This document shows, piece after piece, positions 1 through 64,000 of a stretch of DNA of 64,000 nucleotides. The DNA comes from Bacilli bacterium. Its GTDB lineage: Bacteria; Bacillota_I; Bacilli_A; ML615J-28; CAG-313. Numbering within the stretch: the first letter of the stretch is position 1; every line of letters starts with the position of its first letter. Location of the stretch: positions 30,463 through 94,462 of the forward strand of contig JAZSNL010000020.1 in assembly GCA_045536365.1 (NCBI GenBank), given 5' to 3'. Made by a program: the position numbers and the translations under genes. The notes beneath the pieces are model-generated. The model made no database searches and was not told where the DNA came from. It worked only from the letters and a program-made list of their open reading frames with translations.

Positions 1-636
1 AAATTAACTAATTATGATAATATTATATTTGATTTTAACGGAACAATTATTAATGATTTAGATTTATGTATTAATATTTTAAATTATATGTTAGAATCAA
101 AAGGATATAAGAAAGTAACAAAAGAAAGATATTTAGAAATATTTACTTTTCCAATAATAGAATATTATAAACTAGCAGGATTTGATTTTAATAAACATTC
201 ATTTGAAAATCTATCAGTTGAATTTATTAATCTTTATCAAAAAGCAAGTTTAGAATGCTCATTATATGATGGAGTAATTGAATTATTAGAAAAACTAAAA
301 AAGTTGAACAAAAATATAATTTTATTATCTGCTAGTCAATTAGATAATTTAAAAGAACAAGTATATCATTTCAAAATAGACAAATACTTTACAAAAATAT
401 TAGGACTTGATAATATTCTTGCAAAAAGCAAAATTGAAGTAGCAGAAAAATACTTTAAAGAAAAAAATATAGATTTATCAAAAACTATTATTTTAGGTGA
501 TACAATACATGATGCCGAAGTAGCAAATAAATTAAAAATAGATTCTATTTTAATTGCTGATGGACATCAAAGCTATGATAGATTAAAAAAATATAAAAAA
601 GAAGTAATAAGAAACATTAAAGAATTAGAATTATAA
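1..636 (+). CDS. HAD-superfamily hydrolase (5' end probably just upstream of window)
   Basis: Frame 1 is open from nt 1 with no stop before the ORF-track start at 88; N-terminal IIFDFNGT (HAD motif I-like) and ILGDTIHD near C-terminus. Confidence 0.55.
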   Translation, partial: KLTNYDNIIFDFNGTIINDLDLCINILNYMLESKGYKKVTKERYLEIFTFPIIEYYKLAGFDFNKHSFENLSVEFINLYQKASLECSLYDGVIELLEKLKKLNKNIILLSASQLDNLKEQVYHFKIDKYFTKILGLDNILAKSKIEVAEKYFKEKNIDLSKTIILGDTIHDAEVANKLKIDSILIADGHQSYDRLKKYKKEVIRNIKELEL

Positions 637-648
637 AAGAGGTGATAT

Positions 649-2016
649 TTGATGAACATTAAAGATATATATGAATCACAAAAAAGATACTATATGTCTC
701 ATCAAACATTATCATATCAATTTAGAAAAGAAGCTTTAATTAAATTAAGAAAAGCAATAATTCGTCTTCAACCAGAAATTGAAAGAGCATTAAAAGTAGA
801 TCTAGGTAAATCGCCAACAGAATCCTATATGACTGAAATAGGTCAAGTTTTAAATGAAATAACATATAGTTTAAGAAACTTAAAACATTGGATGAAACCT
901 AAAAAAGTAAACAGTGGAATCGCAAACATTGGTGCGAAAAGTTATATAACAAGATATCCATATGGAAATATATTAATATTATCTCCATGGAATTATCCAT
1001 TTTTACTTACAATGTCACCATTAATAGGTTCAATAATTGGAGGAAATACAACAATTATTAAACCTTCAGAAATATCAGTGAATGTTTCAAATATTATAAA
1101 ACAATTAATAGAAGAAATATTTGATACTGAATATATATCTGTAATATTAGGAAATAGTGATACGGCATTAGAATTATTAGATTACAAATATGATTTTATC
1201 TTTTTTACTGGAAGCACAAGAGTAGGTCAAATTGTTTTAAACAAAGCAGCTGCTAATATGACTCCGGTTTGTTTAGAACTCGGAGGTAAATCACCTTGTA
1301 TAGTTACTAAGGATGCAAAAATACATTTAGCAGCAAAAAGAATTATGTTTGGAAAATTATTAAATTCTGGACAAACATGTGTTGCTCCAGATTATCTATA
1401 TGTTGATGAATCTATAAAAGATGAATTAATAAAAGAACTTATTATTTCATCTAAAGAATTATATGGAATGAATCCGTTAATTCATCAAGATTATGGAAAA
1501 ATTATAAATAAAAAACATTATCAAAGACTATTAAAATTATTAGAAAATCAAAAAATAATTTTAGGTGGATTCGGAGATGGAGAAAAAATAGCTCCAACAA
1601 TAGTTGATAATGTTGATTTTGATAATGTATTAATGAAAGAGGAAATATTTGGACCTATTTTACCGATTGTAACTTTTAAAGAATTAAGTGAAGTAGAAGA
1701 AAATTTAATTAATAAACCTATTCCTCTTGCGTTATATTTATTTACAAACAATAATAAAACAAAAAAACAAATTTTAAATAATATACCTTTTGGTGGTGGA
1801 TGTGTTAATGATACGATAATGCATTTATCAAATAAAAATTTACCTTTTGGTGGTGTTGGATCAAGCGGCATGGGAAGATACCACGGTAAAACAACTTTTG
1901 AAACATTTACTGTAACAAAATCAATTTTACAACAAAATAATTTATTTGATATAAAATTAAGATATGCACCATATAATTCAAAAAAAGATGATATTATTAA
2001 AAAAGTTTTAAAATAG
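649..2016 (+). CDS. NAD(P)-dependent aldehyde dehydrogenase (class-3 ALDH family)
   Basis: 455 aa; ELGGKSP catalytic-Glu region, GQTCVAPDY catalytic Cys motif, FGGVGSSGMGRYHG C-terminal ALDH signature. Confidence 0.8.
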   Translation: MMNIKDIYESQKRYYMSHQTLSYQFRKEALIKLRKAIIRLQPEIERALKVDLGKSPTESYMTEIGQVLNEITYSLRNLKHWMKPKKVNSGIANIGAKSYITRYPYGNILILSPWNYPFLLTMSPLIGSIIGGNTTIIKPSEISVNVSNIIKQLIEEIFDTEYISVILGNSDTALELLDYKYDFIFFTGSTRVGQIVLNKAAANMTPVCLELGGKSPCIVTKDAKIHLAAKRIMFGKLLNSGQTCVAPDYLYVDESIKDELIKELIISSKELYGMNPLIHQDYGKIINKKHYQRLLKLLENQKIILGGFGDGEKIAPTIVDNVDFDNVLMKEEIFGPILPIVTFKELSEVEENLINKPIPLALYLFTNNNKTKKQILNNIPFGGGCVNDTIMHLSNKNLPFGGVGSSGMGRYHGKTTFETFTVTKSILQQNNLFDIKLRYAPYNSKKDDIIKKVLK

Positions 2017-2024
2017 GAGAATAT

Positions 2025-2651
2025 ATGTTAGGCGATAATATTAAATTATTAAGAGAAGAGGCTAGATTATCAAGAGCAGAACTTGCGGAAAAAGTGGGAA
2101 TTTCTGAACAAGTTTTAACTGATATCGAAAAAGGTCTTGCAAGACCTAGTGATAGATTACTTGAAAAAATGTGTGTCTATTTAAGAATAAGTCTTGAAGA
2201 TATTAAAACAAGAGATATAGTATCAGAAAGACAAGAAGCATTAAAGAATATGAAAAAGGATAAAACAAGAGGAGATTATAATTGGTATTTAGGAAGTAAA
2301 ACTAAAATAGCTTTTTATATATCATATCTTATTATTATTCCTGCGACATTCTTGTTAACATTATTTTGTTTTTTACTTCCTCAAAAAGAAGTAATGATGG
2401 AATTATTTGAATGGACTGAACAACAAGCAATGTTAGGATGTTTTACTTATGCATATTTATTCTGTGCTTTTCCTACATTAGTATATTTAATTATATTTGT
2501 ATTTAAAAACATAAAAATAAGACTACAATGGTGGATGATATTCTTAGTACAATTTATTATTGGTTTAGCTGGTGCAGCAGCAATAATAGCAGTTATTCCA
2601 GGTATTGTTTATTCTTTATATCAAGTTATAGTGAAACGAGGAAAAAATTAG
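2025..2651 (+). CDS. XRE-family HTH transcriptional regulator with C-terminal multi-pass membrane domain
   Basis: N-terminal LSRAELAEKVGISEQVLTDIEKG helix-turn-helix; C-terminal half has ~4 hydrophobic helices. Confidence 0.6.
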   Translation: MLGDNIKLLREEARLSRAELAEKVGISEQVLTDIEKGLARPSDRLLEKMCVYLRISLEDIKTRDIVSERQEALKNMKKDKTRGDYNWYLGSKTKIAFYISYLIIIPATFLLTLFCFLLPQKEVMMELFEWTEQQAMLGCFTYAYLFCAFPTLVYLIIFVFKNIKIRLQWWMIFLVQFIIGLAGAAAIIAVIPGIVYSLYQVIVKRGKN

Positions 2652-2659
2652 GAGGTTCT

Positions 2660-3532
2660 ATGGAAAAAAATAAAAAACCTATTATTGCATTAATGTATGA
2701 TTTTGATAAAACATTATGTGGTAAAGATATGCAAGATTACAGCTTTATTCCTAGTATTGGAATGAATTCAAGTGAATTTTGGCAAGAAGCTAATAAACTT
2801 GCAACAAAAACAAATATGGATAAGATATTAGCTTATATGTATTTGATGATTAAAACAGCCAAGAAAAATGATGTTCCTATTACAAAAGAAGCATTTACTA
2901 AATTAGGAGAAGAAGTTGTTTTATTAAAAGGTGTTAAAGGATGGTTTGACCGAATTAATGCTTATGGTAAAGTATATGATGTTGAAATAGAACATTATAT
3001 TTTATCATCAGGATTAAGTGAAATAATTGAAGGAACACCTATTGCAAAACATTTTAAACGTATATATGCATGTCAATTTCATTACAATGAAAGAGGCAAT
3101 GCTGACTGGCCTCAACAAGCAGTTAACTATACTACAAAGACACAATTCTTATTTAGAATATCTAAAGGTGTATTAGATGTTATGGATGATGTAACATTAA
3201 ATAGTTCTATTTCAGAAGAAGATAGAAGAATACCATATCATAATATGATATATATTGGAGATGGCCTAACAGATGTACCTTGTATGCGTTTAGTTAAAGA
3301 ACGAGGAGGAGAATCAATTGCTATTTTCCATCGTAATGATAAACGAATAGTTAATAAATTATTAAAAGAAGGAAGAGTAAATTATGCTTGTCCTGCTGAT
3401 TATACAAACGGAAGTATGTTAGATACAGTAGTTAAAAAGATTATTCAAAAAATGGCTATTTCTCAAGAATTAATAAATACACATATAGAACAAATAAAAG
3501 AAATTAATGATGGTGAAGAAAATGAAAAATAA
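2660..3532 (+). CDS. HAD-like hydrolase family protein
   Basis: ATG at 2660 preceded by GGAGG (2651-2655); YDFDKTL (DxDxT motif I) and IGDGLTDVPCM (motif IV-like). ORF-track start 2528 is probably an upstream over-extension. Confidence 0.5.
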   Translation: MEKNKKPIIALMYDFDKTLCGKDMQDYSFIPSIGMNSSEFWQEANKLATKTNMDKILAYMYLMIKTAKKNDVPITKEAFTKLGEEVVLLKGVKGWFDRINAYGKVYDVEIEHYILSSGLSEIIEGTPIAKHFKRIYACQFHYNERGNADWPQQAVNYTTKTQFLFRISKGVLDVMDDVTLNSSISEEDRRIPYHNMIYIGDGLTDVPCMRLVKERGGESIAIFHRNDKRIVNKLLKEGRVNYACPADYTNGSMLDTVVKKIIQKMAISQELINTHIEQIKEINDGEENEK

Positions 3533-3839
3533 AGTAATTCATTTTATCTTAACAATTTCTTATGTTACTATTTCATTAATAGGTATGGTTTTATTTCCAA
3601 TATTTTCAAATAAAGAATGGGTTGGTACATATTTAATTGTTTTACTTGTCTTTTTAGTATTTGGTTTTTTGGGATTAGTATTATATCATTCATTAATATC
3701 TAAATATAAATGTCCTCATTGTCAACATGAATTTAGAATAAATTTCTTTAAGGATTTAATTACATTAGGATCTAACAAAGGAAAAAATGTTGTTTGTCCT
3801 AATTGTAAAAATAAAAATTATATAAATAGGATTAATTAA
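3507..3839 (+). CDS. small membrane protein with C-terminal Cys4 zinc-ribbon
   Basis: 2 predicted TM helices then CPHCQHEF...CPNCKNK. Confidence 0.4.
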   Translation: MMVKKMKNKVIHFILTISYVTISLIGMVLFPIFSNKEWVGTYLIVLLVFLVFGFLGLVLYHSLISKYKCPHCQHEFRINFFKDLITLGSNKGKNVVCPNCKNKNYINRIN

Positions 3840-3841
3840 AA

Positions 3842-3876
3842 AAAGCAGTAAAATAAAATTTTTACTGCTTTTTTTA
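3842..3876 (+). terminator. Rho-independent terminator
   Basis: GCAGTAAAA-loop-TTTTACTGC hairpin followed by T-run. Confidence 0.7.
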
Positions 3877-3889
3877 TAACCTTATTCCA

Positions 3890-3918
3890 TTGACTTTTTT
3901 ACTAAAAAGTAGTATAAT
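3890..3918 (+). promoter_or_regulatory. sigma-A-like promoter of zur-znu operon
   Basis: TTGACT (3890-3895), 17-nt spacer, TATAAT (3913-3918). Confidence 0.5.
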
Positions 3919-3921
3919 AAA

Positions 3922-3938
3922 TTGAGAATGATTCTCAA
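3922..3938 (+). promoter_or_regulatory. Fur-family (probable Zur) operator, perfect 8-1-8 palindrome
   Basis: TTGAGAATgATTCTCAA immediately downstream of the -10 and upstream of the Fur-family gene. Confidence 0.55.
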
Positions 3939-3960
3939 ATTTACGAAAGGAAGATAAATT

Positions 3961-4359
3961 ATGAATAGTTGTAAAAGTTATCAAACAAAACAAAAAAATA
4001 TTATTCATTCTCTATTATTAGAATATCAAAATACTGATTTAACAATAGAAGAAATTATTAATATTTTAATTATTCGCCAAACTCCTGTTGCAAAGGCAAC
4101 TCTATATCGTTGTTTAGATTCCTTTATGGATTTGGGAATTGTTAAAAAATGGAAATTGGATAATAAAACATCTTATCAATATATTGGTGAAGATGAATCT
4201 CAATTTAAATTAAAATGCGAATGTTGTGGGAAACTAATAAAAGCAGAAATGCCAGTTTTAAATAAAGTAGATAGTGCAGTTACTAGTAAGTACGGTTTTC
4301 ATATTGATATGACTAAATCAGTATTATACGGTAAATGTGAAGAATGTTCGGAGAAATAA
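3961..4359 (+). CDS. zur: Fur-family transcriptional regulator, probably zinc uptake regulator Zur
   Basis: 132 aa; winged-helix N-term, C-terminal CxxC...CxxC (CECCGK...CEEC); heads a Zn ABC importer operon. Confidence 0.65.
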   Translation: MNSCKSYQTKQKNIIHSLLLEYQNTDLTIEEIINILIIRQTPVAKATLYRCLDSFMDLGIVKKWKLDNKTSYQYIGEDESQFKLKCECCGKLIKAEMPVLNKVDSAVTSKYGFHIDMTKSVLYGKCEECSEK

Positions 4360-4360
4360 T

Positions 4361-5419
4361 ATGAAAAAAATATTATTTTATCTTGTTTTGTTTATTTCAA
4401 TTTTAGGATTAACATCATGTACCACTATTACTCCCACAATAAATAAAAAACAAATAGTTGTTACATTATATCCTGAATATCAAATGGTAAAAGCAATTCT
4501 TGGATCAGATAAAGTTTTAAATTCCATTTATGATGTTAATTTAATAATTCCATACGGATGTGATATTCATAACTATGATCCTAGTATGAATGATTTGTTA
4601 ACTATTAAAAAAGCATATGCTTTTATTTATACTTCTGATTCAATGGAAAAATGGGTTTCATTACTTAATTTCAGCAATGAAACAAAAGTTTTAAATCTAG
4701 AAACTGACGAAAGAATAGAATTAATTGAAATGACTGAATCAGCTGAAGAACATGAAGGACATGATCATGAAACACACGATCACGGTCATAATCATAGTCA
4801 TGAGTTTGACCCTCATATTTGGATATATCCTGTATATGCAGCATATATGGTAGAAGAAATAAGAGATTTATTAATTGATATAACACCAGACCCATATTAT
4901 CCTGATTCAGGTATAAGACAAACAATAATTGATAATGCACAAATATATATTGATCAATTATATGATTTAGATATTGCAATAAAACAAATAGTAAGTGCAG
5001 CAAAGACAAAAACAATGTATTTTGCAAGTCCATTTGCATTCTATTATTGGGCATATTACTATAATTTAGATTATGTTTTAACATATAAAACATGTTCAAC
5101 TGAAATAGATCCTTCTTTAACAGATATAGCTTCTATTGTAGAGGAAATGTTAGAACATGACGCAAAAGTTATTTATTCAAGAGAATTAATGTCAGATCAA
5201 GCTGCAAGAATGATTTCTGAAAAAACGGGTGCTGAAGTATTAGAATTACATTCAGGACATAATATATCTAATAAACATGTTGGTTTAGAAGAATATTCAT
5301 TTATAAATATTATGAAACGAAATATTCTAAATCTTGCAAAAGGTTTAGAAGTTGATGTTAATAAAATTGATAATTTCGTTTTAAGAGAGGAGGTAAATAA
5401 TGAGTCAAATCCAATGTAA
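4361..5419 (+). CDS. znuA: zinc ABC transporter substrate-binding lipoprotein (ZnuA/AdcA-like)
   Basis: Signal peptide with lipobox (LGLTSC); His-rich loop HEGHDHETHDHGHNHSHEFDPH typical of Zn-specific cluster-9 SBPs; ATG at 4361 after RBS (ORF track 4337). Confidence 0.75.
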   Translation: MKKILFYLVLFISILGLTSCTTITPTINKKQIVVTLYPEYQMVKAILGSDKVLNSIYDVNLIIPYGCDIHNYDPSMNDLLTIKKAYAFIYTSDSMEKWVSLLNFSNETKVLNLETDERIELIEMTESAEEHEGHDHETHDHGHNHSHEFDPHIWIYPVYAAYMVEEIRDLLIDITPDPYYPDSGIRQTIIDNAQIYIDQLYDLDIAIKQIVSAAKTKTMYFASPFAFYYWAYYYNLDYVLTYKTCSTEIDPSLTDIASIVEEMLEHDAKVIYSRELMSDQAARMISEKTGAEVLELHSGHNISNKHVGLEEYSFINIMKRNILNLAKGLEVDVNKIDNFVLREEVNNESNPM

Positions 5420-6104
5420 AAATATGTCAATTGGTTACGCAAATAAAGTAGTATTAAGAAATATTAATTTTGAAATTAATCAAGGCGAATATGTTTTTAT
5501 TTTAGGTGATAATGGTGTTGGTAAAACAACATTATTAAAAACATTATTAGGTTTAATTCCTCCACTTAAAGGTGAAATTATTTATGATAATTCAATAAAG
5601 AAAACATCAATGGGATATATACCTCAAAAAAGTAAAATTCAACAAGAATTCCCAGCTTCTGTTTATGAAATTGTTTTATCAGGATGTGTTAATACATTAA
5701 AATGGAAACCTTTCTATACAAAGAAAGAAAAAGAAAAAGTAGCAGATGCGATGAAATTATTAAATATTTCTCACTTAGCAAAAAGACCATATCGTGAATT
5801 ATCTGGTGGTCAACAACAAAGAGTTTTGTTGGCAAGAGCTTTTTGTGCAACAGATAAAATTTTAGTTTTAGATGAACCTTTTGTTGGCTTAGATGATTAT
5901 TCTACTAAACAATTACAAAAATCATTAACAAAGATTAATAAAGAATTAGGTGTTACTATTGTAATTGTTTCTCACTATATTGAAGATTCTTTAAAACATT
6001 CAAATAAACTAATAGTATTATCAGAGGATAAAACATATTGTTGTCATCCTAGTGAATATCATTTAAATACTCCAGTAAAGGAGGAAACTAAAGATGTTAA
6101 ATAA
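5400..6104 (+). CDS. znuC: zinc ABC transporter ATP-binding protein
   Basis: Walker A GDNGVGKTTLL, ABC signature LSGGQQQR, Walker B ILVLDEP. Confidence 0.8.
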   Translation: MSQIQCKNMSIGYANKVVLRNINFEINQGEYVFILGDNGVGKTTLLKTLLGLIPPLKGEIIYDNSIKKTSMGYIPQKSKIQQEFPASVYEIVLSGCVNTLKWKPFYTKKEKEKVADAMKLLNISHLAKRPYRELSGGQQQRVLLARAFCATDKILVLDEPFVGLDDYSTKQLQKSLTKINKELGVTIVIVSHYIEDSLKHSNKLIVLSEDKTYCCHPSEYHLNTPVKEETKDVK

Positions 6105-6942
6105 TATTATTTTATCAAGTGTAACTGACATTTTACATAATATGGATATTTTTAAGTATCCTTTAATAGTTGGTATTTTACTTTGTTTCTCTGCTGGTAT
6201 CTTAGGTGTTATCTTAGTATTAAAAAGATATTCAATGATTGGTGATGGTTTAAGTCATGTAACTTTTGGGGTATTTGCGATTGCGTTATCGTTTGAGTTT
6301 GTTAAAACATCGTATGCAATTGTTATTCCTGTTGTTATCGTAGCTGCTTATGTTTTATTAAGAATCGGGGAAAGTACAAAGATTAAAGGAGATGCGGCAA
6401 TAGGATTAATTTCGAGTGCTTCTCTTGCAATTGGTTATCTAGTTGGATCAAAGAATGGTTTTACTACGGATATTGATAGTTATATGTTTGGTAGTATTGC
6501 TTTTGCATCTAGAGAAGATTTAATTTATTTAATTCCTGTAGCTTCACTTATTTTAATAACATTTATTTTGTTATATAATCGTATATTTGTTGTTGTATTT
6601 GATGAAGAGTTTGCTAAAGCAACAGGTATTAAAACAAAAGCATTTAATATGTTTTTTGCTGTATTAACAGCGGTAACTGTTGTTGTAGGTATTAGAATAA
6701 TGGGATCATTATTGATAAGTGCTATTATTATTTTACCTGCTTTGTCTGCAATGCAAGTATTTACAAAATTTAAGAAAGTTATTATTGCTACACCAATTAT
6801 CTCAATAGTATCATTCTTAATTGCCTTTTTCTGTTTTATGAATTTCTCTTCTGCAGCAAGTATTGTTGTTGTTAATTTAGGTGTCTTTTTCTTATTTGTT
6901 TTAATTGGATTTATTAAAAAATTAATAGTGAATAAACTTTAA
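6094..6942 (+). CDS. znuB: zinc/manganese ABC transporter permease
   Basis: 282 aa multi-TM; ABC-3 family permease topology, operon context. Confidence 0.7.
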   Translation: MLNNIILSSVTDILHNMDIFKYPLIVGILLCFSAGILGVILVLKRYSMIGDGLSHVTFGVFAIALSFEFVKTSYAIVIPVVIVAAYVLLRIGESTKIKGDAAIGLISSASLAIGYLVGSKNGFTTDIDSYMFGSIAFASREDLIYLIPVASLILITFILLYNRIFVVVFDEEFAKATGIKTKAFNMFFAVLTAVTVVVGIRIMGSLLISAIIILPALSAMQVFTKFKKVIIATPIISIVSFLIAFFCFMNFSSAASIVVVNLGVFFLFVLIGFIKKLIVNKL

Positions 6943-6943
6943 A

Positions 6944-7678
6944 ATGGATAATTTTCAAATAGCAATTCTTTCAGCACAAAAGGAAGAAGAAAAATTAACA
7001 ATAGGAGTAAGACAAGAAAAAATATTACATCGTACGATTAAATATTATTTAGAACCTAATGAAAAATTCCATGAAATAAAAATTGGTAAAATGTATGCCG
7101 ATATTAAAAAGGATGATTTAATATATGAAATTCAAACAGGACATTTTAATGCATTACGTCATAAATTAGATACATTTTTACCTAATTATAAAGTATGTGT
7201 TGTTTATCCTATCGCGTATAATAAAACAATTCATTTAATTGATGATTCTGGTGAGGTAGTTACTAGAAAATCACCTAAAAAAGGAAGTAGTTTTTCATTA
7301 TTTATTGAATTATATAAAATTAAATCTTATTTAAAAGATTCTAATTTAACTTTTAAAGCTTTATTAATAGATATGGAAGAATACCGTACTAAAGTAGTTA
7401 AAAAACATTATCATTCTAAAGGCTTTTTAAAAGAAGTACAAGTGCCTCTTAACTTAGTGAAAGAATATGATATAAATAAAATTGATGATATATATTTATT
7501 ATTCAATGAATATCCAAAATTACAATGTGATTTCACAAGTAAAGATTTTTCTAAAATAACAAAAGTTTCTCCTAATAAAGCTAATACAATATTAAATGTT
7601 TTACATTATTTAGATGTTGTAGAAAGAATTGATAAAGTTAAAAAAGCATATATTTATAGAATTAAAAAAACACATTAG
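6944..7678 (+). CDS. hypothetical protein (possible nuclease-like N-domain plus C-terminal winged-helix)
   Basis: 244 aa, start abuts znuB stop; no family recognised with confidence. Confidence 0.4.
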   Translation: MDNFQIAILSAQKEEEKLTIGVRQEKILHRTIKYYLEPNEKFHEIKIGKMYADIKKDDLIYEIQTGHFNALRHKLDTFLPNYKVCVVYPIAYNKTIHLIDDSGEVVTRKSPKKGSSFSLFIELYKIKSYLKDSNLTFKALLIDMEEYRTKVVKKHYHSKGFLKEVQVPLNLVKEYDINKIDDIYLLFNEYPKLQCDFTSKDFSKITKVSPNKANTILNVLHYLDVVERIDKVKKAYIYRIKKTH

Positions 7679-7711
7679 AACTACGAATAATCGTAATTCT
7701 AATGTGTTTTA
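7670..7711. terminator. bidirectional Rho-independent terminator between convergent genes
   Basis: 11-bp stem ACACATTAGAA / TTCTAATGTGT with T-run. Confidence 0.5.
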
Positions 7712-7966
7712 TGCATTTTGTATAGCGTTAAGTAATGCTTTAGATAATTGATCAGCACAACTAGTAGAACGAGGTCCACAAGTATTTCCTTTTAAGATAC
7801 CTGCAACTTCTTCAGCTTTTTTACCTTCTACTAATTTTGCGATAGCTTTTAAATTACCATTACAGCCACCTGTAAAAACAACATTATGAATATATCCTTG
7901 TTCATCAATATCAAAATCAATTTGTCTTGCACAAACTTGTTGAGTTATATATGTAATATGTTTCAT
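7709..7966 (-). CDS. TSCPD-domain small protein (TIGR03905-like)
   Basis: 85 aa with GGCNGN...TCGPRSTSCADQ motif. Confidence 0.4.
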   Translation of the reverse strand: MKHITYITQQVCARQIDFDIDEQGYIHNVVFTGGCNGNLKAIAKLVEGKKAEEVAGILKGNTCGPRSTSCADQLSKALLNAIQNA

Positions 7967-8068
7967 AAAATATTCTCCTTTTGTTACTTAATTATACATT
8001 TTTTCTAAAACGATTGCAAAACTTTTGCTTAACTAGTATAATATATAAAGATTTAAGGAAGTGATAAT

Positions 8069-9193
8069 ATGATTTATTTTGATAATGCAGCTACAACTAA
8101 ACCTACATTAGAAATATTAAAATTACATCAAAGAATAAGTAATGAATATTGGTATAATACAAATAGTATTCATATGTTAGGTCAAAAAGCAAATGGCTTA
8201 TTAGAACAATCAATAAATGTTATAAAAGATACTTTAAATTGTAAAAATAAAAAAGTTATATTTACCTCTTCAGCAACAACTTCAAATAATTTAGCTATCT
8301 ATGGTATATGTAATTCTTTTATTGGTCAAAATAAACATATAATAACATCTAAAATAGAACATCCTTCAGTATTAAATTGTTATAAAGATTTAGAAACAAA
8401 AGGTTTTAAAGTAACATATTTATCTGTAAATAATCAAGGTAATATTGACTTAAATGAATTAGAACAAGCTATTACAACAGATACAATCTTAATATCTTTA
8501 ATGTGGGTTAATAATATTATAGGAAGTATTTTACCAATTAAAGAAGTAATTAAAATTGTTAAAAAACATCCTAGATTAAAATTCCATTTAGATGGAGTAG
8601 GAGGAATCGGTAAAATTAAAAATGATTTTAATTTTGATGATATTGATTTAATAACTTTTACTCCTCATAAATTACATGGATTAAAAGGAACAGGTGTTTT
8701 ATTAGTTAATAATAATATAACTCTTATATCTAATGTTAAAGGTGGGCATCAACAATATAATTTTATGCCGGGAACTGTTGATTTAGCAGGAGCTGTTTGT
8801 GCAGCTAAAACATTAAAAGAAGCTGTTTTATCAATAGATAATAATTATCAAAAAGTTAGTAAGATATATCATTATTTAAAAAATAAATTAATATCTAATA
8901 ATAATATTATTATTAACTCTCCAGATGCTAATTATTCCGTTTATAATTTAAACATATCATTTAAGAATATTAAAGGTGAAACTGTAGTTCACTTTTTAGA
9001 AAAACATCAAATATATATATCTACAACATCAGCTTGTACCGCAACAACAAAAGATTTAGATAAAACTTTAATTGCAACTTTTAATGATGAGTCAAGAGCT
9101 ATTAATGCGGTGAGAATTAGTTTTTCTCATGAAAATACAATTGAAGAAGTAGATACACTACTAGAAAAAATAAAGGAATTGGAAACAATATAA
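8069..9193 (+). CDS. nifZ: cysteine desulfurase (NifS/IscS/NifZ class-V aminotransferase)
   Basis: MIYFDNAATTKP N-terminus, PLP-Lys region FTPHKLHG, active-site Cys loop STTSACT; precedes thiI as in Bacillus nifZ-thiI. Confidence 0.75.
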   Translation: MIYFDNAATTKPTLEILKLHQRISNEYWYNTNSIHMLGQKANGLLEQSINVIKDTLNCKNKKVIFTSSATTSNNLAIYGICNSFIGQNKHIITSKIEHPSVLNCYKDLETKGFKVTYLSVNNQGNIDLNELEQAITTDTILISLMWVNNIIGSILPIKEVIKIVKKHPRLKFHLDGVGGIGKIKNDFNFDDIDLITFTPHKLHGLKGTGVLLVNNNITLISNVKGGHQQYNFMPGTVDLAGAVCAAKTLKEAVLSIDNNYQKVSKIYHYLKNKLISNNNIIINSPDANYSVYNLNISFKNIKGETVVHFLEKHQIYISTTSACTATTKDLDKTLIATFNDESRAINAVRISFSHENTIEEVDTLLEKIKELETI

Positions 9194-9194
9194 T

Positions 9195-10412
9195 ATGACA
9201 GATCACATTTTAATAAGATACGGAGAATTAAGTTTAAAGAAAACAAATCGTAAACAATTTATCCATCGTGTTAATAATCACATTAAAAGAGCATTAAAAG
9301 AATATAAAGACTTAACATTTGAATCAAGAGGATTAAGATTCTATATAATGTTAAATGGAACAAATTTTGAAGAGTTAATTCCAATACTTAAAAAAATACC
9401 AGGTATTCATTCATTTAGTTTAGTTTCAAGATGTTCATCAGATCTTGAAGATATTAAACAAACAACATTAGAAATAGTTAAGAATGAATTAAAGCCAGGT
9501 CAAACATTCAAAGTAGAAACACATCGTGCGGATAAAAATTTTCCACTTACATCTATTGAAATAACAAAAGAAGTAAGTCGTAATTTATTTAGAAATATTG
9601 AAGGTTTAAAAGCCGATGTGCATAATCCAGATTATGTTTTAAATGTTGAAGTTAGATTAGAAGGTACATTTATTTTTACTAACTCTATTCCAGGACTTGG
9701 TGGATTACCTGCAGGATGCTTGGGAAAAGCTGTGTTAATGATATCAGGTGGAATTGATAGTGTTGTTGCAGGATATATGGCAATTAAAAAAGGTATGTCA
9801 ATTGAAGCTGTTCATTTTGCTGCTCCTCCATACACTAGTGACATGGCTGTTCAAAAGGTAATAGATTTATTAGAAAAGTTAACTCCTTATACAGAATTTC
9901 AAAATATTAATTTATATATAGTACCATTTACTAATATTCAAAAAGCAATATATGATAATTGTCGTGATGATTATGGCATTACAATTATGAGAAGAATGAT
10001 GTATCGTATATGTGAAAGAATAGCAGAAGAAAAAGATTGTCTTGCTTTAATAAATGGTGAAAATATTGGACAAGTAGCAAGCCAAACATTAGAGAGTATG
10101 AAAACTATTGAAGAAGTAGTTAAAATACCAGTTATTCGTCCTCTTGCAACTCTAGATAAAGAAGATATTATGGAAGTATCACAAAAAATAGGAACATATG
10201 AAATTTCAATAAGACCATATGAAGATTGTTGTACAGTATTTGTTCCTAAACATCCACAAATAAAACCTCTTTTATCTAAGGCTATTCAAGAGGAAAATAA
10301 ATTTGACTATGAATCTTTAATTGAAGAAACAATTAAAAATGTTGAAAGAATTGGTTTAAGAGTAAATAGACATCATAGTTTATTTAATCAAGATACTGAA
10401 GATATTTTCTAA
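9195..10412 (+). CDS. thiI: tRNA 4-thiouridine(8) synthase ThiI
   Basis: THUMP-like N-domain, PP-loop SGGIDSVVA; 405 aa. Confidence 0.8.
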   Translation: MTDHILIRYGELSLKKTNRKQFIHRVNNHIKRALKEYKDLTFESRGLRFYIMLNGTNFEELIPILKKIPGIHSFSLVSRCSSDLEDIKQTTLEIVKNELKPGQTFKVETHRADKNFPLTSIEITKEVSRNLFRNIEGLKADVHNPDYVLNVEVRLEGTFIFTNSIPGLGGLPAGCLGKAVLMISGGIDSVVAGYMAIKKGMSIEAVHFAAPPYTSDMAVQKVIDLLEKLTPYTEFQNINLYIVPFTNIQKAIYDNCRDDYGITIMRRMMYRICERIAEEKDCLALINGENIGQVASQTLESMKTIEEVVKIPVIRPLATLDKEDIMEVSQKIGTYEISIRPYEDCCTVFVPKHPQIKPLLSKAIQEENKFDYESLIEETIKNVERIGLRVNRHHSLFNQDTEDIF

Positions 10413-10482
10413 AAATTACCATAGATAAGGTGTATAAATTATCTATTCTTGTCAATAATATTTTTGACAGGAGGTGAAAATT

Positions 10483-10680
10483 GTGAATAACTCATCTTAT
10501 AATAAAAATAGACTTGTAGTACCTGGTTCTGAAAGTGCTGTTTCTAAAATGAAATATGAAATCGCTAATGAACTTGGTGTAAATTTAGGACCTGATGCAA
10601 CTGCACGTCAAAATGGTTCTGTTGGCGGTGAAATTACTCGTCGTTTAGTATCTATGGCTCAATCTCAATTAACAAAATAA
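10483..10680 (+). CDS. alpha/beta-type small acid-soluble spore protein (SASP)
   Basis: [33 protein letters not shown] is the canonical alpha/beta SASP signature; GTG at 10483 is 7 nt from AGGAGGTG (alt GTG 10474). Confidence 0.85.
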
Positions 10681-10696
10681 TAAGCCAAAGTTAGTT

Positions 10697-10727
10697 AAAA
10701 ACACAAGATTTTCTTGTGTTTTTTATT
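10697..10727 (+). terminator. Rho-independent terminator
   Basis: AAACACAAG-loop-CTTGTGTTT + T-run. Confidence 0.7.
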
Positions 10728-10818
10728 TGTTTATATATATATAAATAATATTTTTTAAGTATTTTATTTGGAAAATATTTCTTTAAAGTGATATAATAAA
10801 CCAAGGAGATGTTGTTTT

Positions 10819-12015
10819 ATGAAAAATAAATGGTCAAAATTCAGACATCGTGTAATTTTAAATATTGCAAAAGCGGTAGTATATCCATATATGAAACTCG
10901 TTGCAAAATGCAAATGGAAAAAGTTTAAAACTAACGAACCTTGTGTTTATTTATATAATCATCAAACAGTTTATGATCAATTCTTAAATGGGTATATTTG
11001 TAATTCAAAAGTATATCATGTAATGAGTGATGATATTACTGTAAATGGATTTATTTCTAAATTATTAAATTTTGCAATACGTCCAATTCCATATAAAAAA
11101 GCATCAACTGATTTTGCATTATTAAAAACATGTAAAAAGGTTATTTCTGAAGGATGTGGTATTGTTATATCTCCTGAAGGAAATCGTACTTTTAGTGGTA
11201 AAACTGAATATATTAATCCTACTATTTCTAAATTTATTCAATTCTTAAAAGTACCAGTTGTATTCATTAATATTAAAGGTGGTTTTGGAGTATTTCCGAG
11301 ATTTGCGGATAAACGAAGAAATGGCAAAATAACAGCAGAAGTTGTTAAAGTATGGAAATATGATGAATATAAAGATTTATCAAGTGATGAAATATTAAAT
11401 GTTATTAAACAAGAATTATATGTAGATGAATCTATTCCAAGTGGACCTTATAAGTCTAAAAAGAGTGCGGAATATTTAGAAAGAGTTATATATAATTGTC
11501 CTAATTGTGGCATAACTAAATTTTACTCATATAATCAAAATTTAAAATGTACAACTTGTGATTATGAAGTTAAATATAATGAGTATAAACAATTTGAAAA
11601 AATTAATCAAGATGTAAAATTTAAAAATGTTAATGAATGGTATGAGTATCAAAAACAATATGTGTTGAATCTTAATTTATCTTCTTTAGATCCTAATAAT
11701 TGTATTATTAGTGATACTATTGATGTATATAAGATTATTGCACGAAAAAGAAGAGAATTATTATATGAAAAAGCTGATGTTTCTATTTATTCAAATAGGA
11801 TAGAAATAAACAAGGATAATAATAAAATAATTTTATTATTTAATGATATTTTATCAGCCGGTATTTTTGGTAGAAATAAATTAAATATTTTTACTGAATC
11901 TGATACATATCAATTTAAAAATGATAAACGGTTCAATCCAATGAAGTATTTACACTTCATATATAAAGCAAAACAAGAAAAAGGAGATATAAAAGATGAA
12001 TTTTTCGGAATATAA
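10819..12015 (+). CDS. lysophospholipid (1-acyl-glycerol-3-phosphate) acyltransferase family protein with C-terminal zinc-ribbon domain
   Basis: NHQTVYD (HX4D acyltransferase motif), SPEGNRT motif; C-terminal CPNCG...CTTCDY. Confidence 0.55.
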   Translation: MKNKWSKFRHRVILNIAKAVVYPYMKLVAKCKWKKFKTNEPCVYLYNHQTVYDQFLNGYICNSKVYHVMSDDITVNGFISKLLNFAIRPIPYKKASTDFALLKTCKKVISEGCGIVISPEGNRTFSGKTEYINPTISKFIQFLKVPVVFINIKGGFGVFPRFADKRRNGKITAEVVKVWKYDEYKDLSSDEILNVIKQELYVDESIPSGPYKSKKSAEYLERVIYNCPNCGITKFYSYNQNLKCTTCDYEVKYNEYKQFEKINQDVKFKNVNEWYEYQKQYVLNLNLSSLDPNNCIISDTIDVYKIIARKRRELLYEKADVSIYSNRIEINKDNNKIILLFNDILSAGIFGRNKLNIFTESDTYQFKNDKRFNPMKYLHFIYKAKQEKGDIKDEFFGI

Positions 12016-13468
12016 TTTATTAGCGGATTCTACTCAAATGATATTCTTAAATTCTAATGCTTGGTCAATATTATTATTAGTAGGTATTTTATTTTTCAGC
12101 ATGATTCTTGCACATTGGTTAAAGAAAATAGTACCTTTTTTAAGAAAATCTTTGGTTCCTAGTTCTGTATTAGGTGGTATTATAGTATTAATTTTCACTT
12201 CAATATTTAAATTGATAACTGGTGATACTTTCTTTAATTTAGAAGTTTTATCAATAATGTTTGAACAGACTACAGAAACAGGTGAGGTAATTAAAGGTAC
12301 TGCTTTATCTGGAACTGAATTATTAGATGTTATTACTTATCACTGCTTAGGATTGGGTTTTGTTGCGATGGGGTTACGTCGTGGTAAAGAAGAAAAACTA
12401 ACAAAAGAAAGAGTAGGAGAAGTAATTGATACAGGAGTTACAACTGTTAGTACTTATTTAATCCAAGTTATTATTGGTTTAGGTATTACTATTATAGCAG
12501 CACCTATTATTAAGGGTTTAATTGAAGCTGCTGGTATTATTCTTGCTCTTGGTTATGGTCAAGGAACTGGTCAAGCTATGAACTGGGGTATCATTTATGA
12601 AAGTGATTATGGTTTCATAGGTGGTAAAGACTTTGGTTTAGCTATTGCTGCTTTAGGTTTCTTATCTGCAAGTATTGGTGGAGTTATTTGTTTGAATGTT
12701 TTAAAACGAAAGAATTTAATAAAAGTTGCTGATATTAAAGATAAAGAATTAAATGATGAAAACATAAATAAAAGACCAGGAATGCCTAAATTAACTACTA
12801 GTGTTGCGATTATAATTTGTACTTATGCTATTTCTTACGGATTAATGTATTTATTAGGTAATATAGTAGGTGAAGGATTAAAGAGTACAATTTATGGCTT
12901 TAATTTCTTGTTTGGAACTCTTGCTGCTTTATTGGTTAAATCTGTTTTAAAATTTTTTAGAAAAAGAAATATTTTAAAACAAGATTATATTGATGATGAA
13001 TTAATGAATTCTATTGGTGGTGTAGCATTTGATATTATGATTGTTGCTGGTATTGCGGTTATTGATTTAGAATTAATAAAAGAATATTGGGGATTATTAT
13101 TAATATTAGGTGCTTTAGGTGCTGCGGTTACATTTTTATTTAACTGGTTTGTTGCAAAGAAATTATTCAAAGGTTATGCTTATGAACAATTCTTCGCAAT
13201 GTATGGTATGTTAACAGGTACTGCTAGTACAGGTATTATTTTATTAAGAGAAATTGATCCGAAGTTTGAAACTCCAGCTTCTGATAATCTAGTGTATCAA
13301 AATTTCCCGGCTATTGTACTTGGTTTTCCAATATTGATGTTAGCTAAATATGCTCCTCAAAGTAGGCAAACTTCTATTATTGTTTGGTTTATTGTAATAG
13401 CTTTACTAATAGTTTTATTATTAATATTATTTAGAAGACAAATCTTTAGAAGAAAAAATAAAAAATAA
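11996..13468 (+). CDS. sodium/glutamate symporter (GltS/ESS family)-like membrane transporter
   Basis: 490 aa, ~12 TM; N-terminal VPSSVLGGIIVL resembles GltS IPxPVxGGLL region. Confidence 0.45.
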   Translation: MNFSEYNLLADSTQMIFLNSNAWSILLLVGILFFSMILAHWLKKIVPFLRKSLVPSSVLGGIIVLIFTSIFKLITGDTFFNLEVLSIMFEQTTETGEVIKGTALSGTELLDVITYHCLGLGFVAMGLRRGKEEKLTKERVGEVIDTGVTTVSTYLIQVIIGLGITIIAAPIIKGLIEAAGIILALGYGQGTGQAMNWGIIYESDYGFIGGKDFGLAIAALGFLSASIGGVICLNVLKRKNLIKVADIKDKELNDENINKRPGMPKLTTSVAIIICTYAISYGLMYLLGNIVGEGLKSTIYGFNFLFGTLAALLVKSVLKFFRKRNILKQDYIDDELMNSIGGVAFDIMIVAGIAVIDLELIKEYWGLLLILGALGAAVTFLFNWFVAKKLFKGYAYEQFFAMYGMLTGTASTGIILLREIDPKFETPASDNLVYQNFPAIVLGFPILMLAKYAPQSRQTSIIVWFIVIALLIVLLLILFRRQIFRRKNKK

Positions 13469-13477
13469 ATAAAAACA

Positions 13478-13514
13478 AAAAGAATATTTGATTATTCAAA
13501 TATTCTTTTTTTAT
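13478..13514 (+). terminator. Rho-independent terminator
   Basis: AAGAATATTTGA-TTAT-TCAAATATTCTT + TTTTTT. Confidence 0.75.
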
Positions 13515-13585
13515 TAATACATAACAAAAAAATCTAAAATATGTTATAATATAAAAAGATGAGTAAAAATAAAAAGGAGTTAATT

Positions 13586-14329
13586 ATGTCATACAAAGAT
13601 AATTTAACATATGAAGAAGCAGTTCAAAGAAAAGAAGAATTACTTCAAAAGATTAATGAATATAACATTGCTTTATTAGAAGGCAAAGAACCACCATATA
13701 CAGAAGAAGAAATAGACGAGATGTCTGAAGAGTATCAAATTCTTAATGATTCTTTAAAATTAACAAAAGAAGAAAAGAAACAAAAAGATGTTGAATATGT
13801 AGAAACAGAAGATGGTGTAGTTGAAAAACCTAAAGGTTTCTTTGATAAAATAGGTATTGGTGTATATATATATTCATTCATTGCGGTATTTCTATCATCT
13901 GGTATTTTAAATAGTTTAATAGGCACTGCAATTTATAATGGCGTAATGAATATTATATATTTCTTTATGTTAAAGACAGAAAATCATTTACTAATGGAAA
14001 ATATGCCTATTTTTGCATATGGATGTATTTATTTCATGTCATACTTATTATTACCTATTTTAGTAATTATTGCTACTTTAATCATAAAAGGTGTTAATAA
14101 GAAAAAAGGAAAATTGGAAAATAGTAAATTTTTGTTCTGGGTATTAATGATTCAAATTGCGGTAACTTTAGTTGTAACATTAATTTTATTTATCGGAACA
14201 TTAGGACCTGATTTTGAAGGTACATTTAAAGAAACTGTTGATTATGGTTATCCTATTTATTTATATGAACACTTATATGAAACTGATCCTGATAAATTTA
14301 ATGAAATTATGAGAATGTTAGGTTTCTAA
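13586..14329 (+). CDS. hypothetical membrane protein (acidic coiled N-terminus + 4 TM)
   Basis: ATG 13586 after AAAAGGAG; no known family recognised. Confidence 0.4.
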   Translation: MSYKDNLTYEEAVQRKEELLQKINEYNIALLEGKEPPYTEEEIDEMSEEYQILNDSLKLTKEEKKQKDVEYVETEDGVVEKPKGFFDKIGIGVYIYSFIAVFLSSGILNSLIGTAIYNGVMNIIYFFMLKTENHLLMENMPIFAYGCIYFMSYLLLPILVIIATLIIKGVNKKKGKLENSKFLFWVLMIQIAVTLVVTLILFIGTLGPDFEGTFKETVDYGYPIYLYEHLYETDPDKFNEIMRMLGF

Positions 14330-15096
14330 TGAAAGTAATAACTTCAGTAAAAAATGAATATATAATTAAACTTCAAAAACTTTCTAATAAAAAAGAAAGA
14401 ATAAATCAACAATTATTTATTGTTGAAGGTCTACATTTAGTAGAAGAATCAAAGGATCGTTTAGTTGCTGTTTTGTCAACAGATGAAAAATTATTAAAAA
14501 AGTATTCATGTGATACATATTTAGTAACAGATGAAATAATAAAAAAATTATCAAATACAGTAACTCCTCAAAATATTTTAGGTGTTGTTAAAATGTTAGA
14601 TCATAGTATTAATCTATTAGATGATATTATGAAAAATAAAAAAGTTAAAATTTTAATGTTAGATAACGTTAATGATCCTGGTAATTTAGGAACAATAATA
14701 AGAACAGCTGCCGGTCTTGGTATGTCTTGTATTATTATGTCTGAAGATACTGTGGATATATATAATGATAAAGTACTTCGTTCTACACAAGGTAGTTTAT
14801 ATAAACTTCCTATTATTAAAACTGATTTAGAAAAAGCAATAAAATTATTAAAAAATAATAAGTTTATATGCTATGGAACTTCATTAAAAAATGCAAAAGC
14901 AGTTAATGAAGTTGATAAATCAGATAAATTTGTCATTATTGTAGGAAATGAAGCTAATGGTGTAAGAGATAATATTTTATCTTTAACTGATTATAATATT
15001 GTATTACCAATGAAACATAATGTTGAATCATTAAATGTTAGTGTTGCGGCAAGTATTATAGTGTATGAGTTTATAAGAGAGGAACTTTTCAAATAA
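14329..15096 (+). CDS. TrmH/SpoU-family RNA 2'-O-methyltransferase (RlmB-like)
   Basis: LDNVNDPGNLGTIIRTAAGLG SpoU motif, C-terminal SLNVSVAASIIVYE. Confidence 0.75.
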   Translation: MKVITSVKNEYIIKLQKLSNKKERINQQLFIVEGLHLVEESKDRLVAVLSTDEKLLKKYSCDTYLVTDEIIKKLSNTVTPQNILGVVKMLDHSINLLDDIMKNKKVKILMLDNVNDPGNLGTIIRTAAGLGMSCIIMSEDTVDIYNDKVLRSTQGSLYKLPIIKTDLEKAIKLLKNNKFICYGTSLKNAKAVNEVDKSDKFVIIVGNEANGVRDNILSLTDYNIVLPMKHNVESLNVSVAASIIVYEFIREELFK

Positions 15097-15114
15097 TAAA
15101 GAAAGAGTGATAAT

Positions 15115-16545
15115 ATGAATAAAGAATTAAAAAATAAATATGATGTAATATTAGTAGGAGCTGGACCTGCAGGTATCTTTTGTGCATATGAATTAATGTT
15201 AAAAAGTCCTGAATTATCAGTTTTATTAATTGATAAAGGACATAATATTTATGATCGTAAATGTCCGATTTTATTAAAGAAAATCGACAAATGTCCTCAT
15301 AATAAAAATGGTTTTGCGGCATGTTCACCTAGTTGTTCTATGACAAGTGGTTTTGGAGGATGTGGTGCTTATTCAGATGGTAAGTTTAATATTACTAATG
15401 AATTTGGTGGATGGATGGGAGAATATTTACCAGATGAAGAAGTTTTAGAATTAATTAATTATGTTGATGCAATTAATTTAAAACACGGTGCTCATCCTGA
15501 ACTTACTAATCCATATACAAAAGAAGTTTATGATATTGAAAAAAGAGGTATTTCTGTAGGATTAAAACTTTTACGTAGTCAAGTTCGTCATTTAGGTACA
15601 GAAGTTAATTTACAAATTTTAAAGAATATTTATGAAGAATTAAACAAGCATATTGACTTCTTATTTAAACAAGATGTTAAAGATATTATTGTTGAAGATA
15701 ATACAATTAAAGGTGTTAAATTAGCAGACAAAGAAATATATGCTGATTATGTTATGTTAGGTGTAGGTCGTGGAGGATCTTCTTGGTTATCTGAAACTTT
15801 GTCTAAATATGGTATTCAATTCAAAAATAATCGCGTTGATTTAGGTGTTCGTGTTGAAACTAATGATATTATTATGGATGAAATTAATAAGAATTTATAT
15901 GAAGGTAAATTCTTATATAATACAAGTGTAGGTACAGTTGTAAGAACTTTCTGTTCTAATCCTAGCGGACATGTTGTTATTGAAAACTATGATGGTGTTA
16001 TGGTATGTAATGGTCATGCTTATAATGATTCTGTTTTAGGTAGTAAGAATACTAACTTTGCTTTACTTGTTTCTCAAGAGTTTGATGAACCTTTTAAAGA
16101 TCCAAATGAGTTTGCTTTAGAAATTTCTCATCTTGCGAATAAATTAAGTAATGGATCTGTTATTGTTCAAAAGTATGGTGATATTAAAAAAGGTCGTCGT
16201 TCTACTCAAAAGAGAATTGATGAAGGTTTTGTTAAACCTACTTTAAAGGAAGCTGTTCCTGGTGATTTAGGATTAGTATTACCATATAATGTAATGAAAT
16301 CTTTAATTGAAATGGTTGAAGCATTAAATTATGTTACTCCTGGTATTGCGAGTGATCATACATTATTCTATGGTGTGGAAGCTAAATTCTACAGCGATAG
16401 ACCTGTTGTTGATAATAAGTTTGAAACTGCTATTAAGAATCTTTACGTAGGTGGAGATGGTGCAGGTATTACAAGAGGTCTTGCGCAAGCAGGTGCTAAT
16501 GGTGTTAAGATTGCAAGATGTATAGGAGAAAAAGTAAATAAATAG
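15115..16545 (+). CDS. FAD-dependent oxidoreductase (COG2509-type NAD(FAD)-utilising dehydrogenase)
   Basis: YDVILVGAGPAGIFCA dinucleotide fold; 476 aa. Confidence 0.6.
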   Translation: MNKELKNKYDVILVGAGPAGIFCAYELMLKSPELSVLLIDKGHNIYDRKCPILLKKIDKCPHNKNGFAACSPSCSMTSGFGGCGAYSDGKFNITNEFGGWMGEYLPDEEVLELINYVDAINLKHGAHPELTNPYTKEVYDIEKRGISVGLKLLRSQVRHLGTEVNLQILKNIYEELNKHIDFLFKQDVKDIIVEDNTIKGVKLADKEIYADYVMLGVGRGGSSWLSETLSKYGIQFKNNRVDLGVRVETNDIIMDEINKNLYEGKFLYNTSVGTVVRTFCSNPSGHVVIENYDGVMVCNGHAYNDSVLGSKNTNFALLVSQEFDEPFKDPNEFALEISHLANKLSNGSVIVQKYGDIKKGRRSTQKRIDEGFVKPTLKEAVPGDLGLVLPYNVMKSLIEMVEALNYVTPGIASDHTLFYGVEAKFYSDRPVVDNKFETAIKNLYVGGDGAGITRGLAQAGANGVKIARCIGEKVNK

Positions 16546-16547
16546 TA

Positions 16548-16997
16548 ATGAAGAAATATTTAGTAGAATCAGTTAAAAATATTATTTCATTAGATATACC
16601 ACTTGTATCTAATCTAGCAAATGTATCTAAATTAATATATGATAGTTTTGATAATGTATGTTGGGCTGGTTTTTATATATGTTATAAAGATCGTAATTCT
16701 ATGTATCTAGGTCCTTTTCAAGGTCCTGTTGCATGTACTGAGATATCTTTTGATAAAGGTGTTTGTGGTGCATGTGTAAGAGAAAGAAAGTCAATTTTAG
16801 TTCCTAATGTACATGAGTTTAAGGATCATATTGCATGTTATAGTTTAACTAATTCTGAAGTAGTTGTTCCTATTATGGAAGGAGATATTGTACTTGGTGT
16901 TATTGATTTAGATAGTACTTTGTATAATAATTTTACTGAAGAAGATGTTAAAATATTAGAAGATGTTGCAGGTGTATTAAAAGTATTATTTAAATAA
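16548..16997 (+). CDS. GAF-domain protein (free methionine-(R)-sulfoxide reductase-like)
   Basis: 149 aa; WAGFY...LGPFQG...CGACV motif pattern of fRMsr/YtsP GAF proteins. Confidence 0.55.
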   Translation: MKKYLVESVKNIISLDIPLVSNLANVSKLIYDSFDNVCWAGFYICYKDRNSMYLGPFQGPVACTEISFDKGVCGACVRERKSILVPNVHEFKDHIACYSLTNSEVVVPIMEGDIVLGVIDLDSTLYNNFTEEDVKILEDVAGVLKVLFK

Positions 16998-17034
16998 AAA
17001 AGACGTTAAGATAAAATCTTAACGTCTTTTATTA
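16997..17034. terminator. bidirectional Rho-independent terminator
   Basis: AAAGACGTTAAG-ATAAAAT-CTTAACGTCTTT flanked by A/T runs, between convergent genes. Confidence 0.75.
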
Positions 17035-18699
17035 TACTTTAAAACAACTTCCTCCGATGAATTCTCTTAATAAAGAATTACTAGGTATTACAGAATGATC
17101 AGTAATAGGAGTAAAATATTTTAATAATTTTATTAATCTATTTGCAACTAAGTATTCAGGTTCTTCTGGAGTTATTAGTTTTAATGCTGGTAGGGCAACA
17201 TTTGCCATTACTGCAAGTTCATAGGTTAGTTCAGAGTTATAAACGTAGTTTGCTCCTTCTTGGAAAGGATAAATCCATTTAAATTCACCTTCTCTTACGC
17301 TTTGCCACATGCTAATTGTTTCTTGTGGTGAGCTATTACGGTATTTCATATCTCTTACTATTCTTCTAATTAAACGAATGTCAGTTGTGCTTACAGGAGT
17401 ATGGTCATCGATGTTTATTTGCATTTGTGGTGCGATATATATTTTAAAGTTTTGATATTTAGGAATAGAAGATGTTAGCTTATCATTTAAAGCATGTATT
17501 CCTTCGATGATAATAGGAGAATTTGGACCTACTTTTAATGTTCTTCCTTGTTCTCTTTTTCCTGTTTTGAAATTGAATTTAGGTAGTGTTACTTCATTAC
17601 CATTAATAAGATCATATATATTTTGATTGAATAGTTCAATGTCTAAGCAGTTTACATGTTCTAAGTCTACTTCTTCACGAGAAACGTTTTGGATTTTCAT
17701 TATTTCTTCTCTTGTTAAATAATAGTCATCCATGGAAATCATAACGGGTTGTAGTCCTCTTGATAAAAGTTCTATTCTTAATCTGTTACAGAATGTTGTT
17801 TTACCGCTTGAACTTGGTCCGGCTATTGTTATTAATCTGATTGTTTCTTTTTGATCACTGATTGTTTGACCTAATTCTGTTAACATATGGTAATGTTTTG
17901 CTTCACATAGTTGAATGAAATCGTTTTGGTTATTAATTATTTTATTATTAATTTCACATATTGTTCTTGCGTGAATGGATTCACTCCATTTTCTCGCATG
18001 CATAATTGTTTTTGCGTATGTACCTTCATCAATAAATTCTGGTATTGAGGCGTCTAATTCGTATCTTGGATATTGGATGATTAGTCCTGGGCTATATGGT
18101 TTGATTTTATAGTTCTTGATGCATCCTGTAGATGGTAGCATATATCCGTGCATATAGTCATAGTAGTTATCGCATTTATATAAGTGAACAGTATTATCTG
18201 GTCGGTATGTTAGCATTTCTAGTTTATCTAGATGGTTGTATTTTGCGTAAATTTCTTTTGCTTCTTCAATAGTTACTGTTACTCTTTCTATTGGATAATT
18301 ATTTTTGATTATTCTTTTTACTTCTTCTATAACATTATTTATAAAAGAAGACATATGTAAATCATTATTTAATAGTTTACAAAAAATTGAACGAGATATG
18401 TTGTAACTAAATTGAATATTTACATCTGGATATAGGTTAAAGAATGCCATTGCGATAACATATCTTAGTGTTGATTCGTAGGCTTTTCCACCTTGGATAT
18501 TTTCAAGTCCTAAAAAACATACATTTTTACCCGCATCTTTTGAACTAAATTGATAACGCAATTCTTTTATTGAATGACCTATTTTACATACGCAGTATTT
18601 TGTCTTGTCTTCTTCGGGTAATAAATCAATTACTCTACTTCCTATTTTTACGTTAATAGGGGTAGTTTTAGTATTTGATATTAAATTTATTTGTATCAT
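17032..18699 (-). CDS. uridine-kinase-family nucleoside kinase fused to N-terminal ThrRS-like domain
   Basis: P-loop AGPSSSGKTTF followed by ISMDDYY (Udk-like) in C-half; 555 aa. Confidence 0.55.
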   Translation of the reverse strand: MIQINLISNTKTTPINVKIGSRVIDLLPEEDKTKYCVCKIGHSIKELRYQFSSKDAGKNVCFLGLENIQGGKAYESTLRYVIAMAFFNLYPDVNIQFSYNISRSIFCKLLNNDLHMSSFINNVIEEVKRIIKNNYPIERVTVTIEEAKEIYAKYNHLDKLEMLTYRPDNTVHLYKCDNYYDYMHGYMLPSTGCIKNYKIKPYSPGLIIQYPRYELDASIPEFIDEGTYAKTIMHARKWSESIHARTICEINNKIINNQNDFIQLCEAKHYHMLTELGQTISDQKETIRLITIAGPSSSGKTTFCNRLRIELLSRGLQPVMISMDDYYLTREEIMKIQNVSREEVDLEHVNCLDIELFNQNIYDLINGNEVTLPKFNFKTGKREQGRTLKVGPNSPIIIEGIHALNDKLTSSIPKYQNFKIYIAPQMQINIDDHTPVSTTDIRLIRRIVRDMKYRNSSPQETISMWQSVREGEFKWIYPFQEGANYVYNSELTYELAVMANVALPALKLITPEEPEYLVANRLIKLLKYFTPITDHSVIPSNSLLREFIGGSCFKV

Positions 18700-18796
18700 T
18701 TTTTAAAACCTCCTTTAAATTATTATATCAAATTAGTTTTTAAAATATTATATTTTTGATAAATTTATTATATATATAAAAACCTTTTTTATACTC

Positions 18797-18825
18797 TTGA
18801 CTTTTTTAGGTATTTGGTGTATAAT
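18797..18825 (+). promoter_or_regulatory. strong sigma-A-type promoter of rimP-nusA-infB operon
   Basis: TTGACT-17 nt-TATAAT with TG immediately upstream of the -10 (TGTATAAT); a 6-bp hairpin GTGAGC/GCTCAC + T5 at 18869..18895 in the leader may attenuate. Confidence 0.5.
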
Positions 18826-18922
18826 AATTATAGTTAGTAATAACTATTGCATATATATGTACGGGATGGTGAGCAATTAAAGGGGCTCACTTTTTAAATG
18901 AAATAGTGAAAGGAGTGATATT

Positions 18923-19411
18923 ATGAGTTATATCGAGGAAATTAAAACATTAATTGAGCCTATTATTAGTTCGTATAATTTAGTTTTAGTTAGTGTTAAA
19001 AAGAAAAGTGAATATGGTATTAATACAGTAGAAGTTATTATTGATGATCCTATTACTTATGTTATTGATATTGATGTTGTTAGTGAAATATCGGAAAAAA
19101 TAATTGATGTAGTGAATGATCTTATTCCTGATGGACATTATTTAGAAGTTTCATCTGTTGGTATTGAAAGAGAGCTGAAAACTATAGATGATTATAATCG
19201 TGCTTTGAATGAATATATATATGTTAAAACGTATCAAAAGATTAAATATACGAAGAATAAAAATAACGAAGGTGAAAAAGAGTTCTACGGATATTTAAAG
19301 AATTTTAATGAAGAAGAAATAGAAATTACAACAATGATTAAAGCAAGAGAATATACAATAACAATACCTAAGTCAATGATTGCAAAAATTAGACTTGCGG
19401 TAAAATTTTAG
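18923..19411 (+). CDS. rimP: ribosome maturation factor RimP
   Basis: 162 aa; position upstream of nusA; GINTVEV / LEVSSVGIER motifs. Confidence 0.75.
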   Translation: MSYIEEIKTLIEPIISSYNLVLVSVKKKSEYGINTVEVIIDDPITYVIDIDVVSEISEKIIDVVNDLIPDGHYLEVSSVGIERELKTIDDYNRALNEYIYVKTYQKIKYTKNKNNEGEKEFYGYLKNFNEEEIEITTMIKAREYTITIPKSMIAKIRLAVKF

Positions 19412-19422
19412 GAGAATTAAAA

Positions 19423-20499
19423 ATGGTAAATAAAGGATTTTTTGAACAATTAGAAATTATTGCGGAAGCACATTTTCTTGAAGTAGAAGATGTATTAAAT
19501 ATAGTAGAAATCGCTTTAATTAAAGCATGTCAATTAGAAGGTTATAAAGGCGATATTAGTGTTGAATTTAATGAAGAACAAAAGAAAATTAGAATTTTCG
19601 AAACTCTTTATGTAGTTGATGAAGTTGATCCTGAAGGACCTAGCGGTCAAATTACTTTAGAAGAAGCTAAACAAATTAGAGTAAGAGTTAAAGTTGGTTC
19701 TGTAATTAAACGCGAAATTCCAATGAATAGTATTGGTCGTCGTGCAGCAACTCGTTTCAAATCTATTTTAAATCAAAATTTAAAAGAAGCTAGTGGTAGA
19801 AAAGCATGTGCTTATTTTGCTGAAAGACAAGGTGAAATGGTTCTTGCAACTGTAGTTAGAGTTACTGAAAAGTTCTTAATTTTAAATATTGGTATGAATA
19901 TTGAATCAGCTATGCCTATTACTGAAACTTTACCAGGTGAAGTTTATGAATCTGGTACTACTTTAAATGTATGTATTATTAAAGTTGAAGAAACAGGTAA
20001 AGGTCCTAGAGTAACTGTTTCAAGAGCTCATAAAGATATCATTAAACGTTTATTTGAAATGTATATACCTGAAGTAGCAAGTGGAATGATCGAAGTTATT
20101 GCAATTGCTAGAGATCCAGGAAGTAGAACTAAGATTGGCGTTAAGAGTAATAATCCTAATATTGATGCAAAAGGTGCTTGCGTTGGTATTGGTGGTGCAA
20201 GAATTAAACAAATTAATGCTGCTTTAAATGGCGAAAGAATTGATATTTTTGAATGGAGCGATGATCCAATTAAATTAATTGCTGAAGCATTAACTCCTGC
20301 GAAAGTTATTTCTGTTTTATTAAATGAAGAAGAACATCGTTCAGTTGTTATTGTTCCAGATCAACAATTCTCTCTTGCAATCGGTAAAGGTGGACAAAAT
20401 GCTCGTCTTGCTTCTCAAACAACTGGTTGGAAGATTGATATTAAAGATGAATCATCAGCTTATAATGAAGGAATAAGATTTAAACCAAACGTATATTAA
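19423..20499 (+). CDS. nusA: transcription termination/antitermination factor NusA
   Basis: S1 and two KH domains (GSRTKIGV...GACVGIGGARIKQI; AIGKGGQNARLASQ). Confidence 0.85.
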   Translation: MVNKGFFEQLEIIAEAHFLEVEDVLNIVEIALIKACQLEGYKGDISVEFNEEQKKIRIFETLYVVDEVDPEGPSGQITLEEAKQIRVRVKVGSVIKREIPMNSIGRRAATRFKSILNQNLKEASGRKACAYFAERQGEMVLATVVRVTEKFLILNIGMNIESAMPITETLPGEVYESGTTLNVCIIKVEETGKGPRVTVSRAHKDIIKRLFEMYIPEVASGMIEVIAIARDPGSRTKIGVKSNNPNIDAKGACVGIGGARIKQINAALNGERIDIFEWSDDPIKLIAEALTPAKVISVLLNEEEHRSVVIVPDQQFSLAIGKGGQNARLASQTTGWKIDIKDESSAYNEGIRFKPNVY

Positions 20500-20513
20500 A
20501 AGGCGGTGTTTTA

Positions 20514-20798
20514 ATGGCTCAACCAATGAAAGTTAAAAAAGTACCAATGAGAAAATGTGTTGTTACAAATGAACAACATCCTAAAGGCGAAATGTTTAGA
20601 ATAGTAAGAGATCCAGAAGGTGTTGTAATTATTGATACTACTGGAAAGGCTAAAGGACATGGTTGCTATTTAGTTAAAAATAAAAAAGTTATTTTGATGG
20701 CGCAAAAAAAGAAAACTTTAGATCGTCATTTAGAAACTCCTGTACCAGATGAAATCTACGAACAATTATTACAACTTTTAGAAGAAGAAGGAAAGTAA
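20514..20798 (+). CDS. ylxR: YlxR/RnpM (DUF448) RNA-binding protein
   Basis: PMRKCVVT...G+GCYL motif; conserved nusA-ylxR-ylxQ-infB order. Confidence 0.7.
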   Translation: MAQPMKVKKVPMRKCVVTNEQHPKGEMFRIVRDPEGVVIIDTTGKAKGHGCYLVKNKKVILMAQKKKTLDRHLETPVPDEIYEQLLQLLEEEGK

Positions 20799-20800
20799 TA

Positions 20801-21109
20801 TTGAGTAAAGTATTAAATTATTTAGGAATTGCTCGTAGAGCAGGATTCGTAGTAATGGGTACAGATGCCGTATTAGATAATTTGAAATATAAAAAGATAA
20901 AAATGATTTTTGTTGCTTCTGATTCTTCAACAGCAACAATTGAAAAAGTCGAAAAAAAAGGAATGTTTTATCATATTCCAGTAATTAAAAATTATTCTAC
21001 TGATGAACTTTCTAATTCCTTAGGTGTAGAACACATCAAAGTTATTGGAATAAAAGATCAAGGAATTACAAAGGCAATCAAAGCAGAATTAGAAAGAGGT
21101 GACTTATAA
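20801..21109 (+). CDS. ylxQ: L7Ae-family ribosomal-like protein YlxQ
   Basis: 102 aa, between ylxR and infB. Confidence 0.65.
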
Positions 21110-23670
21110 TGAAAGTCAAAGAATTAGTTCCAATTTTAAATATAAGTGCAGAAGAACTACTTGAATTATTAGAAAATGTTGACGTTGATACTTCAGCTGG
21201 TGTTGAAACTGAAGTAGGTAAGGAAATGGAAAAAACACTTGCAAAAAGATACGGTGTTCCATATCCATTTAAAACTGATAAACCTAAAGAAGATAATAAG
21301 AAAGCAGTTAAAACTGATAAAAAAGAAACTTCATCTAAATCATCAGAAAGTACTACTAAAGAACAAGGCAATGATGGTGTTGATAAAAAAGCAGCTAAAA
21401 CTGAATCTAAACAAGGTAGTAATCAAAAACAAGAAGAAAAGAACAAAAAAGAAGGTAAATCAACTCAACAACCAACTAATAAACAAAATAATAAAGAAGG
21501 TAAAGCTCAACAACCAACTAATAAACAAAATGATAATGAAGGTAAAAATCATCATTCTGCTAATAAACAAAATGAAAATGAAGGTAAAGTTCAAAAACAA
21601 GAAACTAAATCTTCACAATCAACAAACGATAATAAGGCAGATGAACCTATTCGAGTTCAAGAAGTTAAACCTTCAGTAAAAGAAGAAAAAATTGAAGCTT
21701 CTATTGATAATCCAATTGTAAGTAAATACGAAGATTACTTTGAAGAAGATGAATATAATGTAGTTCGTGAATCACGTGGTGGTAATAAGAAAAAAGGTTC
21801 TTCTGAAGAAAGTGCTAAATCTAAAAAGAAAAATAGTAATAAGAATAAAAACAATAATCGTAAAGTGGAAAAACGTGCTAGTAACGTACCTGTAGAAAAC
21901 GAAAAAAATTCAGATGAAAAAATAGTTTATTTTGAAGAAGGTATGACTGTTATGGGTCTTGCTGAAGCAATGAATATCTCTGTAACAAGTTTAGTTAAAA
22001 AACTATTTACATCAATGGGAATTATGGCATCTGCTTCACAAGCACTAGATCGTGATACAGTAGAACTTATCGCAATCGAATATGATTATGAAGTTAAAGA
22101 TAAACAAATTACAGATATGACTAGATTTGATGAAATCAATATCGAAGATAGACCAGAAGACTTAGTAAGTCGTCCAGCCGTTGTTACAATTATGGGACAC
22201 GTTGACCATGGTAAAACAACATTACTTGATACTATTAGAAACAGTCATGTAACTACAGGAGAAGCTGGTGGTATTACTCAACATATTGGTGCTTATCAAG
22301 TAGAAAAAGATGGTAAATTAATTACATTTATTGATACTCCAGGACATGCTGCGTTTACTGAAATGCGTGCTCGTGGTGCACAAATCACAGATATCGTTAT
22401 TTTAGTTGTTGCTGCAGATGATGGTGTAATGCCTCAAACAAGAGAAGCGATAGAACATGCTCAAGCAGCAAATGTTCCTATTATTGTTGCGGTAAACAAA
22501 ATGGATAAACCTGGTGCAACACCTGATCGTATTATGGAAGAATTAACTACTTATAATTTAATTCCTGAAGCTTGGGGTGGAGATACTATTTTTGTTAACA
22601 TTTCTGCATTAAAAGGAACAGGTGTTAGTGAACTATTAGAAATGGTAGTATTATTAAGTGAAATAAAAGATTATAAAGCTAATCCAAATCGTTTAGGTAT
22701 GGGTACAGTAGTTGAAGCTAAATTAGATAAAGGTAAAGGTCCTATTGCAACTTTACTTGTTCAAAACGGAACATTAAAAGTTGGAGATATTATCGTAGTA
22801 GGTAATACATATGGTAAGATTCGCGCAATGACTGATGAAACTGGTAAAGTATTAACTCAAGCAGGTCCTTCTAAACCTGTGGAAATTACTGGTCTTGCTG
22901 AAGTTCCTTTCTCTGGCGAAAAATTCATGGCTATTAACGATGAAAGAAAAGCTCGTGAAATTGCTGAAGTTAGAACTACAAATAAATTTAATGATGAAAA
23001 AGGTGTAGGTAAACCTGTTTCATTAAATGATTTATATAATGAACAAGCTGAAGAAGGATTAAAAAATTTAAATTTAATTATTAAATGTGATGTTCAAGGA
23101 TCTATTGAAGCAATTAAATCATTATTAAATAAAATTGAAATTGAAGGTACAAAAATTAATGTAATCAGTGCCCGTGTAGGTGGTATTAATACAAATGACG
23201 TTAGTCTTGCAATTGCATCTAAAGCAATTATTATTGGATTTAATATTCGTCCAACAGCTCAAATTTCTGATTATGCAAAAGAAATGGGTGTAGAAATAAG
23301 ATTATATAACATCATTTATAAACTACAAGAAGACATTGAAAAAGCTGTTAAAGGTATGTTAGATCCTGTATTAGAAGAACATATTTCTGGTCAAGCTGAA
23401 GTTAGACAAACATATAAAGTATCTAAGATTGGTATGATCGCAGGATCATATGTAACAACAGGTTCAATTGTTCGTTCAGGTGGTGCTAGAATTATAAGAG
23501 ATAGTATTGTTATTTATACAGGTAAAATTTCAAGCTTAAAACGTTTTAAAGATGATGTAAAAGAAGTTAAAGCTGGATTTGAATGTGGTATTACAATTGA
23601 AAATTATAACGATATTAAAGTAGGCGATATTATCGAATGCTTCGTTATGGAAGAAGTAGAAAGAGATTAA
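21109..23670 (+). CDS. infB: translation initiation factor IF-2
   Basis: GTP-binding G1 [21 protein letters not shown]; 853 aa with low-complexity K/E/Q-rich N-terminus. Confidence 0.9.
21451..21600 (+). repeat. ~45-nt tandem repeat x~3 within infB N-terminal coding region
   Basis: GAAGGTAAA.C.CAACAACCAACTAATAAACAAAAT.ATAA units encode [12 protein letters not shown] repeats. Confidence 0.6.
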
Positions 23671-23671
23671 T

Positions 23672-24010
23672 ATGGGACATCGTATTGAAAGAATCGAAAG
23701 TATTATTCTTAAAGAATTAACATTTGTTTTACGTGAATCACGTAACCCTAAATTTCAATTTATCTCAATAACAAAAGTATCAATAACTTCAGATTTATCA
23801 TACGCAACAGTATGGTATACAATAATGGGTACTACTCAAGAAATCGAAGCTACAACAAAGGAACTTATTTCAGCAAGAGGTTACTTAAGAAGTGAACTAG
23901 CTGGAAGAATAGATTTAAGAAAAACACCTGAATTAAGATTTAAATATGATGAATCTTTAGAAAAAGGAAATAGAATCGAAGAAATATTAAGACAAAGTAA
24001 GGAGAATTAA
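23672..24010 (+). CDS. rbfA: ribosome-binding factor A
   Basis: 112 aa directly after infB; RVxSxIxKEL N-terminus. Confidence 0.75.
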   Translation: MGHRIERIESIILKELTFVLRESRNPKFQFISITKVSITSDLSYATVWYTIMGTTQEIEATTKELISARGYLRSELAGRIDLRKTPELRFKYDESLEKGNRIEEILRQSKEN

Positions 24011-24012
24011 TA

Positions 24013-24273
24013 ATGAAATTCATTAAATTAACTACAAAAGAAGGAACAAAAATATCAATTAACGCTGATAGAGTTTTATATTTTGAACAACTTGAAAGTG
24101 AAACAATCGTTCACTTTTCTAACGCAACAGTTTCAGTAACTGAAAAAGCAGAAGATATTATTTCAGTTTTCAAACAAGTAGAAGTTGAAACAAAAGAAAA
24201 TGATGGAGAATTTACAAAAAATAATCAACCAACTCCTGAGGCTAACCCATTCCGTAAATATAAAGCTGAATAA
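24013..24273 (+). CDS. small hypothetical protein
   Basis: 86 aa, translationally coupled to rbfA; no family recognised. Confidence 0.35.
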   Translation: MKFIKLTTKEGTKISINADRVLYFEQLESETIVHFSNATVSVTEKAEDIISVFKQVEVETKENDGEFTKNNQPTPEANPFRKYKAE

Positions 24274-24276
24274 TTA

Positions 24277-24312
24277 AAAGCTGTCAAGAGTCTTTGACAG
24301 CTTTCTTTTCTA
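24277..24312 (+). terminator. Rho-independent terminator
   Basis: AAAGCTGTCAA-GAGTCT-TTGACAGCTTT then T-rich. Confidence 0.75.
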
Positions 24313-24325
24313 TAAGAGGTGCATT

Positions 24326-26134
24326 ATGGATCAAAATACACTTGAATACATAAAAACAAAATTAACATTAGTACCAAAACTTCCAGGTTGTTATCAAATG
24401 TTTGACAAACATAAAGAAATAATTTATGTTGGTAAAGCTAAAATACTACATAACCGATTACGTAGTTATTTCTCTGGAACCCATGACGCAAAAACAACAA
24501 GAATGTTAATGGACGTAGTTGACTTTGAATATATTATAACTAAAACAGAAACAGAAGCTTTTTTATTAGAATGTAATTATATTAAAGAATATCGACCTAA
24601 ATATAATATTCTATTAATGGATGATAAATCATATCCGTATATATGTTTAACAAATGAAACACACCCACGTTTACTAATGGTACGAGATGTTAGAAAAATG
24701 AAAAAAAAGGAACAAAAACTATTTGGTCCCTTTCCTAACGCAACATCTTGTAGATCAACAGTAGAAGTATTGAATAAAATATATCCTTTTAGAAAATGTA
24801 AAACAATTCCTAAAAAATCATGTTTATATTATGATATTAAACAATGCTTAGCCCCTTGTATAAATAATATTACAAAAGAAGACTATGAACAATTTATTTC
24901 CAGTGTCATTAAATTCTTAAATGGCAATAATGATGAATTATTAAAAGACTTAAAACAAAAAATGTTTGCGGCATCAGAAGAAATGGATTATGAAAAAGCA
25001 TTAGAATACCGTGATATAATTAATAGTATTGAAAACCTTCAATCTGAACAAAAAATGACATTAACAGATGGTATCAATCGTGATATCTTTGGTTATTATG
25101 AAAAAAATGGTATTATCGCAATCCAAGTACTTCATATGAGAGAAGGAAAAGTCATTGAAAGAACAGGAGAAGTATTCGATATCTATGATGATATAAATGA
25201 TGTTTTACAATATTATATTTATCATTTTTATGATAATAATACATTACCAAAAGAAATATTAATACCTTATTTTGAAGGATATAAAATACTAGAAGAAATA
25301 CTACCAACTAAAATTATAATGCCAATTAAAGGGACTAAAAAACAATTAGTAGATCTAGTATGTGAAAACGCCAAAAACAACTTAGACAATCTACAAAAAC
25401 TAAGACTAATTAAATTATCAAAAACAAAAGAACCTTTAATTGAATTATCTGAAATATTAAATATCAATTACCCTCGAGTAATTGAATTATTCGATAATTC
25501 CAATATTCAAGGCGCAAGTGCAGTTTCTGGTATGGTAGTATATATTGATGGTGTTCCTTCTCGTAAGGATTATCGTAAATACAAAATAAAAACAGTTAAG
25601 GGTGCAGACGATTATCATACAATGCAGGAAGTAATACAACGTAGATATTCACGAGTATTAAAAGATAATCTTCGTAAGCCTAATTTAATAATAGTCGATG
25701 GTGGAAAAACACAAGTTAATGCGGCTATGATAATATTAGATAAACTATCAATAACAGATATTGATTTAATTGGCTTATTAAAAGATGATAATCATAAAAC
25801 AAGAGGAATCATTAAATATAATAAAGAAACTAATACATATGATGAATATATATTAGATAAAAAAACAAACCTATATCTTCTTTTAGAAGCTATGCAAGAT
25901 GAAGTTCATCGATATGCAATTACATTCTTTAAACAAACACATGGTAAAAATACAATTACATCAAGTTTAGATAATATTCCAGGATTAGGAAAACAAAGAA
26001 AGAAAAAACTTTTAGAAAATTTTGATACAATTGAAGATATTAAAAACGCTTCGATAGAAAAATTAAAATCACTTGGAATCCCTGAAAAACTTGCGGTAAC
26101 AATAAAAGAAACATTAAAGAATCGTGACAATTAA
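24326..26134 (+). CDS. uvrC: excinuclease ABC subunit C
   Basis: N-terminal GIY-YIG (GCYQMFD...IIYVGKAKIL..R..SYF), C-terminal HhH (IPGLGKQRKKKLLENF); 602 aa. Confidence 0.8.
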   Translation: MDQNTLEYIKTKLTLVPKLPGCYQMFDKHKEIIYVGKAKILHNRLRSYFSGTHDAKTTRMLMDVVDFEYIITKTETEAFLLECNYIKEYRPKYNILLMDDKSYPYICLTNETHPRLLMVRDVRKMKKKEQKLFGPFPNATSCRSTVEVLNKIYPFRKCKTIPKKSCLYYDIKQCLAPCINNITKEDYEQFISSVIKFLNGNNDELLKDLKQKMFAASEEMDYEKALEYRDIINSIENLQSEQKMTLTDGINRDIFGYYEKNGIIAIQVLHMREGKVIERTGEVFDIYDDINDVLQYYIYHFYDNNTLPKEILIPYFEGYKILEEILPTKIIMPIKGTKKQLVDLVCENAKNNLDNLQKLRLIKLSKTKEPLIELSEILNINYPRVIELFDNSNIQGASAVSGMVVYIDGVPSRKDYRKYKIKTVKGADDYHTMQEVIQRRYSRVLKDNLRKPNLIIVDGGKTQVNAAMIILDKLSITDIDLIGLLKDDNHKTRGIIKYNKETNTYDEYILDKKTNLYLLLEAMQDEVHRYAITFFKQTHGKNTITSSLDNIPGLGKQRKKKLLENFDTIEDIKNASIEKLKSLGIPEKLAVTIKETLKNRDN

Positions 26135-26176
26135 ATCATTCCCCGCATATTATAAAAATGAATATGGAGGGGAATA

Positions 26177-26389
26177 ATGGCAAAAAAGAAGTTTTTAACA
26201 AATCGAGAACAAGAAATTTTTGAATTATTAGTTAAGAAATATGATACTGATAAAATAGCAGATAAACTAAAAATTAGTAGTAAAACAGTTAGAAATCACA
26301 TTTCTAACGTTATTCAAAAATTAGGAGTAAAAGGTAGAAGTCAAGCTATCTTAGAACTAATAAAAATGAACGAAATAACATTAAAGTAA
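26177..26389 (+). CDS. gerE: LuxR/GerE-family sporulation transcription factor
   Basis: 70 aa; TVRNHISNVIQKLGVKGRSQAILELIKM closely resembles B. subtilis GerE. Confidence 0.65.
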   Translation: MAKKKFLTNREQEIFELLVKKYDTDKIADKLKISSKTVRNHISNVIQKLGVKGRSQAILELIKMNEITLK

Positions 26390-26402
26390 GGTGTGGTGAA
26401 AT

Positions 26403-27275
26403 ATGCGCCAAGTATATGGAAGAATACGAGCTTATCATGAAAAAGAACGAGTATTTGAAATAAAAGTAAAAAATAAAATTGAATATTTTTACATAACAAG
26501 AAGTCACCAAAAGAAATTTAGTATATATCTACAAGAAGGTTTATACGTCGTATTAAACCATAAAGAAATTAAATTCAGAAGAAATAAATTTCTTGCATAC
26601 GAAGTAGTAAACTTTGAAAAAATAATAAGAAGAACACCAAGACAAATAATGGTATATTATGATATATATGCAATTAAAAATGGTGTTGAAAAAGTCTTAA
26701 ATAAAGATGGATACAGAATGTTCTTGGATATGGAATTTAGTATGCCTCCATATAGTCATCAACATGGTGAACCATTTAAAGCTGAAATTATTCAATATGG
26801 TATATATTTAGAATCATCAGATGGAGCTTTTGTCAAAACAGCTGAATCGCTTGTTAAACCTATGTATCAAGATGGATTAAATGATCGTACATTTGATTTC
26901 TTAGGATTATCATTAAAAGACTTTAAACATGCACAAACTCCAAGACAATTCTATAATACACTTGCTGATATAATAATGATGTATCAACCTACTATCTTTG
27001 TATGGGGTAGAAATGATATATTAATGTTAAATAGTTTTTATGAACAACATAAATTTAAACCTATTACAACAAGACAAAATTTTGTTAATCTAATGCAAGT
27101 TATCAAAAACTATTATGGAATTAAATCAGATATCGGATTATATTCAGCTTATGAAATGTTTAATTCAACTCCGCCTATGGAACAAGATCATAATGCTTTA
27201 AATGATGCACTTGCTACATCTGAAATATATCGTTTATTTAAAAAGAGAATAAAAGTAGAAAAAAAGACACATTAA
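26403..27275 (+). CDS. DEDDh 3'-5' exonuclease domain protein (KapD-like)
   Basis: FLDMEFS (Exo I), HNALNDALATSEIY (Exo III). Confidence 0.55.
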   Translation: MRQVYGRIRAYHEKERVFEIKVKNKIEYFYITRSHQKKFSIYLQEGLYVVLNHKEIKFRRNKFLAYEVVNFEKIIRRTPRQIMVYYDIYAIKNGVEKVLNKDGYRMFLDMEFSMPPYSHQHGEPFKAEIIQYGIYLESSDGAFVKTAESLVKPMYQDGLNDRTFDFLGLSLKDFKHAQTPRQFYNTLADIIMMYQPTIFVWGRNDILMLNSFYEQHKFKPITTRQNFVNLMQVIKNYYGIKSDIGLYSAYEMFNSTPPMEQDHNALNDALATSEIYRLFKKRIKVEKKTH

Positions 27276-27290
27276 GTGTCTTTTTTATTT
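27262..27290. terminator. bidirectional terminator
   Basis: AAAAAGACAC-ATTAA-GTGTCTTTTTT between convergent genes. Confidence 0.65.
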
Positions 27291-28064
27291 TAATACATAT
27301 TTAATTATTGCGTTATATAATCCATCTTCATTAATATGATTAGTTACATAAGTAGCATTTTCTTTTGCGTAGTCACAACCATTTCCCATCGCAATAGAAC
27401 ATTTTACTTCTTTAAACATTGATACATCATTTTCTCCATCACCAAAGGCAAATGTATTATTATAATCATAATTCATTAATTCAATTAGTTTTTTAATTCC
27501 ATCACCTTTACCGTTATTTGCCATAATAACATCAGCTCCGTATTTACCCCATTTTAATAATGATAATTCAGGAAAATCTTTTTTGATATCATCTAATAAA
27601 ATGTTATCAACAAATAACCAAAATTGAGTAATATGACTATAATCATCTATTTCATTGAATTCTTTATAATCTGATTTACAATATGACAAAAAATTATTTT
27701 TTGCTTTTTCATCATAAAAGTTTAAAAACAATTCTGAAGGAGTAATCATACCTAGAGAATATAAATTATCACTACAATATTTAATGAACTTTTTAACCAA
27801 TTCTTCAGATATAAAATTATTATGAATATTTTTATTGTCTACATAAAGAGATTGTCCGTTCGATAATACAAGACCAGTAAAGTATTTACATATATCTTTT
27901 ACTTCATTAAGAGTACAAAATCCTCTTCCGGTAGATATATACATATCAACATTTTCATTTTGAGATAATTCTTCTAAAATGTTTTTTGTTTTTTCTGGAA
28001 GTCCTGTTTTTCCACTTATTAAGGTTCCATCTATATCAAAAAATAATACTTTTTTATTCTTCAT
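27285..28064 (-). CDS. Cof-type HAD-IIB phosphatase
   Basis: FFDIDGTL motif I, GDGENDVSM motif IV. Confidence 0.7.
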   Translation of the reverse strand: MKNKKVLFFDIDGTLISGKTGLPEKTKNILEELSQNENVDMYISTGRGFCTLNEVKDICKYFTGLVLSNGQSLYVDNKNIHNNFISEELVKKFIKYCSDNLYSLGMITPSELFLNFYDEKAKNNFLSYCKSDYKEFNEIDDYSHITQFWLFVDNILLDDIKKDFPELSLLKWGKYGADVIMANNGKGDGIKKLIELMNYDYNNTFAFGDGENDVSMFKEVKCSIAMGNGCDYAKENATYVTNHINEDGLYNAIIKYVLK

Positions 28065-28217
28065 ATTAATACCTCATTTAAACTATATATATTATAATCT
28101 TTTTTTAAAAAATAAAAAAGGATAATTATAAAAAAATTCATTTAAAGACTTTTAAAAATATCAAAAATATAGTATAATATAATTAATGTAAAAATATTAA
28201 TAGAAAGGAGGTTGAAT

Positions 28218-29912
28218 ATGCCTAAGTATAAGAAGTTCAAACATAAGAATGAAGAAAATGATATAAAAGTCTTTTCTTTAGGTGGTCTTGGTGTTGTAGG
28301 TATGAATATGTATGTTATCGAGTGTGGTAATGAAATAATGGTAATGGATGCTGGTATTTTATTTGCAGATGATGAAGTATTAGGTGTTGATTATATTATT
28401 CCTGATTTTACCTATTTAAAAGAAAACCAAGATAAAATTGTTGGTCTATTTATTACTCACGGACATGAAGATCATATTGGAGCTTTACCTTTTTTACTTG
28501 AATCTGTTTCTATCCCCGCAATATACGCATGTGGCCTTGCGGTAGGGTTAATTAGAAATAAAATGATGGAGTATCCAGATATTAATTATAATCTTCAGTT
28601 ATATAATGCAGATAGTGAATTTAAATTTAAAAATTTTGAAATTTCTTTCTTTAGAACAAATCATAGTATTCCTGATTCATTTGGTATTGCTGTAAAAACT
28701 CGATTAGGTTATATTGTTAACACAGGTGACTTTAAATTCGATTTTACACCTTTAGGTCCTAAGTCTGAATATCATAAAATGACTAAATTAGGTCATGAAG
28801 GAGTTTTATGTTTATTATCAGAAAGTACAAATGCGGATATTCCTCAATTTTCACCAAGTGAAAGAAAAATATCAGAAACATTTAAACAATTATTTAATCG
28901 TATTGAAGGTAGAATTATAGTCGCAACTTTTGCATCAAATGTATACCGTGTTCAACAAATAATTGAAGCTTCTGTCGCAAGCGGAAGAAAAGTTGTTGTA
29001 TTTGGACATAGTATGGAAAAAACTATTGAAGTCGCAACAAGATTAAAATATATTGATGTTCCTAAAGGAACAATTCTTAATTCTCGAGAATTTAAAAAAC
29101 AAGTTGAAACGAATCATATTACTATTTTATGTACAGGTTCACAAGGTGAACCTATGGCCGCATTATCAAGAATTGCTAATGGAACACATAAACAAATAAA
29201 ATTATTACCTAATGATACAGTTATTTATTCATCAAAACCAATACCAGGGAATGAACAATTTATTAATCGAAATATAAATAAACTTATTCATGCTGGAGCA
29301 CATGTAATAAAAAATTCTACTTTAACAGATACACATACAACAGGCCATGCTTCACAAGATGAATTGAGATTAATGTTATCTTTTATGCAACCTAAATATT
29401 TTGTTCCTATTCATGGAGAACCGTCAATGTTGAAGGATCATAAAGATATCGCAGTAGGATTAGGAATTCCTTCTGAAAATTGTTTCATTTTAGAATCTGG
29501 AGATGTATTAAGATTTAATAAAAAAGGAGTTAAAGTTGTTAAAAATGGAGTTCCTGCTAATGATGTATATTTAGATTCAGAATTAAATATTGTAGAATCT
29601 AATATTTTAAAAGATCGTCAAATTTTATCAGATGATGGTGTAATTAGTATGTTATGTTTAATTAACAAAAATAAAAAACAAGTTTCTAATTTATCTATTG
29701 AAACAAAAGGTTTTATTGATACAGCTACATCTAATGAAATAGAGGAGTTAATTAAATCTAAAGCAATTGAATTTTTAAATGAAAGTATTAGTAATACTAA
29801 AATATTAAATACTGAAAAAATAAGAAAAAATATAATTATTCTTTTGAATAATTATATATATCAAAAAATAGGAAGAAGACCATTAATAGTTGCGGTAATA
29901 AGAGTAAAATAA
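28218..29912 (+). CDS. rnj: ribonuclease J
   Basis: Metallo-beta-lactamase HGHEDHIG, beta-CASP and C-terminal domain; ATG 28218 7 nt after AGGAGG (ORF-track TTG 28212). Confidence 0.85.
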   Translation: MPKYKKFKHKNEENDIKVFSLGGLGVVGMNMYVIECGNEIMVMDAGILFADDEVLGVDYIIPDFTYLKENQDKIVGLFITHGHEDHIGALPFLLESVSIPAIYACGLAVGLIRNKMMEYPDINYNLQLYNADSEFKFKNFEISFFRTNHSIPDSFGIAVKTRLGYIVNTGDFKFDFTPLGPKSEYHKMTKLGHEGVLCLLSESTNADIPQFSPSERKISETFKQLFNRIEGRIIVATFASNVYRVQQIIEASVASGRKVVVFGHSMEKTIEVATRLKYIDVPKGTILNSREFKKQVETNHITILCTGSQGEPMAALSRIANGTHKQIKLLPNDTVIYSSKPIPGNEQFINRNINKLIHAGAHVIKNSTLTDTHTTGHASQDELRLMLSFMQPKYFVPIHGEPSMLKDHKDIAVGLGIPSENCFILESGDVLRFNKKGVKVVKNGVPANDVYLDSELNIVESNILKDRQILSDDGVISMLCLINKNKKQVSNLSIETKGFIDTATSNEIEELIKSKAIEFLNESISNTKILNTEKIRKNIIILLNNYIYQKIGRRPLIVAVIRVK

Positions 29913-29938
29913 AAGCAGGTTTAAAACCTGCTTTTTAT
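29911..29938. terminator. bidirectional Rho-independent terminator
   Basis: AAAGCAGGTTTAAAACCTGCTTT. Confidence 0.75.
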
Positions 29939-30528
29939 TCATCACCAAATTTAATTGGAGTAGAATTTTCTGGAATATAAAAAGGATCTTCTTTATTAAT
30001 ACGATCAACAAATAAAGTACCTTTTAAATGATCAAATTCATGTTGGAATACAACAGCCATATATCCTTCTAACTTAATAACTTGATTTGTCAATAACCCA
30101 GTTTCTGGATCATATACATCAGCTCTAAAAGTTACACGTTTAGGTCGGTGTATTAAACCTCTTGCTTCACGATCAACACTTAAACACCCTTCTCCTCCTG
30201 GTAGATATGTTAATTCACTTGAATAACTTAATAATACTGGATTTACTAAAGGATAAAAATGTTCATTATCATGTTCATCAAAAGCATAAATAACTATCAT
30301 TTTCTTTAAAATACCTATTTGTGGTGCTGCTAACCCTACAGCAGGTCGAAGATTATATTTTTTTCCTATTTCTTCATCTATAGAATTAAAGATATAATCA
30401 ATCATTAAATTTAAAGTATTTTCATCTTCTTCAGATAAAGGTAATTCAACAGGTAATGATTTTTGTTTTAATATTGGGTTTCCTTCTCTGATTATGTCTT
30501 TCATTAATATCATTTTTTGTTCTTTCAT
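29935..30528 (-). CDS. def: peptide deformylase
   Basis: GLAAPQIG, EGCLS, HEFDHL motifs. Confidence 0.85.
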   Translation of the reverse strand: MKEQKMILMKDIIREGNPILKQKSLPVELPLSEEDENTLNLMIDYIFNSIDEEIGKKYNLRPAVGLAAPQIGILKKMIVIYAFDEHDNEHFYPLVNPVLLSYSSELTYLPGGEGCLSVDREARGLIHRPKRVTFRADVYDPETGLLTNQVIKLEGYMAVVFQHEFDHLKGTLFVDRINKEDPFYIPENSTPIKFGDE

Positions 30529-30588
30529 ATTATATACCTCGATATATATATTATATCTTTTTAATAACTTTTATTCAAGTGATAAACT

Positions 30589-30620
30589 AAAGAAAAAAGG
30601 GAAGTAACTTCCCTTATTCT
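30589..30620 (-). terminator. Rho-independent terminator of the small minus-strand gene
   Basis: minus-strand reading: GGGAAGTTACTTCCC hairpin followed by TTTTTT. Confidence 0.6.
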
Positions 30621-30621
30621 T

Positions 30622-30762
30622 TTACCATCTAGCTGTACCGATGATAACTAATAAAATAAATAAAACAAGAATTAATGCGTAGCCGTAACCTCCGAAGTTA
30701 CTACCACAACAACCAGTGTTAACAGGTTGACAACAGTTATATCCATAATTAGGTTGATACAT
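30622..30762 (-). CDS. YjcZ-family small sporulation protein (46 aa; not in ORF track)
   Basis: MYQPNYGYNCCQPVNTGCCGSNFGGYGYALILVLFILLVIIGTARW: Gly/Tyr/Cys-rich head plus single TM tail typical of YjcZ family; AAGGAGGT RBS upstream. Confidence 0.55.
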   Translation of the reverse strand: MYQPNYGYNCCQPVNTGCCGSNFGGYGYALILVLFILLVIIGTARW

Positions 30763-30870
30763 ACTTTACCTCCTTTTTTGTTCATTCTATAATATGTAAA
30801 GTATTCATAAATGTTTAGACAATTACCTATTATTTAGTTTTTTTTATAAATTTGTGTTATAATATAAAAG

Positions 30871-31140
30871 GTGATTAAAATGAAAAGAAAAGAAGAAGAA
30901 CAAATTTTATTCGATATTGATTATGATATGTTTACTACAGATGAAATAATCAAAATATATAATTTTTATAATTTAATGATTAAACATCATAAGAAGCCAA
31001 TGAATAAGGATAAAGTCTTAGCCGCATATCGTGAATATAAAAATATTATTAATAATATATCATTAGAAAAAAAGTATAATAAAGAATTTGAAAAATGTAC
31101 AGGAATATCAATTTATCAAGAAATTAATAAATTAATATAA
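30871..31140 (+). CDS. UPF0223 (YktA-like) small protein
   Basis: 89 aa; FTTDEIIKIYNFY...AAYREYK...EFEKCTGISIY resembles the UPF0223 pattern. Confidence 0.4.
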   Translation: MIKMKRKEEEQILFDIDYDMFTTDEIIKIYNFYNLMIKHHKKPMNKDKVLAAYREYKNIINNISLEKKYNKEFEKCTGISIYQEINKLI

Positions 31141-31335
31141 ATGTTCATTTCCATCTCTAATGCCGAGATATGTTTCTAATCGATTAACTCTTTTAGTTAA
31201 TTCGTTAATTAAACGTTTGTTTTCCTCTATTTCTGTTAATAAACGATTAACGTCAAAATTAAAAGACATATCTGGATAATTCGGGATTGGCATATATTGA
31301 TTAGGATATCCTAATCTTTTTTTATTTCCAAACAT
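31132..31335 (-). CDS. small hypothetical coiled-coil protein (possibly spore-associated)
   Basis: 67 aa, convergent with neighbours. Confidence 0.3.
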   Translation of the reverse strand: MFGNKKRLGYPNQYMPIPNYPDMSFNFDVNRLLTEIEENKRLINELTKRVNRLETYLGIRDGNEHLY

Positions 31336-31360
31336 ATATCTACTCCTTTCAATATATTTT

Positions 31361-31846
31361 ATGAATAACTTAGATTTTTGTCACAAAACAATGAAAAAAT
31401 TAATAAATTATAGTAGGGGTGATAAAGTGTCAAAAAGACTTGAAGAATTTAGAGTATTTGTATCTAAGTATCCTAGTATAAGAAATGATGTTTTAAATGG
31501 AAAAAAGACATGGCAAAATATATATGAGGACTGGGTATTATTTGGTGAGAATTCTGATATATGGAATATATATAAAGGCATTAGTAACAGTACTGCTAGT
31601 AGCACTACTAATAGTGATTCAATTAATTTAAATAAGACAACATTAAATGATATAAAAAATATGAAATTAGAAGATTTATTATCAGGAGATAATTTAAAGA
31701 ATGTTTGGGGTTATGTTAAAAAAATTAATCCGGATAATTTGAGTAAAACATTAAATACAGTTCAAAAAGTGTTACAGATAACCCAAAGTTTCGGATCTAA
31801 ACCAAGTGGTTTATATAATGCTAATTATAATAGTTGGTGGGATTAA
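31361..31846 (+). CDS. YlbD-like putative spore coat protein
   Basis: LEEFRVFVSKYPSIRNDVLNGKKTWQNIYEDWVLFGE resembles the YlbD_coat family; followed by a YlbE-like gene. Confidence 0.4.
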   Translation: MNNLDFCHKTMKKLINYSRGDKVSKRLEEFRVFVSKYPSIRNDVLNGKKTWQNIYEDWVLFGENSDIWNIYKGISNSTASSTTNSDSINLNKTTLNDIKNMKLEDLLSGDNLKNVWGYVKKINPDNLSKTLNTVQKVLQITQSFGSKPSGLYNANYNSWWD

Positions 31847-32070
31847 TGAAAAAAGAGATTTTAGATTTATTATACACAAATGATATGTATTTAACTTATT
31901 TAAGATATCATCCTAAATGGTATATTATTTTAAATGATAATCCTAACTTATATTCTGAATTTGAAAAAGAATTGAAAGTTAATTTAAAATTAACAACAGC
32001 TGATAAAATTGATAATTTAAGAAAACAAATAGATTTTATTAATGGAATAGTAAAATATTTAAATTCATAG
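31846..32070 (+). CDS. YlbE-like small protein
   Basis: 74 aa from ATG 31846 overlapping previous stop; LTYLRYHPKWY motif. Confidence 0.35.
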   Translation: MKKEILDLLYTNDMYLTYLRYHPKWYIILNDNPNLYSEFEKELKVNLKLTTADKIDNLRKQIDFINGIVKYLNS

Positions 32071-32117
32071 ATTTATTTTTAATAATATGATACAATTTCT
32101 ATAAAGAAGGTGAAAAT

Positions 32118-33599
32118 ATGCGTCAAGCGGGAATATTACTTCATATAAGTAGTTTACCAAATCAATATGGTATTGGAACATTAGGTAAGGAAGCTTATGA
32201 TTTTGTTGATTTTTTAGTAAAATCTAAACAAAAACTATGGCAAGTACTACCGATATGTCCAACTTCATTTGGTGATTCTCCATATCAAACAACTGGTAGT
32301 TTTGGAGGTAACCCATATTTTATTGATTTTGATTTATTAAAAGAAGAAGGATTATTAAAAGAAGAAGATTATGATTATTTAAAAACATCTAATTCTAAAA
32401 TAGATTACGGATTCTTGTATGAAACTAGATATATAGTTTTAAAGAAAGCATATGATAATTTTAAATCAATAAAAGATGATGATTTTAATAAATTTATTAA
32501 TGAGGAATCATATTGGTTAAATGACTTTGCTTTATTTTCTTCGATTAAAAAGAAATTTAATGGCTCAAGTTGGTTATATTGGCCTAGAGAATATCGTTAT
32601 AAAGAAAAAGAAATAATCGATAATTTTATTTTAGAAAATAAAGAGGAAATTGAATTTCAACAATTTATTCAATATAAATTTTATCAACAATGGAAAAATT
32701 TAAAATTTTACGCAAATGAAAATGGAATTAAGATAATAGGCGATTTACCTATATATGTTTCTTTAGATAGTGCAGATGTATGGTCGAATCCTAAAAACTA
32801 TCAATTAAATGAAGATTTAGTTCCAAAGAAAGTTGCGGGGGTACCACCTGATGCTTTTTCAGATATAGGTCAATTATGGGGGAATCCATTATATGATTAC
32901 AAAGAAATGAAAAAGAACAATTATAAATGGTGGGTAATTAGAATTAAACATGCGTTAAATAATTTTGATATTGTGCGAATTGATCATTTTAGAGGCTTTG
33001 AAGCATATTGGGCTATTCCTTACGAAGATGATACTGCTATTAATGGTAAATGGGTAAAAGGTCCGGGGTATGGTTTATTTAAAACAATTGAAAATGAGTT
33101 AAATATTAAAGGTGAATTTAGAATAATAGCAGAAGACTTAGGCTTCTTAACTGAAGAAGTTCATAAGTTATTAAAGAAAACAGGTTATCCAGGAATGAAA
33201 ATTTTAGAGTTTGCTTTTGATCCGGAAAATGATAATGATTATATGCCTTATAATATCGGAGAAAATTCAATTGTTTATCCTGGTACTCATGATAATATGA
33301 CCATCAAGGGATGGTATTTAGAAGGTATTGATGAAGAAACTAGATTATATGTTGATCAATACTTAGAAATACATCATATTAATGATGTTGTTCCTCGCGT
33401 TATAAGAGCTGCTTTAAATACTAAGGCTCATACTGTAATTGTGCAAATGCAGGATTATTTAGAATTAGATAATTCTGCTAGAATGAATGAACCTTCTACT
33501 ACAGGTAAAAATTGGGTATGGAGATTAGAAAAAGAAGATTTAAGTGAATATACAAGTGAAAGAATAAGATATTGGACAAAAGTATATCGAAGAGATTAA
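32118..33599 (+). CDS. malQ: 4-alpha-glucanotransferase (amylomaltase, GH77)
   Basis: MRQAGILLHISSLP...YGIGTLG N-terminus, GDLPIYV, catalytic RIDHFRGF. Confidence 0.85.
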   Translation: MRQAGILLHISSLPNQYGIGTLGKEAYDFVDFLVKSKQKLWQVLPICPTSFGDSPYQTTGSFGGNPYFIDFDLLKEEGLLKEEDYDYLKTSNSKIDYGFLYETRYIVLKKAYDNFKSIKDDDFNKFINEESYWLNDFALFSSIKKKFNGSSWLYWPREYRYKEKEIIDNFILENKEEIEFQQFIQYKFYQQWKNLKFYANENGIKIIGDLPIYVSLDSADVWSNPKNYQLNEDLVPKKVAGVPPDAFSDIGQLWGNPLYDYKEMKKNNYKWWVIRIKHALNNFDIVRIDHFRGFEAYWAIPYEDDTAINGKWVKGPGYGLFKTIENELNIKGEFRIIAEDLGFLTEEVHKLLKKTGYPGMKILEFAFDPENDNDYMPYNIGENSIVYPGTHDNMTIKGWYLEGIDEETRLYVDQYLEIHHINDVVPRVIRAALNTKAHTVIVQMQDYLELDNSARMNEPSTTGKNWVWRLEKEDLSEYTSERIRYWTKVYRRD

Positions 33600-33633
33600 C
33601 TGTCAAGTAAAATTACTTGACAGTTTTATTTTG
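33599..33633 (+). terminator. Rho-independent terminator
   Basis: CTGTCAAGTAA-AAT-TACTTGACAG + TTTTATTTT. Confidence 0.75.
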
Positions 33634-33677
33634 TTATGGTATAATATATATAGAAAAAAATTAGGAGGAATAAAAAT

Positions 33678-33944
33678 ATGGTTAAATTAAGATCTCAAAG
33701 ATTTGGTTCTAAGAAAAAACCTTTCTATCGTATTGTTGCAACAGATTCTCGTAATCCTCGTGATGGTCGTTTTATTGAAATCGTTGGAACTTACAATCCA
33801 TTAACTAATCCTGCACAAGTTAAATTTGATGAAGAAAAAACTTTAAAATGGTTAGAATGTGGAGCTAAACCAACTGATACTGTTAAATCATTATTAGTTA
33901 GAGAAGGCATTTACGCAAAGTTTAATAACAAAGAAGCTAAATAG
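33678..33944 (+). CDS. rpsP: 30S ribosomal protein S16
   Basis: [34 protein letters not shown]. Confidence 0.9.
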
Positions 33945-33952
33945 GTGAACTC

Positions 33953-34219
33953 ATGGGCGAAATTAATTACGAATCTTTAGTTGCGAAATTAATTGAGCCA
34001 CTTGTTACTCACCCAGAGGATGTAAAGGTTGTTGTTGAACAATTAGGTGATAGTGAATATCATATCAAAGCTTTCGTTAATCCTAGTGATTTAGGTAGAG
34101 TAATTGGTAAAAAAGGAAGAGTAGCAAGTGCGATCAGAACTATTGCTAACGCTGCTGCTGTTAGACAAAGTGATTCTATCGAAATTGAATTTGACTCTTT
34201 AGAAAATTTAAATAACTAA
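33953..34219 (+). CDS. ylqC: KH-domain RNA-binding protein YlqC
   Basis: VIGKKGRVASAIRTIA KH motif; follows rpsP. Confidence 0.7.
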   Translation: MGEINYESLVAKLIEPLVTHPEDVKVVVEQLGDSEYHIKAFVNPSDLGRVIGKKGRVASAIRTIANAAAVRQSDSIEIEFDSLENLNN

Positions 34220-34339
34220 ACTTTGTTATAAAATAGTAATACATTGTATTACTATTTTTATTTTTCTTGAAATAATAATTTAAATAGTTTATAATAAACG
34301 TATAAATATATGTTTATACGTTTATGAAAGGAGGATAAT

Positions 34340-34645
34340 ATGGAAATTCAAAATAATAGTATAATATGTGAATTATCTAATATATTATCAGTATTAGGAG
34401 AACCTACAAGACTTTCGATAGTAATTTATTTATTAGATGAACCAGCAAATGTTACTGATATAACAAAACATTTAAACTTAAGTCAACCAATTGTTTCTCA
34501 TCATTTAAGAGTTTTAAAAGATGCGAGAATATTATCATCATATAAAAGGGGTAAATGTACATATTATTGTATAAGCAGTGATTATGTACGTGGTATAGTA
34601 GAAGATAGTGTAAAAATGATGGAAGTAGGTGTTATTCATGACTAG
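34340..34645 (+). CDS. ArsR/SmtB-family metal-sensing repressor
   Basis: LGEPTRLSIV...ITKHL.LSQP.VSHHLRVLKDARI wHTH; overlaps start of P-type ATPase. Confidence 0.7.
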   Translation: MEIQNNSIICELSNILSVLGEPTRLSIVIYLLDEPANVTDITKHLNLSQPIVSHHLRVLKDARILSSYKRGKCTYYCISSDYVRGIVEDSVKMMEVGVIHD

Positions 34646-37109
34646 TTCTGTTAAAATATATCAATTATCGAATATTAAAAATAAAAATAATTTTAAGAGA
34701 ATAATGAATGAAATTAAAAAATTATCTTTCATTAAAACTGTAAATATTTCTAAATCTCAAGGTGTAATGAAAATAGAATATAATGAAGATGAAAACATTA
34801 CACTGGAATTAGCGGAAGAAAGTGTATTAAAAGCCATTAGAATATATGAAAAGAAAGCTAATATTTTAAGAAAAGAAGATTTAGAGGTATATCGTAAAGT
34901 ATTATATTTAAAAGGTTTAGATTGTGGTAATTGTGCTTCAAGAATTGAAACAATTGCGAAAAAAGAATTAAATCATGAAAAAATTGTGGTTGATTTTGCG
35001 ACAACAAGATTTATTATTGAGACAACTGATAAAGATTTTGTTGATAATGCTGTTGCAATAGTAACTAGTATAGCACATCGTGTAGATGATAGAATTATTG
35101 TTAATGATTCACAAACGCAAAAGAAAGAATATAAATTTGAAGTTCCTAAATCTAATCCTATTTCTATTGCTATTTTCATTATCGGTTTATGTTTATTAAT
35201 AGCCGGTATTATTGTTCAAGTAAATCATGGCACGTTCCATGGACTACTTGAGATAATTAAACAATTTCATTCAGAAGAAATGGTATATTGTGAGCATACT
35301 ATAGTTTTATTTATCTGTTCATATATATGTGTAGGTATGCCAGTATTGATTAGATTTTTTAAGAGTATATTTAAAAAACAATTTTTCGATGAAAACTTTT
35401 TAACTGCTATTGCATCTATTGGTGCTCTTGCAACAGCACATTTCATTGAAAGTATTTTAGTTCTTGCTTTATATGTAATAGGTGATAAATTACAACAAAG
35501 AGCAGTTAATCATTCAAGAAAATCAATTAATGAATTATTAACATTAAGTGTTAAAACAACGAAAATTAAAATTAATGGTGAAATAATTGAATCTGAAGTA
35601 GAAAGTGTTTTACCAGATGATATTATTGTTATAGATAAAGGTGAAGTCGTTTCACTTGATGGTATTATTGTTGAAGGTAAAACAATTATTGATACTAAAA
35701 ATATTACTGGAGAATCATTAAACCGTGAAGTTGGTGTTGGTGATGAAGTATTAGCTGGTACTGTCAATATGGGTAATTCAATCGAAATTAAAGTATCAAG
35801 AATTTATAATGAATCAATGATTTCACAAATTATTGATTCAGTTGAGAATGCTAGTATATCAAAAGCTAAAACAGAGACTTTAATTACTAAATTTTCTAAG
35901 ATTTATACACCGTTAGTTGTTGCGTTAGCAATAGTAATGGTTGCGTTATTTGGTGGTATATCTTGGTTAAGAACAGGTGATGTTGAAGAAATTTATAGTT
36001 GGATTTATCGTGCAATGGTATTCTTAGTAGTATCTTGTCCTTGTTCACTAGTTATTTCAATACCTCTTTGTTTCTTTAGCGGTATTGGTATGAGTAGCAA
36101 AAAAGGTATTTTAGTTAAGGGCGGTAATTATTTAGAAGCTTTATCTCAATCTAAACAAATTGTTTTTGATAAAACTGGTACTCTTACTAAGGGTGAATTT
36201 AAAGTTATTGATGTTGTTTCTAATAATGAAAAAATATCAAAAGAAGAAGTTTTGAGTTTAATTGTTTATGCAGAATATTATTCTCATCATCCTATTGGTG
36301 TTTCTATTGTTGATGAATATGGTAGGGATAAAGTATATACTGGAATAATTGATGATTTTGAAGATGTAGTAGGTGGTGGTGTTAAAGCTACTATTAATGG
36401 TAATAAGATCTTAGTTGGTAGTCTTCGCTTTATGAAAAAACAAAAGATTGATGTTCCAGAAATTGATGCGATGGGATTAGTAATTTATCTTGCAAGAGAA
36501 AGAAATTATATTGGTTATATTGTTGTAGGTGATAGTATTAGAGATGATGCTATTGAGTCTATTCAAGAACTAAGAAGATTGGGTATTGAAAAGAGTTATA
36601 TTTTTACTGGTGATAGTAAAGGTATTGCAGAAAATGTAGCTAATAGATTAGGCATTGATGAAGTATATTCTGAATTATTACCAAATCAAAAAGTAGAAAA
36701 ATTAGAAGAAGTTATGTCAAAAGATAATAAACATAAGACTATTTTCGTTGGTGATGGTATTAATGATGCTCCTGTTATATCAAAAGCAGATGTAGGTATT
36801 GCAATGGCATCTTCGGCTGCTGATGCTACTATCGCAATAGCTGATATTGTTATTGTTGGTGATGATTTAGATAAACTTGTTGATGCTTATAAGATTTCTA
36901 AAAAGATTCATCGTAAGGTTATTCAAAACATTATTTTATGTTTAGGTGTAAAAATAGTAGTTATGCTTTTAACCGCAATTCCAAATATAACTGTTCCTCT
37001 ATGGCTTGCGATAATATCAGATGTAGGTTTATCTTTAATTGCAATTTCTAATTCAATTTTAATTGATCAAAGGAAATTTAAAAAAGGTGATAAAAATGCA
37101 AAGAAGTAA
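34638..37109 (+). CDS. heavy-metal (Cd/Zn/Co-type) P1B-type ATPase
   Basis: HMA GLDCGNCASRIE, TM CPC motif SCPCSLVIS, DKTGTLT phosphorylation site, SHHPIG, GDGINDAP. Confidence 0.8.
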   Translation: MTSSVKIYQLSNIKNKNNFKRIMNEIKKLSFIKTVNISKSQGVMKIEYNEDENITLELAEESVLKAIRIYEKKANILRKEDLEVYRKVLYLKGLDCGNCASRIETIAKKELNHEKIVVDFATTRFIIETTDKDFVDNAVAIVTSIAHRVDDRIIVNDSQTQKKEYKFEVPKSNPISIAIFIIGLCLLIAGIIVQVNHGTFHGLLEIIKQFHSEEMVYCEHTIVLFICSYICVGMPVLIRFFKSIFKKQFFDENFLTAIASIGALATAHFIESILVLALYVIGDKLQQRAVNHSRKSINELLTLSVKTTKIKINGEIIESEVESVLPDDIIVIDKGEVVSLDGIIVEGKTIIDTKNITGESLNREVGVGDEVLAGTVNMGNSIEIKVSRIYNESMISQIIDSVENASISKAKTETLITKFSKIYTPLVVALAIVMVALFGGISWLRTGDVEEIYSWIYRAMVFLVVSCPCSLVISIPLCFFSGIGMSSKKGILVKGGNYLEALSQSKQIVFDKTGTLTKGEFKVIDVVSNNEKISKEEVLSLIVYAEYYSHHPIGVSIVDEYGRDKVYTGIIDDFEDVVGGGVKATINGNKILVGSLRFMKKQKIDVPEIDAMGLVIYLARERNYIGYIVVGDSIRDDAIESIQELRRLGIEKSYIFTGDSKGIAENVANRLGIDEVYSELLPNQKVEKLEEVMSKDNKHKTIFVGDGINDAPVISKADVGIAMASSAADATIAIADIVIVGDDLDKLVDAYKISKKIHRKVIQNIILCLGVKIVVMLLTAIPNITVPLWLAIISDVGLSLIAISNSILIDQRKFKKGDKNAKK

Positions 37110-37593
37110 AATGGCATATATAGGTAAAATTATTAATACTTTTGGTATTAAAGGTGAATTGAAAATATATTCAGAAAGTGATTTTATTGAATATCGTTAT
37201 CAAAAAGGTGCTATTATTTATATTGATAATAAACAACATATTGTATCATCTTTTAGAAATCATCAAAATATGGTTTTAATTACAATTGATGATATAAAAG
37301 ATATTAATATGGTTTTACAATATGTTGGTAAGGATATATATGCATCTAATGATGATTTACCTGTTTTAGATGAAGATGAATATTATTTAGATGATTTAAT
37401 TGGATTAAAGGTTTATAATCAAAATGATAAATACTTAGGTACTGTTAATGATTTTTTGGATTTACCTCAAGGTGATGTTATGGAGATTATAACAGATCAA
37501 AAAAAGAAAATTTTAATTCCTTTTGTTGATGAATTTATTGTTGAAATAACAAATGAAAAAATAGTAATAAATGAAATTGAGGGATTAATATGA
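37096..37593 (+). CDS. rimM: 16S rRNA processing protein RimM
   Basis: MAYIGKIINTFGIKGELKIY N-terminus; ATG 37096 after GGTGA RBS, overlapping ATPase stop; precedes trmD. Confidence 0.75.
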   Translation: MQRSKMAYIGKIINTFGIKGELKIYSESDFIEYRYQKGAIIYIDNKQHIVSSFRNHQNMVLITIDDIKDINMVLQYVGKDIYASNDDLPVLDEDEYYLDDLIGLKVYNQNDKYLGTVNDFLDLPQGDVMEIITDQKKKILIPFVDEFIVEITNEKIVINEIEGLI

Positions 37594-38315
37594 TGACATT
37601 TGATATTTTAACATTATTTCCTGAGATGTTTGAAGGTATTATTAATAGTTCTATTATTAAAAGAGCAATAGAAAAGGAATTAATAAAAATAAATATTATT
37701 GATTTTAGACAATATTCTGGTAATAAACACATGACAGTTGATGATTATGCATATGGTGGTGGAGCAGGTATGTTAATTCGTGTTGATCCTATTCATCGAG
37801 CATTACAAGAAATTCCTAATATTGATAAAGCTTATAAAATATTAACAACTCCGTCAGGCCATTTATGGAGTCAACAAAAAGCAGAACAATTATCAAAAAA
37901 TGACCATATTGTTATTATATGTGGTCATTATGAAGGTATTGATGAACGTATTACTAATTATATAAATGAAGAAATCTCTGTAGGTGACTATGTTTTAACA
38001 GGCGGTGAAATTCCTGCAGCAATCATTTTTGATTCTGTTTCAAGATTAGTTCCAGGTGTTATTAAAGATGAATCAATTATGTTAGAATCGTTTACAACTG
38101 GTATTTTAGAATACCCTCAATATACAAGACCCCCTGTTTATGATGGTCATGAGGTTCCTGAGGTATTATTATCAGGTCATCATGCGAATATTAAAAAGTG
38201 GCAAAGATACCAAGCCTTAAAGAAAACTTATCAAAATAGGCCGGAATTATTAAAAGAAGTAGAACTATCAAAAGAAGATTTAAAAATGTTAGAGGAAATA
38301 AAAAATGAAGCGTAG
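37590..38315 (+). CDS. trmD: tRNA (guanine37-N1)-methyltransferase
   Basis: MTFDILTLFPEMF start, GGGAGM, ICGHYEGIDER, SPOUT knot motifs. Confidence 0.9.
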   Translation: MMTFDILTLFPEMFEGIINSSIIKRAIEKELIKINIIDFRQYSGNKHMTVDDYAYGGGAGMLIRVDPIHRALQEIPNIDKAYKILTTPSGHLWSQQKAEQLSKNDHIVIICGHYEGIDERITNYINEEISVGDYVLTGGEIPAAIIFDSVSRLVPGVIKDESIMLESFTTGILEYPQYTRPPVYDGHEVPEVLLSGHHANIKKWQRYQALKKTYQNRPELLKEVELSKEDLKMLEEIKNEA

Positions 38316-38754
38316 TATATATATAATATTGTTACTCTTATTTATTTTTCCTTGTTTATCTAGTTGTAAAAAAATTATAACAACTGATAAAAATAGTGCT
38401 GATAAATATATAGAAACACTGTATAAATATCAAATAGGTCAAAAGAAAAATGGAATTATGATTGATTTAAGGGATATTGATATATATGCAGAAGGTCATA
38501 TTAAAGGTTTTATTAGTTATGATTATTTAAAAGATCCTGATGGGTTTATCCCTTATATGGAAGGAATGTACTCAAAAGATAAAGTAGTCTTTTTACTAAG
38601 TGATGAAAGTGACTTGATACTTGAAGTGTCAAAAATTTTACAAGAAAACGGGTATAAGAAGATATATATTTATTTAGATGGATATGATAGTTTAATTAGT
38701 CTTTCATCTGATTATTTCTTTATTGAAACTGGTTTAGATAATTGTGGATGTTAA
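38305..38754 (+). CDS. rhodanese-domain lipoprotein
   Basis: Lipobox LSSCKK; DLRDIDIYAEGHIKG rhodanese fold. Confidence 0.55.
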   Translation: MKRSIYIILLLLFIFPCLSSCKKIITTDKNSADKYIETLYKYQIGQKKNGIMIDLRDIDIYAEGHIKGFISYDYLKDPDGFIPYMEGMYSKDKVVFLLSDESDLILEVSKILQENGYKKIYIYLDGYDSLISLSSDYFFIETGLDNCGC

Positions 38755-38787
38755 AAAAGAATCTGTATTACAGATTCTTTTTTAATT
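38755..38787 (+). terminator. Rho-independent terminator (left edge of island)
   Basis: AAAGAATCTGTA-TTA-CAGATTCTTT + TTTT. Confidence 0.75.
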
Positions 38788-38874
38788 AATTTTTACTGTT
38801 TCGACAAAAAACGACAAATTTCTTCTTTCGATAATAGTATAATAAAGTTGTAAAAGTAAGAAAGGAGATATAAT

Positions 38875-41800
38875 ATGAAGAAAATTTTTATTATAATATT
38901 AGTTATATCGCTAATATTAAACAGTATTCCGTTTGCACCACTAGGAAAATTACTAGCAGCGGAATCAAATTCAATTGAGGAAACAATAGTTTCAAATAAT
39001 ATGGAGGGTTCAGATGAAATTGAATATGAAATTGAATCATTAAGAGAACCTAATTTAAAAGTATTTAAAAGAAAAGATGGATTAATAGAATATAACTATT
39101 ATGAAGAAAATGTTCATTATTTAGAAGATGGTATATATAAAGAATATGATGTTTCTTTTAATGAATCAAATAGTTCGTATTCTAATACTGTAAATGGATA
39201 TGAAGTAGTGCTTCCCAAGAATTTAAAAAAGTCTAATATTATATTAAGACATCAAGAGGATGTTTTGAAAATAAAATATTTAAGTAATACTTCAAGTAAT
39301 TCCTCATCTAAAAAAATAAAAGAAGAAAAAGAAAATAAAAAAGATGTAATTACTACAAAGTCTAAAGTAGAATATAAAAATGTTTTAAAACATTCAATTA
39401 TTGAATTAATCCATACACCTACAGGATTAAAAGAAAATATTATATTAGAAAAGTATGTTAAAAATTATAGTTTTAGTTATATAATTGAAACTAGTTTAAA
39501 ATTAGTAAATGAAAATGATACTTTATATTTTTATAATGATTATGAAAAAGAAATATTTAGATTTAATCCTTATAATATTGTAGATAGTCAAAATAGGATA
39601 TCATATGATGTAGAGTTAAATATATCAATTACAGAAGAAGGTTACTTAGTAGATGTTATACCAAGTGATGAAGTATTAAAAGAATTTACTTATCCAATAA
39701 CAATTGATCCAGTAATTGAATATTCGAGTTCTACAATAGCCAGCAATATAAAAACTAAGTATTTCAGAAAAAATTTCAATGGAACAACACCAGGAATTAA
39801 AATAGAAAAATATGTTAATACTTTCCAAAATGCAGATGGTACATTTGGTAGTGAAGATATTTCTACTCTTACCATAATGGAGATAGATGAAGATATATTG
39901 GATGATAATCTTAATGTAGACACAATTAAATTTGCAAAATTAAAATTTAGGATTAAATCTTCAACACAGGATAATTCATATGATATAGCTGTAAATAGAA
40001 TAACGAGATTCTATGTTGGTGATGTGCCTTTTATTTCATATCCATATGATAATATAGATGGATACACAAATTATGAAACAAAGTCGATAGGAACTATGAA
40101 AAGAGTTGAAAACGCGTATGAACTCGATTTAACAAATGTAATCAAAGAAACAAAACATAACACAATGGTGTTAGAACTTACTGCAAAAAACATACCTAAT
40201 AATGAAGAAAATGTTATTTTATATGATTCTTCTTATACAGATAATAGTCAGAGACCTATGTTAACAATAGCATATATGGACAGCATGGGATTAATTGACT
40301 TTTTAACTTATCATACAGTAACATCAGGTAATACAACAGCTTACGTAAATGATTGTTTTGGTAATTTGGTCGTTGAACAAACTGATTATTTATCAAATTC
40401 AGAAAAAATATCATTTGATATAAGTCATTATTATAATATATCTTCTTCTACTACATCGGATTATGATGTAGGATATGGAAGAGGTATGACTTTAAGTTAC
40501 CTTGAAAGGGTTGTTCCAGAAACGTTAAATACTGAATATTATTCTGTTATTGAATCAACAGGTAGAAAAAAGTATTATAAAAAAGGAGCTATTACTCAAA
40601 ATGGATTTACCTATGTTAGTGAAGAGGGAGATGATGAATACTTAATAGTAAATTTAGCATCTTCAGTACCATATAAAAAAGTCATTCAAGAAAAATATGC
40701 GTATTGTTATGATAATGAAGGATATTTAGTAAAAATAATGGAACGCTTTACTCTGACTACTTTTATAGAGATCACTTATAAAACTACAACATATAGGGGT
40801 AATAAATTAATAGATGAAATAAAGGATTCTTCTAATAACTACGCAAAATTTATATATGAAAATAATCACTTATCAAAGATTCAAATATATAAAGCTACAT
40901 ACGAAGGAGAAAATGTTATAGGATATGAAATATCACAAACTAATAAATATGAATATGATAGTTCATTTAGAATGATAAAAACTTTATATTATAAAGGAAA
41001 TGAAGAAATTCTATTAGGTAAAGAAGAATATGAATACAATACAACAGATGATACATTATTAAAAATAGAGAGTTATAATTATAATGGAACTGAATATATT
41101 TTCATATCAAATATGGAGTTTTTATATTTAAATGAACAAGTAGTAGAATATTCTTCTCTTTTAGGTAGTAACAAAGAAAATGAAACTACTATGAAGATGT
41201 ATATTGAGTATGGAGATAGAACAACTACATTCACTAATAGCCTGGGACAAAGCACAAAATATTTATTTGATTATTTCGGACATACAAAAACAGTAATTGA
41301 TAATTATGGTAATACAACACATTATAAATATGCAAATTACAATAATGAACTATATAAGGATAATCCAAATTATGTTTTGAAACATCAAATTGAGGAAGTA
41401 TCAAGTCCTGTGAATTTAGGTTATAATTTAATTGATAATCATTCATTTGAAGAAGGAGAAAACCATTGGAATATATATTCTGGGGATATAGTGTATACTT
41501 CTGCATATGGATTAAAAGCATTGAAAGTAGATTTATCAAATAGTAATGAGAATACCGTTACAGCAAACCAAAAAATTAGTGTACAGACAAATAAAGTATA
41601 TACCCTTACCGCATTTATTAAAGGAAGCGGTGATATTTTGATAGTATCAGATAATGAAAATTATACTGTTTCCCAAAGCGAGTTGACTGAAACTACTGAT
41701 GATTATTTTTTATATAAAAAAACATTTAGTGTAAGCAGCATAGATCCAGATGAAGAATATGCAGAAGTGTATATTAATTTATGTACAAAAGAAACAGATC

Positions 41801-44800
41801 AATTTTCTGAACAAGTATACTTTGATCAAATAATGATAGATAAAAATAATATTGATACAATATACAATATGTTAATTAATCCATCGTTTGAAGAAAACAA
41901 TAGTTGGAGTGGAGGACAAAGGATATTAAGAACTTCTGACCAATCAATGTTTGGTAATTATGAAATGAAAGTGAGTGGTAACTCAATAGTTCATCAAGAA
42001 TTTGATGGTGTTCATATTCTAAAAGATACAACTATTACCATAGGTGGATTTGTAAGAACAAATGGAACAAGTGTACGTTTAAGAGTGCAATTTTTGAATT
42101 CAGAAACAGGATCAATGTCTAATTCATATGTAGTTCAATTTTACCCATATTTAACAGATTATCAATTTAATCTAAGTGAGTTTTCAGTAGAAGATGAATT
42201 TAGTACTGAATATTATGATGTCGTTTTCTTTGATATTATTAATACGGGAGAAATTGATTGTTATGTTGATAATTTAATATTAACATATGATTTATATGAA
42301 ATAAAATATGAATATAATGAACTTGGTTATCAAACTAAAAGCATATATGGTTCTTCAGTTACGTCAATAGAATATAAGAGTGATAATAGAACACCGGTAA
42401 AAATAACAAAAGATAATAAAGAATTATCATTAGATATACAAACATTCTCTACATCAATAGAATTTGATAATGTTAATATAACTGAAAATAAAAACTCATA
42501 TAATCAAGTAACATCTACTATAATAAATGATAAGCAAGTTAGTGAGACAGAATACGGTTATAATAATCAATATGTTACTTCACAAACAATTATCGGCAAT
42601 ATAGTAGAATATTCTTATGATTATTTATATGGTCTTTTGAACTCTGTTGAATATTCTGATGGTAATACCATTCAATATCAATATGATGATTACAATAGAT
42701 TATTACAAACAAGTTTCACTAAAGGAAAAATTAGTTATTTATATGATGATTATGGTAATATTGAAAAAATAGAAATACTAGGACAACTTGGCAATATATT
42801 AATGAGTTATTATTTTGAATATAATGAACATTTTGATATAGAAACTATATATGTAGGAAAAGATACAAATAAAGATAGAATCATTAAATATGAATATTTG
42901 TATTTAACATTATCAAATGGTAATGAAGTATATACTGGATTAATTAATAAAGTTATTAAAGGAAATAATGATGATAATTATGAAAGATACGAATACGATA
43001 AAGAATTTAATTTATATAAAACATATATTAAAAAGCCAAATATAGAAGAAACATTAATATCAGAGTTGTTATATGATAATTACAAGAATTTATCATTTTA
43101 TAAAGATTATGTTGATAACAAAATATATATGTATAATTATGATAAAGAGAATAGATTAATAAGTTGTCTTGATGAAAAAGGTAATGGTGTAAAATATCAA
43201 TATTTAACAATAGACAGTGACCAAAAAGAAAAAGTAATAGTTGAATATATTGTTGATAATACTGTTTTAACGACTATGACGTTTATATATAAAGAAGATG
43301 AATTAATAGAATATTTGACAAATGATATAAAGTCAAATCCTCAAGCAATTATTGACGATTATGATAGAGTGACTGAAAAACTATTAACCACAACGGATAA
43401 TAATGAATTGATAAAATATATTTATCAATACAATGAAGACAAAATCAGTCAATTAGATGGTTATGAAATAAAAATAGGTAATGATACATTAAAATATGGA
43501 TATTCATATGACATATATGGAAATATAATTCAAATAATAAAATATAAAAATAATGTAGAATTTGAAAAAATAGAATATCAATATAATAATAATCAAGAGC
43601 TATTACAAGAAAAAATTACAAGAAATAATGTAATAGTATTAGTAACAAATTATACATATAATACTATAGGTAACATAACATCAATAACAAGAACTACAAA
43701 ACAAGGAGAATATAGTAATTTACCATATAAAATCGAATTTATGTATGATACTAATGTTAGAATGAAATTATTATACTATAGAGTATATTTACATGGTTCT
43801 TTATCTTATACAACATACAACATTACATATGATGAATTTGGAAATATAAGACATGATGGTAAAAACTTGTTTATATATGATATAGATAAACTTATAAATA
43901 TTCAAAATGATAATAATAATATAATTTATGATTATAATAGTGATGGAGTACGCATCTATAAAAAAATAATAAATTTAGATGACACATATGAAGAAGTACA
44001 TTATGATGTATCAGGAGATATCATTTTAAAAGAAACAAGATATGATTCTTCAACAAACACAACAACATATATAATATATATTTATGATGAATCAGGAGTA
44101 GTAGGATTCAAAGTAGGAACAGATATAAATAACTTAACAACATACTATTTTGTAAAAAATCTCCAAAATGATATAATACAAATTATTGACACAAATGAAA
44201 ATGTTGTGGTAGAATATACTTATGATGCGTATGGCAATGTATTTGTATCAGGAACATTATCAAATACAATAGGAAAACTTAATCCATATAGATACAGAGG
44301 GTATTATTATGATGAGGAAACTCAGCTTTATTGGGTATCCTCAAGGTATTATTCACCAGAATTATGTAGATTTATAAGTCCTGATGATGTAGAATATCTA
44401 GATCCAGAATCATTAAATGGATTAAACTTATACTGCTATTGTGTGAACAATCCTATTATGTATATTGATCCTTATGGAAATGATGCAATTTTAATAACTG
44501 AATATTTACCAATGGGGTTACCTATTGTAGGTCACTCTGTTTTATTCGTTCAAGATGAAAATGGAGAATGGTGGATTACTGAATATTCAGGTTCTTTTCC
44601 TGATAAGAGTACTGCTCATGTTATTTGTAGAAAAGCTACACAGTCGGATTGGGAAAGATTTAAGCCGCAAAAAGGGTTTTGGAACTCTATTAAAAATCTG
44701 TTTCAAATTTCAGGGAATTCATCAGTTTATTTAAAAGGTGATTATTCTAACAGTTTAAGTAAAGCACAAAGCTTAAATGGTTTGGATTTTGGTGGATATC

Positions 44801-45006
44801 ACGCATTTACAAATAATTGCTTGCATTACGTTAAATCGATTTTAAGTGAAACAAATATTGATTCAGTTACGAATAATTATTTTAAGAATTCAAAAATTTT
44901 TATTCCATGCATGTTTACAAATATGACTACATTATGTAGTGTGATTGATGATGTAATTGATACTGGAAATAAAGTTTATAATTTTATAAAAGGTATTTTC
45001 AACTAA
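38875..45006 (+). CDS. Sec-secreted RHS/YD-repeat polymorphic toxin (WapA-like), 2043 aa, with variable C-terminal toxin domain
   Basis: N-terminal signal peptide; two CBM4/9-like beta-sandwich regions (~41.4-42.3 kb); many YD repeats (YEYDSSFRMIKT, YSYDYLYGLLNSVEYSDGNTIQYQYDDYNRL, YTYDAYGNV); RHS core end RYRGYYYDEETQLYWVSSRYYSPELCRFISPDDVEYLDPESLNGLNLYCYCVNNPIMYIDPYGN; ~175-aa C-terminal tip. Confidence 0.85.
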   Translation: MKKIFIIILVISLILNSIPFAPLGKLLAAESNSIEETIVSNNMEGSDEIEYEIESLREPNLKVFKRKDGLIEYNYYEENVHYLEDGIYKEYDVSFNESNSSYSNTVNGYEVVLPKNLKKSNIILRHQEDVLKIKYLSNTSSNSSSKKIKEEKENKKDVITTKSKVEYKNVLKHSIIELIHTPTGLKENIILEKYVKNYSFSYIIETSLKLVNENDTLYFYNDYEKEIFRFNPYNIVDSQNRISYDVELNISITEEGYLVDVIPSDEVLKEFTYPITIDPVIEYSSSTIASNIKTKYFRKNFNGTTPGIKIEKYVNTFQNADGTFGSEDISTLTIMEIDEDILDDNLNVDTIKFAKLKFRIKSSTQDNSYDIAVNRITRFYVGDVPFISYPYDNIDGYTNYETKSIGTMKRVENAYELDLTNVIKETKHNTMVLELTAKNIPNNEENVILYDSSYTDNSQRPMLTIAYMDSMGLIDFLTYHTVTSGNTTAYVNDCFGNLVVEQTDYLSNSEKISFDISHYYNISSSTTSDYDVGYGRGMTLSYLERVVPETLNTEYYSVIESTGRKKYYKKGAITQNGFTYVSEEGDDEYLIVNLASSVPYKKVIQEKYAYCYDNEGYLVKIMERFTLTTFIEITYKTTTYRGNKLIDEIKDSSNNYAKFIYENNHLSKIQIYKATYEGENVIGYEISQTNKYEYDSSFRMIKTLYYKGNEEILLGKEEYEYNTTDDTLLKIESYNYNGTEYIFISNMEFLYLNEQVVEYSSLLGSNKENETTMKMYIEYGDRTTTFTNSLGQSTKYLFDYFGHTKTVIDNYGNTTHYKYANYNNELYKDNPNYVLKHQIEEVSSPVNLGYNLIDNHSFEEGENHWNIYSGDIVYTSAYGLKALKVDLSNSNENTVTANQKISVQTNKVYTLTAFIKGSGDILIVSDNENYTVSQSELTETTDDYFLYKKTFSVSSIDPDEEYAEVYINLCTKETDQFSEQVYFDQIMIDKNNIDTIYNMLINPSFEENNSWSGGQRILRTSDQSMFGNYEMKVSGNSIVHQEFDGVHILKDTTITIGGFVRTNGTSVRLRVQFLNSETGSMSNSYVVQFYPYLTDYQFNLSEFSVEDEFSTEYYDVVFFDIINTGEIDCYVDNLILTYDLYEIKYEYNELGYQTKSIYGSSVTSIEYKSDNRTPVKITKDNKELSLDIQTFSTSIEFDNVNITENKNSYNQVTSTIINDKQVSETEYGYNNQYVTSQTIIGNIVEYSYDYLYGLLNSVEYSDGNTIQYQYDDYNRLLQTSFTKGKISYLYDDYGNIEKIEILGQLGNILMSYYFEYNEHFDIETIYVGKDTNKDRIIKYEYLYLTLSNGNEVYTGLINKVIKGNNDDNYERYEYDKEFNLYKTYIKKPNIEETLISELLYDNYKNLSFYKDYVDNKIYMYNYDKENRLISCLDEKGNGVKYQYLTIDSDQKEKVIVEYIVDNTVLTTMTFIYKEDELIEYLTNDIKSNPQAIIDDYDRVTEKLLTTTDNNELIKYIYQYNEDKISQLDGYEIKIGNDTLKYGYSYDIYGNIIQIIKYKNNVEFEKIEYQYNNNQELLQEKITRNNVIVLVTNYTYNTIGNITSITRTTKQGEYSNLPYKIEFMYDTNVRMKLLYYRVYLHGSLSYTTYNITYDEFGNIRHDGKNLFIYDIDKLINIQNDNNNIIYDYNSDGVRIYKKIINLDDTYEEVHYDVSGDIILKETRYDSSTNTTTYIIYIYDESGVVGFKVGTDINNLTTYYFVKNLQNDIIQIIDTNENVVVEYTYDAYGNVFVSGTLSNTIGKLNPYRYRGYYYDEETQLYWVSSRYYSPELCRFISPDDVEYLDPESLNGLNLYCYCVNNPIMYIDPYGNDAILITEYLPMGLPIVGHSVLFVQDENGEWWITEYSGSFPDKSTAHVICRKATQSDWERFKPQKGFWNSIKNLFQISGNSSVYLKGDYSNSLSKAQSLNGLDFGGYHAFTNNCLHYVKSILSETNIDSVTNNYFKNSKIFIPCMFTNMTTLCSVIDDVIDTGNKVYNFIKGIFN
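44236..44440 (+). repeat. RHS core-end repeat (copy in full-length gene)
   Basis: ~205 nt nearly identical to 47375..47580; weaker copies at 45822..45990, 48851..49012, 51962..52013. Confidence 0.7.
44479..45003 (+). other. C-terminal toxin tip: permuted papain-fold (NlpC/P60 superfamily, PPPDE/LRAT-like) candidate domain
   Basis: His-containing VGHSVLFVQDENGEWWITEYSGS followed ~100 aa later by YHAFTNNCLHYV (cf. NC[NE]HF of PPPDE/LRAT). Confidence 0.35.
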
Positions 45007-45028
45007 ATTTATATTGAAGGAGGCATTT

Positions 45029-45676
45029 ATGAAAAAAATAATAAATAAATTGGGACTATTGATATTTTTATTTATTTTTATCGTTAGTGGATGTTCTATA
45101 AAAAGAAAAATAAAATTTGAAAATGAACAATTAATATATAAAGACACTTGTTATTCACTAGATGAAAATTATTTACCTATCGTTTGTGAAGGAGACATGA
45201 TTGAAATAGATAGAATTTTAGGAATATTTGGATTGCACAAATATTATATTAGTTCTTTAGATGTTGATAGCAATATTATTTATGACAATAAAAATCGATT
45301 TTACAAAGATGGCTTTCTACTTCCAAATGATAATAAAGATAATATTTCTAAAATATATATGACAATGAGTTTTAAAGGGAACTTTGATGATGAACTTCAA
45401 AAAACAGATGTTATACAATTTAATAATTCAGATTCAGTTTATTTAGATGACATAATTAATGAATGCCCAATAGATGAAGTTAAAATAGATAACAAATATA
45501 GTTTCTGGTTATTTATTATATATGAAAATTATTTATTTATGTCTATTCAATATGATATATACTATATGAACAATGAAATTTATTTTACAAAATATTATGA
45601 TAATGAACATTTATATAAAGTAAATGATAATTATAAAAAATATTTTGAAGAATCAATTATAAGAATATTGAAATAA
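45029..45676 (+). CDS. putative cognate immunity lipoprotein of the RHS toxin
   Basis: Immediately downstream (22 nt) of toxin stop, GAAGGAGG RBS; lipobox IVSGCS. Confidence 0.5.
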   Translation: MKKIINKLGLLIFLFIFIVSGCSIKRKIKFENEQLIYKDTCYSLDENYLPIVCEGDMIEIDRILGIFGLHKYYISSLDVDSNIIYDNKNRFYKDGFLLPNDNKDNISKIYMTMSFKGNFDDELQKTDVIQFNNSDSVYLDDIINECPIDEVKIDNKYSFWLFIIYENYLFMSIQYDIYYMNNEIYFTKYYDNEHLYKVNDNYKKYFEESIIRILK

Positions 45677-45813
45677 AAAATATAAATAGTTAGTTAAAAG
45701 TAGGCCGGTAAAGATGGTTATCTCTAATAGCCACCTTACAGGCTACCTAACTAGTTATTTTAGACATTATTTTATAAATTTATTATGTCTGAATATTTAG
45801 GACACCATTCGAT

Positions 45814-46392
45814 ATGATGTTGAAACTCAGCTTTTTTTGGGTATCCTCACGTTACTATTCGCCTGAATTATGTAGGTTTATAAGTCTTGATGATATTGAA
45901 TATTTAGATCCAGAATCAGTAAATGGATTGAACTTATGCAGCTATTGTGTGAACAACCCTGTTATGTATGTTGATAGTTCAGGAAATTTTCCTGTTATAG
46001 CATTTATTATAGGCGGAATTGCTGTAGGAGCGGTTGCTTCGGTTATTGTGGTTCTAGGAGTGAAAAATTGTACTTCTAAAAAAAATCCATTAAAAGAAAA
46101 TGATAAAATAAAAAATTCAGAAGGTAAAAAAAAGGATGATTTATTGGCGGATTTTTCTGATACAATTATGCCTGAATATAATCCAAAAGGTATGGCTAAT
46201 AATATTAATACCATTATAACGAATGATATAGTAAACTATCCAGCTAATTCATTGCCTATACAACCCTATGGAGCTGGAGGTTACGAAATCCCTAATGGTG
46301 ATTATAGTAGGTATAGCGGTGGAAGAGCTTTCTTTGATTCAACTTACGAAGAAGATTTATTTGATGTTATATTAAGTCTAAACATATGGTGA
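45814..46392 (+). CDS. orphan RHS C-terminal toxin cassette 1 (core-end remnant + alternative tip with TM helix)
   Basis: WVSSRYYSPELCRFISLDDIEYLDPESVNGLNLCSYCVNNPVMYVDSSGN is homologous at nt and aa level to 44331..44476; own ATG; 1-nt indel versus parental frame upstream. Confidence 0.6.
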   Translation: MMLKLSFFWVSSRYYSPELCRFISLDDIEYLDPESVNGLNLCSYCVNNPVMYVDSSGNFPVIAFIIGGIAVGAVASVIVVLGVKNCTSKKNPLKENDKIKNSEGKKKDDLLADFSDTIMPEYNPKGMANNINTIITNDIVNYPANSLPIQPYGAGGYEIPNGDYSRYSGGRAFFDSTYEEDLFDVILSLNIW

Positions 46393-46446
46393 TAAACATT
46401 CAAGTTTTCACTATGTTATAATTAGCCTATAGAAAAGGAGTAAAAT

Positions 46447-47337
46447 ATGAAAAAAAGATTCTTAATGATAATCATGATACTGTTAATAATATCATGTTCT
46501 GGATGTGAAAATAAGAAATTAGATTTAGAAACACTATATGAAAAAAATGCTAAAGTAGCAACAAGTTATTTTCCAGGATGGGGTGCAGATGATTATAAGT
46601 GCGAATTATTTATCTTCGAACCTGAAAATGCTACTGATTTTGAACTTGGACTTTGTTCTCCATATAATTTAGATGGTGTAGAAAAAGTTCTATATGTTAA
46701 GTATGAAAGAACTGATGAGATTCCATTTGTTGTTGCTTTACAATATAAATCAGTTAGACTTGCAAAAGAAGCCTATGAATTATATGGTTCGCAAAAATAT
46801 TTGCGAGAAGCAAATATTTTAGCACTTCCGATTACTCCTGCGTATATGTTTATATATGGACGCTATATAAAAGTTGATGGATATTATTTAAGTCCTGATG
46901 GTGAAGCTTTATTATATGATGGTCAAACACTAACAAGAACTGATATCGTCATACCAGAAGGTGTAAAATGTGTAGTAATGTGGAGTTTATTTTCAAAGAA
47001 AGTTAAAACTATTAAATGTAATGATGAGTTAGAGGTTTTATATTGTTGTTCGCTTGGTTATCTTGATGCACTAGAAAAAGTAGAATTAAATGATGGATTA
47101 AAAGAAATTGGCGGAGAGTGCTTTATCATGCATAATTTAGAATATATCGTTATTCCAAAAAGCGTTGAGTTAATTGGTGCTGAAGCATTTCAAAATGTAA
47201 CGATTTATTGTGAAATAGAGGAAAAACCTATAGGATGGCATAAAAATTTTGCAGGAGAAAATTGTAAAGTCTATTGGGGAGGAACATGGAAATATGTAGA
47301 TGGAATTCCTCGACCAAACAGATGGATAGAAAGATAA
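46447..47337 (+). CDS. lipoprotein with BspA-type leucine-rich repeats (LRR_5); putative immunity protein for cassette 1
   Basis: Lipobox ISCSGC; repeats LEKVELNDGLKEIGGECF / LEYIVIPKSVELIGAEAF. Confidence 0.5.
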   Translation: MKKRFLMIIMILLIISCSGCENKKLDLETLYEKNAKVATSYFPGWGADDYKCELFIFEPENATDFELGLCSPYNLDGVEKVLYVKYERTDEIPFVVALQYKSVRLAKEAYELYGSQKYLREANILALPITPAYMFIYGRYIKVDGYYLSPDGEALLYDGQTLTRTDIVIPEGVKCVVMWSLFSKKVKTIKCNDELEVLYCCSLGYLDALEKVELNDGLKEIGGECFIMHNLEYIVIPKSVELIGAEAFQNVTIYCEIEEKPIGWHKNFAGENCKVYWGGTWKYVDGIPRPNRWIER

Positions 47338-47374
47338 TAATTAAAATCGTAAAATAACTAATAAATATGTACAC

Positions 47375-47580
47375 AATGTATTTATATCAGGAACATTATC
47401 AAATACAATAGGAAAACTTAATCCATATAGATACAGAGGGTATTATTATGATGAGGAAACTCAGCTTTATTGGTTATCCTCAAGGTATTATTCACCAGAA
47501 TTATGTAGATTTATAAGTCCTGATGATGTAAGTTATCTTGATCCAGAAAGTATCAATGGATTGAACTTATATGTGTACTG
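47375..47580 (+). repeat. RHS core-end repeat (orphan cassette 2 copy)
   Basis: see 44236..44440. Confidence 0.7.
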
Positions 47581-48136
47581 TGGAAATGATCCCGTTAATA
47601 AGTATGATCCTAGCGGGCATAGTGCAATTTTAGCTAATTTAATTGCGAAGGGAATTTTAGCTATAGATACAATTGCAGAAACTGCTATATTGATGAATTC
47701 AGACAAATATAAAGCTGAGAATGTTTATCATGTTAATCCATCAACTGGTGAGGGAAATGTACATATTCCTAATTCTGCTGCATTTAATAACCCAATAGCT
47801 CAATTAATTTATTCTAATTATCTATATGAAAATGTAAAGAATAAAGATGGAAGCAATTTTTTTACAGGTGATCCTTATGATATTGTTGGTGAATGGCAAG
47901 CACATAATTTTGCGGCTAATTTAACAGGTTCATTAATGGTATTGAGTTTTATTCCTTTAGCATCATTATCAAATGGAGATTATTTTTGGTCAAAATTATA
48001 TAACGCACACAGTAGAAGTGTTCATACTGATATAGGTCCAAATATAGACTCTGAAAAAAGAGGAATAGTTAGAGTTGTATCAAAGATTTATAAATGGATT
48101 AATAAAATTAAAAGCTTTGATATTCTTAATTGGTAA
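47378..48136 (+). CDS. orphan RHS C-terminal toxin cassette 2 (no ATG; in-frame homology from 47378, ORF-track start 47561)
   Basis: VFISGTLSNTIGKLNPYRYRGYYYDEETQLYWLSSRYYSPELCRFISPDDVSYLDPESINGLNLYVYCGNDPVNKYDPSGH; nt 47375-47580 nearly identical to 44236-44440. Confidence 0.6.
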   Translation, partial: VFISGTLSNTIGKLNPYRYRGYYYDEETQLYWLSSRYYSPELCRFISPDDVSYLDPESINGLNLYVYCGNDPVNKYDPSGHSAILANLIAKGILAIDTIAETAILMNSDKYKAENVYHVNPSTGEGNVHIPNSAAFNNPIAQLIYSNYLYENVKNKDGSNFFTGDPYDIVGEWQAHNFAANLTGSLMVLSFIPLASLSNGDYFWSKLYNAHSRSVHTDIGPNIDSEKRGIVRVVSKIYKWINKIKSFDILNW

Positions 48137-48162
48137 TTGTATATTAAAGGAGTAGGGATCAT

Positions 48163-48702
48163 ATGAAAAAAATAAAGTTAATTGCATTATTAATTTTTTC
48201 TGGATTTATAGTTACATTGATATTCGGATTTTTAATCGATATTGATTACTCAAAAAACGTCATAAAAACAAGTGATAAATCGCTTTATGAGATGAATGAA
48301 TATTATTTTTTACCTAACTATAATGAATTTGAATATAAAGAAAATGTTACCGGGTTTTACACATATGATTCCTCTAATACACTTTCTGGAGGAAGTGTTT
48401 CTTATGTATTAGAATTACAATTTGCAACTAAAAAAGTCTATAATGAATTTTTAGAATATGAGTACACAAGATATGAATATGATAGTAATTCAATCATTTT
48501 AAAAAATAATTATGAATGTTATTTGTGTTTGAATGAAGATATTACTCAATATTATTATGGTGAATATATGCCGTATGCGTTAGGAATGTTATGTTTAAAT
48601 GAAAAAGATATAAAAATTAGATATGTATACTATGTTAATATAGAACATTCCATAGATAATAAATTTAATGATGTATTTCAAAATACAAATTGTACTTGGT
48701 GA
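48163..48702 (+). CDS. membrane-anchored/exported protein; putative immunity protein for cassette 2
   Basis: N-terminal TM/signal anchor; follows cassette 2 by 27 nt with AGGAG RBS. Confidence 0.45.
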   Translation: MKKIKLIALLIFSGFIVTLIFGFLIDIDYSKNVIKTSDKSLYEMNEYYFLPNYNEFEYKENVTGFYTYDSSNTLSGGSVSYVLELQFATKKVYNEFLEYEYTRYEYDSNSIILKNNYECYLCLNEDITQYYYGEYMPYALGMLCLNEKDIKIRYVYYVNIEHSIDNKFNDVFQNTNCTW

Positions 48703-48850
48703 ACGTATTGATTTTAGAAAGAGCATAGGGAGAATATTATTTTATAATATTTCTCCGAGTGCTTAATTATGTAAATTGGATACCAATTTCATTACTAACA
48801 TATTATAATTAGGATATAGTTATTATGAGGATACTCGTAATAGCCCTGTT

Positions 48851-49498
48851 GAAACTCAGTTATTCTATTGCAACTCTAGATATTATTCACCTGAACTTTG
48901 TAGGTTCATAAGTCCAGATAGTATTGAGTATTTAGATCCTGAAAGTATCAATGGATTGAACTTATATGCGTACTGTGGAAATGATCCCGTTAATAAGTAT
49001 GATCCTACAGGTCACATCGCGATTAGTACAATTATTGGAATAATTCTTGGTATAGGTGCTTTGGCGGCAACCGCTAATGATATTTATCAAATTGCAAGTG
49101 GAAATGTGTATGTAGATATGAATAAAACAGATAATGAAAATGTTCATATTGAAAATTCCTATAAAATACTAACCCCTTGGATGAGATATGGTTATAGTTT
49201 CTATTTGAATCATTTTAATCCTAATACTAAAGATGTTATTCAGGGAAGTACAGCAGGAGTTCAATTTGAATGGGAATTGCATAATTATGCTGCTTGGCTG
49301 GGTTTTGGTGGAGAGCCAGCTAAACATCTTGATGTTGGAAAAACTATATTTGCGGATGGGGAAGCTCATCCATTAAGGGATAAAGATGGTGATATCACAA
49401 AAGAAGGTGTGATGTCACTAGGAATGAGGATAGGTTATATTTTATCAGGTAACCCTATATATTGGATTCCGGATTTAATTATAAATGGAGGATTTTAA
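48851..49498 (+). CDS. orphan RHS C-terminal toxin cassette 3 (no ATG; frame open from 48809, ORF-track start 48956)
   Basis: ETQLFYCNSRYYSPELCRFISPDSIEYLDPESINGLNLYAYCGNDPVNKYDPTGH then unique ~160-aa tip; 48956-49012 almost identical to 47556-47612. Confidence 0.6.
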   Translation, partial: ETQLFYCNSRYYSPELCRFISPDSIEYLDPESINGLNLYAYCGNDPVNKYDPTGHIAISTIIGIILGIGALAATANDIYQIASGNVYVDMNKTDNENVHIENSYKILTPWMRYGYSFYLNHFNPNTKDVIQGSTAGVQFEWELHNYAAWLGFGGEPAKHLDVGKTIFADGEAHPLRDKDGDITKEGVMSLGMRIGYILSGNPIYWIPDLIINGGF

Positions 49499-49625
49499 AA
49501 TGAAAAAGATATGCGTATTACTTTTAACAATATTAACTTTGCTTTTAACTTCCTGTGGAGAAGACACAACACGATTAGCAAAAGATGAATTTTCGAAATA
49601 TTATAATGGAAGAAATGAAGTTGTT
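49412..49625 (+). repeat. toxin-3 tail/imm-3 start repeat; second copy at 50893..51100
   Basis: ~85-90 % identical over ~210 nt including RBS and lipoprotein signal peptide coding. Confidence 0.65.
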
Positions 49626-50357
49626 TTAAATTATTTAGATAATCTTTACTTTGAAAATTATATCCTTAGTTTAAGTGATTTGATAGAAAAGAGTGAATTT
49701 AATAATGGTTTGATTATAAAACAAGATAAATTCTTTTTTTCAACCTCTACAGAAAATTCAATGTATGATTTCACTTTAAATATTTATGAGGCAAATTTAC
49801 AAGGCACGAATGTAAAAATGATTTTTTCCAAAGATGGGTATAAAACTCATCCTTGGGTCTATGCTATTGATGAAATGTTTTATGTGGAATTTTATTCAAA
49901 TAATGCTTTTGATTTAAAAAGTAAATTAATTGATAAATATACAATATCTACAAGAATTTATGAGAATGTTGCTAGTGGAGAGGATTGTTCTTTATCTGAC
50001 TATTTTCAAAGTGACTCTCAAAGTAGATACAGTATTGAAGTAGTAGAAAACATATCTCCTCAAGAACATGGTGAATTTATTATTACTGACTTAGAAAATG
50101 GAATAACTAATATTATAGATGATGATTACTTAAAAGATACGATTTATATTGAGTCTATGGAAAAATTTAATTATAGTCCAATGAGATTTGATATATCAAA
50201 TGACAAGATTTTATTAACATATGGAATAGGTGCAGGAGATGGATGGAATAATGCGCATTTGATATTTGAATATGATTTTAATTCGAATAAATTAAAATAT
50301 CAATTACTTGCATTTCCAGATGATTTGATGAATGTAAAAATTATATACATTGGTTAA
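49499..50357 (+). CDS. lipoprotein; putative immunity protein for cassette 3
   Basis: ATG 49499 6 nt after GGAGGA lying in the toxin's last codons; lipobox LLTSCG. Confidence 0.5.
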
Positions 50358-50807
50358 ATTTTAAATTCTCGTGTACTAATAAAAACCAAACAAAACTCAA
50401 AATATTTGACATTCAAGAGAAAAAGTAATAGAACCAAAGTTATTTTGGTAAAACAATTGCTTTTGATTTTTATAATATAGATGAAGTAATATTGTTTGAG
50501 AATATTATTAATTAATATTACTTTTAGGAGACACTTGGATACGAAGATGATTATTACAAACATAATTAATAATTTTGTAGACTAATATAAAAAATATCAT
50601 TATTAACAAGGGTGGAACTGAGTAATATCAGTTTCATCCTTTCTTACATTTAGTGGGAAAGAAGCGAAACCTAGGTATTCTAGTTGTCGCAATAGTCGAA
50701 AATGCAATTTGTTGCATTTTCCTTATCCTGCCTCTAAAATAAGCAAATTTTCAACACTTTTGAGTTAGATATTTAAATTTAATATTTTTGTTTTTAGTTG
50801 ATTAATT

Positions 50808-50836
50808 TTGTATTAATATAAAAAATGTGGTATAAT
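50808..50836 (+). promoter_or_regulatory. extended -10 promoter, followed by perfect 9-4-9 palindrome (50849..50870)
   Basis: TTGTAT-17-TGgTATAAT; palindrome TAATTATCC-ACAA-GGATAATTA lies just downstream of the predicted start. Confidence 0.45.
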
Positions 50837-50881
50837 CATTATGTGAAATAATTATCCACAAGGATAATTAAGATTATGACG

Positions 50882-50975
50882 TCGAGTAATGTCATTAGAA
50901 TGAGGATAGCTTATATTAGGTTTGGTAACCCTATGTTTTGGATTCCGGATTTAATTGTGAATGGAGGATTTTAAA
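50882..50975 (+). pseudogene. internally deleted remnant of a cassette-3-type toxin (only last ~25 codons retained)
   Basis: ...MRIAYIRFGNPMFWIPDLIVNGGF* matches the tail of 48851..49498; 5' junction fused directly to this tail. Confidence 0.55.
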
Positions 50976-51818
50976 TTGAAGAAGATATGCCTATTATTTT
51001 TAACAATATTAACTTTGCTTTTAACTTCTTGTAGATAAGATACAACGCAATTAGCAAAAGATGAGTTTTCGAAATATTATAATGGGAAAGACGAAGTTGT
51101 CTTAAATATTGAAGACAATCTTTATTTTGAAAATCATATTTTAGAGAGTGAAAGTTTAAAAAATTCATATGGTTCTATAGTTTTTCACGAAAACTTAATT
51201 TATTATGTATCAATTAATAGTTTAAAGAAAAAATATAGAAATGAATTTATAAACATTTATACCTGTGATTGCTATGGCGAAAATACAAATATTATTTATT
51301 CAAAAGAGATAAATACAAATAGTAATATTACATTAAAAACAAATAAAGACTCTTATTATATTGAATACAAAAAAGAAAAGTTGATTTATATTGATAAATA
51401 CACAATATCAACAGGAATTTACGAAAATATTGCTAGTGGCAAAGATTGTAGTCTATCTGATTATATGCCAAAAGAAGAACAAAGCAGATATAGTATTGAA
51501 GTAATAGAAAATATATCACCTCAAAAACACGGAAAATTTATTGTCACTGATTTAGAAACAGGTTTATCTAATATAATAGATGATGAATATTTAAGGAACA
51601 CAATATATATTGAGTCTATGGAGAAGTTTAATTATAGTCCTAAAAGAGTTGATATATCTAACGGACATATTTTATTAACATATGGAATAGGTGCAGGAGA
51701 TGGATGGAACTATCCACATTTAGTTTTTGAATATGATTTTGATTCAAATACATTGGAATACAAATTATTAGCATTTCCATTTGATAGCGTGCCTATAGAG
51801 ATTATCTATATTGGTTAA
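50976..51818 (+). pseudogene. paralog of immunity lipoprotein 49499..50357 inactivated by a single nonsense codon (TAA 51036..51038)
   Basis: LKKICLLFLTILTLLLTSCR*; frame then stays open to 51818 and is ~70 % identical in its C-half to imm-3 (ORF-track piece 51381..51818). Confidence 0.6.
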
Positions 51819-51961
51819 AAAGTCGATATTATAGAAACAGGATAAGAGTTGTGCTCAAATTTTGGGTACAACTCTGATTCCGCAAATGGGATACCCATTT
51901 CAAGTTTATAAGAATGAAGAAGCAATATTATCTATATATTTGTTAGTTAATATTTAAGGAT

Positions 51962-52070
51962 AACCAAGATTATGACGGCGAAACTCAGTTATTTTATTGC
52001 AACTCTAGATATTATTCGCCTGAATTATGCATATGGATTTACCATTTTCTCTGCGGGAGGCAATTTGGGT
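51962..52070 (+). repeat. fourth RHS core/toxin junction remnant (truncated after ~30 codons)
   Basis: GAAACTCAGTTATTTTATTGCAACTCTAGATATTATTCGCCTGAATTATGC = ETQLFYCNSRYYSPELC, then stop; same junction sequence as cassette 3. Confidence 0.55.
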
Positions 52071-52337
52071 AGAAAAGATTGGTATTTAGACGAGAGTAAA
52101 GAAAGATCGATATATTTTAGTGGTTTTAATTTAGAGGTTTCTATAGAAATATCAGAAGATATGAAAAGTGAAAAGGATTTGTTTAGTGTGGCTTGCAGTA
52201 TTTTTAAATTTGGATATGATGGAAAATTTATTGATTTTAACATAGCTTTAGGTCTTACACAAGAATATATTAATATTGATATTGTTGCTATTATTCGAGA
52301 GATAGAAGACGTTTTAAAAAATGGGAGAAGAGTATAA
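51972..52337 (+). CDS. hypothetical ORF (+1 frame relative to RHS remnant); possible orphan immunity/cargo gene or spurious
   Basis: 121-aa ORF overlapping the junction remnant in a different frame. Confidence 0.25.
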   Translation: MTAKLSYFIATLDIIRLNYAYGFTIFSAGGNLGRKDWYLDESKERSIYFSGFNLEVSIEISEDMKSEKDLFSVACSIFKFGYDGKFIDFNIALGLTQEYINIDIVAIIREIEDVLKNGRRV

Positions 52338-52655
52338 GTGGTAAATAATAAGGAAATAAGATTACGTATAGAACTAGGTATATTAAAAAAAAGATATTGC
52401 GCATTATGCGGGTTAAAACTTAACAGAAAAATTATATGTATAGATCAGATATATGTATATAGACCCTTTTGCCTACCTTTTTTAAAAGAGAAAAAAGCGA
52501 AGAGGATAGTTGTTACTCCGGTATATTATTGTAGAAAATGCAACTATATGATAGATTATGATTCGCAAAAAAAAATATCAATTAAACAAAAAGAGAGCAA
52601 TTCTTATATTTTGTTAGAAGGTAACAATTTAATTAAAAAATTAAAAATAAAATAA
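52338..52655 (+). CDS. Cys-rich (CxxC x2) small basic protein, island cargo
   Basis: CALCG...CRKCNY zinc-ribbon-like. Confidence 0.35.
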   Translation: MVNNKEIRLRIELGILKKRYCALCGLKLNRKIICIDQIYVYRPFCLPFLKEKKAKRIVVTPVYYCRKCNYMIDYDSQKKISIKQKESNSYILLEGNNLIKKLKIK

Positions 52656-52672
52656 TAAGAGGTGATAATATT

Positions 52673-52909
52673 ATGAACAAAAGAAAATATTCTATGATGG
52701 ATAAAGTTTTAAGTTATATTCTTCTGGTCTTAGCTATTTTTGGCTGCACGTTAGGATTGTTGATTGTGACATCTACCATAAAATTAGTTGATTCTTTTCC
52801 AATTTCATCTAGTCGGTTTGGTTTTTATTTGATAATAATTAGCTTGTTTTGTTTTATATATTCTATTATTATTATTGTTTTATCAAATAAACAATTAAAG
52901 CGCAAATAA
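52673..52909 (+). CDS. small 2-TM membrane protein
   Basis: 78 aa, AGAGGTG RBS. Confidence 0.35.
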   Translation: MNKRKYSMMDKVLSYILLVLAIFGCTLGLLIVTSTIKLVDSFPISSSRFGFYLIIISLFCFIYSIIIIVLSNKQLKRK

Positions 52910-53088
52910 AATTTTTAATAAGATGAGATTATGATGTTGACATATAAATTTATTGGTTATGATGTTCATAAAGTTTTTATTATTATGAATGTAACATAGG
53001 TATCTTATTAGTTATTAAAAACAAAAAGGTAATTTAGTAGGTATTACAAAATATAAAAAAGTGTTTAGTGAATATTCACTAAACACTT

Positions 53089-53937
53089 TTATTTTACTTT
53101 TATGATGCGGTGGTCTTCTATAATAATTAAACGTTTTTTGTATAGATTACCCACTGCTCTTTTGAAAGCACTTTTACTCATTTGAAAGTATTTTGATATT
53201 TCTTCTGGAGTTGAAGCATTACCAAGAGGTAATACTCCTCCCATTTTATCTAAATAATCTAATATTATTTGGCTATCGTCTAATCTTGCTACTTCTTTTT
53301 GTGCAATAGTAGTACCATAATAATATCCTTTTTCATTAATATGGTTAATGGTAAATTCGATTCTTTCACCTAAACGGTATTTTTTTCTGATTAAGCTTTT
53401 ATGAATAAAAACATAATTATAATCATCTGTGTAAATACCTAGTCCTTCACTGTTAATTTTAGATACAGTGCCTGATGATGATTCTCCTTTACTTAATTTA
53501 ATTATTTCTTTTATTTTGTCTTCATGATTAATAATTCTTGCGGTAAGTTGATCTGTTTTACTCTTTAATATACATGGTAATTTATCACCAACCATTGGCC
53601 ATGCTTTGCGGTAATTAGGTAAGTAATCTGCTGATAGTAATATATCTTTTGTAATACCAATATTAACAAATACTCCTGCGTCATTTATTCCGACTACTTC
53701 AACAAAACCATATTGATCGATAGTGATTAAAGGTTCTTCCATTGTTGCACAAAGTCTTTTCTTTTGATCATAGTATAAAAATGCTTTTATTTCTTCTCCC
53801 GGTGTTAGTTTTCTTGTTGCTTGATTGAAGTGTAAAAAGACATAGGTTGTTAATTCAGGATCTTTTGGACTTAAAGTATAACTGATATCAGTTTCTCTTT
53901 TTACAATAAATTCATTAACTGCACCGACTTTTAACAT
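53089..53937 (-). CDS. cvfB: CvfB/YitL-family S1-domain RNA-binding protein
   Basis: 282 aa; tandem S1-like domains and C-terminal winged helix (SKSAFKRAVGNLYKKRLI). Confidence 0.6.
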   Translation of the reverse strand: MLKVGAVNEFIVKRETDISYTLSPKDPELTTYVFLHFNQATRKLTPGEEIKAFLYYDQKKRLCATMEEPLITIDQYGFVEVVGINDAGVFVNIGITKDILLSADYLPNYRKAWPMVGDKLPCILKSKTDQLTARIINHEDKIKEIIKLSKGESSSGTVSKINSEGLGIYTDDYNYVFIHKSLIRKKYRLGERIEFTINHINEKGYYYGTTIAQKEVARLDDSQIILDYLDKMGGVLPLGNASTPEEISKYFQMSKSAFKRAVGNLYKKRLIIIEDHRIIKVK

Positions 53938-54039
53938 TTTATCACTACCTTTCTTTATAAATTAATTATATCAAAAAATAATAAATATTTCAATTATTAA
54001 AACAAAACTATTTGTATGTTACTTGCAATTATAGTTAAA

Positions 54040-54157
54040 ATATGGTATAATATATAGGATGTTGGAATTGTCCGATGTCATAACACAATATTCCGCTGGT
54101 ATCTAATAATTGTAGGATACGTATGAAAATTGGAAGATAATAAAGGAGTGTAAAAAA
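54040..54157 (+). promoter_or_regulatory. possible rplS (L19) autoregulatory leader
   Basis: structured GC-richer 5' UTR upstream of rplS, as in Firmicute L19 leaders; motif not verified. Confidence 0.25.
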
Positions 54158-54505
54158 ATGAGTCAACAATTAATTAAAGCGGTTACTCAATCTTACATGA
54201 GAAATGATATCCCTGAATTTAGAGCAGGTGATACAGTAAAAGTTCACGTAAGAATTAAAGAAGGCGACCGTGAAAGAATCCAAGTATTTGAAGGTTTAGT
54301 AATTGGCCGTCGTGGAGGAGGCATTAGCGAAACTTATACAGTTAGAAAAATGTCTTCAGGTGTTGGTGTTGAAAGAACATTCCCTGTTCATTCTCCAATG
54401 GTTGCAAAAATCGAAGTTACTCGTTTAGGTAAAGTTCGCCGTGCTAAGTTAGGTTATATCCGTAACTTATCTGCAAGAGCAGCTCGTATCAAAGAACGTC
54501 GATAA
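54158..54505 (+). CDS. rplS: 50S ribosomal protein L19
   Basis: Full-length L19 signature ([15 protein letters not shown]...[10 protein letters not shown]). Confidence 0.9.
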
Positions 54506-54507
54506 TC

Positions 54508-54546
54508 AAAAAGCACTATGTTTTATACATAGTGCTTTTTTCTTTT
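54508..54546. terminator. bidirectional Rho-independent terminator
   Basis: AAAAGCACTATG-TTTTATA-CATAGTGCTTTT. Confidence 0.75.
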
Positions 54547-55710
54547 ACTTATAAAATAAATAATATACATAATTAATGATATTAATAATATGATACTAGC
54601 TACAATGAATATAGTAGGAGAACCTTTAGAATATATTAAACTACCTAGTAATGGACCTAAGACATTACCTATTGAAATAATAGTTTGTCTAGCTCCTGTT
54701 AATTTACCATTATTGTTATTATTAATATAATTAGATAATTCATTTTGTTCAAGAGGTGTTATTAAACCTTTGATAATAATATATATTAAATGAGTAGAAA
54801 ATAATAAATATAAAATATTAGTTTTAATTGAAAAAGTTACAAAAACTAATATTGAAGATATAAAAATAAAAATACTTAAACAATATCCTAGTTTATTACC
54901 TTTAATTCTTTTAATAAATGGAATTATTAATAAATTAGATACAGCACTAAAAATACCAGTAATTAAAACATAATGTCCTAAAATAGAAGCTTTAAAACCA
55001 ATATGAATAATATATGTATCCAAATACTTGTTTATTAATATTTGACCTATTGTTAAAATCATTAAAGATGCAAGTAATAAATATATTAAATAATTATTTT
55101 TTGTTTTTGAAGATTCATTAATAACAATATTTTTTTGATCATTATTATTTTTATATACATCCTTAATAAAAATCCCGAATAAAGTTGCAGTTAAAGTAGT
55201 AAAACAAACTTGGAAAATAAATATATTATCAATACTTAAACCGATAATATCTTTTAATAGTCCCCCTATTTCATAACCAACTGATGTTCCTAAAATATAA
55301 CAAGATGTAAGAATAGATAACATTTTTACTTTTGTCTCTTTATTTGAATAATCAATACATAAAGACACAAATAACGTAGAAGGAGCAGATATGAAAAATC
55401 CCGCAAGAAATCTAAATATTAAAATAATAAAAGGGATTGAGTTAATAAAACCAAAACCTATTTGTGATAAAGCATAGCCTATTAATCCTAATATAACTAA
55501 CCATTTTCTCCCTATCTTATCTGATAGAAATCCAAATAATATTGCCCCTACAACTTGACCTAGTGACATTAATGATGAGAAAAATCCAAAGTATTCATCG
55601 GGTAAATTAAGTAATGTTACATATTCAACTGTTATTGGGTGAACAATGTTAACTGATATTCCAAATAGAAAATATAGGATGAAGAAAATGAAAATTTTTT
55701 TATTGTTCAT
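54523..55710 (-). CDS. MFS transporter
   Basis: 395 aa, 12 TM, GFLSDKIGRKW motif A-like. Confidence 0.65.
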   Translation of the reverse strand: MNNKKIFIFFILYFLFGISVNIVHPITVEYVTLLNLPDEYFGFFSSLMSLGQVVGAILFGFLSDKIGRKWLVILGLIGYALSQIGFGFINSIPFIILIFRFLAGFFISAPSTLFVSLCIDYSNKETKVKMLSILTSCYILGTSVGYEIGGLLKDIIGLSIDNIFIFQVCFTTLTATLFGIFIKDVYKNNNDQKNIVINESSKTKNNYLIYLLLASLMILTIGQILINKYLDTYIIHIGFKASILGHYVLITGIFSAVSNLLIIPFIKRIKGNKLGYCLSIFIFISSILVFVTFSIKTNILYLLFSTHLIYIIIKGLITPLEQNELSNYINNNNNGKLTGARQTIISIGNVLGPLLGSLIYSKGSPTIFIVASIILLISLIMYIIYFISKRKKHYV

Positions 55711-55769
55711 AAAATCACCTTATTAAGTATATCATAAATAATAAAAAAAATTGAGTCATTGACTCAATT

Positions 55770-56618
55770 TTATTTTGCATTTCTTGGATATCTTGTTAAT
55801 CTTCTTGAATACATTCTAAGAGGTTTTCTGAAATTGAAAATTAATGTATGAGTTTTTAATCCTTGAATTATATAGAAAGCATTATAGAATATTGCAAGGA
55901 ATACAATATATATAAATAAGAATAATGGATAACTCATACCTAATGTATTTTGAACATCGTTACCTGGTCTAAAATACATCGGATCTGTTGAGATTTTTAA
56001 TACATAGATTTGTAAGAATGTATATCCCAAGATAACCAAGAAACAAATTAATTCTCGCAAAGCGCTTTTTTTAAGAGAACCATCATAATATTTAAAATCA
56101 GTAAATCTTAATGTTATCATACTAATTGATGTGATAAATAGTAATGAATGAGTTACAATTGAATAAATATTTTCAAATTGAAAATATTTATTACAGAATC
56201 CTGCTGCAGGATATGCGAAAAAGATAAGTACATTTAATATTGCAGATATTGCAGTGAAATTATAAAAGAATTTTTTATCTATTATTATTGATAAAATCAT
56301 ACACCAAACTGACATAGCACACCAAGGACGTGGTAAAAGATTCCACATTAAATGTTCTATTGCAAAATAGTCTCCTGATTTAGATAAGATTCCCTTTGCT
56401 ATATAGATGCCTCTTCTTGTAAGTTCAAAAAATAAAAGTCCGAATACTAATCCTCTAATTACCCAAAGTCTTGTTTTATAATCTTTATTTCTTAAAAAAG
56501 ATAATCCTATTGTTATTAAGATGCATAATACTAAAGTGATAATGTGGGCTGGCCCCCAAGCGCCGTCAATTTCTGGATTCACTGAAGATTCACTAAAAAT
56601 CCATTGATGAAATGTCAT
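55770..56618 (-). CDS. integral membrane protein (YwaF/TIGR02206-like)
   Basis: 282 aa multi-TM; paralog of next gene. Confidence 0.4.
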   Translation of the reverse strand: MTFHQWIFSESSVNPEIDGAWGPAHIITLVLCILITIGLSFLRNKDYKTRLWVIRGLVFGLLFFELTRRGIYIAKGILSKSGDYFAIEHLMWNLLPRPWCAMSVWCMILSIIIDKKFFYNFTAISAILNVLIFFAYPAAGFCNKYFQFENIYSIVTHSLLFITSISMITLRFTDFKYYDGSLKKSALRELICFLVILGYTFLQIYVLKISTDPMYFRPGNDVQNTLGMSYPLFLFIYIVFLAIFYNAFYIIQGLKTHTLIFNFRKPLRMYSRRLTRYPRNAK

Positions 56619-57562
56619 TTCTTTAATCCTCCTATAAAGTTTTTAGTTTTATTAAATAAATTAGTTACATCTGTTTTAAAGTTTTTATAATCAAAAATTA
56701 AAGATATCAAAAAACAAATTGGAGTTAATAATACATATGCAGGAACTAATAACCAAAACCAAGGCCAATGTTTAGCCTCACCCGCATGAGGTCCTACAGG
56801 TATAGTTTTAAAAATATTAGGACAGAATAGAGAAAGAAATCCTCCTATTGCGTCATCCTTTGAACTCCAAATGTATGAAGTGTTTTTGTAATTTACATTA
56901 ATAATATCATTTCCTCTTAAAGGAATAAAACCAAGTTCACTTTGGAAGATTTGATTTAACATTATAAACGCAAGAACCAACATTAAACAACCAGGAACTT
57001 TCCATACGTTTTTGTAACTGATCTTATGATGACCTAACATTACCATTAATAAAGGTACTACCCATAATAATGTATGATGGATATAGAATCTAATAATATC
57101 TAATGTATCAGTTAATTGATTAGGTTTTTCTAGAGGTTCCATTGGATACACCACCGCAATAGCACCACCTAAAATACCTAGAAAAAACATATAGTCTTTT
57201 GCTGTAGAATTTTTTCCAATATATATAAATACAAATAATAAAATATTTGCACCACATATATTAACAAACCATATATCACGATATAATCTATCAATATCAG
57301 TTGAATATGGAGGAAAATAACATTTTAAGAAGTGTAATATTAATCCAAAGATTAATAAAGAAAATAAAACTATTTTCTGGGTCTTAATGCTTTTTTTCCT
57401 TAATAAAAAATATAATCCTAAGAAAGTGCCGATAGAAGCGAATAACCAAAAGTAGTACCAAAAACCGGTTAACATTTTAATTTCCATAATACTTCTCCAT
57501 TTTACAAAATATAATAAAATTATATCATATTCATTTTGGATTAACAATATCACCTTTACCAT
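56615..57562 (-). CDS. integral membrane protein (YwaF/TIGR02206-like), tandem paralog
   Basis: 315 aa multi-TM; overlaps previous gene by 4 nt. Confidence 0.4.
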   Translation of the reverse strand: MVKVILLIQNEYDIILLYFVKWRSIMEIKMLTGFWYYFWLFASIGTFLGLYFLLRKKSIKTQKIVLFSLLIFGLILHFLKCYFPPYSTDIDRLYRDIWFVNICGANILLFVFIYIGKNSTAKDYMFFLGILGGAIAVVYPMEPLEKPNQLTDTLDIIRFYIHHTLLWVVPLLMVMLGHHKISYKNVWKVPGCLMLVLAFIMLNQIFQSELGFIPLRGNDIINVNYKNTSYIWSSKDDAIGGFLSLFCPNIFKTIPVGPHAGEAKHWPWFWLLVPAYVLLTPICFLISLIFDYKNFKTDVTNLFNKTKNFIGGLKK

Positions 57563-57582
57563 AATGCATATTTTAACTATTA

Positions 57583-57645
57583 GAATGCATATAATGAAAA
57601 TGGTGATTTTTATGAAGTATTATTTAGTTGGTGTAAAAGGCTAGG
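57583..57645 (+). pseudogene. partial duplicate of murC promoter/5' end
   Basis: GCATATAATG.AATGGTGATTTTTATGAAG...TATTTAGTTGGTGTAAAAGG matches 57951..58030 with an internal ~18-nt deletion, then stop (MKYYLVGVKG*). Confidence 0.5.
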
Positions 57646-57977
57646 GACTTCATGAATGTCTGGCATCATTTGATAATTATTTGTTTATATCGAATAAAAA
57701 AAGACTACATATAAGTGCAGTCAAATTATAAGTCTAAACTATTAGGATTTAATAAGAAATCAAGAATATTTATAAATGTCAAATATAAAGAAAGAAATCT
57801 AGTATTGAAAAATATAAAATGTTAACTTTTTCCGGAATACATTAAAAAATAATATTAATGTTATAGATAAAAATAGTTTACTAAATGTTAATGAATATTA
57901 ATTACATGAAAACTAAATATACAATTATAAAATAATTTTTATATTGCCATTTGCATATAATGTAATGGTGATTTTTT

Positions 57978-59249
57978 ATGAACAAACTTACTAGTAAGTT
58001 TTATTTAGTTGGTATAAAAGGAACAGGTATGTCGGCTCTTGCGGTATATTTAAAACAAGAAGGAAATATAGTTATAGGTAGTGATGTTAACAAAAGATAT
58101 TTTACTGATGCTAATTTAATTGAAAATAATATTAATATTTTAAATTATAATGGTGAAAATATTAATGGAGAATATATATATATAATAGGATTATCGATTA
58201 ATAAAGAAAACGTAGAGTTTAATGAAATATTAAAAAATAATTATGAATATTATTATTATAATGATTTTATAGGACAATTAAAAAGAGAAATGATTTGTGT
58301 AAGTGGAACTCATGGTAAGACAACAACAACTTCATTTTTATATCAATTAGGTGAAAATAATATATCAGCTATTATCGGAGATGGCACAGGTTATTCTAAT
58401 ATTAATAATAAATATGTTGTAATAGAGTCATGTGAATATAAAAATCATTTTTTAAAATATTATCCAATCCTTGGTGTTATTTTAAATATTGAATTGGATC
58501 ATCCTGATTTTTTTAAAAATATAAAAGATGTAATTAAAAGTTTTCAGTTGTTTAGTGATAACTGCAAAACTATTTTAGTTAATGGTGATGATATAAATAT
58601 TAAAAAAATAAAGCATTTTAAAAAAATTACGTTTGGATTCAATAAAGATAATGATTATGTTATTAAAATATTAGAGAAATACAAAGAAGGATATTTAATT
58701 AATATATCTGGCAAGGATTTAGATTTAAATTATATATCTTTACCCGGTATTCATAATATATATAATCTTGTAGGAGCAATTCTTTCTTTACATATATTAA
58801 ATATTAATATTCCAGTAAAAAAACTTGAATTTCCTAAAAGAAGAATGAATGAAGAATATATATATAATACTATTGTTATTGATGATTATGCTCATCATCC
58901 TACAGAAATTAAGAGTTTAATTTCTTCTGTTAAACAAAAGTATCCTGAGTATAAAACATATTGTATATTTCAAAGTCATACATATTCTAGGACACTTAAA
59001 TTTAAAAAAAAATTTAAAAAGGTTTTACAGTTAGTTGATGTTGTTTATATAAGAGATGTTTTTTCTTCTTCTAGAGAAAAAGTGAATATAAAAAAACAAA
59101 AAAGAATTAATAGGTATTTTAATACTTTTAAAAAATATCATTGTTCTATTTTTGATAATATAGATTATCATAATAAAAATGTAATAATGATAATAGGAGC
59201 TACACCAAGTGATGAAGTAATGAATGATATTAAACGGAAAAAGAGATAA
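57978..59249 (+). CDS. murC: UDP-N-acetylmuramate--L-alanine ligase (Mur ligase family)
   Basis: YLVGIKGTGMSALA N-terminus, GTHGKTTTTS P-loop, Mur ligase middle/C domains. Confidence 0.6.
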   Translation: MNKLTSKFYLVGIKGTGMSALAVYLKQEGNIVIGSDVNKRYFTDANLIENNINILNYNGENINGEYIYIIGLSINKENVEFNEILKNNYEYYYYNDFIGQLKREMICVSGTHGKTTTTSFLYQLGENNISAIIGDGTGYSNINNKYVVIESCEYKNHFLKYYPILGVILNIELDHPDFFKNIKDVIKSFQLFSDNCKTILVNGDDINIKKIKHFKKITFGFNKDNDYVIKILEKYKEGYLINISGKDLDLNYISLPGIHNIYNLVGAILSLHILNINIPVKKLEFPKRRMNEEYIYNTIVIDDYAHHPTEIKSLISSVKQKYPEYKTYCIFQSHTYSRTLKFKKKFKKVLQLVDVVYIRDVFSSSREKVNIKKQKRINRYFNTFKKYHCSIFDNIDYHNKNVIMIIGATPSDEVMNDIKRKKR

Positions 59250-59342
59250 TGAAAATGAAAATAATTTTTTCATTTTCATTGCCTCTTATTTTTTATTGTG
59301 GTATAATAAATATGTCTAATATTATGAAACGAGGTAATATAT

Positions 59343-60380
59343 ATGAAAGGAGACAAAAACAGCATAAATAAGAACAAGATTTATGACGTTGCTGGAAAAG
59401 CTGGTGTTTCACTTGCTACTGTTTCTAGGGTTTTGAATCATCCAGAAAAAGTTAAAAAAGCGACGCGTGAACGTGTTCAACGTGTTATTGATGAACTTGG
59501 TTATAAACCTAATTTAAATGCTAAAGGTCTTGCAAGTTCTAAATCAACTACTGTTGCTATTGTTGTTCCAGAATTAACAAGAAGTTCAATTGCTGGAATG
59601 GTTGACGGGATTGCTGCTTGTGCACATCGCCGTGGTTATTTATTACGTTTGTTTGTTAATAATTATAAAATGACTGATGATAAAAATGAATCTGAACTTG
59701 AATTATGGGGTACAGTTATGTCATCAGGTGTAGATGGCGTTTTATATATCAATGATGAAATTACTGATGAAAATTTAGAATTAATTAGAAATGTTGATAC
59801 TGATGTGGTATTAACTAATACTGTATGTAGTGATCCAAGTATTCCTAGTGTTGCGATTGATTATAAAAAAGCTGCTTATGAAATGACTAAGGAAATGATT
59901 AATCGTGGTAATACAAAAATTTGGATGATTACTACTATTAGAAAATATGTAGTTAACGATTTAAAAGTTGAAGGATATGAAGCTGCAATGAAAGAAGCAG
60001 GTTTAGAACCTTACGTATTATCAGTATCAGGTAAAACTGAATTAAATGTTCCCGCTTATACTGAAGCGTTAGAAAAGGAACATCCTGAAGTTGCGATTGT
60101 TGTTCGTGATTCAATGGCTGTATCTTTTATTAATGTAGCTAGATTATTACATATTCATATTCCTGATGAATTACAAGTTATCGGTTTCCAAAATACAAAA
60201 TATGCTGAATTATCAAGACCTAGTTTAACTTGTATTAATACACCTATTTATGAAATTGGTGAGGAAGCGATGGATTTATTAACTAGTCTAATTAAAGAAG
60301 AAAATGAAGATAGTGAAGAAATTGAAATTAAACGAAATATTGATTATGATATCGTTTGGAGAGATTCCACTAAAAAGTAG
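59343..60380 (+). CDS. ccpA: catabolite control protein A (LacI family)
   Basis: IYDVAGKAGVSLATVSRVLN HTH; PSVAIDYKKAAYEM and VIGFQNTKYAELSRPSLTCINTPIYEIGEEAMDLL resemble CcpA; adjacent to tyrS as in Bacilli. Confidence 0.6.
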   Translation: MKGDKNSINKNKIYDVAGKAGVSLATVSRVLNHPEKVKKATRERVQRVIDELGYKPNLNAKGLASSKSTTVAIVVPELTRSSIAGMVDGIAACAHRRGYLLRLFVNNYKMTDDKNESELELWGTVMSSGVDGVLYINDEITDENLELIRNVDTDVVLTNTVCSDPSIPSVAIDYKKAAYEMTKEMINRGNTKIWMITTIRKYVVNDLKVEGYEAAMKEAGLEPYVLSVSGKTELNVPAYTEALEKEHPEVAIVVRDSMAVSFINVARLLHIHIPDELQVIGFQNTKYAELSRPSLTCINTPIYEIGEEAMDLLTSLIKEENEDSEEIEIKRNIDYDIVWRDSTKK

Positions 60381-60394
60381 TATTATTAAAGGTA

Positions 60395-60560
60395 ATGACA
60401 GAGATTTATTCGTTGCTGAGAGAATAAACAATTTAATAATATGAAGTACTTACAACTTAATATTAAAGTGCACAAGAAATTGTGAATTAAGGTGGTACCG
60501 CGGAATTTATTTCGTCCTTAAATAAAAGTAGTAGTATATTTTTATTTAAGGATTTTTTTA
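60395..60560 (+). promoter_or_regulatory. T-box riboswitch leader (Tyr specifier) controlling tyrS
   Basis: T-box AATTAAGGTGGTACCGCGG (60486..60504); UAC-containing specifier region GAAGTACTTACAAC; terminator CCTTAAATAAAA...TTTTATTTAAGG + T7. Confidence 0.75.
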
Positions 60561-60584
60561 TAAAATAATAGGAGGAATATAAAA

Positions 60585-61817
60585 ATGAACTTTTTTGAAG
60601 AATTACAATGGAGAGGTTTAATAAATAGCGTTACTGATGAAGAAGTAATAGAAAAAATAAATAATGGTAAATTAACATTTTACTTAGGAACAGATCCTAC
60701 AGCAGATAGTTTACATGTAGGTCACTTATTAGTATTCTTATTTGCTAAAAGATTAGAAATGCATGGACATCATCCAATTTTATTAATTGGTGGTGCCACA
60801 GGATTTATTGGTGATCCACGTCCTACATCTGAAAGACAATTATTATCAAGAGAAACTATTGAAGCTAATGCTGCCGCATTACATAATCAAGTTTCTAATT
60901 TATTCAATTGTGAAATGGTTAATAATTATGATTGGATTAGTAATATTAGTATTTTAGATTTTTTAAGAGATTATGGAAAATTCTTTAATATTAATTATAT
61001 GATTAATAAAGAAACTGTTAAATCAAGATTAGATACAGGTATTTCTTATACTGAATTCTCATATCAATTATTACAAGCAATTGACTTTGAACATTTATAC
61101 AGTCATAAGAATTGTGTTATGCAAATAGGTGGGCAAGATCAATGGGGTAATATTACAAGCGGTTTAGAATTAATAAGAAAAATTGATGGAGCTGATGCAA
61201 AAGCATATGGTGTAACTGTTCCTTTATTTACAAAGAGTGATGGTACTAAATTTGGTAAATCTGAATCTGGTGCTGTATGGTTAGATCCTAAGAAAACTAC
61301 ACCTTATAGCTTTTATCAATTCTGGATTAATACACCTGACTCTGATGTTATTAAATGTCTAAAACAATTCACTTTCTTAACAAAAGAACAAATTGAAGAA
61401 ATTATGGTTTCTTTTGAAAATGAACCACATTTAAGAGTTGCTCAAAAAGCTCTTGCAAAAGAAATGACAGTTTTAATTCATGGTGAAGAAGCTTACAATC
61501 AAGCTGTTAAAGTTTCTACCGCATTATTTAGCGGAAAAGTAGGAGAATTGACAAAAGAAGAAATCGAAATGGGATTTGAAGGTGTTCCTACTGTTGAAAT
61601 CGAAGAAAATATGAATTTAATTGATGCGCTAGTATTAGTAAAAGCTGCAAGTTCTAAACGCGAAGCAAGAGACTTTATTAACAATGGTGCTGTTTTAGTA
61701 AATGGTGAAGTTCAAAAGAATTTAGAATTTGTTGTTTCTAAAGAAAATGCAATTGGTAATACATATACTATTATTAGACGTGGTAAAAAGAATTATTATT
61801 TATTAACTCACAAATAG
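60585..61817 (+). CDS. tyrS: tyrosine--tRNA ligase
   Basis: HIGH-like DSLHVGHL, KMSKS-like KFGKSE, C-terminal S4 domain. Confidence 0.9.
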   Translation: MNFFEELQWRGLINSVTDEEVIEKINNGKLTFYLGTDPTADSLHVGHLLVFLFAKRLEMHGHHPILLIGGATGFIGDPRPTSERQLLSRETIEANAAALHNQVSNLFNCEMVNNYDWISNISILDFLRDYGKFFNINYMINKETVKSRLDTGISYTEFSYQLLQAIDFEHLYSHKNCVMQIGGQDQWGNITSGLELIRKIDGADAKAYGVTVPLFTKSDGTKFGKSESGAVWLDPKKTTPYSFYQFWINTPDSDVIKCLKQFTFLTKEQIEEIMVSFENEPHLRVAQKALAKEMTVLIHGEEAYNQAVKVSTALFSGKVGELTKEEIEMGFEGVPTVEIEENMNLIDALVLVKAASSKREARDFINNGAVLVNGEVQKNLEFVVSKENAIGNTYTIIRRGKKNYYLLTHK

Positions 61818-61825
61818 GAGATAAT

Positions 61826-62920
61826 ATGAAAACATTAGATAAAATTCAAAATCTTGTTTTAGAAGCTATTGAAGATGGTGCTTTTCCTGGTGCTAATTAT
61901 GCGATAATATTTAAAGATAAAGCGTATGTAAATAGTTTAGGAAATAAAGCTTTATTCCCTAATGTTGAAAAAAATGATTTAAACACTATTTATGATATGG
62001 CATCACTTACAAAAGTTATTTGTACAACTACTGCTATTTTACAATTAATGGAAGAAGGTAAGTTAAGATTAGCTAATCCAATTAAAAAATATTTACCTGA
62101 TTTTCCTTATGAAAATATGACAGTATTTGATATGGTAACTCATACTTCAGGATTATACCCTGATGTATTTAATGTAAGCAAATTAAAAAGTGAAGCTCAA
62201 TTCTGGGAACAAGCTTATACAATGGGTTTAAAAGATGAAAAAAATAAAAGAATAATTTATTCTGATATCGGTTTTGCTATTTTAGGTAAAGTAATAGAAG
62301 TTATTTCTAAACAACCTTTAAATGAATATGTATTAGAACATATTTTTAAACCATTAAATATGGTAGATTCTGGATATTTACCGAAGGATGTTTCAAGATG
62401 TGCTCCTACTGAAGATCGAAATGATGAAATGTATCAAGGTATCTTAAGAGGAAAAGTTCATGATGAAACTGCTTATTGTTTAGGTGGAGTTGCGGGTCAT
62501 GCTGGATTATTTTCTACTATAAGTGATGTTGTTAAATTTGTTCAAATGATTATGAATAATGGTACTTTAAATGGTGTGAAAATTTTATCTAAAGCATCAA
62601 TTGATGCTTTGTATCGACCTTTGGTAGAAGATAAAAATGGTAATATGATTGAAGGAGAAAGAAGAACAATTGGTTGGATTAATAGAACTAATAATGGTCC
62701 TTCTGGCGATCTGACTAGTCATAATACTATTTTACATACTGGTTTTACAGGTACTAATATTTGGATAGATCGTGATAATGAAATTGGTTTTGCGATGTTA
62801 ACTAATCGTGTTCATCCTACACGTGGAAATGGTAAACATATTGAAGTAAGAGCAAGATTGGCTAACTTTATTATGGCTCATTTAGAAGAGTTAAAAGAAG
62901 AAATAAAAGGAAGTGATTAA
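61826..62920 (+). CDS. serine hydrolase, beta-lactamase/PBP4* (class C-like) family
   Basis: ASLTKV (SxxK), YSD, HTGFTG motifs. Confidence 0.65.
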   Translation: MKTLDKIQNLVLEAIEDGAFPGANYAIIFKDKAYVNSLGNKALFPNVEKNDLNTIYDMASLTKVICTTTAILQLMEEGKLRLANPIKKYLPDFPYENMTVFDMVTHTSGLYPDVFNVSKLKSEAQFWEQAYTMGLKDEKNKRIIYSDIGFAILGKVIEVISKQPLNEYVLEHIFKPLNMVDSGYLPKDVSRCAPTEDRNDEMYQGILRGKVHDETAYCLGGVAGHAGLFSTISDVVKFVQMIMNNGTLNGVKILSKASIDALYRPLVEDKNGNMIEGERRTIGWINRTNNGPSGDLTSHNTILHTGFTGTNIWIDRDNEIGFAMLTNRVHPTRGNGKHIEVRARLANFIMAHLEELKEEIKGSD

Positions 62921-63608
62921 CATGGGAAAAACAATTCTTGCAATAGGCGGACATATCGGAGATATGGAATTAACAGCTGGTGGATTGATGGCTAGTAATG
63001 CCGTTGATGGAGGTAAAAATATTACTCTTGCTTTAACTGCTGGAGAACGAGGAAACCCTCCACATTTAACAGTTAGCGAATATCGCATACAAAAAATTAA
63101 TGAAGCTAAAGCTTTTGCTGAGATGGTAAATGGTGAGGCTTTGGTATTAGAATACTGTGATGGTGAATTGCCAAATGATGAAAAGGTAAGAAGAGAAGTG
63201 GCGGAAATAATCGTTAAATATAAACCTGATATTATTGTTACTCATTGGCATAGCCAAATGCATAAAGATCATAATGCTACTCACTACATTGTTCAAGATG
63301 CCCAATTTTTAGCTGGTGTTGTTGGAAATAGTGAAGGAAAAAGACATTATGCTCCAGTTTATTTTTGTGAAAACTGGGAAGACGATAAAGACTTTGAACC
63401 GTATATTTATGTTGATATCACAAGGGGATATGATTTATGGTGTCAAGCTATTCAAAAACATTGGTTTATTATGAATAGTAAAGATTTTAAATATTATGAT
63501 TATTATACTTCTCTTGCAAGATGTCGCGGTGCTTTATCTAAAAAAATGTATGCAGAGTGTTTTAATATAAAACCTGAACATAAGAAAATAATTAAAGACA
63601 GTTTGTAA
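62913..63608 (+). CDS. PIG-L/LmbE-family N-acetylglucosaminyl deacetylase (BshB-like)
   Basis: AIGGHIGDMELTAGG and HWHSQMHKDH metal-binding motifs. Confidence 0.55.
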   Translation: MINMGKTILAIGGHIGDMELTAGGLMASNAVDGGKNITLALTAGERGNPPHLTVSEYRIQKINEAKAFAEMVNGEALVLEYCDGELPNDEKVRREVAEIIVKYKPDIIVTHWHSQMHKDHNATHYIVQDAQFLAGVVGNSEGKRHYAPVYFCENWEDDKDFEPYIYVDITRGYDLWCQAIQKHWFIMNSKDFKYYDYYTSLARCRGALSKKMYAECFNIKPEHKKIIKDSL

Positions 63609-63649
63609 AAAATGTGTTATAATATAGTGACATTAAAGGAAGTGATAAC

Positions 63650-64000
63650 ATGAAAATTTATGATACACATAGTGATGTCTTTTCTAATTTATATGATCGA
63701 TATATTAAAGGTGAAAGAGACATTTTTGAAAAATACCATATTGAGGATTTATCGAAAGGTGAAGTTGCTGGTGGTATTTGGGTGGTTTATAGTGATAAAG
63801 TTTTCGATATTATTGATGCTTATCAAATAGCTTTAAAAGAATTTGAGAAATTTAAAGATAGTTATGATGTTGTATATGGATTAGAAGGATTAAGAAATGT
63901 TCCTGATTTAGAAACTTTTGATAAATTATATCAAATGGGAATCCGCCATGCAGGGCTTACATGGAATGAAGAAAATCATCTTGCAACAGGTGTAAGAGGT
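63650..64000 (+). CDS. membrane dipeptidase (peptidase M19) family, 3' end outside window
   Basis: DTHSD...HAGLTWNEENHLATG. Confidence 0.45.
   Translation, partial: MKIYDTHSDVFSNLYDRYIKGERDIFEKYHIEDLSKGEVAGGIWVVYSDKVFDIIDAYQIALKEFEKFKDSYDVVYGLEGLRNVPDLETFDKLYQMGIRHAGLTWNEENHLATGVRG

Follow-up and report, generated by a model that had tools for sequence, protein, structure and literature searches.

The Bacillus subtilis protein WapA was reportedly described by Koskiniemi et al. in 2013 as a Sec-exported, wall-associated toxin of the Rhs family. The locus analyzed here lies in a stretch of 64,000 nucleotides from a Bacilli-class bacterium (the window; all positions are counted from its first letter) and resembles WapA in that a Gram-positive Rhs/YD-repeat protein begins with a signal peptide, ends in a polymorphic toxin and has its immunity gene next to it; it is set apart from that description by YD repeats too divergent for Pfam and by a long orphan array. 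In Salmonella Typhimurium LT2, a stretch of 522 bp in the main rhs gene is 95% identical to its counterpart in the orphan, and recombination between the two fuses the core to the orphan tip and leads to expression of the orphan toxin, a switch thought to need an earlier duplication (PMC3967940). For enterobacterial rhs loci, Jackson et al. (2009) reported that attached and dissociated tips within a locus have identical core regions, and C-terminal displacement was proposed (PMC2935791). Orphan CdiA-CT/CdiI modules (Poole et al. 2011) are without translation initiation signals, keep the junction motif and have an expressible immunity gene next to them, and such arrays are regarded as a store from which toxin and immunity diversity can be drawn (PMC3150448). 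Tandem immunity paralogues of the Firmicutes T7SS are described as shaped by homologous recombination (PMC9484751).

The locus is an instance of this known C-terminal displacement and orphan-switching architecture. As in the LT2 rhs-main/rhs-CT-orphan region (PMC3967940), a full-length rhs gene is followed by its immunity gene and by an orphan pair whose 5′ end is a near-identical copy of the core end. Unlike in LT2, where recombination is known, the repeat here measures 157 nt at 98.7% identity and recombination was not observed. The orphan fragments number four, compared to a single one in LT2; they belong to an uncultured bacterium of the class Bacilli with a low GC content, whose Rhs protein bears a Sec-type signal peptide and has no T6SS genes nearby. 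Arrays of dissociated tips with core fragments of varying length, identity of the core parts of attached and dissociated tips within a locus, the evolutionary decoupling of core and tips, and the presence of the same tips on other cores in other genomes are all shared with enterobacterial rhs loci (PMC2935791), from which this locus differs in its core clade and phylum, in mosaic breakpoints that can be resolved within the final 260 nt of the core, and in the serine-recombinase integration that sister strains add at the same junction. The start-less orphan fragments with a junction motif and an immunity gene after each recall the CdiA-CT/CdiI arrays, but delivery there is by two-partner secretion with a VENN motif, compared to an Rhs shell and a DPxG motif here (PMC3150448). 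The T7SS loci likewise involve homologous recombination between tandem related sequences in Firmicutes toxin/immunity loci, but the recombining units are immunity genes there and the conserved toxin core end here (PMC9484751).

A reading made from the sequence alone (the sequence-only reading) had proposed a main Rhs gene followed by orphan tip/immunity cassettes, and this was borne out by TIGR03696 matches in the main gene and orphans 1 to 3. The features are as follows.

38750..38786, + strand: hairpin resembling a terminator, where the DNA block common to the window begins on the left; block found in the second-locus relatives L003, L004 and L005
38875..45006, + strand: main Rhs gene, 2043 aa (ORF and translation)
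43855..44313, + strand: constant core-end block (identity profile)
44235..44391, + strand: near-identical tract of repeat copy 1 (segment A plus segment B), translated as NVFVSGTLSNTIGKLNPYRYRGYYYDEETQLYWVSSRYYSPELCRFISPDDV
44392..44493, + strand: diverged homologous tail of copy 1 (segment C), ending at the DPYGN motif that closes the core
44451..44452, no strand: insertion position of serine-recombinase mobile elements in sister strains; the window is the empty site
44476..45003, + strand: predicted toxin tip A, with only a sub-threshold LRAT/NlpC-like hint (Pfam LRAT, E = 0.072)
45014..45676, + strand: putative tip A immunity gene (ORF)
45813..46392, + strand: orphan 1, short core-end fragment and tip (TIGR03696, E = 5.6e-11)
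46447..47337, + strand: putative immunity gene 1, BspA-type LRR lipoprotein (Pfam LRR_5, E = 3.3e-9)
47338..47373, + strand: spacer from immunity gene 1 to the orphan-2 core fragment; boundary common to L016-L025
47345..48136, + strand: orphan 2 open frame (TIGR03696, E = 2.7e-20)
47374..47530, + strand: repeat copy 2, near-identical tract, at the orphan 2 5′ end
47531..47632, + strand: diverged tail of copy 2 (segment C), of the orphan-2 tip lineage
48163..48702, + strand: putative immunity gene 2 (ORF; cluster n = 56)
48851..49498, + strand: orphan 3, core-end fragment and tip (TIGR03696, E = 2.9e-16)
49485..50357, + strand: putative immunity gene 3, lipoprotein-like (sequence)
50559..50836, no strand: conserved intergenic piece with a terminator-like hairpin inside (50608-50641)
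50876..51818, + strand: degenerate duplicate of the tip 3 end and immunity gene 3 (repeat families, translations)
51980..52034, + strand: orphan 4, a 55-nt core-end remnant (sequence comparison)

The main Rhs protein consists of an N-terminal signal peptide, a divergent YD-repeat core, a core-end domain and, last, toxin tip A. A search for TIGR03696, the RHS repeat-associated core domain, placed it at aa 1783-1868 with a score of 70.6 bits (cut-off 32.5; E = 1.2e-19), and the repeat coincides with this domain in the main gene and in orphans 1 to 3. The repeat had been placed at the core/tip junction, and it does lie there, just upstream of the DPxG motif; motifs of this type appear in the translations as YIDPYGN and YDPSGH. 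Pfam searches with the whole protein and four sub-fragments gave nothing significant (best, RHS_repeat, E = 0.36); YD-like motifs such as YxYDxxGN were seen by eye, and relatives 63-86% identical to the last 311 aa (through DPxG) carry precomputed PF05593 or PF25023. Homology to L003 and L005 begins at 38755.

Four promoter-less orphan tip fragments, three of them with immunity genes, lie 3′ of the main gene. Putative immunity ORFs directly follow tip A and orphans 1 to 3, each behind a Shine-Dalgarno-like GGAGG or AAGGAG; that of tip A likely starts at ATG 45030 behind a GGAGG ribosome-binding site, and its N terminus resembles a lipoprotein signal. In orphan 2, the first ATG, GTG or TTG after the upstream stop is TTG 47561, and no Shine-Dalgarno sequence was found; orphans 3 and 4 resemble it in missing translation initiation signals, and the ATG of orphan 1, at 45814, may be fortuitous. 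Tip A had no match in a PDB sequence search, and the tips had no relatives in Pfam and PDB sequence searches. The toxins and immunity proteins are presumably active. A close relative of immunity gene 2 found on 24 contigs (P0151) lay in orphan arrays in 10 of the 10 places listed.

We then determined the extent of the repeat, for which near-identity over ∼205 nt (44236..44440 and 47375..47580) had been claimed. A direct repeat with an ungapped offset of 3139 is present there, but its near-identical part is only 157 nt long (44235-44391 versus 47374-47530; 155/157 bases, 98.7%), with mismatches at 44245 (G/A) and 44335 (G/T) and longest exact tracts of 89 and 56 nt. The span 44236-44440 matches at 188 of 205 positions (91.7%), and its final part, 44392-44440, at only 69%; identity over the whole homologous tail (44392-44493, 102 bases) is 66.7%, and the flanks are at background (left 29%, right 25%; unrelated). 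The maximum chi-square breakpoint falls after 44391 (mismatches 2/157 versus 34/102; Fisher p = 1e-13) and is abrupt, being matched by 0 of 2000 permutations. Self-BLAST over the whole 64 kb, a self-comparison suggested with the original claim, confined the repeats to this rhs array. Shorter copies had been placed at 45822, 48851 and 51962, and all three exist, but the third is at 51980-52034. The orphan 1 copy (from 45813/45822) has one extra nucleotide and matches the main gene at 83% along 161 nt, the orphan 3 copy (from 48851) is 78% identical to orphan 2 over 177 nt (83% over the final 102 nt), and the orphan 4 copy is 87% identical to orphan 3 over 55 nt and unrelated beyond.

The same breakpoint is seen in the codons. 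Between the copies there are no synonymous differences in the 50 amino-acid-identical codons of 44236-44391, whereas 8 of 22 such codons differ synonymously in 44392-44493 (Fisher p = 2.7e-5), so that synonymous-site identity falls across 44391 from 100% to 64% (14/22 amino-acid-identical codons). Identity in the repeat is thus far higher than that of neighboring synonymous sites, the comparison on which the sequence-only reading was to stand or fall. Over the 34 codons of segment C, the copies show 8 synonymous and 12 amino-acid differences; both mismatches within the repeat alter an amino acid (V/I and V/L).

Taken together, these data suggest that the repeat, two copies of the 3′ end of the Rhs core, probably owes its identity to recent homologous recombination and is still a substrate for switching. 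One copy lies in the main gene, which we take to be expressed, and the other heads a promoter-less, start-less orphan toxin/immunity cassette. Orphan 2 may formerly have been the attached tip and been shifted downstream when a 3.1-kb block, comprising tip A, its immunity gene, orphan 1 and the immunity gene of orphan 1, recombined into the core end. Alternatively or additionally, gene conversion between the copies could have homogenized them, and at least one conversion-like event from orphan 2 to the main gene is needed to account for 44314-44391.

Relatives of the locus are known from metagenome assemblies only, and related rhs arrays occur at two loci, after a rhodanese gene and after recX. 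By sequence comparison, they show within-genome homogenization and tip exchange at the core/tip junction. In segment A (44235-44313), the window's main gene and orphan 2 are 99% identical and two paralogues in L016 (o1 and p2) are 96% identical, whereas window orphan 2 and L016 p2, positional orthologues from different genomes, are 90% identical. Across 44314-44391 (segment B), identity between the main gene and orphan 2 is 99%, but the main gene's orthologues reach only 64% (L003), 71% (L005), 69% (L034) and 83% (L026) identity to it; the encoded peptide is the same in these orthologues, yet there are 9-10 synonymous changes. Segment C of copy 1 is 86% identical to the tip-A allele of L005; for that of copy 2, the values are 87% (L006 orphan 2), 83% (window orphan 3) and 79% (L001). 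The core end is a mosaic. In L006, another organism (housekeeping DNA 77% identical to the window), the orphan-2 tip stands behind a 495-nt, ∼99% repeat of that organism's own rhs fragment. L016-L025 are 93.5% identical to the window over 45853-47580, after which another tip follows. In L034 and L035, the core is shared up to 44491 and 44481, respectively, with new tips beyond, L026 (same locus, same species) has yet another tip, and related cores bear further tips; no fewer than five different tips follow the same core end. The orphan-1 tip recurs in L016 on a longer core fragment; in P0001, on a contig of just 1.4 kb, a tip 88% identical to that of orphan 2 comes after at least 170 aa belonging to another core; and tip A, attached in the window, is effectively an orphan in L005 and L096-L100. 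Ongoing gene conversion had been claimed for the repeat, and within-genome homogenization agrees with this, but conversion may not be ongoing: a recent cassette insertion by homologous recombination (C-terminal displacement) would also give such a repeat.

Such an insertion could by itself have produced the repeat, although we think this rather doubtful. The repeat would then be a crossover duplication, dating from the integration by homologous recombination of a linear or circular cassette (core fragment, tip A and immunity gene, orphan 1 and immunity gene, spacer) before a then-attached tip 2, with no later conversion, and its identity would mirror only how recent the event was. This corresponds to the model of Jackson et al. 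(PMC2935791); the two copies start 3139 bp apart, the length of one such unit, and the boundary at 47373/47374 is common to L016-L025 with a different tip beyond, which fits one cassette end and various resident tips. However, tip A in L005, its only other sampled context, is preceded by the other segment B type (71%). A single crossover in the well-matched segment A would leave the L005 type, so the orphan-2 type of the main gene argues against pure insertion. In addition, window orphan 2 has diverged from L016 p2 by 10-13% in segments A and B, about twice as far as the adjacent cassette DNA, which points to later overwriting; the tract 47289-47373, comprising the end of immunity gene 1 and the spacer, is 96% identical in the comparison with relatives.

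It is very improbable that the tract has a function of its own as nucleic acid, for example as a structured RNA, in regulation or as the target of site-specific recombination, and is more than generic homology. Serine-recombinase elements do use the region in sister strains, at 44451, but this site lies in diverged segment C, 60 nt beyond the near-identical tract. The 157 nt fold no better than shuffles (z = −1.13), Rfam had no matches in the window, and the equivalent repeat of L006 differs in sequence and length, so that what recurs is homology to the resident core and no particular sequence. Slimmer still is the chance that strains or loci were joined through a shared repeat during assembly, with the copies on separate molecules. 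The metagenomic origin of the relatives, the two array loci and the many relatives' contigs that end within or beside these arrays would fit such an artefact, but every junction in the window recurs in an independent assembly: the flank and main gene 5′ end in L026, L029 and L031; the whole core up to the repeat in L003/L004; the order repeat, tip A, immunity gene, orphan 1, immunity gene 1 in L005; immunity gene 1, spacer and orphan-2 core fragment in L016-L025; tip 2, immunity gene 2 and orphan-3 core in L006-L008, with an IS110 element interrupting; and the right flank in L026. The two differences between the copies show that they are not a collapsed repeat. Least probable of all is purifying selection on a conserved protein motif with biased codons in a 27% GC genome, since, although the tract encodes the most conserved Rhs motif and the genome is very AT-rich, the contrast of 0/50 with 8/22 synonymous differences speaks against protein-level selection, as do the 10 of 20 amino-acid-identical segment B codons that differ synonymously from L003, the changes in the adjoining 34 codons and the nonsynonymous nature of both in-repeat differences.

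Returning to homologous recombination as the preferred reading, if the copies underwent a RecA-type crossover, 3139 bp would be lost and tip 2 would come to lie in frame behind the main core; the reciprocal product would be a circle or a duplication. Joining 38875-44391 to 47531-48136 in silico gave 6123 nt with one terminal stop, an uninterrupted 2040-aa in-frame ORF, and immunity gene 2 starting 26 nt downstream. Tip switching presumably occurs in the window strain. The frequency of homologous recombination depends on homology length, and switching should be infrequent here because the near-identical tract, at 157 nt and with uninterrupted matches of no more than 89 and 56 nt, is far below the 522 bp of Salmonella. 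The proposal that recombination swaps tip and immunity gene while deleting the intervening cassettes is matched by the in-silico fusion and its loss of 3139 bp, but no recombinant was found: the main protein cluster (n = 5) held no fusion with orphan 2, none of the orphan-2 relatives bears the main gene's core, the main/orphan-2 junction pattern was absent from JGI metagenome contigs, and the relatives sampled included no full-length gene with tip 2. These missing recombinants weigh little against switching, very few strains of the organism having been sampled. By an argument made for Salmonella, simple deletion would also lose the tip-A immunity gene and be counter-selected among siblings (PMC3967940).

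The enterobacterial architecture of toxin diversification, a main Rhs gene and silent spare tips joined by core-end homology, thus appears to extend to an uncultured member of the class Bacilli that has a very AT-rich genome and a Sec-exported Rhs protein. Its metagenome relatives offer unusually clear comparative evidence, in the form of homogenization, mosaic breakpoints and at least five tips per core end. Its practical value is modest: the locus supplies a set of uncharacterized putative toxin/immunity pairs and the precise positions at which tip switching in gut communities could be assayed by PCR or long reads.

The serine-recombinase insertions at the junction are the sole element beyond textbook expectation. 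We suggest, tentatively and as a rather unlikely reading, that the final ∼0.5 kb of the core is a population-wide constant region for two independent mobility systems. The first would be homologous exchange of ∼3-kb tip/immunity cassettes from locus to locus and strain to strain. In the second, large serine-recombinase elements of one family would integrate site-specifically, with the codons for the Rhs motif N-P-I-M-Y (window 44451) as their attachment site. If true, the recombinases would be a second, unreported route that makes, and perhaps moves, orphan tips in Gram-positive Rhs loci. The core-end block 43855..44313 is 97-99% identical to the L026 allele, compared to only 55-75% for the remaining L026 core. 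The intergenic piece at 50559..50836 was found again near rhs arrays and mobile elements in other contigs.

The direct repeat between the main Rhs gene and orphan 2 (an orphan being a promoter-less core-end fragment with a tip) had been described in the sequence-only reading as a near-identical stretch of ~205 nt serving as a substrate for toxin-tip switching. The repeat is real but shorter: over that length identity averages 91.7%, being 98.7% in one part and 69% in the other. In an ungapped comparison (offset 3139), 44235-44391 in the main gene and 47374-47530 at the 5′ end of orphan 2 were identical at 155 of 157 positions, with mismatches at 44245 and 44335 and exact tracts of 89 and 56 nt, whereas 44392-44493 matched its orphan-2 counterpart at only 68 of 102. 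Self-comparison of the window, which that reading had proposed, showed non-uniform similarity along the repeat and a sharp drop after 44391; a maximum chi-square scan placed the change point there, and 0 of 2000 permutations equaled it. Identity in the 100 nt on either side of the repeat was at background (29% and 25%). A repeat finder reported a three-member family with its reference copy at 44235-44493, 86% identity for the copy at 47374-47632 and a weaker member at 45741-45999, while 48851 and 51980 were joined by further families; in self-BLAST of the whole window, repeats were confined to the rhs array.

We analyzed the codons on both sides of 44391. Within 44236-44391, 50 of 52 codons were identical, none differed synonymously, and both differences changed the amino acid; among the next 34 codons, 14 were identical, 8 differed synonymously, and 12 changed the residue (Fisher p = 2.7e-5 for the contrast). 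Identity in the repeat thus exceeds that at neighboring synonymous sites, and the outcome that would have refuted the sequence-only reading did not occur. The VSSRYYSPELCR peptide is also encoded by orthologous alleles of the main gene, but there segment B (44314-44391) shows 9-10 synonymous changes; protein-level selection thus does not explain the identity. An explanation by RNA structure was dropped, as the 157-nt fold was not unusual (z = -1.13). Rfam gave no match, either for the whole window or in a permissive search of 50300-51000.

The organism is uncultured and the window has 26.6% GC. Among RNase J relatives, the single named one is listed as 'Bacilli bacterium' (66% identity), which gives no genus. 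The locus is arranged as follows.

Upstream flank: rimM, trmD and a rhodanese gene
38875..45006: main gene, a 6.1-kb ORF encoding 2043 aa with a hydrophobic N-terminal signal sequence, ending in tip A
50608-50641: terminator-like hairpin, the first intergenic one downstream of the main gene
After immunity gene 3, in order: a conserved intergenic piece, a degenerate duplicate of tip 3 and immunity gene 3, orphan 4
Orphan 4: 55-nt core remnant
Downstream flank: cvfB

TIGR03696 (NCBIfam, RHS repeat-associated core domain) matched residues 1783-1868 of the main protein (E = 1.2e-19) and the 5′ ends of the frames starting at 45814, 47345 and 48851, which places the repeat at the junction of core and tip. 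The 2043-aa protein is Rhs by TIGR03696 and its homologues, although Pfam did not detect RHS/YD repeats in it, the best match being a subthreshold RHS_repeat (E = 0.36); either their divergence or their compositional bias puts them beyond the reach of the Pfam models. PF05593 or PF25023 is present on relatives of the core end. Across the main protein, tips and immunity proteins, Pfam found nothing beyond LRR_5 on immunity protein 1 and the subthreshold RHS_repeat and LRAT matches, the latter an LRAT/NlpC-like hint in tip A (E = 0.072), and neither tip A nor tip 2 had a match in PDB sequence searches. Each tip is followed by a small putative immunity ORF with a Shine-Dalgarno-like GGAGG or AAGGAG; the N termini of the products are signal- or lipoprotein-like, and one is a BspA-type LRR protein. 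Lipoprotein-like signals occur in three of the four (45014-45676, 46447-47337 and 49485-50357), which suggests that the toxins may act outside the cytoplasmic membrane. In orphan 2, the first start codon after the upstream stop is TTG 47561. Three weaker terminator-like candidates lie inside the orphan-1, immunity-2 and orphan-3 frames. Only terminator-like sites were used, and the promoter scan was uninformative because the DNA is AT-rich (148 sites found versus 134 expected). No T6SS or T7SS genes were seen adjoining the locus.

The tandem degenerate duplicate comprises the end of tip 3 and immunity gene 3 (49409-50358 versus 50886-51819, 79-86% identical), and its second copy of the immunity gene has shrunk to a 145-aa C-terminal ORF. 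The intergenic piece (50559-50836) contains the hairpin and a possible extended -10 promoter near 50826, and recurs at 78-83%, in either orientation, in the related metagenome contigs L003, L006, L026 and the L096 serine-recombinase element. BLASTP showed no relationship between two minus-strand ORFs of equal length (282 aa; 53089..53937 and 55770..56618) that had been suspected of being paralogues.

Relatives were sought at several levels. At 90% clustering, the main protein falls in a cluster of five. The closest variants all lie within one such cluster and were for that reason missed by a search that used the 311 aa of the main protein ending with the DPxG motif. A scan of species-representative genomes with the main protein found only one distant relative (28% identity) and was of no further use. 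We compared 38755-52530 with contigs from two chromosomal loci that carry near-identical rhs arrays, the first following the rhodanese gene (in the window and L026) and the second following recX (in L003-L005). L026 represents the same species and locus, with 97-98% identity in the flanks; identity in its main gene is 99-100% up to ~39900, 55-75% through the core, and 97-99% in 43855-44304, beyond which it has a different tip and immunity gene and lacks orphans 1-4. The main gene of L003/L004 is 97% identical over its full length. L005 has lost the core, with window position 38908 joined to ~44135 (L005 9870-9960), and retains tip A, orphan 1 and the immunity gene of each at 94%. In this allele the promoter and ~31 nt of the main-gene 5′ end remain but 5.2 kb of core is missing, which leaves an array without a delivery gene; one sample yielded both L005 and L026. 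The window differs from L026 over roughly 39900-52530, except in the core-end block, and this region looks like recX-locus-type material.

After aligning all junctions, we scored three successive segments of the core end. Segment A (44235-44313) was 95-99% identical among the main alleles of L003, L005, L026, L034 and L035; that of window orphan 2 was 99% identical to window main but only 90% to its positional orthologue, L016 p2, and the two copies within L016 were 96% identical. In segment B, window main and orphan 2 were 99% identical, but main matched L003, L005, L034 and L026 at only 64, 71, 69 and 83%; its ETQLYW codons are also found in window orphan 1 and L001, an orphan-2-type relative. 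Segment C (44392-44493) tracked tip lineage (main versus L005 tip A, 86%; window orphan 2 versus L006 orphan 2, 87%). This pattern indicates that the main gene holds an orphan-2-type island between a core and a tip of different ancestries. The housekeeping DNA of L006 shares only 77% identity with the window. In front of the same orphan-2 tip, L006 has a 495-nt repeat (~99%) of its own rhs fragment, and therefore the phenomenon recurs with another sequence and length. A truncated resolvase ORF (6354-6986) separates the rhs fragment from orphan 2 in L006. In this contig (8546-9715) and in L007-L010 and L015, all from a related organism, an inserted IS110-family transposase separates the orphan-2 tip from the immunity gene.

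Tips are exchanged at this junction. L016-L025 match 45853-47580 at 93.5% (from tip 1 through immunity gene 1 and the spacer to 207 nt into the orphan-2 core fragment) and continue into an unrelated tip. Identity to the main core runs to 44491 in L034 (94%) and to 44481 in L035 (89%); two further tips follow there, and related cores ending ...YTYDAYGNVFISGTLS.TIG.LNPYRYRGYYYD carry at least four more. L001 has a lone orphan-2-type module between housekeeping genes. Defense-type genes occupy the orphan position elsewhere: a TIR_2-domain protein downstream of the Rhs immunity gene (L026 18075-18860) and a CBASS-like set (Sa_NUDIX, SMODS, ThiF, JAB) directly after the rhs array (L016 6044-10018).

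The locus fits the published Rhs picture, in which, within one locus, attached and dissociated tips have identical core parts and tip cassettes are proposed to excise and insert by homologous recombination through the core fragment (Jackson et al., PMC2935791), and orphan modules lack initiation signals while their immunity genes are expressible (Poole et al., PMC3150448). In silico, a crossover anywhere in 44235-44391 joins the main core to tip 2 in one uninterrupted frame of 2040 aa, immediately followed by immunity gene 2, and would remove tip A, orphan 1 and the immunity gene of each. The predicted product agrees with the earlier proposal that tip and immunity are swapped together with loss of the intervening cassettes. 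A Salmonella study argued that duplication has to precede such a switch, because rhsI-main is lost in the simple deletion (PMC3967940). The predicted recombinant junction had no match in a metagenome scan, and the thin sampling of the five-member cluster, orphan-2 relatives and metagenome contigs contained no recombinants.

Gene conversion, which the sequence-only reading took the conservation to imply, and recent displacement cannot be separated as the origin of the identity. By displacement, a cassette inserted by homologous recombination would have created the repeat, and the spacer/core boundary common to the window and L016 fits such an insertion. To account for the orphan-2-type segment B of the main gene, one or more conversion-like events must be assumed, unless it was already present in a tip-A allele outside the sample. 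All junctions of the window recur in independent assemblies, which makes an assembly artefact unlikely. The interpretation is essentially the known model of Rhs orphan switching and C-terminal displacement, which the comparative data support.

In five contigs (L096-L100), tip A and its immunity gene, 99.9% identical to the window, start exactly at 44451/44452 (contig positions 4657, 4494, 1417, 333 and 325), immediately downstream of the end of a gene for a 495-aa large serine recombinase; the window represents the empty site. The insertion point in these sister strains is the Rhs core/tip junction, at codons N-P|I-M-Y, and thus the junction is also an integration site for mobile elements, which would be a second way of detaching the tip. 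The L003/L004 main gene departs from the window at the same place (L003 ~15593), and the downstream DNA joins the L096 element at 96%, implying that these contigs carry a ~14 kb insertion, flanked by the imperfect 13-bp repeat CCTRTKATGTRTA. The insert truncates the Rhs protein (P0131, ending ...DPVMCR-stop). Two different element variants abut this position. The recombinase has Resolvase, Recombinase, Zn_ribbon_recom and DUF4368 domains, with TnpV and DUF6291 genes further upstream.

Follow-up and report, generated by a model that had tools for sequence, protein, structure and literature searches.

The window, that is, the whole stretch of 64,000 nt analysed here, comes from a genome with a G+C content of about 26%. 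It encodes a Mur ligase and the coat protein YlbD, and CotE, LysM and SpoVA genes are present in relatives of the host. Therefore, the host is a walled, spore-forming, low-GC Firmicute with peptidoglycan, and its Gram-positive nature, assumed in an earlier note on this DNA, was borne out by these peptidoglycan and spore genes.

A full-length RHS/WapA-type toxin of 2043 aa is encoded at 38875..45006 on the + strand, and is the only cassette of the locus with its own delivery scaffold. Its N-terminus is a hydrophobic signal (MKKIFIIILVISLILNSIPFAPLGKLLAAES), and the model TIGR03696 (Rhs_assc_core) matched at aa 1783-1868 with an E-value of 1.2e-19, whereas a search of the protein for Pfam RHS_repeat gave no match at E<=0.1. 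The C-terminal toxin domain (tip0, aa 1869-2043, 44479..45006) is followed by imm1 (45029..45676), the candidate immunity gene to tip0. Three orphan cassettes come next on the same strand, each one consisting of a core-end repeat and a tip, with a candidate immunity gene after it. The first (45741..46392, ORF listed at 45814..46392; repeat D1/D2 and a partial match to TIGR03696) carries tip1 and is followed by imm2 (46447..47337), the second (47374..48136, ORF 47561..48136; repeat D1/D2) carries tip2 and precedes imm3 (48163..48702), and the third (48851..49498, ORF 48956..49498; repeats D2/D5) carries tip3 and precedes imm4 (49500..50357). All four immunity ORFs lie on the + strand, and the gap between a tip and its downstream gene is only 1-54 nt. 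An Rhs core domain accompanied by four extra copies of the core end gives the locus its classic architecture.

Downstream of imm4, a decayed fifth cassette was recognised from repeats D3/D4 and from the translations (50898..51818, + strand). It is made up of a tip3-like C-terminal remnant, up to position 50975, and a pseudogene of an imm4 paralogue (50976..51818) with a TTG start and a stop at codon 21, of which an intact version is found at 3108..3956 of locus L005 in another genome. In the tail of the locus (51972..52337, + strand), a last core-end remnant (51980..52029; repeat D5, 92%) reads into a 121-aa ORF in which neither an export signal, nor a hydrophobic N-terminus, nor a Pfam match was found.

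The export of the four immunity candidates was predicted by pattern and hydropathy rules, together with the conservation of the signals in homologues. The N-terminus of Imm1 (MKKIINKLGLLIFLFIFIVSGC) contains the lipobox IVSGC with its cysteine at position 22, and satisfies the PROSITE PS51257-type pattern as well as the more stringent G+LPP one. In Imm2 (MKKRFLMIIMILLIISCSGC), the lipobox-compatible residue is Cys17 (IISC) and not the later cysteine of the ISCSGC stretch. Imm4 (MKKICVLLLTILTLLLTSC) has a lipobox (LLTSC) at Cys19. Imm3 starts with 20 hydrophobic residues (KD 2.77), in which the same rules detected neither a lipobox nor an obvious cleavage site. The earlier note had proposed that all the candidates were exported, with Imm3 held by an N-terminal TM anchor, and these rules agree with it: three lipobox signals and one uncleaved anchor were found. 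The four ORFs it had listed also exist, with the exception of the start given for imm4 (49499), which was rejected as that reading contains 43 stop codons; the true start is 49500. Its assignment of Imm2 as an LRR protein was confirmed by a match to PF13306 (LRR_5, BspA-type) of 37.2 bits, above the cutoff of 27.7.

As the prediction was rule-based and the genome is so poor in G+C, such signals could in principle be an artefact of N-termini rich in Ile, Leu, Phe and Lys, or of wrong start codons. This is extremely improbable. The window contains 56 ORFs that are 100 aa or longer, and a lipobox was found in only four of them, corresponding to three immunity candidates and a ZnuA lipoprotein; of the 52 ORFs other than the immunity candidates, 1 has a lipobox (Fisher one-sided p = 5.7e-4). 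When N-termini were shuffled with matched composition, a lipobox appeared in 0.1% of the cases. The starts of all four imm genes are preceded by canonical ribosome-binding sites, with a Shine-Dalgarno-like GGAGG or AAGGAG 6-10 nt ahead of the ATG, and the signal and the position of the cysteine are conserved down to 26% identity, also in a homologue from a Clostridia MAG. The export signals of the four candidates are thus far above chance.

Each of the four tip/immunity pairs was found again in other genomes, on independent metagenome contigs, and the export signal is kept in the immunity homologues across 26-96% identity, with a lipobox or TM segments in 17 of the 17 downstream genes examined. 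The tip0-imm1 pair was found again in L003 with 87% identity, and in L002 a relative of tip0 with 33% identity is followed by a lipoprotein starting with MKKLVLLITILLSAILISSC. The tip1-imm2 pair is present in L022 and as three tandem pairs in L015, where three tandem LRR paralogues of Imm2, all with a lipobox, alternate with orphans of the tip1 family. Homologues of Imm3 follow tip2-like tips in L005 (96%), L018 (43%, with a TM anchor) and L011 (26%, with the lipobox FFFGC), whereas the tip3-like tips of L004 and L005 precede homologues of Imm4 (63% and 58%, respectively), both with a lipobox. Altogether, tip2-like tips are paired with Imm3-like proteins in 4/4 loci, and tip3-like tips with Imm4-like proteins in 3/4; the lipoprotein after the tip3-like tip of L017 gave no BLASTP match to Imm1-Imm4 at E<=0.01. 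Imm3 and Imm4 are unrelated, although tip2 and tip3 are homologous (38% identity). Judged from these sequences, the pairing between tips and immunity proteins is specific.

We infer the immunity role of the downstream genes; Imm1, Imm3 and Imm4 gave no match to a described immunity family, and LRR_5 domains are common in adhesins. These genes might instead encode receptors, or accessory factors that help the RHS protein to fold, to be released or to cross the wall, or surface lipoproteins of unrelated function that move along with the cassettes. However, an accessory factor of a shared scaffold would be conserved and not tip-specific, whereas a separate and unrelated downstream family accompanies each tip family, and these families follow the tips even into orphan arrays without a full-length RHS (L004, L015 and L018). 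Moreover, in L015 tips and paralogous LRR lipoproteins alternate 1:1, as would be expected from the diversification of toxin/immunity pairs, which makes a role other than immunity very unlikely.

The family of tip0 comprised 273 clusters in an exhaustive search, with G18-H19 and C114 (TNNCLHYV) invariant. Its AF2 model had a pLDDT of 90.8, and the best PDB fold retrieved by Foldseek (E 8e-3) was Aichivirus 2A, an H-box/NC protein. Sub-threshold Pfam matches among 40 family members were to LRAT (19), TseH (10), PPPDE (8) and Lnb_N (DUF4105; 4), and none of those of tip0 reaches the curated cutoffs. By sequence and model, tip0, the expressed tip, is assigned as a permuted NlpC/P60 domain with the histidine (His19) before the cysteine (Cys114), similar to LRAT, TseH and Tox-Act1, which sharpens the papain fold proposed in the earlier note. 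In relatives of tip0, PG_binding_1 lies after the RHS cleavage site and before the tip domain, or Big_2 repeats are present. The His-before-Cys permuted papain-like core is common to tip0, Tox-Act1/Imm-Act1 of the Salmonella T6SS and TseH of Vibrio cholerae. [quoted passage not shown] In contrast to these T6SS effectors, tip0 belongs to a monoderm and is delivered in an RHS cocoon secreted through Sec, its sequence similarity lies below every curated threshold, its activity is a predicted one, and its candidate immunity protein, a predicted lipoprotein of a Gram-positive, is related to none described so far. Tip0 would be a cysteine hydrolase, most likely a phospholipase A or an acyltransferase that deacylates membrane phospholipids in the wall zone or at the outer leaflet; as a second option, it could cleave peptidoglycan or another acylated component of the envelope.

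Tip1, for which 14 homologues were found, contains a TM helix (FPVIAFIIGGIAVGAVASVIVVLGV; KD 2.71 at aa 56-88), a K-rich linker and a domain of ~90 aa. Tip2 and tip3 belong to a helical toxin family of 90 proteins, in whose alignment the motifs NVxIxNS and EWxxHN are conserved. Tip3 has a glycine-zipper-like hydrophobic N-terminal helix (KD 2.26), and its AF2 model (pLDDT 93.1) gave no PDB fold match by Foldseek at E<0.9. As no recognisable fold or family was found for tips 1-3, we infer their site of action only from their immunity proteins.

The hydrophobic helices at the start of tips 1-3 could also mean that the tips finally act in the cytoplasm and that the surface lipoproteins confer immunity by exclusion, not by neutralising an activity outside it: they would block docking or passage through the membrane, perhaps by trapping the helix used for entry. 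The K-rich stretch immediately after the TM helix of tip1 points in this direction, as the positive-inside rule would place its C-terminal domain in the cytoplasm. A syntenic locus of a sister strain (L022) bears on both sides of the question. It has the same RHS at the same chromosomal site with a different tip, which contains several hydrophobic helices and is followed by a 131-aa protein without signal peptide. Such helices next to a cytoplasmic candidate immunity fit a role in translocation, and therefore the TM helix of the cassette-1 tip is by itself no evidence for action outside, contrary to what the earlier note had suggested. On the other hand, this protein without signal peptide indicates that the lineage uses cytoplasmic immunity when needed, so that export tracks the type of tip, and the sister-strain locus serves as an internal control for this link. 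Furthermore, tip0 has no hydrophobic entry segment, and its clade shows wall-binding fusions and toxicity restricted to the periplasm. We know of no demonstration of an exclusion-type immunity for RHS toxins, and consider such blocking of entry unlikely.

In the WapA-WapI system of Bacillus subtilis, a signal peptide, an RHS shell, a core cleavage motif, a variable tip and an adjacent immunity gene are found together, an architecture like that of this locus. The WapA tips enter the cytoplasm, where they act as tRNases, and WapI resides in the same compartment, in contrast to the exported immunity proteins described here. WapA of Streptococcus suis is, like the present system, a Sec-dependent Gram-positive RHS/WapA protein with orphan cassettes, and its CT3 and CT7 tips are toxic in E. 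coli only if sent to the periplasm with PelB (PMC12704120); they represent different tip families, and all four cassettes of the present locus would be of the extracytoplasmic type. TelC-TipC is a toxin/immunity pair of the LXG type from the T7SS of Streptococcus intermedius (PMC6193138), and the Lipocone toxins have immunity proteins (BamE-like, TM or lipoprotein) all described as TM proteins or lipoproteins, in a paper that also lists a papain-like fatty acyltransferase tip (PMC12419801). Both resemble this locus as Gram-positive polymorphic toxins of the inner wall zone, with an immunity protein that is anchored in the membrane and neutralises them outside the cytoplasm. They differ from it in secretion and scaffold (T7SS/LXG or cystatin-like versus Sec/RHS) and in the immunity folds, here LRR_5 and three unclassified families, and the tip3 model had no PDB structure match by Foldseek. 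With S. suis WapA CT3/CT7, TelC-TipC, Tox-Act1 and the Lipocone toxins as precedents, to call this set unusual, as was done in the earlier note, was an overstatement. The census of Zhang et al. (2012) includes LRR proteins among the immunity proteins of polyimmunity loci in Firmicutes and Tenericutes, and terms the lipobox-anchored Imm65, paired with Tox-JAB-1 in Bacteroidetes, the sole lipoprotein immunity protein (PMC3482391). By comparison, this single locus of a Gram-positive has three predicted lipoproteins; one of them is the LRR protein Imm2, which is paired with a TM-helix tip.

The export signals, the conserved pairs and the tip0 domain support in silico the proposal of the earlier note that the cognate tips act outside the membrane. 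Overall, we give a probability of about three in four to the reading of this region as a Sec-secreted, WapA-type RHS polymorphic toxin locus with extracytoplasmic tips and exported cognate immunity proteins. Besides one full-length toxin, it would comprise three orphan cassettes that lack a promoter and could replace the tip through recombination between copies of the core end, with the cognate immunity gene after each tip gene. The immunity proteins would be exported and stay attached to the outside of the cytoplasmic membrane, three through a lipid on the lipobox cysteine and one through its uncleaved signal anchor. Tip1 would be formed by a glycine-rich TM helix and a small domain, whereas tip2 and tip3, with a hydrophobic helix and a predicted helical domain of ~130 aa bearing conserved Ser, Glu-Trp and His-Asn residues, most likely enter the target membrane from its outer side, and would there either disturb the membrane or attack an envelope precursor bound to it. 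As the tips are proposed to act outside the cytoplasm, incoming ones would be bound and neutralised by the immunity proteins at the outer face of the membrane. The type of system itself is not new, and the locus is a good fresh example of a known principle.

The 2043-aa RHS/WapA-type toxin (38875..45006, + strand) begins with a hydrophobic N-terminal signal and carries an RHS-associated core at aa 1783-1868 (NCBIfam TIGR03696, 70.6 bits, E 1.2e-19, cutoff 32.5). This NCBIfam model, not Pfam, was its sole detector: Pfam gave zero matches at E ≤ 0.1, RHS_repeat was not detected, and the YD-like repeats could be recognised by eye only, so Pfam-based screens would miss the RHS proteins of this low-GC lineage (G+C is about 26% throughout the window). 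PF25023 (TEN_YD-shell) was present in close relatives. A search of genome contigs with the whole protein returned one match only, a distant Faecousia RHS protein with an unrelated Hint-containing tip, to which aa 1243-2011 aligned with 28% identity by tblastn. PAAR, LXG and WXG domains were absent in Pfam and NCBIfam searches, and the sequence is that of a putative Sec substrate devoid of a T6SS or T7SS targeting domain. The core has the DPxG...DPxG cleavage region at its C-terminal side, and ...LDPESLNGLNLYCYCVNNPIMYIDPYGN precedes tip0, the 175-aa C-terminal tip that follows the RHS core.

Five copies of the core-end repeat were found in the locus, including that of the RHS gene itself. A stretch of ~170-260 nt from the end of the core recurs downstream at 45741, 47374, 48851 and 51980, and the first three of these copies each run into a distinct tip, namely tip1 (45814..46392), tip2 (47561..48136) and tip3 (48956..49498), all on the + strand. 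Each tip is followed on the same strand, after a gap of 1-54 nt and with a canonical ribosome-binding site, by a candidate immunity gene: imm1 (45029..45676) after tip0, imm2 (46447..47337) after tip1, imm3 (48163..48702) after tip2 and imm4 (49500..50357) after tip3, the start of the last having been placed one base off, at 49499, in an earlier note on this DNA.

Beyond imm4, the end of tip3 and an imm4 paralogue are duplicated in decayed form (50898..51818). This element is dead: its immunity copy starts with TTG and is interrupted at codon 21, right after the lipobox Cys, by a single in-frame stop (TAA in place of CAA), and an intact counterpart lies at 3108..3956 of a related locus, L005. 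The last repeat copy (51980..52029) is a remnant of the core end that matches the copy at 48851 at 92%, and within 51972..52909 it leads into a 121-aa ORF without an export signal, followed by ORFs of 105 aa (CxxC...CxxC, zinc-ribbon-like) and 78 aa (two TM segments). No family matches were found for the ORFs of this region, possibly what is left of a cassette whose immunity protein was cytoplasmic. In cassette 1 (45800..45860), resemblance to the RHS core seems to extend in another frame, across a T-run (gaaactcagcttttttttggg), ahead of the listed ATG, which suggests that this orphan cassette is frameshifted and not expressed. The tip1 ORF is split (2020..2445 and 2394..2618) in a sister strain (locus L022) as well.

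Genes for a Mur ligase, a class-C beta-lactamase/PBP-like protein and the YlbD spore-coat protein were found in the window, and genes for CotE, LysM, SpoVAD/SpoVAC and YtfJ in related loci. Therefore, a walled, spore-forming monoderm is well supported as the host. A wall-less Mollicute, brought to mind by one family match named Anaeroplasma, was ruled out by the Mur ligase and the spore-coat gene in the window.

The export signals of the candidate immunity proteins were assessed with a PROSITE PS51257-type lipobox rule, which asks for a positively charged n-region, a hydrophobic h-region and [LVI][ASTVI][GAS]C with the Cys at 15-35. The earlier note had held that all four candidates are exported, and this was borne out, with two small corrections: imm1 (Cys22), imm2 (Cys17) and imm4 (Cys19) matched the pattern, each with an MKK n-region and a hydrophobic h-region, whereas imm3 has no lipobox and begins with 20 hydrophobic residues that would serve as an anchor only. 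Outside this set, a lipobox was present in one of the 52 other ORFs of at least 100 aa in the window, the solute-binding lipoprotein ZnuA (Fisher p 5.7e-4), and in 0.1% of composition-matched shuffled N-termini. The enrichment and the shuffle rate together argue that the signals are real and not a by-product of AT-richness. Imm1, imm2 and imm4 are predicted lipoproteins and imm3 is predicted to be N-terminally anchored. The product of the gene immediately upstream of the RHS gene (38305..38754) combines a rhodanese domain with an N-terminal signal and a CLSSC motif and is probably a further lipoprotein overlooked by the strict pattern; no link of this gene to the toxin locus was evident.

The association of each tip with its neighbour was followed through related loci from other genomes and metagenome contigs. 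In L003 a tip 87% identical to tip0 is followed by imm1, and in L002 a tip 33% identical to it is followed by a different predicted lipoprotein; with a small tip0 alignment, two loci were recovered from metagenome contigs (L020 and L021), the downstream protein of L020 being TM-anchored. In L015, three imm2 paralogues in tandem, which share 73-88% identity with imm2 and each carry a lipobox, are interleaved with tip1-family orphans that have the TM helix and C-terminus in common and a variable middle. Homologues of imm3 follow tip2-like tips in L005 (96%), L018 (43%, TM anchor) and L011 (26%, true lipobox), and homologues of imm4 with a lipobox follow tip3-like tips in L004 and L005. In a Clostridia MAG (L017), a tip3-like tip precedes a lipoprotein without a BLASTP match to imm1-imm4. 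Tip2 and tip3 are homologous (38% identity), imm3 and imm4 are unrelated, and each sub-branch of the tip2/tip3 family has retained its own partner. Altogether, 17 of the 17 downstream genes inspected in related loci encode a lipobox or TM segments.

This joint travel of tip family and neighbour gene is the best in-silico sign that the imm proteins confer immunity, a function that is thereby supported from sequence comparison. The imm proteins could instead be accessory to a scaffold shared by all cassettes, and against this stand several related arrays from which a full-length RHS gene is missing. Imm2 carries BspA-type LRR_5 repeats (PF13306, 37.2 bits against a cutoff of 27.7), also annotated on its paralogues in L015, L016, L022 and L023, and in this feature it agrees with the Imm-LRR proteins of Zhang et al. 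Imm1, imm3 and imm4 could not be assigned to a family by Pfam, NCBIfam or related-locus scans, and PDB sequence searches with these three returned nothing significant. Exact look-ups of imm4 and of the tip1 ORF of the window retrieved no record.

For tip0, three relatives were obtained by a word-seeded search and 273 clusters by an exhaustive profile search, in nearly all of which the domain lies directly after the RHS cleavage motif; there is no Pfam model for this family. His19 and Cys114 (TNNCLHYV) were invariant in a 40-sequence alignment. In the AlphaFold model (pLDDT 90.8), His19 lies on strand 19-25 and Cys114 at the start of helix 114-122, within an NC motif, so that the modelled domain is circularly permuted, with His before Cys. 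A PDB sequence search with tip0 returned nothing significant, and the best PDB fold found with Foldseek was the Aichivirus 2A H-box/NC protein (E 7.9e-3, probability 1.0, TM 0.58 on target), which has an LRAT-like fold. The papain fold that the earlier note had predicted for a tip finds its counterpart in tip0, as a probable permuted NlpC/P60 domain with a confident model and sub-threshold family matches: among 40 members, matches were to LRAT (19), TseH (10), PPPDE (8) and Lnb_N/DUF4105 (4), all below curated cutoffs.

These four are permuted, lipid-directed NlpC/P60 branches, and for Tox-Act1 and TseH the toxicity is confined to the periplasm and phospholipase activity has been described (PMC12994826). 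A PG_binding_1 domain lies between the RHS cleavage site and the tip0-type domain in the family protein P0105 and in L020, and two family proteins, P0154 and P0203, have Big_2 repeats ahead of it; both arrangements are extracytoplasmic. From these fusions and the Tox-Act1/TseH precedent, we read tip0 as a putative outer-face phospholipase or acyltransferase, a wall amidase being the second option. Outside RHS proteins, the tip0-type domain was seen in P0154, P0203, P0119 and P0152, where it comes after Big_2 repeats or after a conserved '...GFxYDGSxxDFxRL..LPPYxYExW' module.

Tips 1-3 had no family match in Pfam, NCBIfam or related-locus scans. Tip1 consists of a glycine-rich TM helix (hydropathy score 2.71), a lysine-rich linker and a ~90-aa domain; a GH49 match on it (E 0.014-0.021) was below cutoff and was dismissed as noise. 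The tip2/tip3 family comprised 90 proteins in a word-seeded search, mainly from orphan cassettes, with few named sources (Anaeroplasma, Erysipelotrichaceae and Clostridia MAGs). Its members conserve NVxIxNS, YSxYLxN and EWxxHN together with an N-terminal hydrophobic helix, and the model of tip3 (pLDDT 93.1) is mainly helical, with the conserved E-x-x-x-H-N within one helix. Foldseek found no PDB fold match for this model (best E 0.97), and the family profile matched RHS shells only among PDB sequences. In Lipocone toxins (TelC, Min-Wnt, CapCone), H2 of the four-helix cone carries a conserved His and H4 a conserved Asp; by fold search and motif, membership could not be established for tips 2 and 3, which are not counted among these toxins. 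It is conceivable, if on balance doubtful, that tips 2 and 3 have a new toxin fold, anchor themselves in the target membrane via the N-terminal helix and catalyse an undescribed reaction with Ser, Glu-Trp and His-Asn on an outer-leaflet substrate (lipid II, lipoteichoic acid or a phospholipid head group), that two unrelated surface immunity families, imm3 and imm4, evolved against the two sub-branches and, more broadly, that the Sec-secreted RHS toxins of gut Erysipelotrichales-like Firmicutes are mainly membrane- or envelope-directed, not nuclease carriers.

The sister-strain locus L022 (ENA ERZ28633604, 1..3600 of a 47.9-kb contig) occupies the same chromosomal site, with flanks identical in gene content (CvfB, L19, MFS, TMEM164, Mur ligase, LacI and TyrRS). 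Its RHS core is near-identical to that of the window but its tip is different, which shows tip replacement at strain level at one site. In this tip, a run of several hydrophobic helices precedes a ~100-aa domain whose sequence ends in ...GVQIHYVGNRFFPNWYPFSPWFDYKIKYHK; its 131-aa downstream partner has no signal peptide, and neither protein matched a family in Pfam, NCBIfam or related-locus scans. The only further cassette of L022 holds a frameshifted tip1 and imm2. Therefore, export is a property of particular tip/immunity pairs and not of the locus, and hydrophobic helices in a tip are by themselves no proof of action outside the membrane. A TM helix in the tip of cassette 1 had been named in the earlier note as consistent with outside-acting tips, an interpretation that is itself supported in silico.

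Hydrophobic tips were also seen elsewhere. In L011 (ENA ERZ13410416, 1..16813), the hydrophobic tip of a 1769-aa RHS gene is rich in glycine zippers and its partner has four TM segments; the neighbouring holin, PcfJ, MutS_I and N6_Mtase genes make this look like a phage or other mobile-element setting for an RHS toxin. In L001 (4963..6375 of the Faecousia sp. MAG contig JBJDYH010000313.1), the tip runs from an alanine-rich hydrophobic stretch through a Hint/intein-like segment to a small domain at the C-terminus, and its 155-aa partner lacks a signal peptide; this is a further instance of a hydrophobic segment just after the RHS cleavage motif.

In the mechanism that we propose, Sec would export the RHS protein, which would encapsulate its own tip and let it go at the surface of a neighbour cell. 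The tip would then work in the wall zone or on the outer leaflet, and siblings would be shielded by a lipid- or TM-anchored protein, presumably binding the tip, on the same membrane face. The orphan cassettes may constitute a stock of alternative tip/immunity pairs, swapped by recombination at the core-end repeat. What the analysis shows is the anatomy of the locus, the signals, the conservation of the pairs and the modelled fold of tip0, whereas binding, the place where the tips act and their activities are inferred.

Location of immunity where the toxin acts is established for T6SS amidases and lipases. The principle is established also for TelC-TipC (PMC6193138), and two WapA tips of S. suis are toxic in the periplasm only (PMC12704120). 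In the 2012 census, immunity was regarded as mainly cytoplasmic and Imm65 was called the only lipoprotein immunity protein (PMC3482391), and Rhs repeats usually accompany cytoplasm-acting effectors (PMC12994826). With TelC-TipC and the periplasm-acting WapA tips as predecessors, the description of this set as unusual for a Gram-positive overstated its rarity. As the concept is already established, the locus is a clear new example with uncharacterised families and not a new kind of system.

RHS/WapA toxins are mostly viewed as carriers of nucleases that have to enter the cytoplasm. With surface-anchored immunity in every cassette, the four toxin/immunity pairs are expected to need no membrane translocation. 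Tip0/imm1 represents an uncharacterised permuted NlpC/P60 family of ~270 clusters outside Pfam. The helical toxin family without a PDB fold match is represented by two of its branches, tip2/imm3 and tip3/imm4, and tip1/imm2 stands for a predicted immunity family of LRR lipoproteins that diversifies in tandem with the toxin. As simple systems, the four pairs would allow one to ask what an RHS cocoon secreted by Sec brings to the wall zone and in what way papain-like toxins that target lipids affect monoderms, and they may serve as a test ground for predicting the target compartment of toxins in metagenomes from the location of their immunity proteins.

Follow-up and report, generated by a model that had tools for sequence, protein, structure and literature searches.

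C-terminal displacement arrays are well known from Enterobacteria, in which orphan rhs-CT/rhsI modules have been described for E. coli, Salmonella, Dickeya and Yersinia (Jackson 2009, PMC2935791; Poole 2011, PMC3150448; Koskiniemi 2014, PMC3967940). Orphan cdiA-CT/cdiI arrays can hold up to eleven modules and have been proposed to provide both an immunity repertoire and a recombination reservoir (Poole 2011, PMC3150448). Within the Bacillota, the wapA loci of Streptococcus suis carry ‘truncated duplications’ (WapA orphans), and some S. suis WapA CTs are active only if sent outside the cytoplasm (PMC12704120). Here, we analyse a window of 64,000 nucleotides (the whole stretch of DNA under study) from a low-GC, spore-forming Firmicute that is known mainly from metagenomes. 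The window contains what we consider, with good confidence, to be a chromosomal RHS polymorphic-toxin locus (WapA-like, with Sec-signal and YD-repeats) trailed by displaced putative tip/immunity cassettes. The array is of the classical C-terminal-displacement type, a layout well known in other bacteria, and the finding is correct but ordinary.

As in the enterobacterial rhs-CT/rhsI loci, fragments lie downstream of a full-length rhs gene, where they start in the core, carry DPxG, continue into a different tip and precede a small immunity ORF. The fragments mostly lack initiation signals and the immunity genes are ready for translation; tips also occur on full-length rhs genes elsewhere (here tip 3), and the repertoire varies between strains. 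The two nevertheless differ in several respects: the host here is a low-GC Firmicute of Gram-positive type, a putative Sec-type signal is present on the main protein and a PAAR, VgrG or T6SS context is missing, lipoproteins or membrane-anchored proteins are the immunity candidates where Enterobacteria have cytoplasmic ones, no Pfam model was found for any tip, and one orphan gained its own ATG through a +1 insertion. The logic is identical to that of the cdiA-CT/cdiI arrays, with fragments running from a conserved demarcation motif and immunity genes kept expressible, but CdiA/CdiB two-partner secretion, the VENN motif and the restriction to Gram-negative bacteria belong to that system only. 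With Bacillota WapA the locus shares a signal-peptide YD-repeat protein, a polymorphic C-terminal toxin and a neighbouring immunity gene, and, as in S. suis, truncated duplications of core, tip and immunity gene follow that cannot be delivered.

The full-length RHS/YD-repeat toxin gene lies at 38875..45006 and encodes 2043 aa (it and all features below are on the forward strand). A hydrophobic segment at aa 1-28 after MKK (KD 2.4 in a simple hydropathy test rather than a dedicated predictor) points to a Sec-type N-terminal signal peptide. Immediately before the variable tip, aa 1783-1868 match TIGR03696 (Rhs_assc_core) with 70.6 bits, the NCBIfam cutoff being 32.5 bits. Pfam gives zero matches on the whole protein, and on its last third RHS_repeat at E 0.91 only; YxYDxxGN-type repeats can be recognised by eye in the translation, and a shell segment is 43% identical in P0079, where PF25023 matches it. 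Read directly from the sequence, the tip is demarcated by LDPES-(18 residues)-DPYG, with DPYG at 44467-44478 and DPYGN at 44467-44481. This corresponds to a DPxG-x18-DPxG-type autoproteolysis motif, at which cleavage is putative. The main tip (44479-45003, 175 aa) shows a weak Pfam LRAT match at its NNCLHYV motif, and its immunity candidate I0 (45029..45676) is a lipoprotein with the lipobox VSGC, the exact sequence of which is known from this NCBI contig only.

In contrast to WapA, no cell-wall-binding or anchoring domain was found by Pfam or NCBIfam in the N-terminal 1200 aa of the main protein, although a divergent one is possible, and no sortase or SecF-like partner was detected at the RHS locus among Pfam domains and flanking genes. 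The shell is also so divergent that it reaches the RHS_repeat model only at the value given above, and by Pfam, NCBIfam and PDB searches neither the tips nor the immunity proteins show a relationship to characterised WapA toxins. The locus sits between the trmD-rhodanese genes and cvfB. Delivery of the protein as a T6SS or T7SS Rhs effector finds no support: Pfam and NCBIfam show no PAAR/VgrG-binding or LXG/WXG N-terminal domain in it, and among the 20 flanking ORFs scanned, which fall into housekeeping, transport or unassigned genes, none is related to secretion.

Downstream of this gene, the three ORFs that a sequence-only reading had singled out (45814..46392, 47378..48136 and 48851..49498) are all open, and each does begin with the end of the RHS core, as had been claimed. 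TIGR03696 scores 42.8 bits in orphan 1 (O1), 72.3 in orphan 2 (O2) and 59.7 in orphan 3 (O3), above the cutoff and far beyond chance. The length of 40-60 codons ascribed to the remnants did not hold, given that O2 keeps 82; the aligned core residues number 51, 82 and 68 in O1, O2 and O3, respectively. With the main core end as query, tblastn placed them at 45835-45987, 47375-47620 and 48812-49015, and it also detected a fifth fragment at 51971-52039. O1 spans 45813..46392, with its core remnant at 45813-45987 and tip 1 at 45985-46389. O2 spans 47375..48136, with its 82-codon remnant at 47375-47620 and tip 2 at 47621-48133 (171 aa), and O3 spans 48812..49498, with its remnant (‘GYSYYEDTRNSPVETQLFYCNSRYY…DPTGH’) at 48812-49015 and tip 3 at 49016-49495 (160 aa). 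The core remnants terminate at the DPxG demarcation motif and a distinct tip follows the DPxG/DSSG in each, while shell and export signal are missing from all three and in-frame stops are seen upstream. The array had been thought to end at 49498, but two further degenerate cassettes (50872..50974 and 51968..52030) carry it to ~52.4 kb. It comprises five remnants in total, three with complete tips and intact exported partner genes and two degraded.

DNA repeat families D1, D2 and D5 are found among the core remnants, and the core repeats are 170-260 nt long at 60-86% identity, a kind of repeat at which short-read assemblies break; the majority of related metagenome contigs stop inside or near them. 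The repeated core fragments could on these grounds be an assembly artefact in which separate rhs loci were collapsed or mis-joined, an explanation we regard as extremely improbable because the junctions are seen again in independent assemblies of different samples, those of O1, I1 and the core remnant in L006 and L008 and those of O2, I2, O3 and I3' in L012, L013 and L014. Cassettes that are 60-86% alike are also distinct enough for unambiguous assembly, and both sides of the array are flanked by single-copy housekeeping DNA.

The tips had been described as unrelated. No similarity was seen between the main tip, tip 1 and the tip 2/3 family, but tips 2 and 3 are distantly related to one another (37% identity over 68 aa, E 2e-6). 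This segment of ~68 aa carries a family-wide S…E-W-x-x-H-N signature, and the near-invariance of Ser, Glu-Trp and His-Asn is a hint of enzymatic action, as opposed to simple pore formation. A profile search of the tips had been suggested and was run for the tip 2/3 family; it returned 211 representatives in which the domain is always C-terminal, and PF05593 RHS_repeat is present in 10/10 of the longer representatives tested. No relative in the PDB was found for any tip, including a structural neighbour of tip 2 (AF2 pLDDT 90.5). Tip 2 is found only on RHS fragments, the longest of 536 aa (P0103, P0104). Tip 3 is 64% identical over 159 aa to the C-terminus of P0131, an RHS protein of 2177 aa, and tip-3-like domains occur on P0131, P0124, P0149, P0174 and P0114, with RHS_repeat in those tested. 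Tip 1, which is found only on core fragments (longest 226 aa) and gives a poor AF2 model (pLDDT 44), combines a TM helix with a variable linker and, at the C-terminus, a conserved motif of ~45 aa (GRAxFDSTYEEDLFDVILSLxIW).

Each tip is followed by a distinct exported protein, in agreement with the sequence-only reading. The immunity candidate for tip 1, I1 (46447..47337), is a lipoprotein with a lipobox and BspA-type leucine-rich repeats (PF13306 LRR_5, 3.3e-9); that for tip 2, I2 (48163..48702), carries a TM anchor at its N-terminus; and that for tip 3, I3 (49500..50357), is again a lipoprotein (LTSC). I0-I3 share no relationship to one another, and the tip families each keep the same partner family across independent contigs. 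An LRR_5 lipoprotein follows tip 1 in three contexts, the pairing being seen again in L006/L008 and L019, and members of the I2 family come after tip-2-family ORFs in five contexts, with homologues (26-96% identity) in L012, L020, L022/23 and L001. The Shine-Dalgarno sequences before I0, I1, I2 and I3 are GAAGGAGG, AAAGGAG, AAAGGAG and GGAGGA, all of them strong, with the last placed within the final codons of O3. Given that all four partners are lipoproteins or membrane-anchored and that a hydrophobic helix opens tips 1 and 3 (and, less strongly, tip 2), the toxins most likely act on the outer side of the membrane or on the cell envelope and not in the cytoplasm.

Cassettes 2 and 3 had been noted to have no ATG, and in fact neither contains an ATG, GTG or TTG from the upstream stop to a TTG inside ‘NGLNLY’, at 47561 in O2 and at 48956 in O3. 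In O3 an in-frame TAA lies just upstream of the core remnant. The absence of initiation signals that characterises orphan modules is thus found in O2 and O3 but not in O1, for which the proposed ATG and 1-nt indel were both borne out. The ATG is at 45814, and a T7 run at 45832-45838 replaces the TTTATT of the main gene, a +1 T insertion that leaves the upstream ‘YDVETQLF’ in another frame and puts the ATG in frame with the core end and tip 1. The orphans, or at least O1, might accordingly be translated inside the producer and form, together with their partners, toxin-antitoxin-like addiction or growth-control modules, a role reported for main and orphan rhs tips of Salmonella. An independent contig (L018/P0088), with a tip only ~68-75% identical, has an identical leader, T7 run and ‘MMLKLSFFW’ start, the same +1-frame ATG is seen again at cassettes 4 and 5, and Rhs-CTs of S. 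Typhimurium are expressed from internal promoters and start sites (PMC7043789). We still judge internal translation very unlikely, given that exported or membrane-anchored partners could not act on a cytoplasmic toxin as classical type II antitoxins do, that the ATG of O1 is preceded only by a weak AGGA 11 nt upstream, that O2 and O3 have no start codon and that tip 1 occurs without the insertion in L006 and L019.

The reading of the cassettes as orphan RHS C-terminal toxins with immunity candidates, with cassettes 2 and 3 silent, is supported and matches every feature that could be tested. Because they are without initiation signals, signal peptide and shell, the orphan toxins would be silent spares, and the immunity genes would guard the cell against neighbours deploying the matching toxins. 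The immunity genes are probably co-transcribed from the rhs promoter as far as a terminator-like hairpin at 50608..50641 (14 pairs, T-rich tail), the sole such site by scan from the start of the RHS gene to cassette 4; the places with hairpins of this type are ahead of the rhs gene, behind I3 and at the right flank, and no others. Co-transcription is an assumption, since scanning for promoters gives no information in DNA as AT-rich as this, with 149 found against an expectation of 136.

Under C-terminal displacement, incoming core-end/tip/immunity DNA would have recombined into the core and shoved the prior tip downstream, and this would have been repeated. An orphan tip could be re-armed if its core remnant recombined with the main core end in a RecA-dependent event. 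O2 would be by far the best substrate, with 155/157 nt identical to the main gene at 44235-44391 and an 89-nt exact run, and recombination there would remove the main tip, I0, O1 and I1 and yield RHS-tip 2. O1 and O3 share exact runs of only 16 and 11 nt with the main core, which makes simple homologous re-arming unlikely for them. The order of the cassettes is not simply ‘newest first’, as the core remnant closest to the main gene is that of O2, not O1.

Metagenome contigs of the same species show natural rearrangements at the core repeats. L006 and L008 are colinear with both flanks (98%) and are missing 38909-44134, the main tip and I0; tip 1 is in frame there on a 226-aa core fragment, with the T insertion absent. 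In L012 an intact I3' comes directly after O3, which is frameshifted there. An orphan tip on an intact main RHS of the same species was not found among the contigs, the shell being deleted in L006/L008. The related contigs L006/L008, L020/21 and L022/23 carry cassettes of toxin fragment and immunity gene without a full-length RHS gene in the vicinity, and these orphan-only contigs are consistent with a defence-only role. They resemble the orphan immunity islands, or acquired interbacterial defence clusters, that Ross et al. reportedly described in Bacteroidales in 2019, but here toxin fragments and core remnants are still on the cassettes, and no recombinase or mobile-element backbone is associated with them in the window.

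At its far end the array is decaying. Cassette 4 (50872..50974) retains the core scrap ‘DYDVE’ and, in a different frame, the last 30 tip-3-like codons (…RMRIAYIRFGNPMFWIPDLIVNGGF, then a stop); it contains repeat families D4 and D11 and reads as an internally deleted orphan. I3' (50961..51818), a paralog of I3 with 59% aa identity, has an in-frame TAA at 51036-51038 directly after the lipobox cysteine and is therefore a pseudogene in this window; the intact copy in L012 has CAA there. A conserved inter-cassette leader (51830..51967), with a 14-bp-stem hairpin, the hairpin AAATGGGATACCCATTT and an AT-rich stretch up to the core remnant, has three copies in L012 at 90-94% identity. The core scrap of cassette 5 (51968..52030; ‘DYDGETQLFYCNSRYYSPELC’, repeat family D5) is 92% identical to O3 and breaks off after SPELC.

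Between strains, dN/dS is 1.1 for the O2 tip, 3.3 for the O1 tip and 1.9 for I1 (from small counts) versus 0.06-0.22 for neighbouring housekeeping genes, values of ~1 or higher that fit both relaxed constraint and diversifying selection. Together with the scraps of cassettes 4 and 5, the nonsense codon of I3', the frameshift of O3 in L012 and the entire loss of the RHS body in L006/L008, they would suit a reading in which earlier tip replacements left the orphans behind as debris without function that decays neutrally, with most downstream genes likewise of no fitness value. We think this unlikely, although less so than the other alternatives. The tips of O2 and O3 are open for 171 and 160 codons in DNA of ~25-30% GC, all four immunity ORFs retain strong Shine-Dalgarno sequences and signal peptides, and the same tip/immunity pairs persist across contigs at 26-66% protein identity with their motifs conserved, which requires long-term purifying selection on the families. 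Islands of orphans alone, lacking any RHS gene within 10 kb, are expected if immunity genes are useful by themselves, and raised dN/dS is also usual in toxin/immunity arms races.

A chimeric 121-aa ORF (51972..52337) reads the core scrap of cassette 5 in the +1 frame over its first ~19 codons; its remainder is unique (a singleton) and has no signal peptide, and may be what is left of a cytoplasmic immunity gene after truncation.

The region of the window under study has a GC content of about 25-30% throughout and carries, on the + strand at 38875..45006, the main RHS gene, encoding a 2043-aa protein in which a hydrophobic segment comes after the initial MKK. YxYDxxGN-type repeats are visible by eye in the translation, and the RHS repeat-associated core (TIGR03696) matches aa 1783-1868 at 70.6 bits. 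The whole protein has no match in Pfam, with RHS_repeat reaching just E 0.9 on the last third, and within the shell (38875-44220) neither Pfam RHS_repeat nor TEN_YD-shell reaches threshold. Divergence or compositional bias of the shell leaves the TIGR03696 core alone to identify the protein, and given that Pfam fails to recognise the shell we regard the main protein as a very divergent RHS. Its C-terminal part runs from the core domain through an LDPES-x18-DPYG motif into a 175-aa variable tip (main tip).

A sequence-only reading had placed three orphan ORFs downstream, at 45814..46392 (O1), 47378..48136 (O2) and 48851..49498 (O3). All three are open at these coordinates, and each does begin with the end of an RHS core, as TIGR03696 scores 42.8, 72.3 and 59.7 bits, respectively (curated cutoff 32.5 bits), and tblastn with the main core end locates the core remnants at 45835-45987, 47375-47620 and 48812-49015. 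O1 was said to have its own ATG and a 1-nt indel, and both are present: the ATG is at 45814, and a T7 run at 45832-45838, where the main gene reads TTTATT, is a +1 insertion through which the ATG reads into the core in frame, with ‘YDVETQLF’ left in another frame. O2 and O3, described as lacking an ATG, have no ATG, GTG or TTG from the upstream stop to a TTG inside the conserved NGLNLY. Public gene calls for these two orphans (for example P0001 and the 180-aa and 191-aa ORFs) begin at this TTG in NGLNLY, at 47561 and 48956. Translation almost certainly does not begin at these TTG codons, which would be artefacts of the gene callers. The orphan RHS tip array is thus confirmed as an observation, and its reading as putative toxin-tip/immunity-candidate cassettes is supported by the comparisons below.

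The array had been taken to end at 49498, which is too early, as two further core fragments lie beyond it. The first, cassette 4 (50872..50974), combines a ‘DYDVE’ scrap with the final 30 codons of a tip-3-like tip; 3' of it lies I3' (50961..51818), a paralog (59% aa identity) of I3, the partner gene of O3. In the window I3' has an in-frame TAA at 51036-51038, directly past the lipobox cysteine. The related contig L012 has CAA at the corresponding position and an intact gene. The second, cassette 5 (51968..52030, ‘DYDGETQLFYCNSRYYSPELC’), has DNA 92% identical to the O3 remnant and is truncated, with a fused 121-aa ORF running through the scrap in the +1 frame. A shared +1-frame ATG inside the ‘DYD’ core codons (gATTATGAc / gATATGATg) occurs at 45814, 50876 and 51972 and opens three ORFs: O1, where the T7 +1 insertion makes it productive, a 32-aa remnant ORF (cassette 4) and the 121-aa chimeric ORF (cassette 5). 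Comparison with the related contig L006 sets the right island boundary between 52337 and 52531. The upstream flank carries nusA, infB, uvrC, RNase J, def, a YlbD coat protein, malQ, rpsP, rimM, trmD and a rhodanese gene, and the downstream flank cvfB, an MFS transporter, a Mur ligase and tyrS; none of the flanking genes belongs to a secretion system or encodes a sortase or recombinase. No tRNA was found in the window, in which no Rfam family reaches its gathering threshold, and nothing credible appears in the array at E <= 1.

The claim that a distinct exported protein lies 3' of each orphan tip also holds, with a lipobox in I1 and I3 and an N-terminal TM anchor in I2, the partners of O1, O3 and O2, respectively. 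I0, 3' of the main tip, has a lipobox as well. The Shine-Dalgarno sequences are GAAGGAGG for I0, AAAGGAG for both I1 and I2, and GGAGGA for I3, the last lying inside the final codons of O3. I0-I3 are mutually unrelated, and searches of the immunity proteins against Pfam, NCBIfam and PDB sequences matched LRR_5 in I1 only (BspA-type leucine-rich repeats, PF13306, 3e-9). An LRR_5 lipoprotein is found 3' of tip 1 in the window, in L006/L008 and in L019, and I2-family proteins (26-96% identity) 3' of tip-2-family ORFs in the window, L012, L020, L022/23 and L001. Such conserved tip/partner linkage is the signature of putative cognate toxin/immunity pairs.

Profile searches of the tips were suggested in the sequence-only reading. 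Against Pfam, NCBIfam and PDB sequences none of the four tips matched, apart from a weak LRAT lead in the main tip, and a profile made from the relatives of tip 2 plus tip 3 found 211 representatives among 1.84 billion, with the domain C-terminal in every case. The tips had been called unrelated, which does not stand for tips 2 and 3: a tip-only comparison aligns them over 68 aa at 37% identity (E 2e-6). Tip 2 has 20 word-indexed relatives, all <=270 aa and all beginning inside the core, and RHS_repeat was present in 10/10 longer tip 2/3-family members tested. A tip-3-like tip ends the 2177-aa protein P0131 (64% identity over 159 aa) and further full-length proteins (P0124, P0149, P0174 and P0114); tip-2-like tips were found on fragments of up to 536 aa only. 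P0079 was rejected as a full-length RHS protein with tip 3, having an in-frame stop 100 nt into its contig and a shell just 43% identical to that of the window. Numbered as in tip 2, S54, E93, W94, H97 and N98 show 96-99% conservation across 165 family members, which suggests catalysis; a more speculative reading makes the domain an undescribed enzyme fold, found on RHS proteins only and acting on the envelope, with Ser, Glu, His and Asn as its signature. Tip 1 has 17 relatives, all <=213 aa in that search, and combines a TM helix with a variable linker and, at the C-terminus, a conserved motif of ~45 aa; its AF2 model is unusable (pLDDT 44). The main tip (44479-45003) has a weak Pfam match of the LRAT/NlpC-P60 type (E 0.07) at an NNCLHYV motif, suggestive of a cysteine hydrolase or acyltransferase of the permuted NlpC/P60-LRAT type. 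The tip is rare: 3 relatives among 5.8 billion proteins, too few for a profile or structure, plus a locus in a Faecousia MAG (L005). A His…NNCLHYV arrangement is seen in the main tip.

All four toxins would act extracytoplasmically, given that their partners are exported and that tips 1 and 3 begin with hydrophobic helices; the N-terminal segment of tip 2 is below the hydropathy cutoff, yet forms a long helix in the model. For O1 only, a minor alternative is internal expression in a TA-like manner, after Starsta et al. 2020 (PMC7043789); I1, as an exported lipoprotein, makes this less likely. For extracytoplasmic action, the exported lipoprotein partners point to envelope-acting toxins in Gram-positive contact competition.

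Classical C-terminal displacement is the best-supported explanation of the array, of which we observe directly the anatomy, family relationships, conserved pairings, translation signals and natural rearrangements. Displacement leaves dissociated tips behind in arrays (Jackson 2009, PMC2935791), in which orphan toxins lack initiation and export signals and immunity genes stay expressible (Poole 2011, PMC3150448), and recombination with the main gene can activate an orphan (Koskiniemi 2014, PMC3967940). In S. suis, Gram-positive WapA loci carry undeliverable ‘truncated duplications’ (PMC12704120). By this model the orphan toxins would be silent and the immunity genes co-transcribed and protective. 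Terminator-like hairpins are found before the rhs gene (38750), past I3 (50608) and in the right flank (53057), and the scan found none between cassettes 0-3 (main tip with I0 through O3 with I3); a promoter scan was uninformative in this AT-rich DNA (149 found vs 136 expected). Recombination could re-arm O2, as the main core end at 44235-44391 and the O2 remnant at 47374-47530 are identical at 155/157 nt, with a longest exact run of 89 nt. Exact runs with the main core are at most 16 nt for O1 and 11 nt for O3, and O2 alone is predicted to be a good substrate for homologous re-arming.

Orphans with different tips begin at one and the same codon of the core (DYDVETQL, or the variant GYxYEDTRNSPVETQL), and 5' of each orphan lies a leader of ~140-160 nt with two hairpins, conserved at 51830-51967 of the window. 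Further copies are at 48712-48800 and 50860-50885, in L012 (895-1026, 3968-4107 and 4951-5082; 90-94% identity among the three) and in L020 (11165-11252); the leader has no match in Rfam. Between the window, L012 and L020 the O3-type leader has 92% identity, against only 43% for the adjacent I2-family proteins, and pairing in the second hairpin is kept via one compensatory change between the two leader types. The common starting point in the core, the two-hairpin leader, its identity and the compensatory change prompt a reading in which cassettes are mobilised as discrete leader-bounded units (integron-like or via a circular intermediate), beyond general homologous recombination alone. A fixed boundary with a shared leader is a prediction of Jackson's circular-intermediate model, and the lack of any recombinase nearby speaks against dedicated mobilisation, which we consider very improbable.

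By exact-sequence matching the window is part of a 161-kb NCBI contig, and its TrmD protein is found on several metagenome contigs as well; a scan of genome contigs gave just one locus, 28% identical, in a Faecousia MAG. In L009 and L010 colinearity with the window reaches into the RHS gene (98.6-98.8%). L007 has 95.8% identity up to 40647 and 68.7% after 41200, within the shell, which shows that the shell is itself mosaic between strains. In L006 (7693-10820) and L008 (4440-7570), which correspond to window 38875-52531 with both flanks matching at 98%, the first 34 nt of the gene, up to 38908, are joined directly to 44135, so that 5.2 kb of shell (38909-44134) is gone and the gene start is out of frame. 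The core end is then fused in frame to tip 1 (226-aa ORF, without the T insertion), followed by I1, 84 nt from the start of the O2 core remnant and other small ORFs before the window is rejoined at 52531. Shell, main tip and I0 are lost and tip 1 and I1 kept; the variant appears to be an immunity-only remnant of the locus, with other small immunity-like ORFs. It offers a natural example of decay into an immunity-only island, in a series from the armed locus onward. From small counts between the window and same-species contigs, dN/dS (nonsynonymous:synonymous) is 1.1 (16:4) for the O2 tip, 3.3 (12:1) for the O1 tip, 1.9 (29:4) for I1 and 0.38 (7:4) for I2, with 0.06 (3:13) for an upstream ATPase and 0.22 (3:3) for the rhodanese; these values fit relaxed constraint or diversifying selection alike.

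The locus extends the classical orphan-tip rhs architecture to an uncultured or little-studied low-GC gut Firmicute and adds, as putative toxin families, tip 1, the main tip and the family of tips 2 and 3, none of which has a Pfam model or a relative of solved structure. The significance of uncharacterised toxin families with lipoprotein immunity candidates in a Gram-positive gut bacterium is modest. No new question is opened; the value lies in the candidate toxin/immunity pairs and in correct ORF annotation, given that callers now start at an internal TTG.

Related arrays occur elsewhere. L018 has an O1 leader, T7 run and MMLKLSFFW start identical to the window, and its tip is merely ~68-75% identical. 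In L012-L014 the order is O2-I2-O3-I3', with O3 frameshifted and I3' intact; two more orphans are present and the flank differs. L012-L017 are not supported as the locus of the window, in which nothing matches their right flank (YjzC, CotE, LysM); they may come from another strain or represent a second rhs locus. L020/21 and L022/23 lack a full-length RHS within 10 kb of their orphan/immunity cassettes and are orphan-only islands in other genomes. The arrays of L020 (9446-13449), L021, L022 (7146-11977) and L023 sit amid housekeeping genes (ackA, arg operon, dnaE). L001 (888-12033) carries a related locus of RHS, immunity gene, tip-2-type orphan and immunity gene, which adjoins a holin, nucleotidyltransferases, PcfJ and an N6 methylase, a mobile-element-like context in contrast to the chromosomal housekeeping context of the window.

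Follow-up and report, generated by a model that had tools for sequence, protein, structure and literature searches.

Background

In Bacillus subtilis the WapA/WapI system provides a Gram-positive example of a Sec-exported YD-repeat toxin with a polymorphic C-terminus. Orphan rhs-CT/rhsI modules reportedly occur downstream of full-length rhs genes in Salmonella, Dickeya and E. coli, as described by Koskiniemi and colleagues in 2013/2014, and Bacteroidales are said, following the work of Ross and colleagues in 2019, to carry acquired interbacterial defence (AID) systems, islands with orphan immunity genes. Depending on the strain, an rhs tip may be found as a full-length gene, an orphan or a pseudogene (bioRxiv 10.1101/2025.05.08.652813), and in T7SS loci tandem immunity paralogues recombine with one another (PMC9484751).

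The locus described here lies in a stretch of 64,000 nt of bacterial DNA, referred to below as the window. As with the orphan rhs-CT/rhsI modules, an array of 5'-truncated tips, each with a core piece and an immunity gene, stands 3' of a complete rhs gene and its content is strain-variable. Unlike those modules, it belongs to an Anaeroplasma-like host, the Rhs protein has a Sec signal, there is no T6SS context and neither the toxin nor the immunity family is matched in Pfam or the PDB; furthermore, in cassette 4 the toxin has been deleted and the immunity gene is a pseudogene. The likeness to WapA/WapI is one of layout: a large YD/Rhs protein with an N-terminal signal peptide, in which a variable tip comes after the core, and an immunity gene next to it. 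Unlike in WapA/WapI, the immunity proteins of the present locus are lipoproteins, which points to an extracytoplasmic toxin target. With the AID systems and the T7SS immunity paralogues the locus shares a toxin-less immunity gene under purifying selection and mosaic, recombining alleles; unlike in the AID systems, it is a single gene within an Rhs orphan array, with no dedicated immunity island, and it is now inactivated.

This work concerns cassette 4, which very probably is a decayed, non-functional fourth orphan module of this WapA-like, Sec-signal Rhs polymorphic-toxin locus, formed by a toxin deletion and then a nonsense codon in the immunity gene. The initial annotation had proposed a decayed fourth cassette with its toxin cut to a tail by deletion and its immunity gene disabled by a single nonsense codon, and both the proposal and its coordinates were confirmed.

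Results and discussion

The rhs locus and its cassette array

The full-length rhs gene (38875..45006) stands upstream of cassette 4 and encodes a protein of 2043 aa with a signal-like N-terminus and YD-type repeats recognized by eye. The Rhs-associated core (Rhs_assc_core, TIGR03696, NCBIfam) was found at residues 1783-1868 with E 1.2e-19 and 70.6 bits against a cutoff of 32.5, and Pfam gave no match on this protein, RHS_repeat included. On its 3' side the rhs gene has its own small gene, beyond which short pairs of toxin tip and immunity gene are lined up (Table 1). A copy of the 3' sequence of the rhs core opens each tip, as seen in a 66-nt repeat family at 45812, 47445, 48840 and 51969, and Rhs_assc_core was also matched in the N-termini of the orphan toxins (NCBIfam). 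Rhs loci that carry orphan modules are typically arranged in this way. The G+C content of the window is approximately 26 %, the relatives of the cassette proteins come from MAGs labelled Anaeroplasma, Erysipelotrichaceae or Bacilli, and the host is an Anaeroplasma-like low-G+C gut bacterium.

Table 1 Features of the cassette array and of cassette 4 (window positions)
Feature	Position	Strand	Evidence or remarks
Cassette 1	toxin 45814..46392, immunity 46447..47337		
Cassette 2	toxin 47561..48136, immunity 48163..48702		
Cassette 3	toxin 48956..49498, immunity 49500..50357		
Cassette-3 3' trailer, non-coding	50358..50607	+	within block 48874..50696 = L015 3984..5803, 94.6 % identical
Terminator-like hairpin	50608..50641 (entry 50608..50651)	+	T-rich tail; terminator scan
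Cassette leader	50647..50871	+	homologue lies immediately 5' of intact tox-3-like cassettes in L015-L021
Two adjacent leader hairpins	~50664..50692 and 50698..50719	+	second is a perfect 9-4-9 palindrome; palindrome count, alignment A6
Promoter-like site	50808..50836	+	TTGTAT 50808..50813, 17-nt spacer with TG 50828..50829, TATAAT 50831..50836
Perfect 9-4-9 palindrome	50849..50870	+	TAATTATCC ACAA GGATAATTA; right arm overlaps conserved cassette-boundary motif
Rhs core-homology start remnant	50872..50886	+	GATTATGACGTCGAG (D Y D V E), 15 nt; identical to L015 3949..3963
Chance 32-codon ORF	50876..50974	+	ATG inside GATTATGAC; only residues from MRI... onward (last 24 codons) match toxin
Toxin tail	50887..50974	+	last 88 nt of tox-3-like gene, stop 50972..50974; 1-nt deletion GG>G at 50898
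RBS and start codon	GGAGG 50963..50967, TTG 50976..50978	+	intact; identical in L006, L007 and L001
Immunity lipoprotein pseudogene (imm-4 type)	50976..51818	+	signal peptide and lipobox LTSC, Cys codon 51030..51032; translation
Premature stop TAA	51036..51038	+	from CAA (Gln) through a single C>T transition; second codon past lipobox Cys

The loci used for comparison are numbered (L001, L006 and so on). Two of them, L009 and L011, belong to the same species (flanking genes 98.5 % identical) and are without window positions 38905..44135, i.e. most of the Rhs body, and 47510..52531, i.e. cassettes 2-5; they retain cassette 1 and the end of the array. Unless they result from assembly collapse, these absences are large strain-level presence/absence variation and direct evidence of turnover, and they bear out the cassette turnover proposed initially.

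Cassette 5 (51956..52337) is decayed too: the boundary motif and the core homology (DYDGETQLFYCNSRYYSPELC, 51968..52030) are followed by unrelated sequence. For its out-of-frame 121-aa ORF (51972..52337) no homologue but itself was found among 5.8 billion proteins, and an exact look-up gave no encoding contig. In L006 the corresponding position is occupied by genes for an intact toxin of 220 aa and a lipoprotein of 203 aa. A further relic of the boundary/core-start motif marks where the array ends (52928..52960, GATTATGATG...), of which L009 (11340..11400) has a fuller copy (AAGGATAATCAAAATTATGATG) together with approximately 150 nt missing from the window. In orphan 1 (45814..46392) an extra T in the run after GAAACTCAGC shifts an ATG into the reading frame of core fragment and toxin; this module could therefore be translated alone as a 192-aa protein, and L006 1237..1899 is arranged likewise.

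The immunity gene of cassette 4 and its nonsense codon

The frame entered from ATG 50961 or TTG 50976 reads ...LLLTSCR* and, as initially described, stays open past the stop, with 259 sense codons up to the TAA at 51816..51818. In MKKICLLFLTILTLLLTSC the lipobox was read by eye, LTSC fitting [LVI][ASTVI][GAS]C. The premature TAA had been placed within the signal peptide; the codon is where it was said to be, but it lies just after the signal peptide and lipobox, as the second codon of the mature lipoprotein. The next in-frame ATG, GTG or TTG past the stop is at 51381, 114 codons downstream. The view of the frame as start-less had to be abandoned, as intact relatives have the very same GGAGG and TTG (50976 in the window); the TTG is thus no defect.

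A search with the repaired imm-4 protein returned 244 relatives, among them the intact full-length P0001 and P0002 (95 % identical) and the partial P0004 (98 %), whose DNA is in L006, L024 and L008. Four intact relatives (L001, L006, L007 and L008) were aligned as DNA at the stop site and all read AGACAAGAT (TGT AGA CAA GAT), the same being true of L024. At the protein level Arg-Gln followed the lipobox Cys in 88 of the 120 best matches, and Gly-Glu in only 6 of these 120. The lesion is therefore a single C>T change and the Arg codon is ancestral; the relatives read AGA CAA, which replaces the earlier derivation of AGA TAA from GGA GAA. With one nonsense codon in an otherwise intact frame, a single reversion would restore the immunity gene, as had been suggested.

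The pattern of substitutions was evaluated by the Nei-Gojobori method. The dN/dS of the window copy was 0.06 against L008 (21 synonymous and 6 non-synonymous differences) and 0.12 against L006, and between intact pairs it was 0.14-0.16. By this measure the window copy shows no relaxation of constraint, and the nonsense mutation is therefore either very recent relative to a synonymous divergence of approximately 0.15, or an error. Compared with its intact orthologues, the gene is best regarded as a recent pseudogene with a premature stop and without accumulated secondary lesions. A fault in the assembly or consensus, or a minority allele, could also account for the single T at 51036.

Two forms of the immunity lipoprotein

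The regions 49300..50420 (cassette 3) and 50780..51880 (cassette 4) align, as the initial annotation had anticipated. The deduced imm-3 and imm-4 proteins are 61 % identical overall, and this identity is unevenly distributed: residues 1-61 and about 141-285 are about 80-85 % identical, whereas the central ~80 residues are unrelated. The L001 immunity gene (577..1434) combines imm-4-like flanks with an imm-3-like centre and is thus a mosaic. Since the N- and C-terminal parts are conserved, the centre is unrelated and L001 is mixed, the immunity lipoproteins form a family of recombining mosaics; their hypervariable middle, of which at least two unrelated forms exist, is presumably the specificity region.

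In L024 an imm-4-type gene stands directly 3' of a complete orphan toxin that is tox-3-like throughout. The same tox-3-like/imm-4 pairing was found in L006 and L007, where the 5' part of the toxin gene is cut by the contig end (L006) or by a recombinase gene (L007). The description of the cassette 4 gene as a diverged imm-3 paralogue is thus correct as to relatedness and too simple as to class: imm-4 is a distinct allele class with its own central region, and intact copies of this class, 95-98 % identical, exist elsewhere paired with intact tox-3-like toxins. The 285-aa form of imm-3, equivalent to the TTG-started form of imm-4, corresponds to a record from the NCBI source contig, and an exact look-up of imm-3 in two start variants returned no encoding contigs. 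The L015-L022 loci carry a homologue of imm-3 that is 90+% identical.

The recombinase of L007 (7843..9477) is a 544-aa large serine recombinase with Resolvase, Recombinase and Zn_ribbon_recom domains. It ends immediately 5' of the tox-3-like orphan toxin, whose N-terminal coding sequence is cut at this point, which suggests insertion of a mobile element into the cassette.

The toxin remnant and the deletion junction

In L015 the core start GATTATGACGTCGAG runs on as ACTTCGTTATTTTGG... (ETSLFW LSSRYY); together with its continuation ACTTCGTTATTTTGGTTATCCTCAAGGTATTATTCA it forms the rhs core piece, translated as D Y D V E T S L F W L S S R Y Y S. In the window GATTATGACGTCGAG is followed instead by TAATGTCATTAG..., which is the beginning of the last 88 nt of the toxin gene. 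The core start is joined to this tail via GAG, so the direct fusion reported initially was verified. The GAG at 50884..50886 is common to both sides of the junction and constitutes a 3-nt microhomology, and in blastn comparisons homology to the intact toxin loci L001, L004, L005, L006, L007 and L024 starts exactly at 50884 (for L006, 50884..51995 = 140..1260 with 94.3 % identity). The junction sequence GATTATGACG is the start of the Rhs core-homology segment (DYD.E..); it is also found at 51956..51981 (family D13) and upstream of the intact L015 cassettes, and a related copy of the core start begins at 51968.

The DNA missing at the junction amounts to at least ~0.55 kb (~553 nt in L015 coordinates), and the DPxGH/L cleavage motif and about 150 toxin residues are absent from cassette 4. 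The 15-nt core remnant left at GATTATGACGTCGAG is too short to serve as homology for recombination. The remnant had been described as the last ~25 toxin codons. That only a tail is left is correct, and its length needed adjustment: approximately 29 codons' worth is kept, of which only the last 24 are in the toxin frame because a G is missing at 50898 (TTAGGAATG > TTAGAATG in the alignment with intact toxin genes). The junction and this 1-nt deletion together produce the chance ORF of 32 codons in the frame of the tail, for which an exact look-up gave no product on record and no encoding contig.

In exact metagenome scans, the deletion junction, and the palindrome plus junction, gave zero matches; with no second contig carrying the same junction, the order and age of the events could not be dated directly. 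Relative to L006 the toxin tail has 8 substitutions and 1 indel in 91 nt (8.8 %), and the immunity gene 32 differences in 843 nt (3.8 %; Fisher p = 0.048). The intact loci L006 and L007 showed the opposite trend between themselves, the tail being more conserved than the immunity gene. At three of the eight sites that differ, the tail agrees with cassette 3, which may reflect recombination rather than drift. The excess of changes in the tail hints faintly that the toxin may have been lost earlier and the immunity gene retained as an orphan by selection.

The leader of cassette 4

Cassettes 3 and 4 are separated by a spacer that begins with the cassette-3 trailer and shares its sequence with L015 as far as 50696; 50647..50886 corresponds to L015 3725..3963 with 91 % identity (blastn). 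In the alignment, read by eye and comprising two distinct sequences, both stems of the leader hairpins at 50664..50719 are kept in L015 despite substitutions.

The leader had been credited with an intact strong promoter of the consensus extended -10 type. The element TGgTATAAT is present at 50828..50836, but the upstream TTGTAT matches TTGACA at only 3 of 6 positions, and the -10 motif is not rare: TGNTATAAT occurs 21 times in the window compared with 14 ± 4.7 in Markov simulations, being common in such AT-rich DNA. Approximately 55 nt including the promoter-like site are identical in the L015, L017 and L021 leaders, against 91 % identity for the leader as a whole; by a rough calculation an identical run of this length has a chance probability of about 0.1. 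This identity is suggestive only, and the site is a plausible candidate promoter. A second copy of TGNTATAAT was noticed at 46414..46422, within the 3' end region of the orphan-1 toxin, with TAAACA 18 nt upstream. The immunity gene begins ~25 nt further on, at 46447, and this site may be an internal promoter for it.

The perfect 9-4-9 palindrome reported at 50849..50870 is present in the window, and its counterpart in the L015, L017 and L021 leaders, TAATTGTCC ACAA GGATAATCA, is imperfect. The two differences fall in different base pairs, so covariation lends the palindrome no support, and its interpretation as a conserved operator was dropped. As RNA the palindrome is predicted to form a hairpin, and the fold of 50843..50990 was not unusual (z = -0.81). 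A search of Rfam with 50300..51100 gave nothing at E <= 1; the leader is therefore neither a known RNA nor an intron remnant.

An empty group II intron target was recognized between 50646 and 50647 (50642..50656), 5 nt after the hairpin at 50608..50641. In L015 an intron (1843..3724; Rfam RF02001, RF01998 and RF00029, with an RT/maturase ORF) is located exactly between the homologues of these two positions, with the boundaries TCTTA/GTGTG...CGAT/CATTTAGTGG, and by gene content L016-L019 and L021 have an intron at the same site. The leader could be dismissed as a possible 3'-terminal part of a group II intron, as the L015 intron ends at 3724, exactly where the homology to the window begins. Group IIC introns target sites downstream of intrinsic terminators (PMC1702495). 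The intron of L015-L019 and L021 likewise lies 5 nt past a terminator-like hairpin, a position typical of this class; the window, in contrast, carries only the empty, uninterrupted site.

Predicted properties of the toxin and immunity proteins

The toxin belongs to a small family, with about 70 relatives that span the domain, all of orphan size. Residues I65, S68, G97, E105, W106, H109 and N110 are invariant and include an EWxxHN motif. The cassette-2 toxin (47561..48136) is a distant member of the family of the cassette-3 toxin (48956..49498), and an N-terminal hydrophobic helix is common to both. In the AlphaFold model of the toxin (pLDDT 86) a long N-terminal helix, probably membrane-spanning, is followed by a mainly helical domain, for which Foldseek found no fold match in the PDB. 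The model of the immunity protein P0001 (pLDDT 87) consists mainly of beta strands and matched beta-propellers (Kelch, TolB, YWTD) with E down to 4e-6 at TM-scores of only 0.25-0.3.

Pfam and NCBIfam recognized no family beyond Rhs_assc_core in the toxin and immunity proteins, and PDB sequence searches with both were empty. We infer the toxin and immunity functions solely from gene order and family context. As the immunity factor is a lipoprotein and the toxin is predicted to be membrane-anchored, the pair may act at the outer face of the membrane.

Origin and decay of cassette 4

An intact module of this kind would comprise a leader with a promoter-like sequence, a short rhs core piece giving homology for recombination into the main rhs gene, a toxin domain and an overlapping immunity gene. 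Its toxin would be a membrane-anchored domain of ~180 residues with the EWxxHN motif and no known fold, and the beta-propeller-like lipoprotein would presumably neutralise it at the outer face of the membrane. In the proposed course of events, an illegitimate deletion via the GAG microhomology fused the initial 15 nt of the core piece with the final 88 nt of the toxin gene and left a toxin-less immunity module. The immunity gene then evolved under strong purifying selection, consistent with an orphan protecting against the toxins of neighbours, until the single CAA>TAA change turned codon 2 of the mature lipoprotein into a stop. Translation started at the TTG now ends after 20 codons, and no exported immunity protein is possible because of this early stop and the distance to the next in-frame start. 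The deletion, its junction, the nonsense codon with its ancestral state and the signature of selection are directly evident from the sequences; the order of events is inferred.

The deletion need not have been confined to one toxin gene. L024, with an intact imm-4-type cassette, has a different upstream region and L015, with the leader seen here, has an imm-3-type immunity gene; cassette 4 is thus a composite of an L015-type leader and an L006/L024-type tail and immunity gene, and the lesion may have spanned more than one toxin gene or followed recombination between cassettes. In a less probable history, though one to be taken seriously, a more extensive deletion or recombination eliminated at least one whole cassette, so that an L015/tox-3-type leader came to stand before the tail of another cassette farther downstream, of L006/L024 type. 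It would account for the match of 50647..50886 to loci with imm-3-type immunity genes, for the 94-95 % identity of the tail and immunity gene to L006/L024 while the L024 upstream region is unrelated, and for the mixture of L006-type and cassette-3-type sites in the tail. On the other hand, the hypothetical ancestral locus with several cassettes was not found, and leaders and bodies are generally shuffled, as in the L001 mosaic, so that the leader may well have belonged to an imm-4-type cassette; the lesion would then be a ~0.55-kb deletion within a single cassette in which these parts were already combined. It is also conceivable, with a probability well below even, that the cassettes are mobile, self-contained transcription units, each made of a terminator, a leader with a conserved promoter and two hairpins, a toxin and an immunity gene; cassette 4 would then be a toxin-less, self-promoted immunity unit kept as a defence, with a stop that is very recent or polymorphic.

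The status of the stop codon itself allows two further readings. Should it stem from faulty sequencing or assembly, or be a minority variant, the strain would carry an intact toxin-less immunity gene, expressed and protective. The gene has no other lesion and a dN/dS of 0.06-0.12 against intact relatives, its start codon, RBS and lipobox are intact and the leader with its promoter-like stretch is conserved, all of which fits such an error. Long-read assembly errors are usually indels, and a high-coverage consensus is unlikely to give a clean substitution. The change at 51036 is a clean substitution in non-repetitive sequence, and the neighbouring toxin tail and cassette 5 are decayed too, so decay is expected here; the error is accordingly judged improbable. 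That the interrupted gene is still useful, through re-initiation at TTG 51381 to give a 145-aa C-terminal fragment or through read-through of the TAA, is hardly credible. The downstream frame is indeed open for 259 codons, but recent inactivation explains this, and no start codon is available over the first 114 of them. Moreover, the product started at 51381 would be without a signal peptide, lipid anchor and about half of the predicted beta-rich domain, and an exact look-up of this 145-aa ORF gave no record and no encoding contig. The reading of cassette 4 as a decayed orphan module, with loss of the toxin followed by a genuine nonsense mutation, is hence the preferred one.

Conclusions

The decay of cassette 4 is of a known kind and represents ordinary turnover of an array, and it leaves the understanding of Rhs orphan systems unchanged. 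The case illustrates how an Rhs orphan array may erode, with the toxin going first by a microhomology deletion and the immunity gene persisting until a point mutation inactivates it. It also places arrays of this kind, whose toxin and lipoprotein-immunity families are uncharacterised, on record for Anaeroplasma-like gut bacteria.
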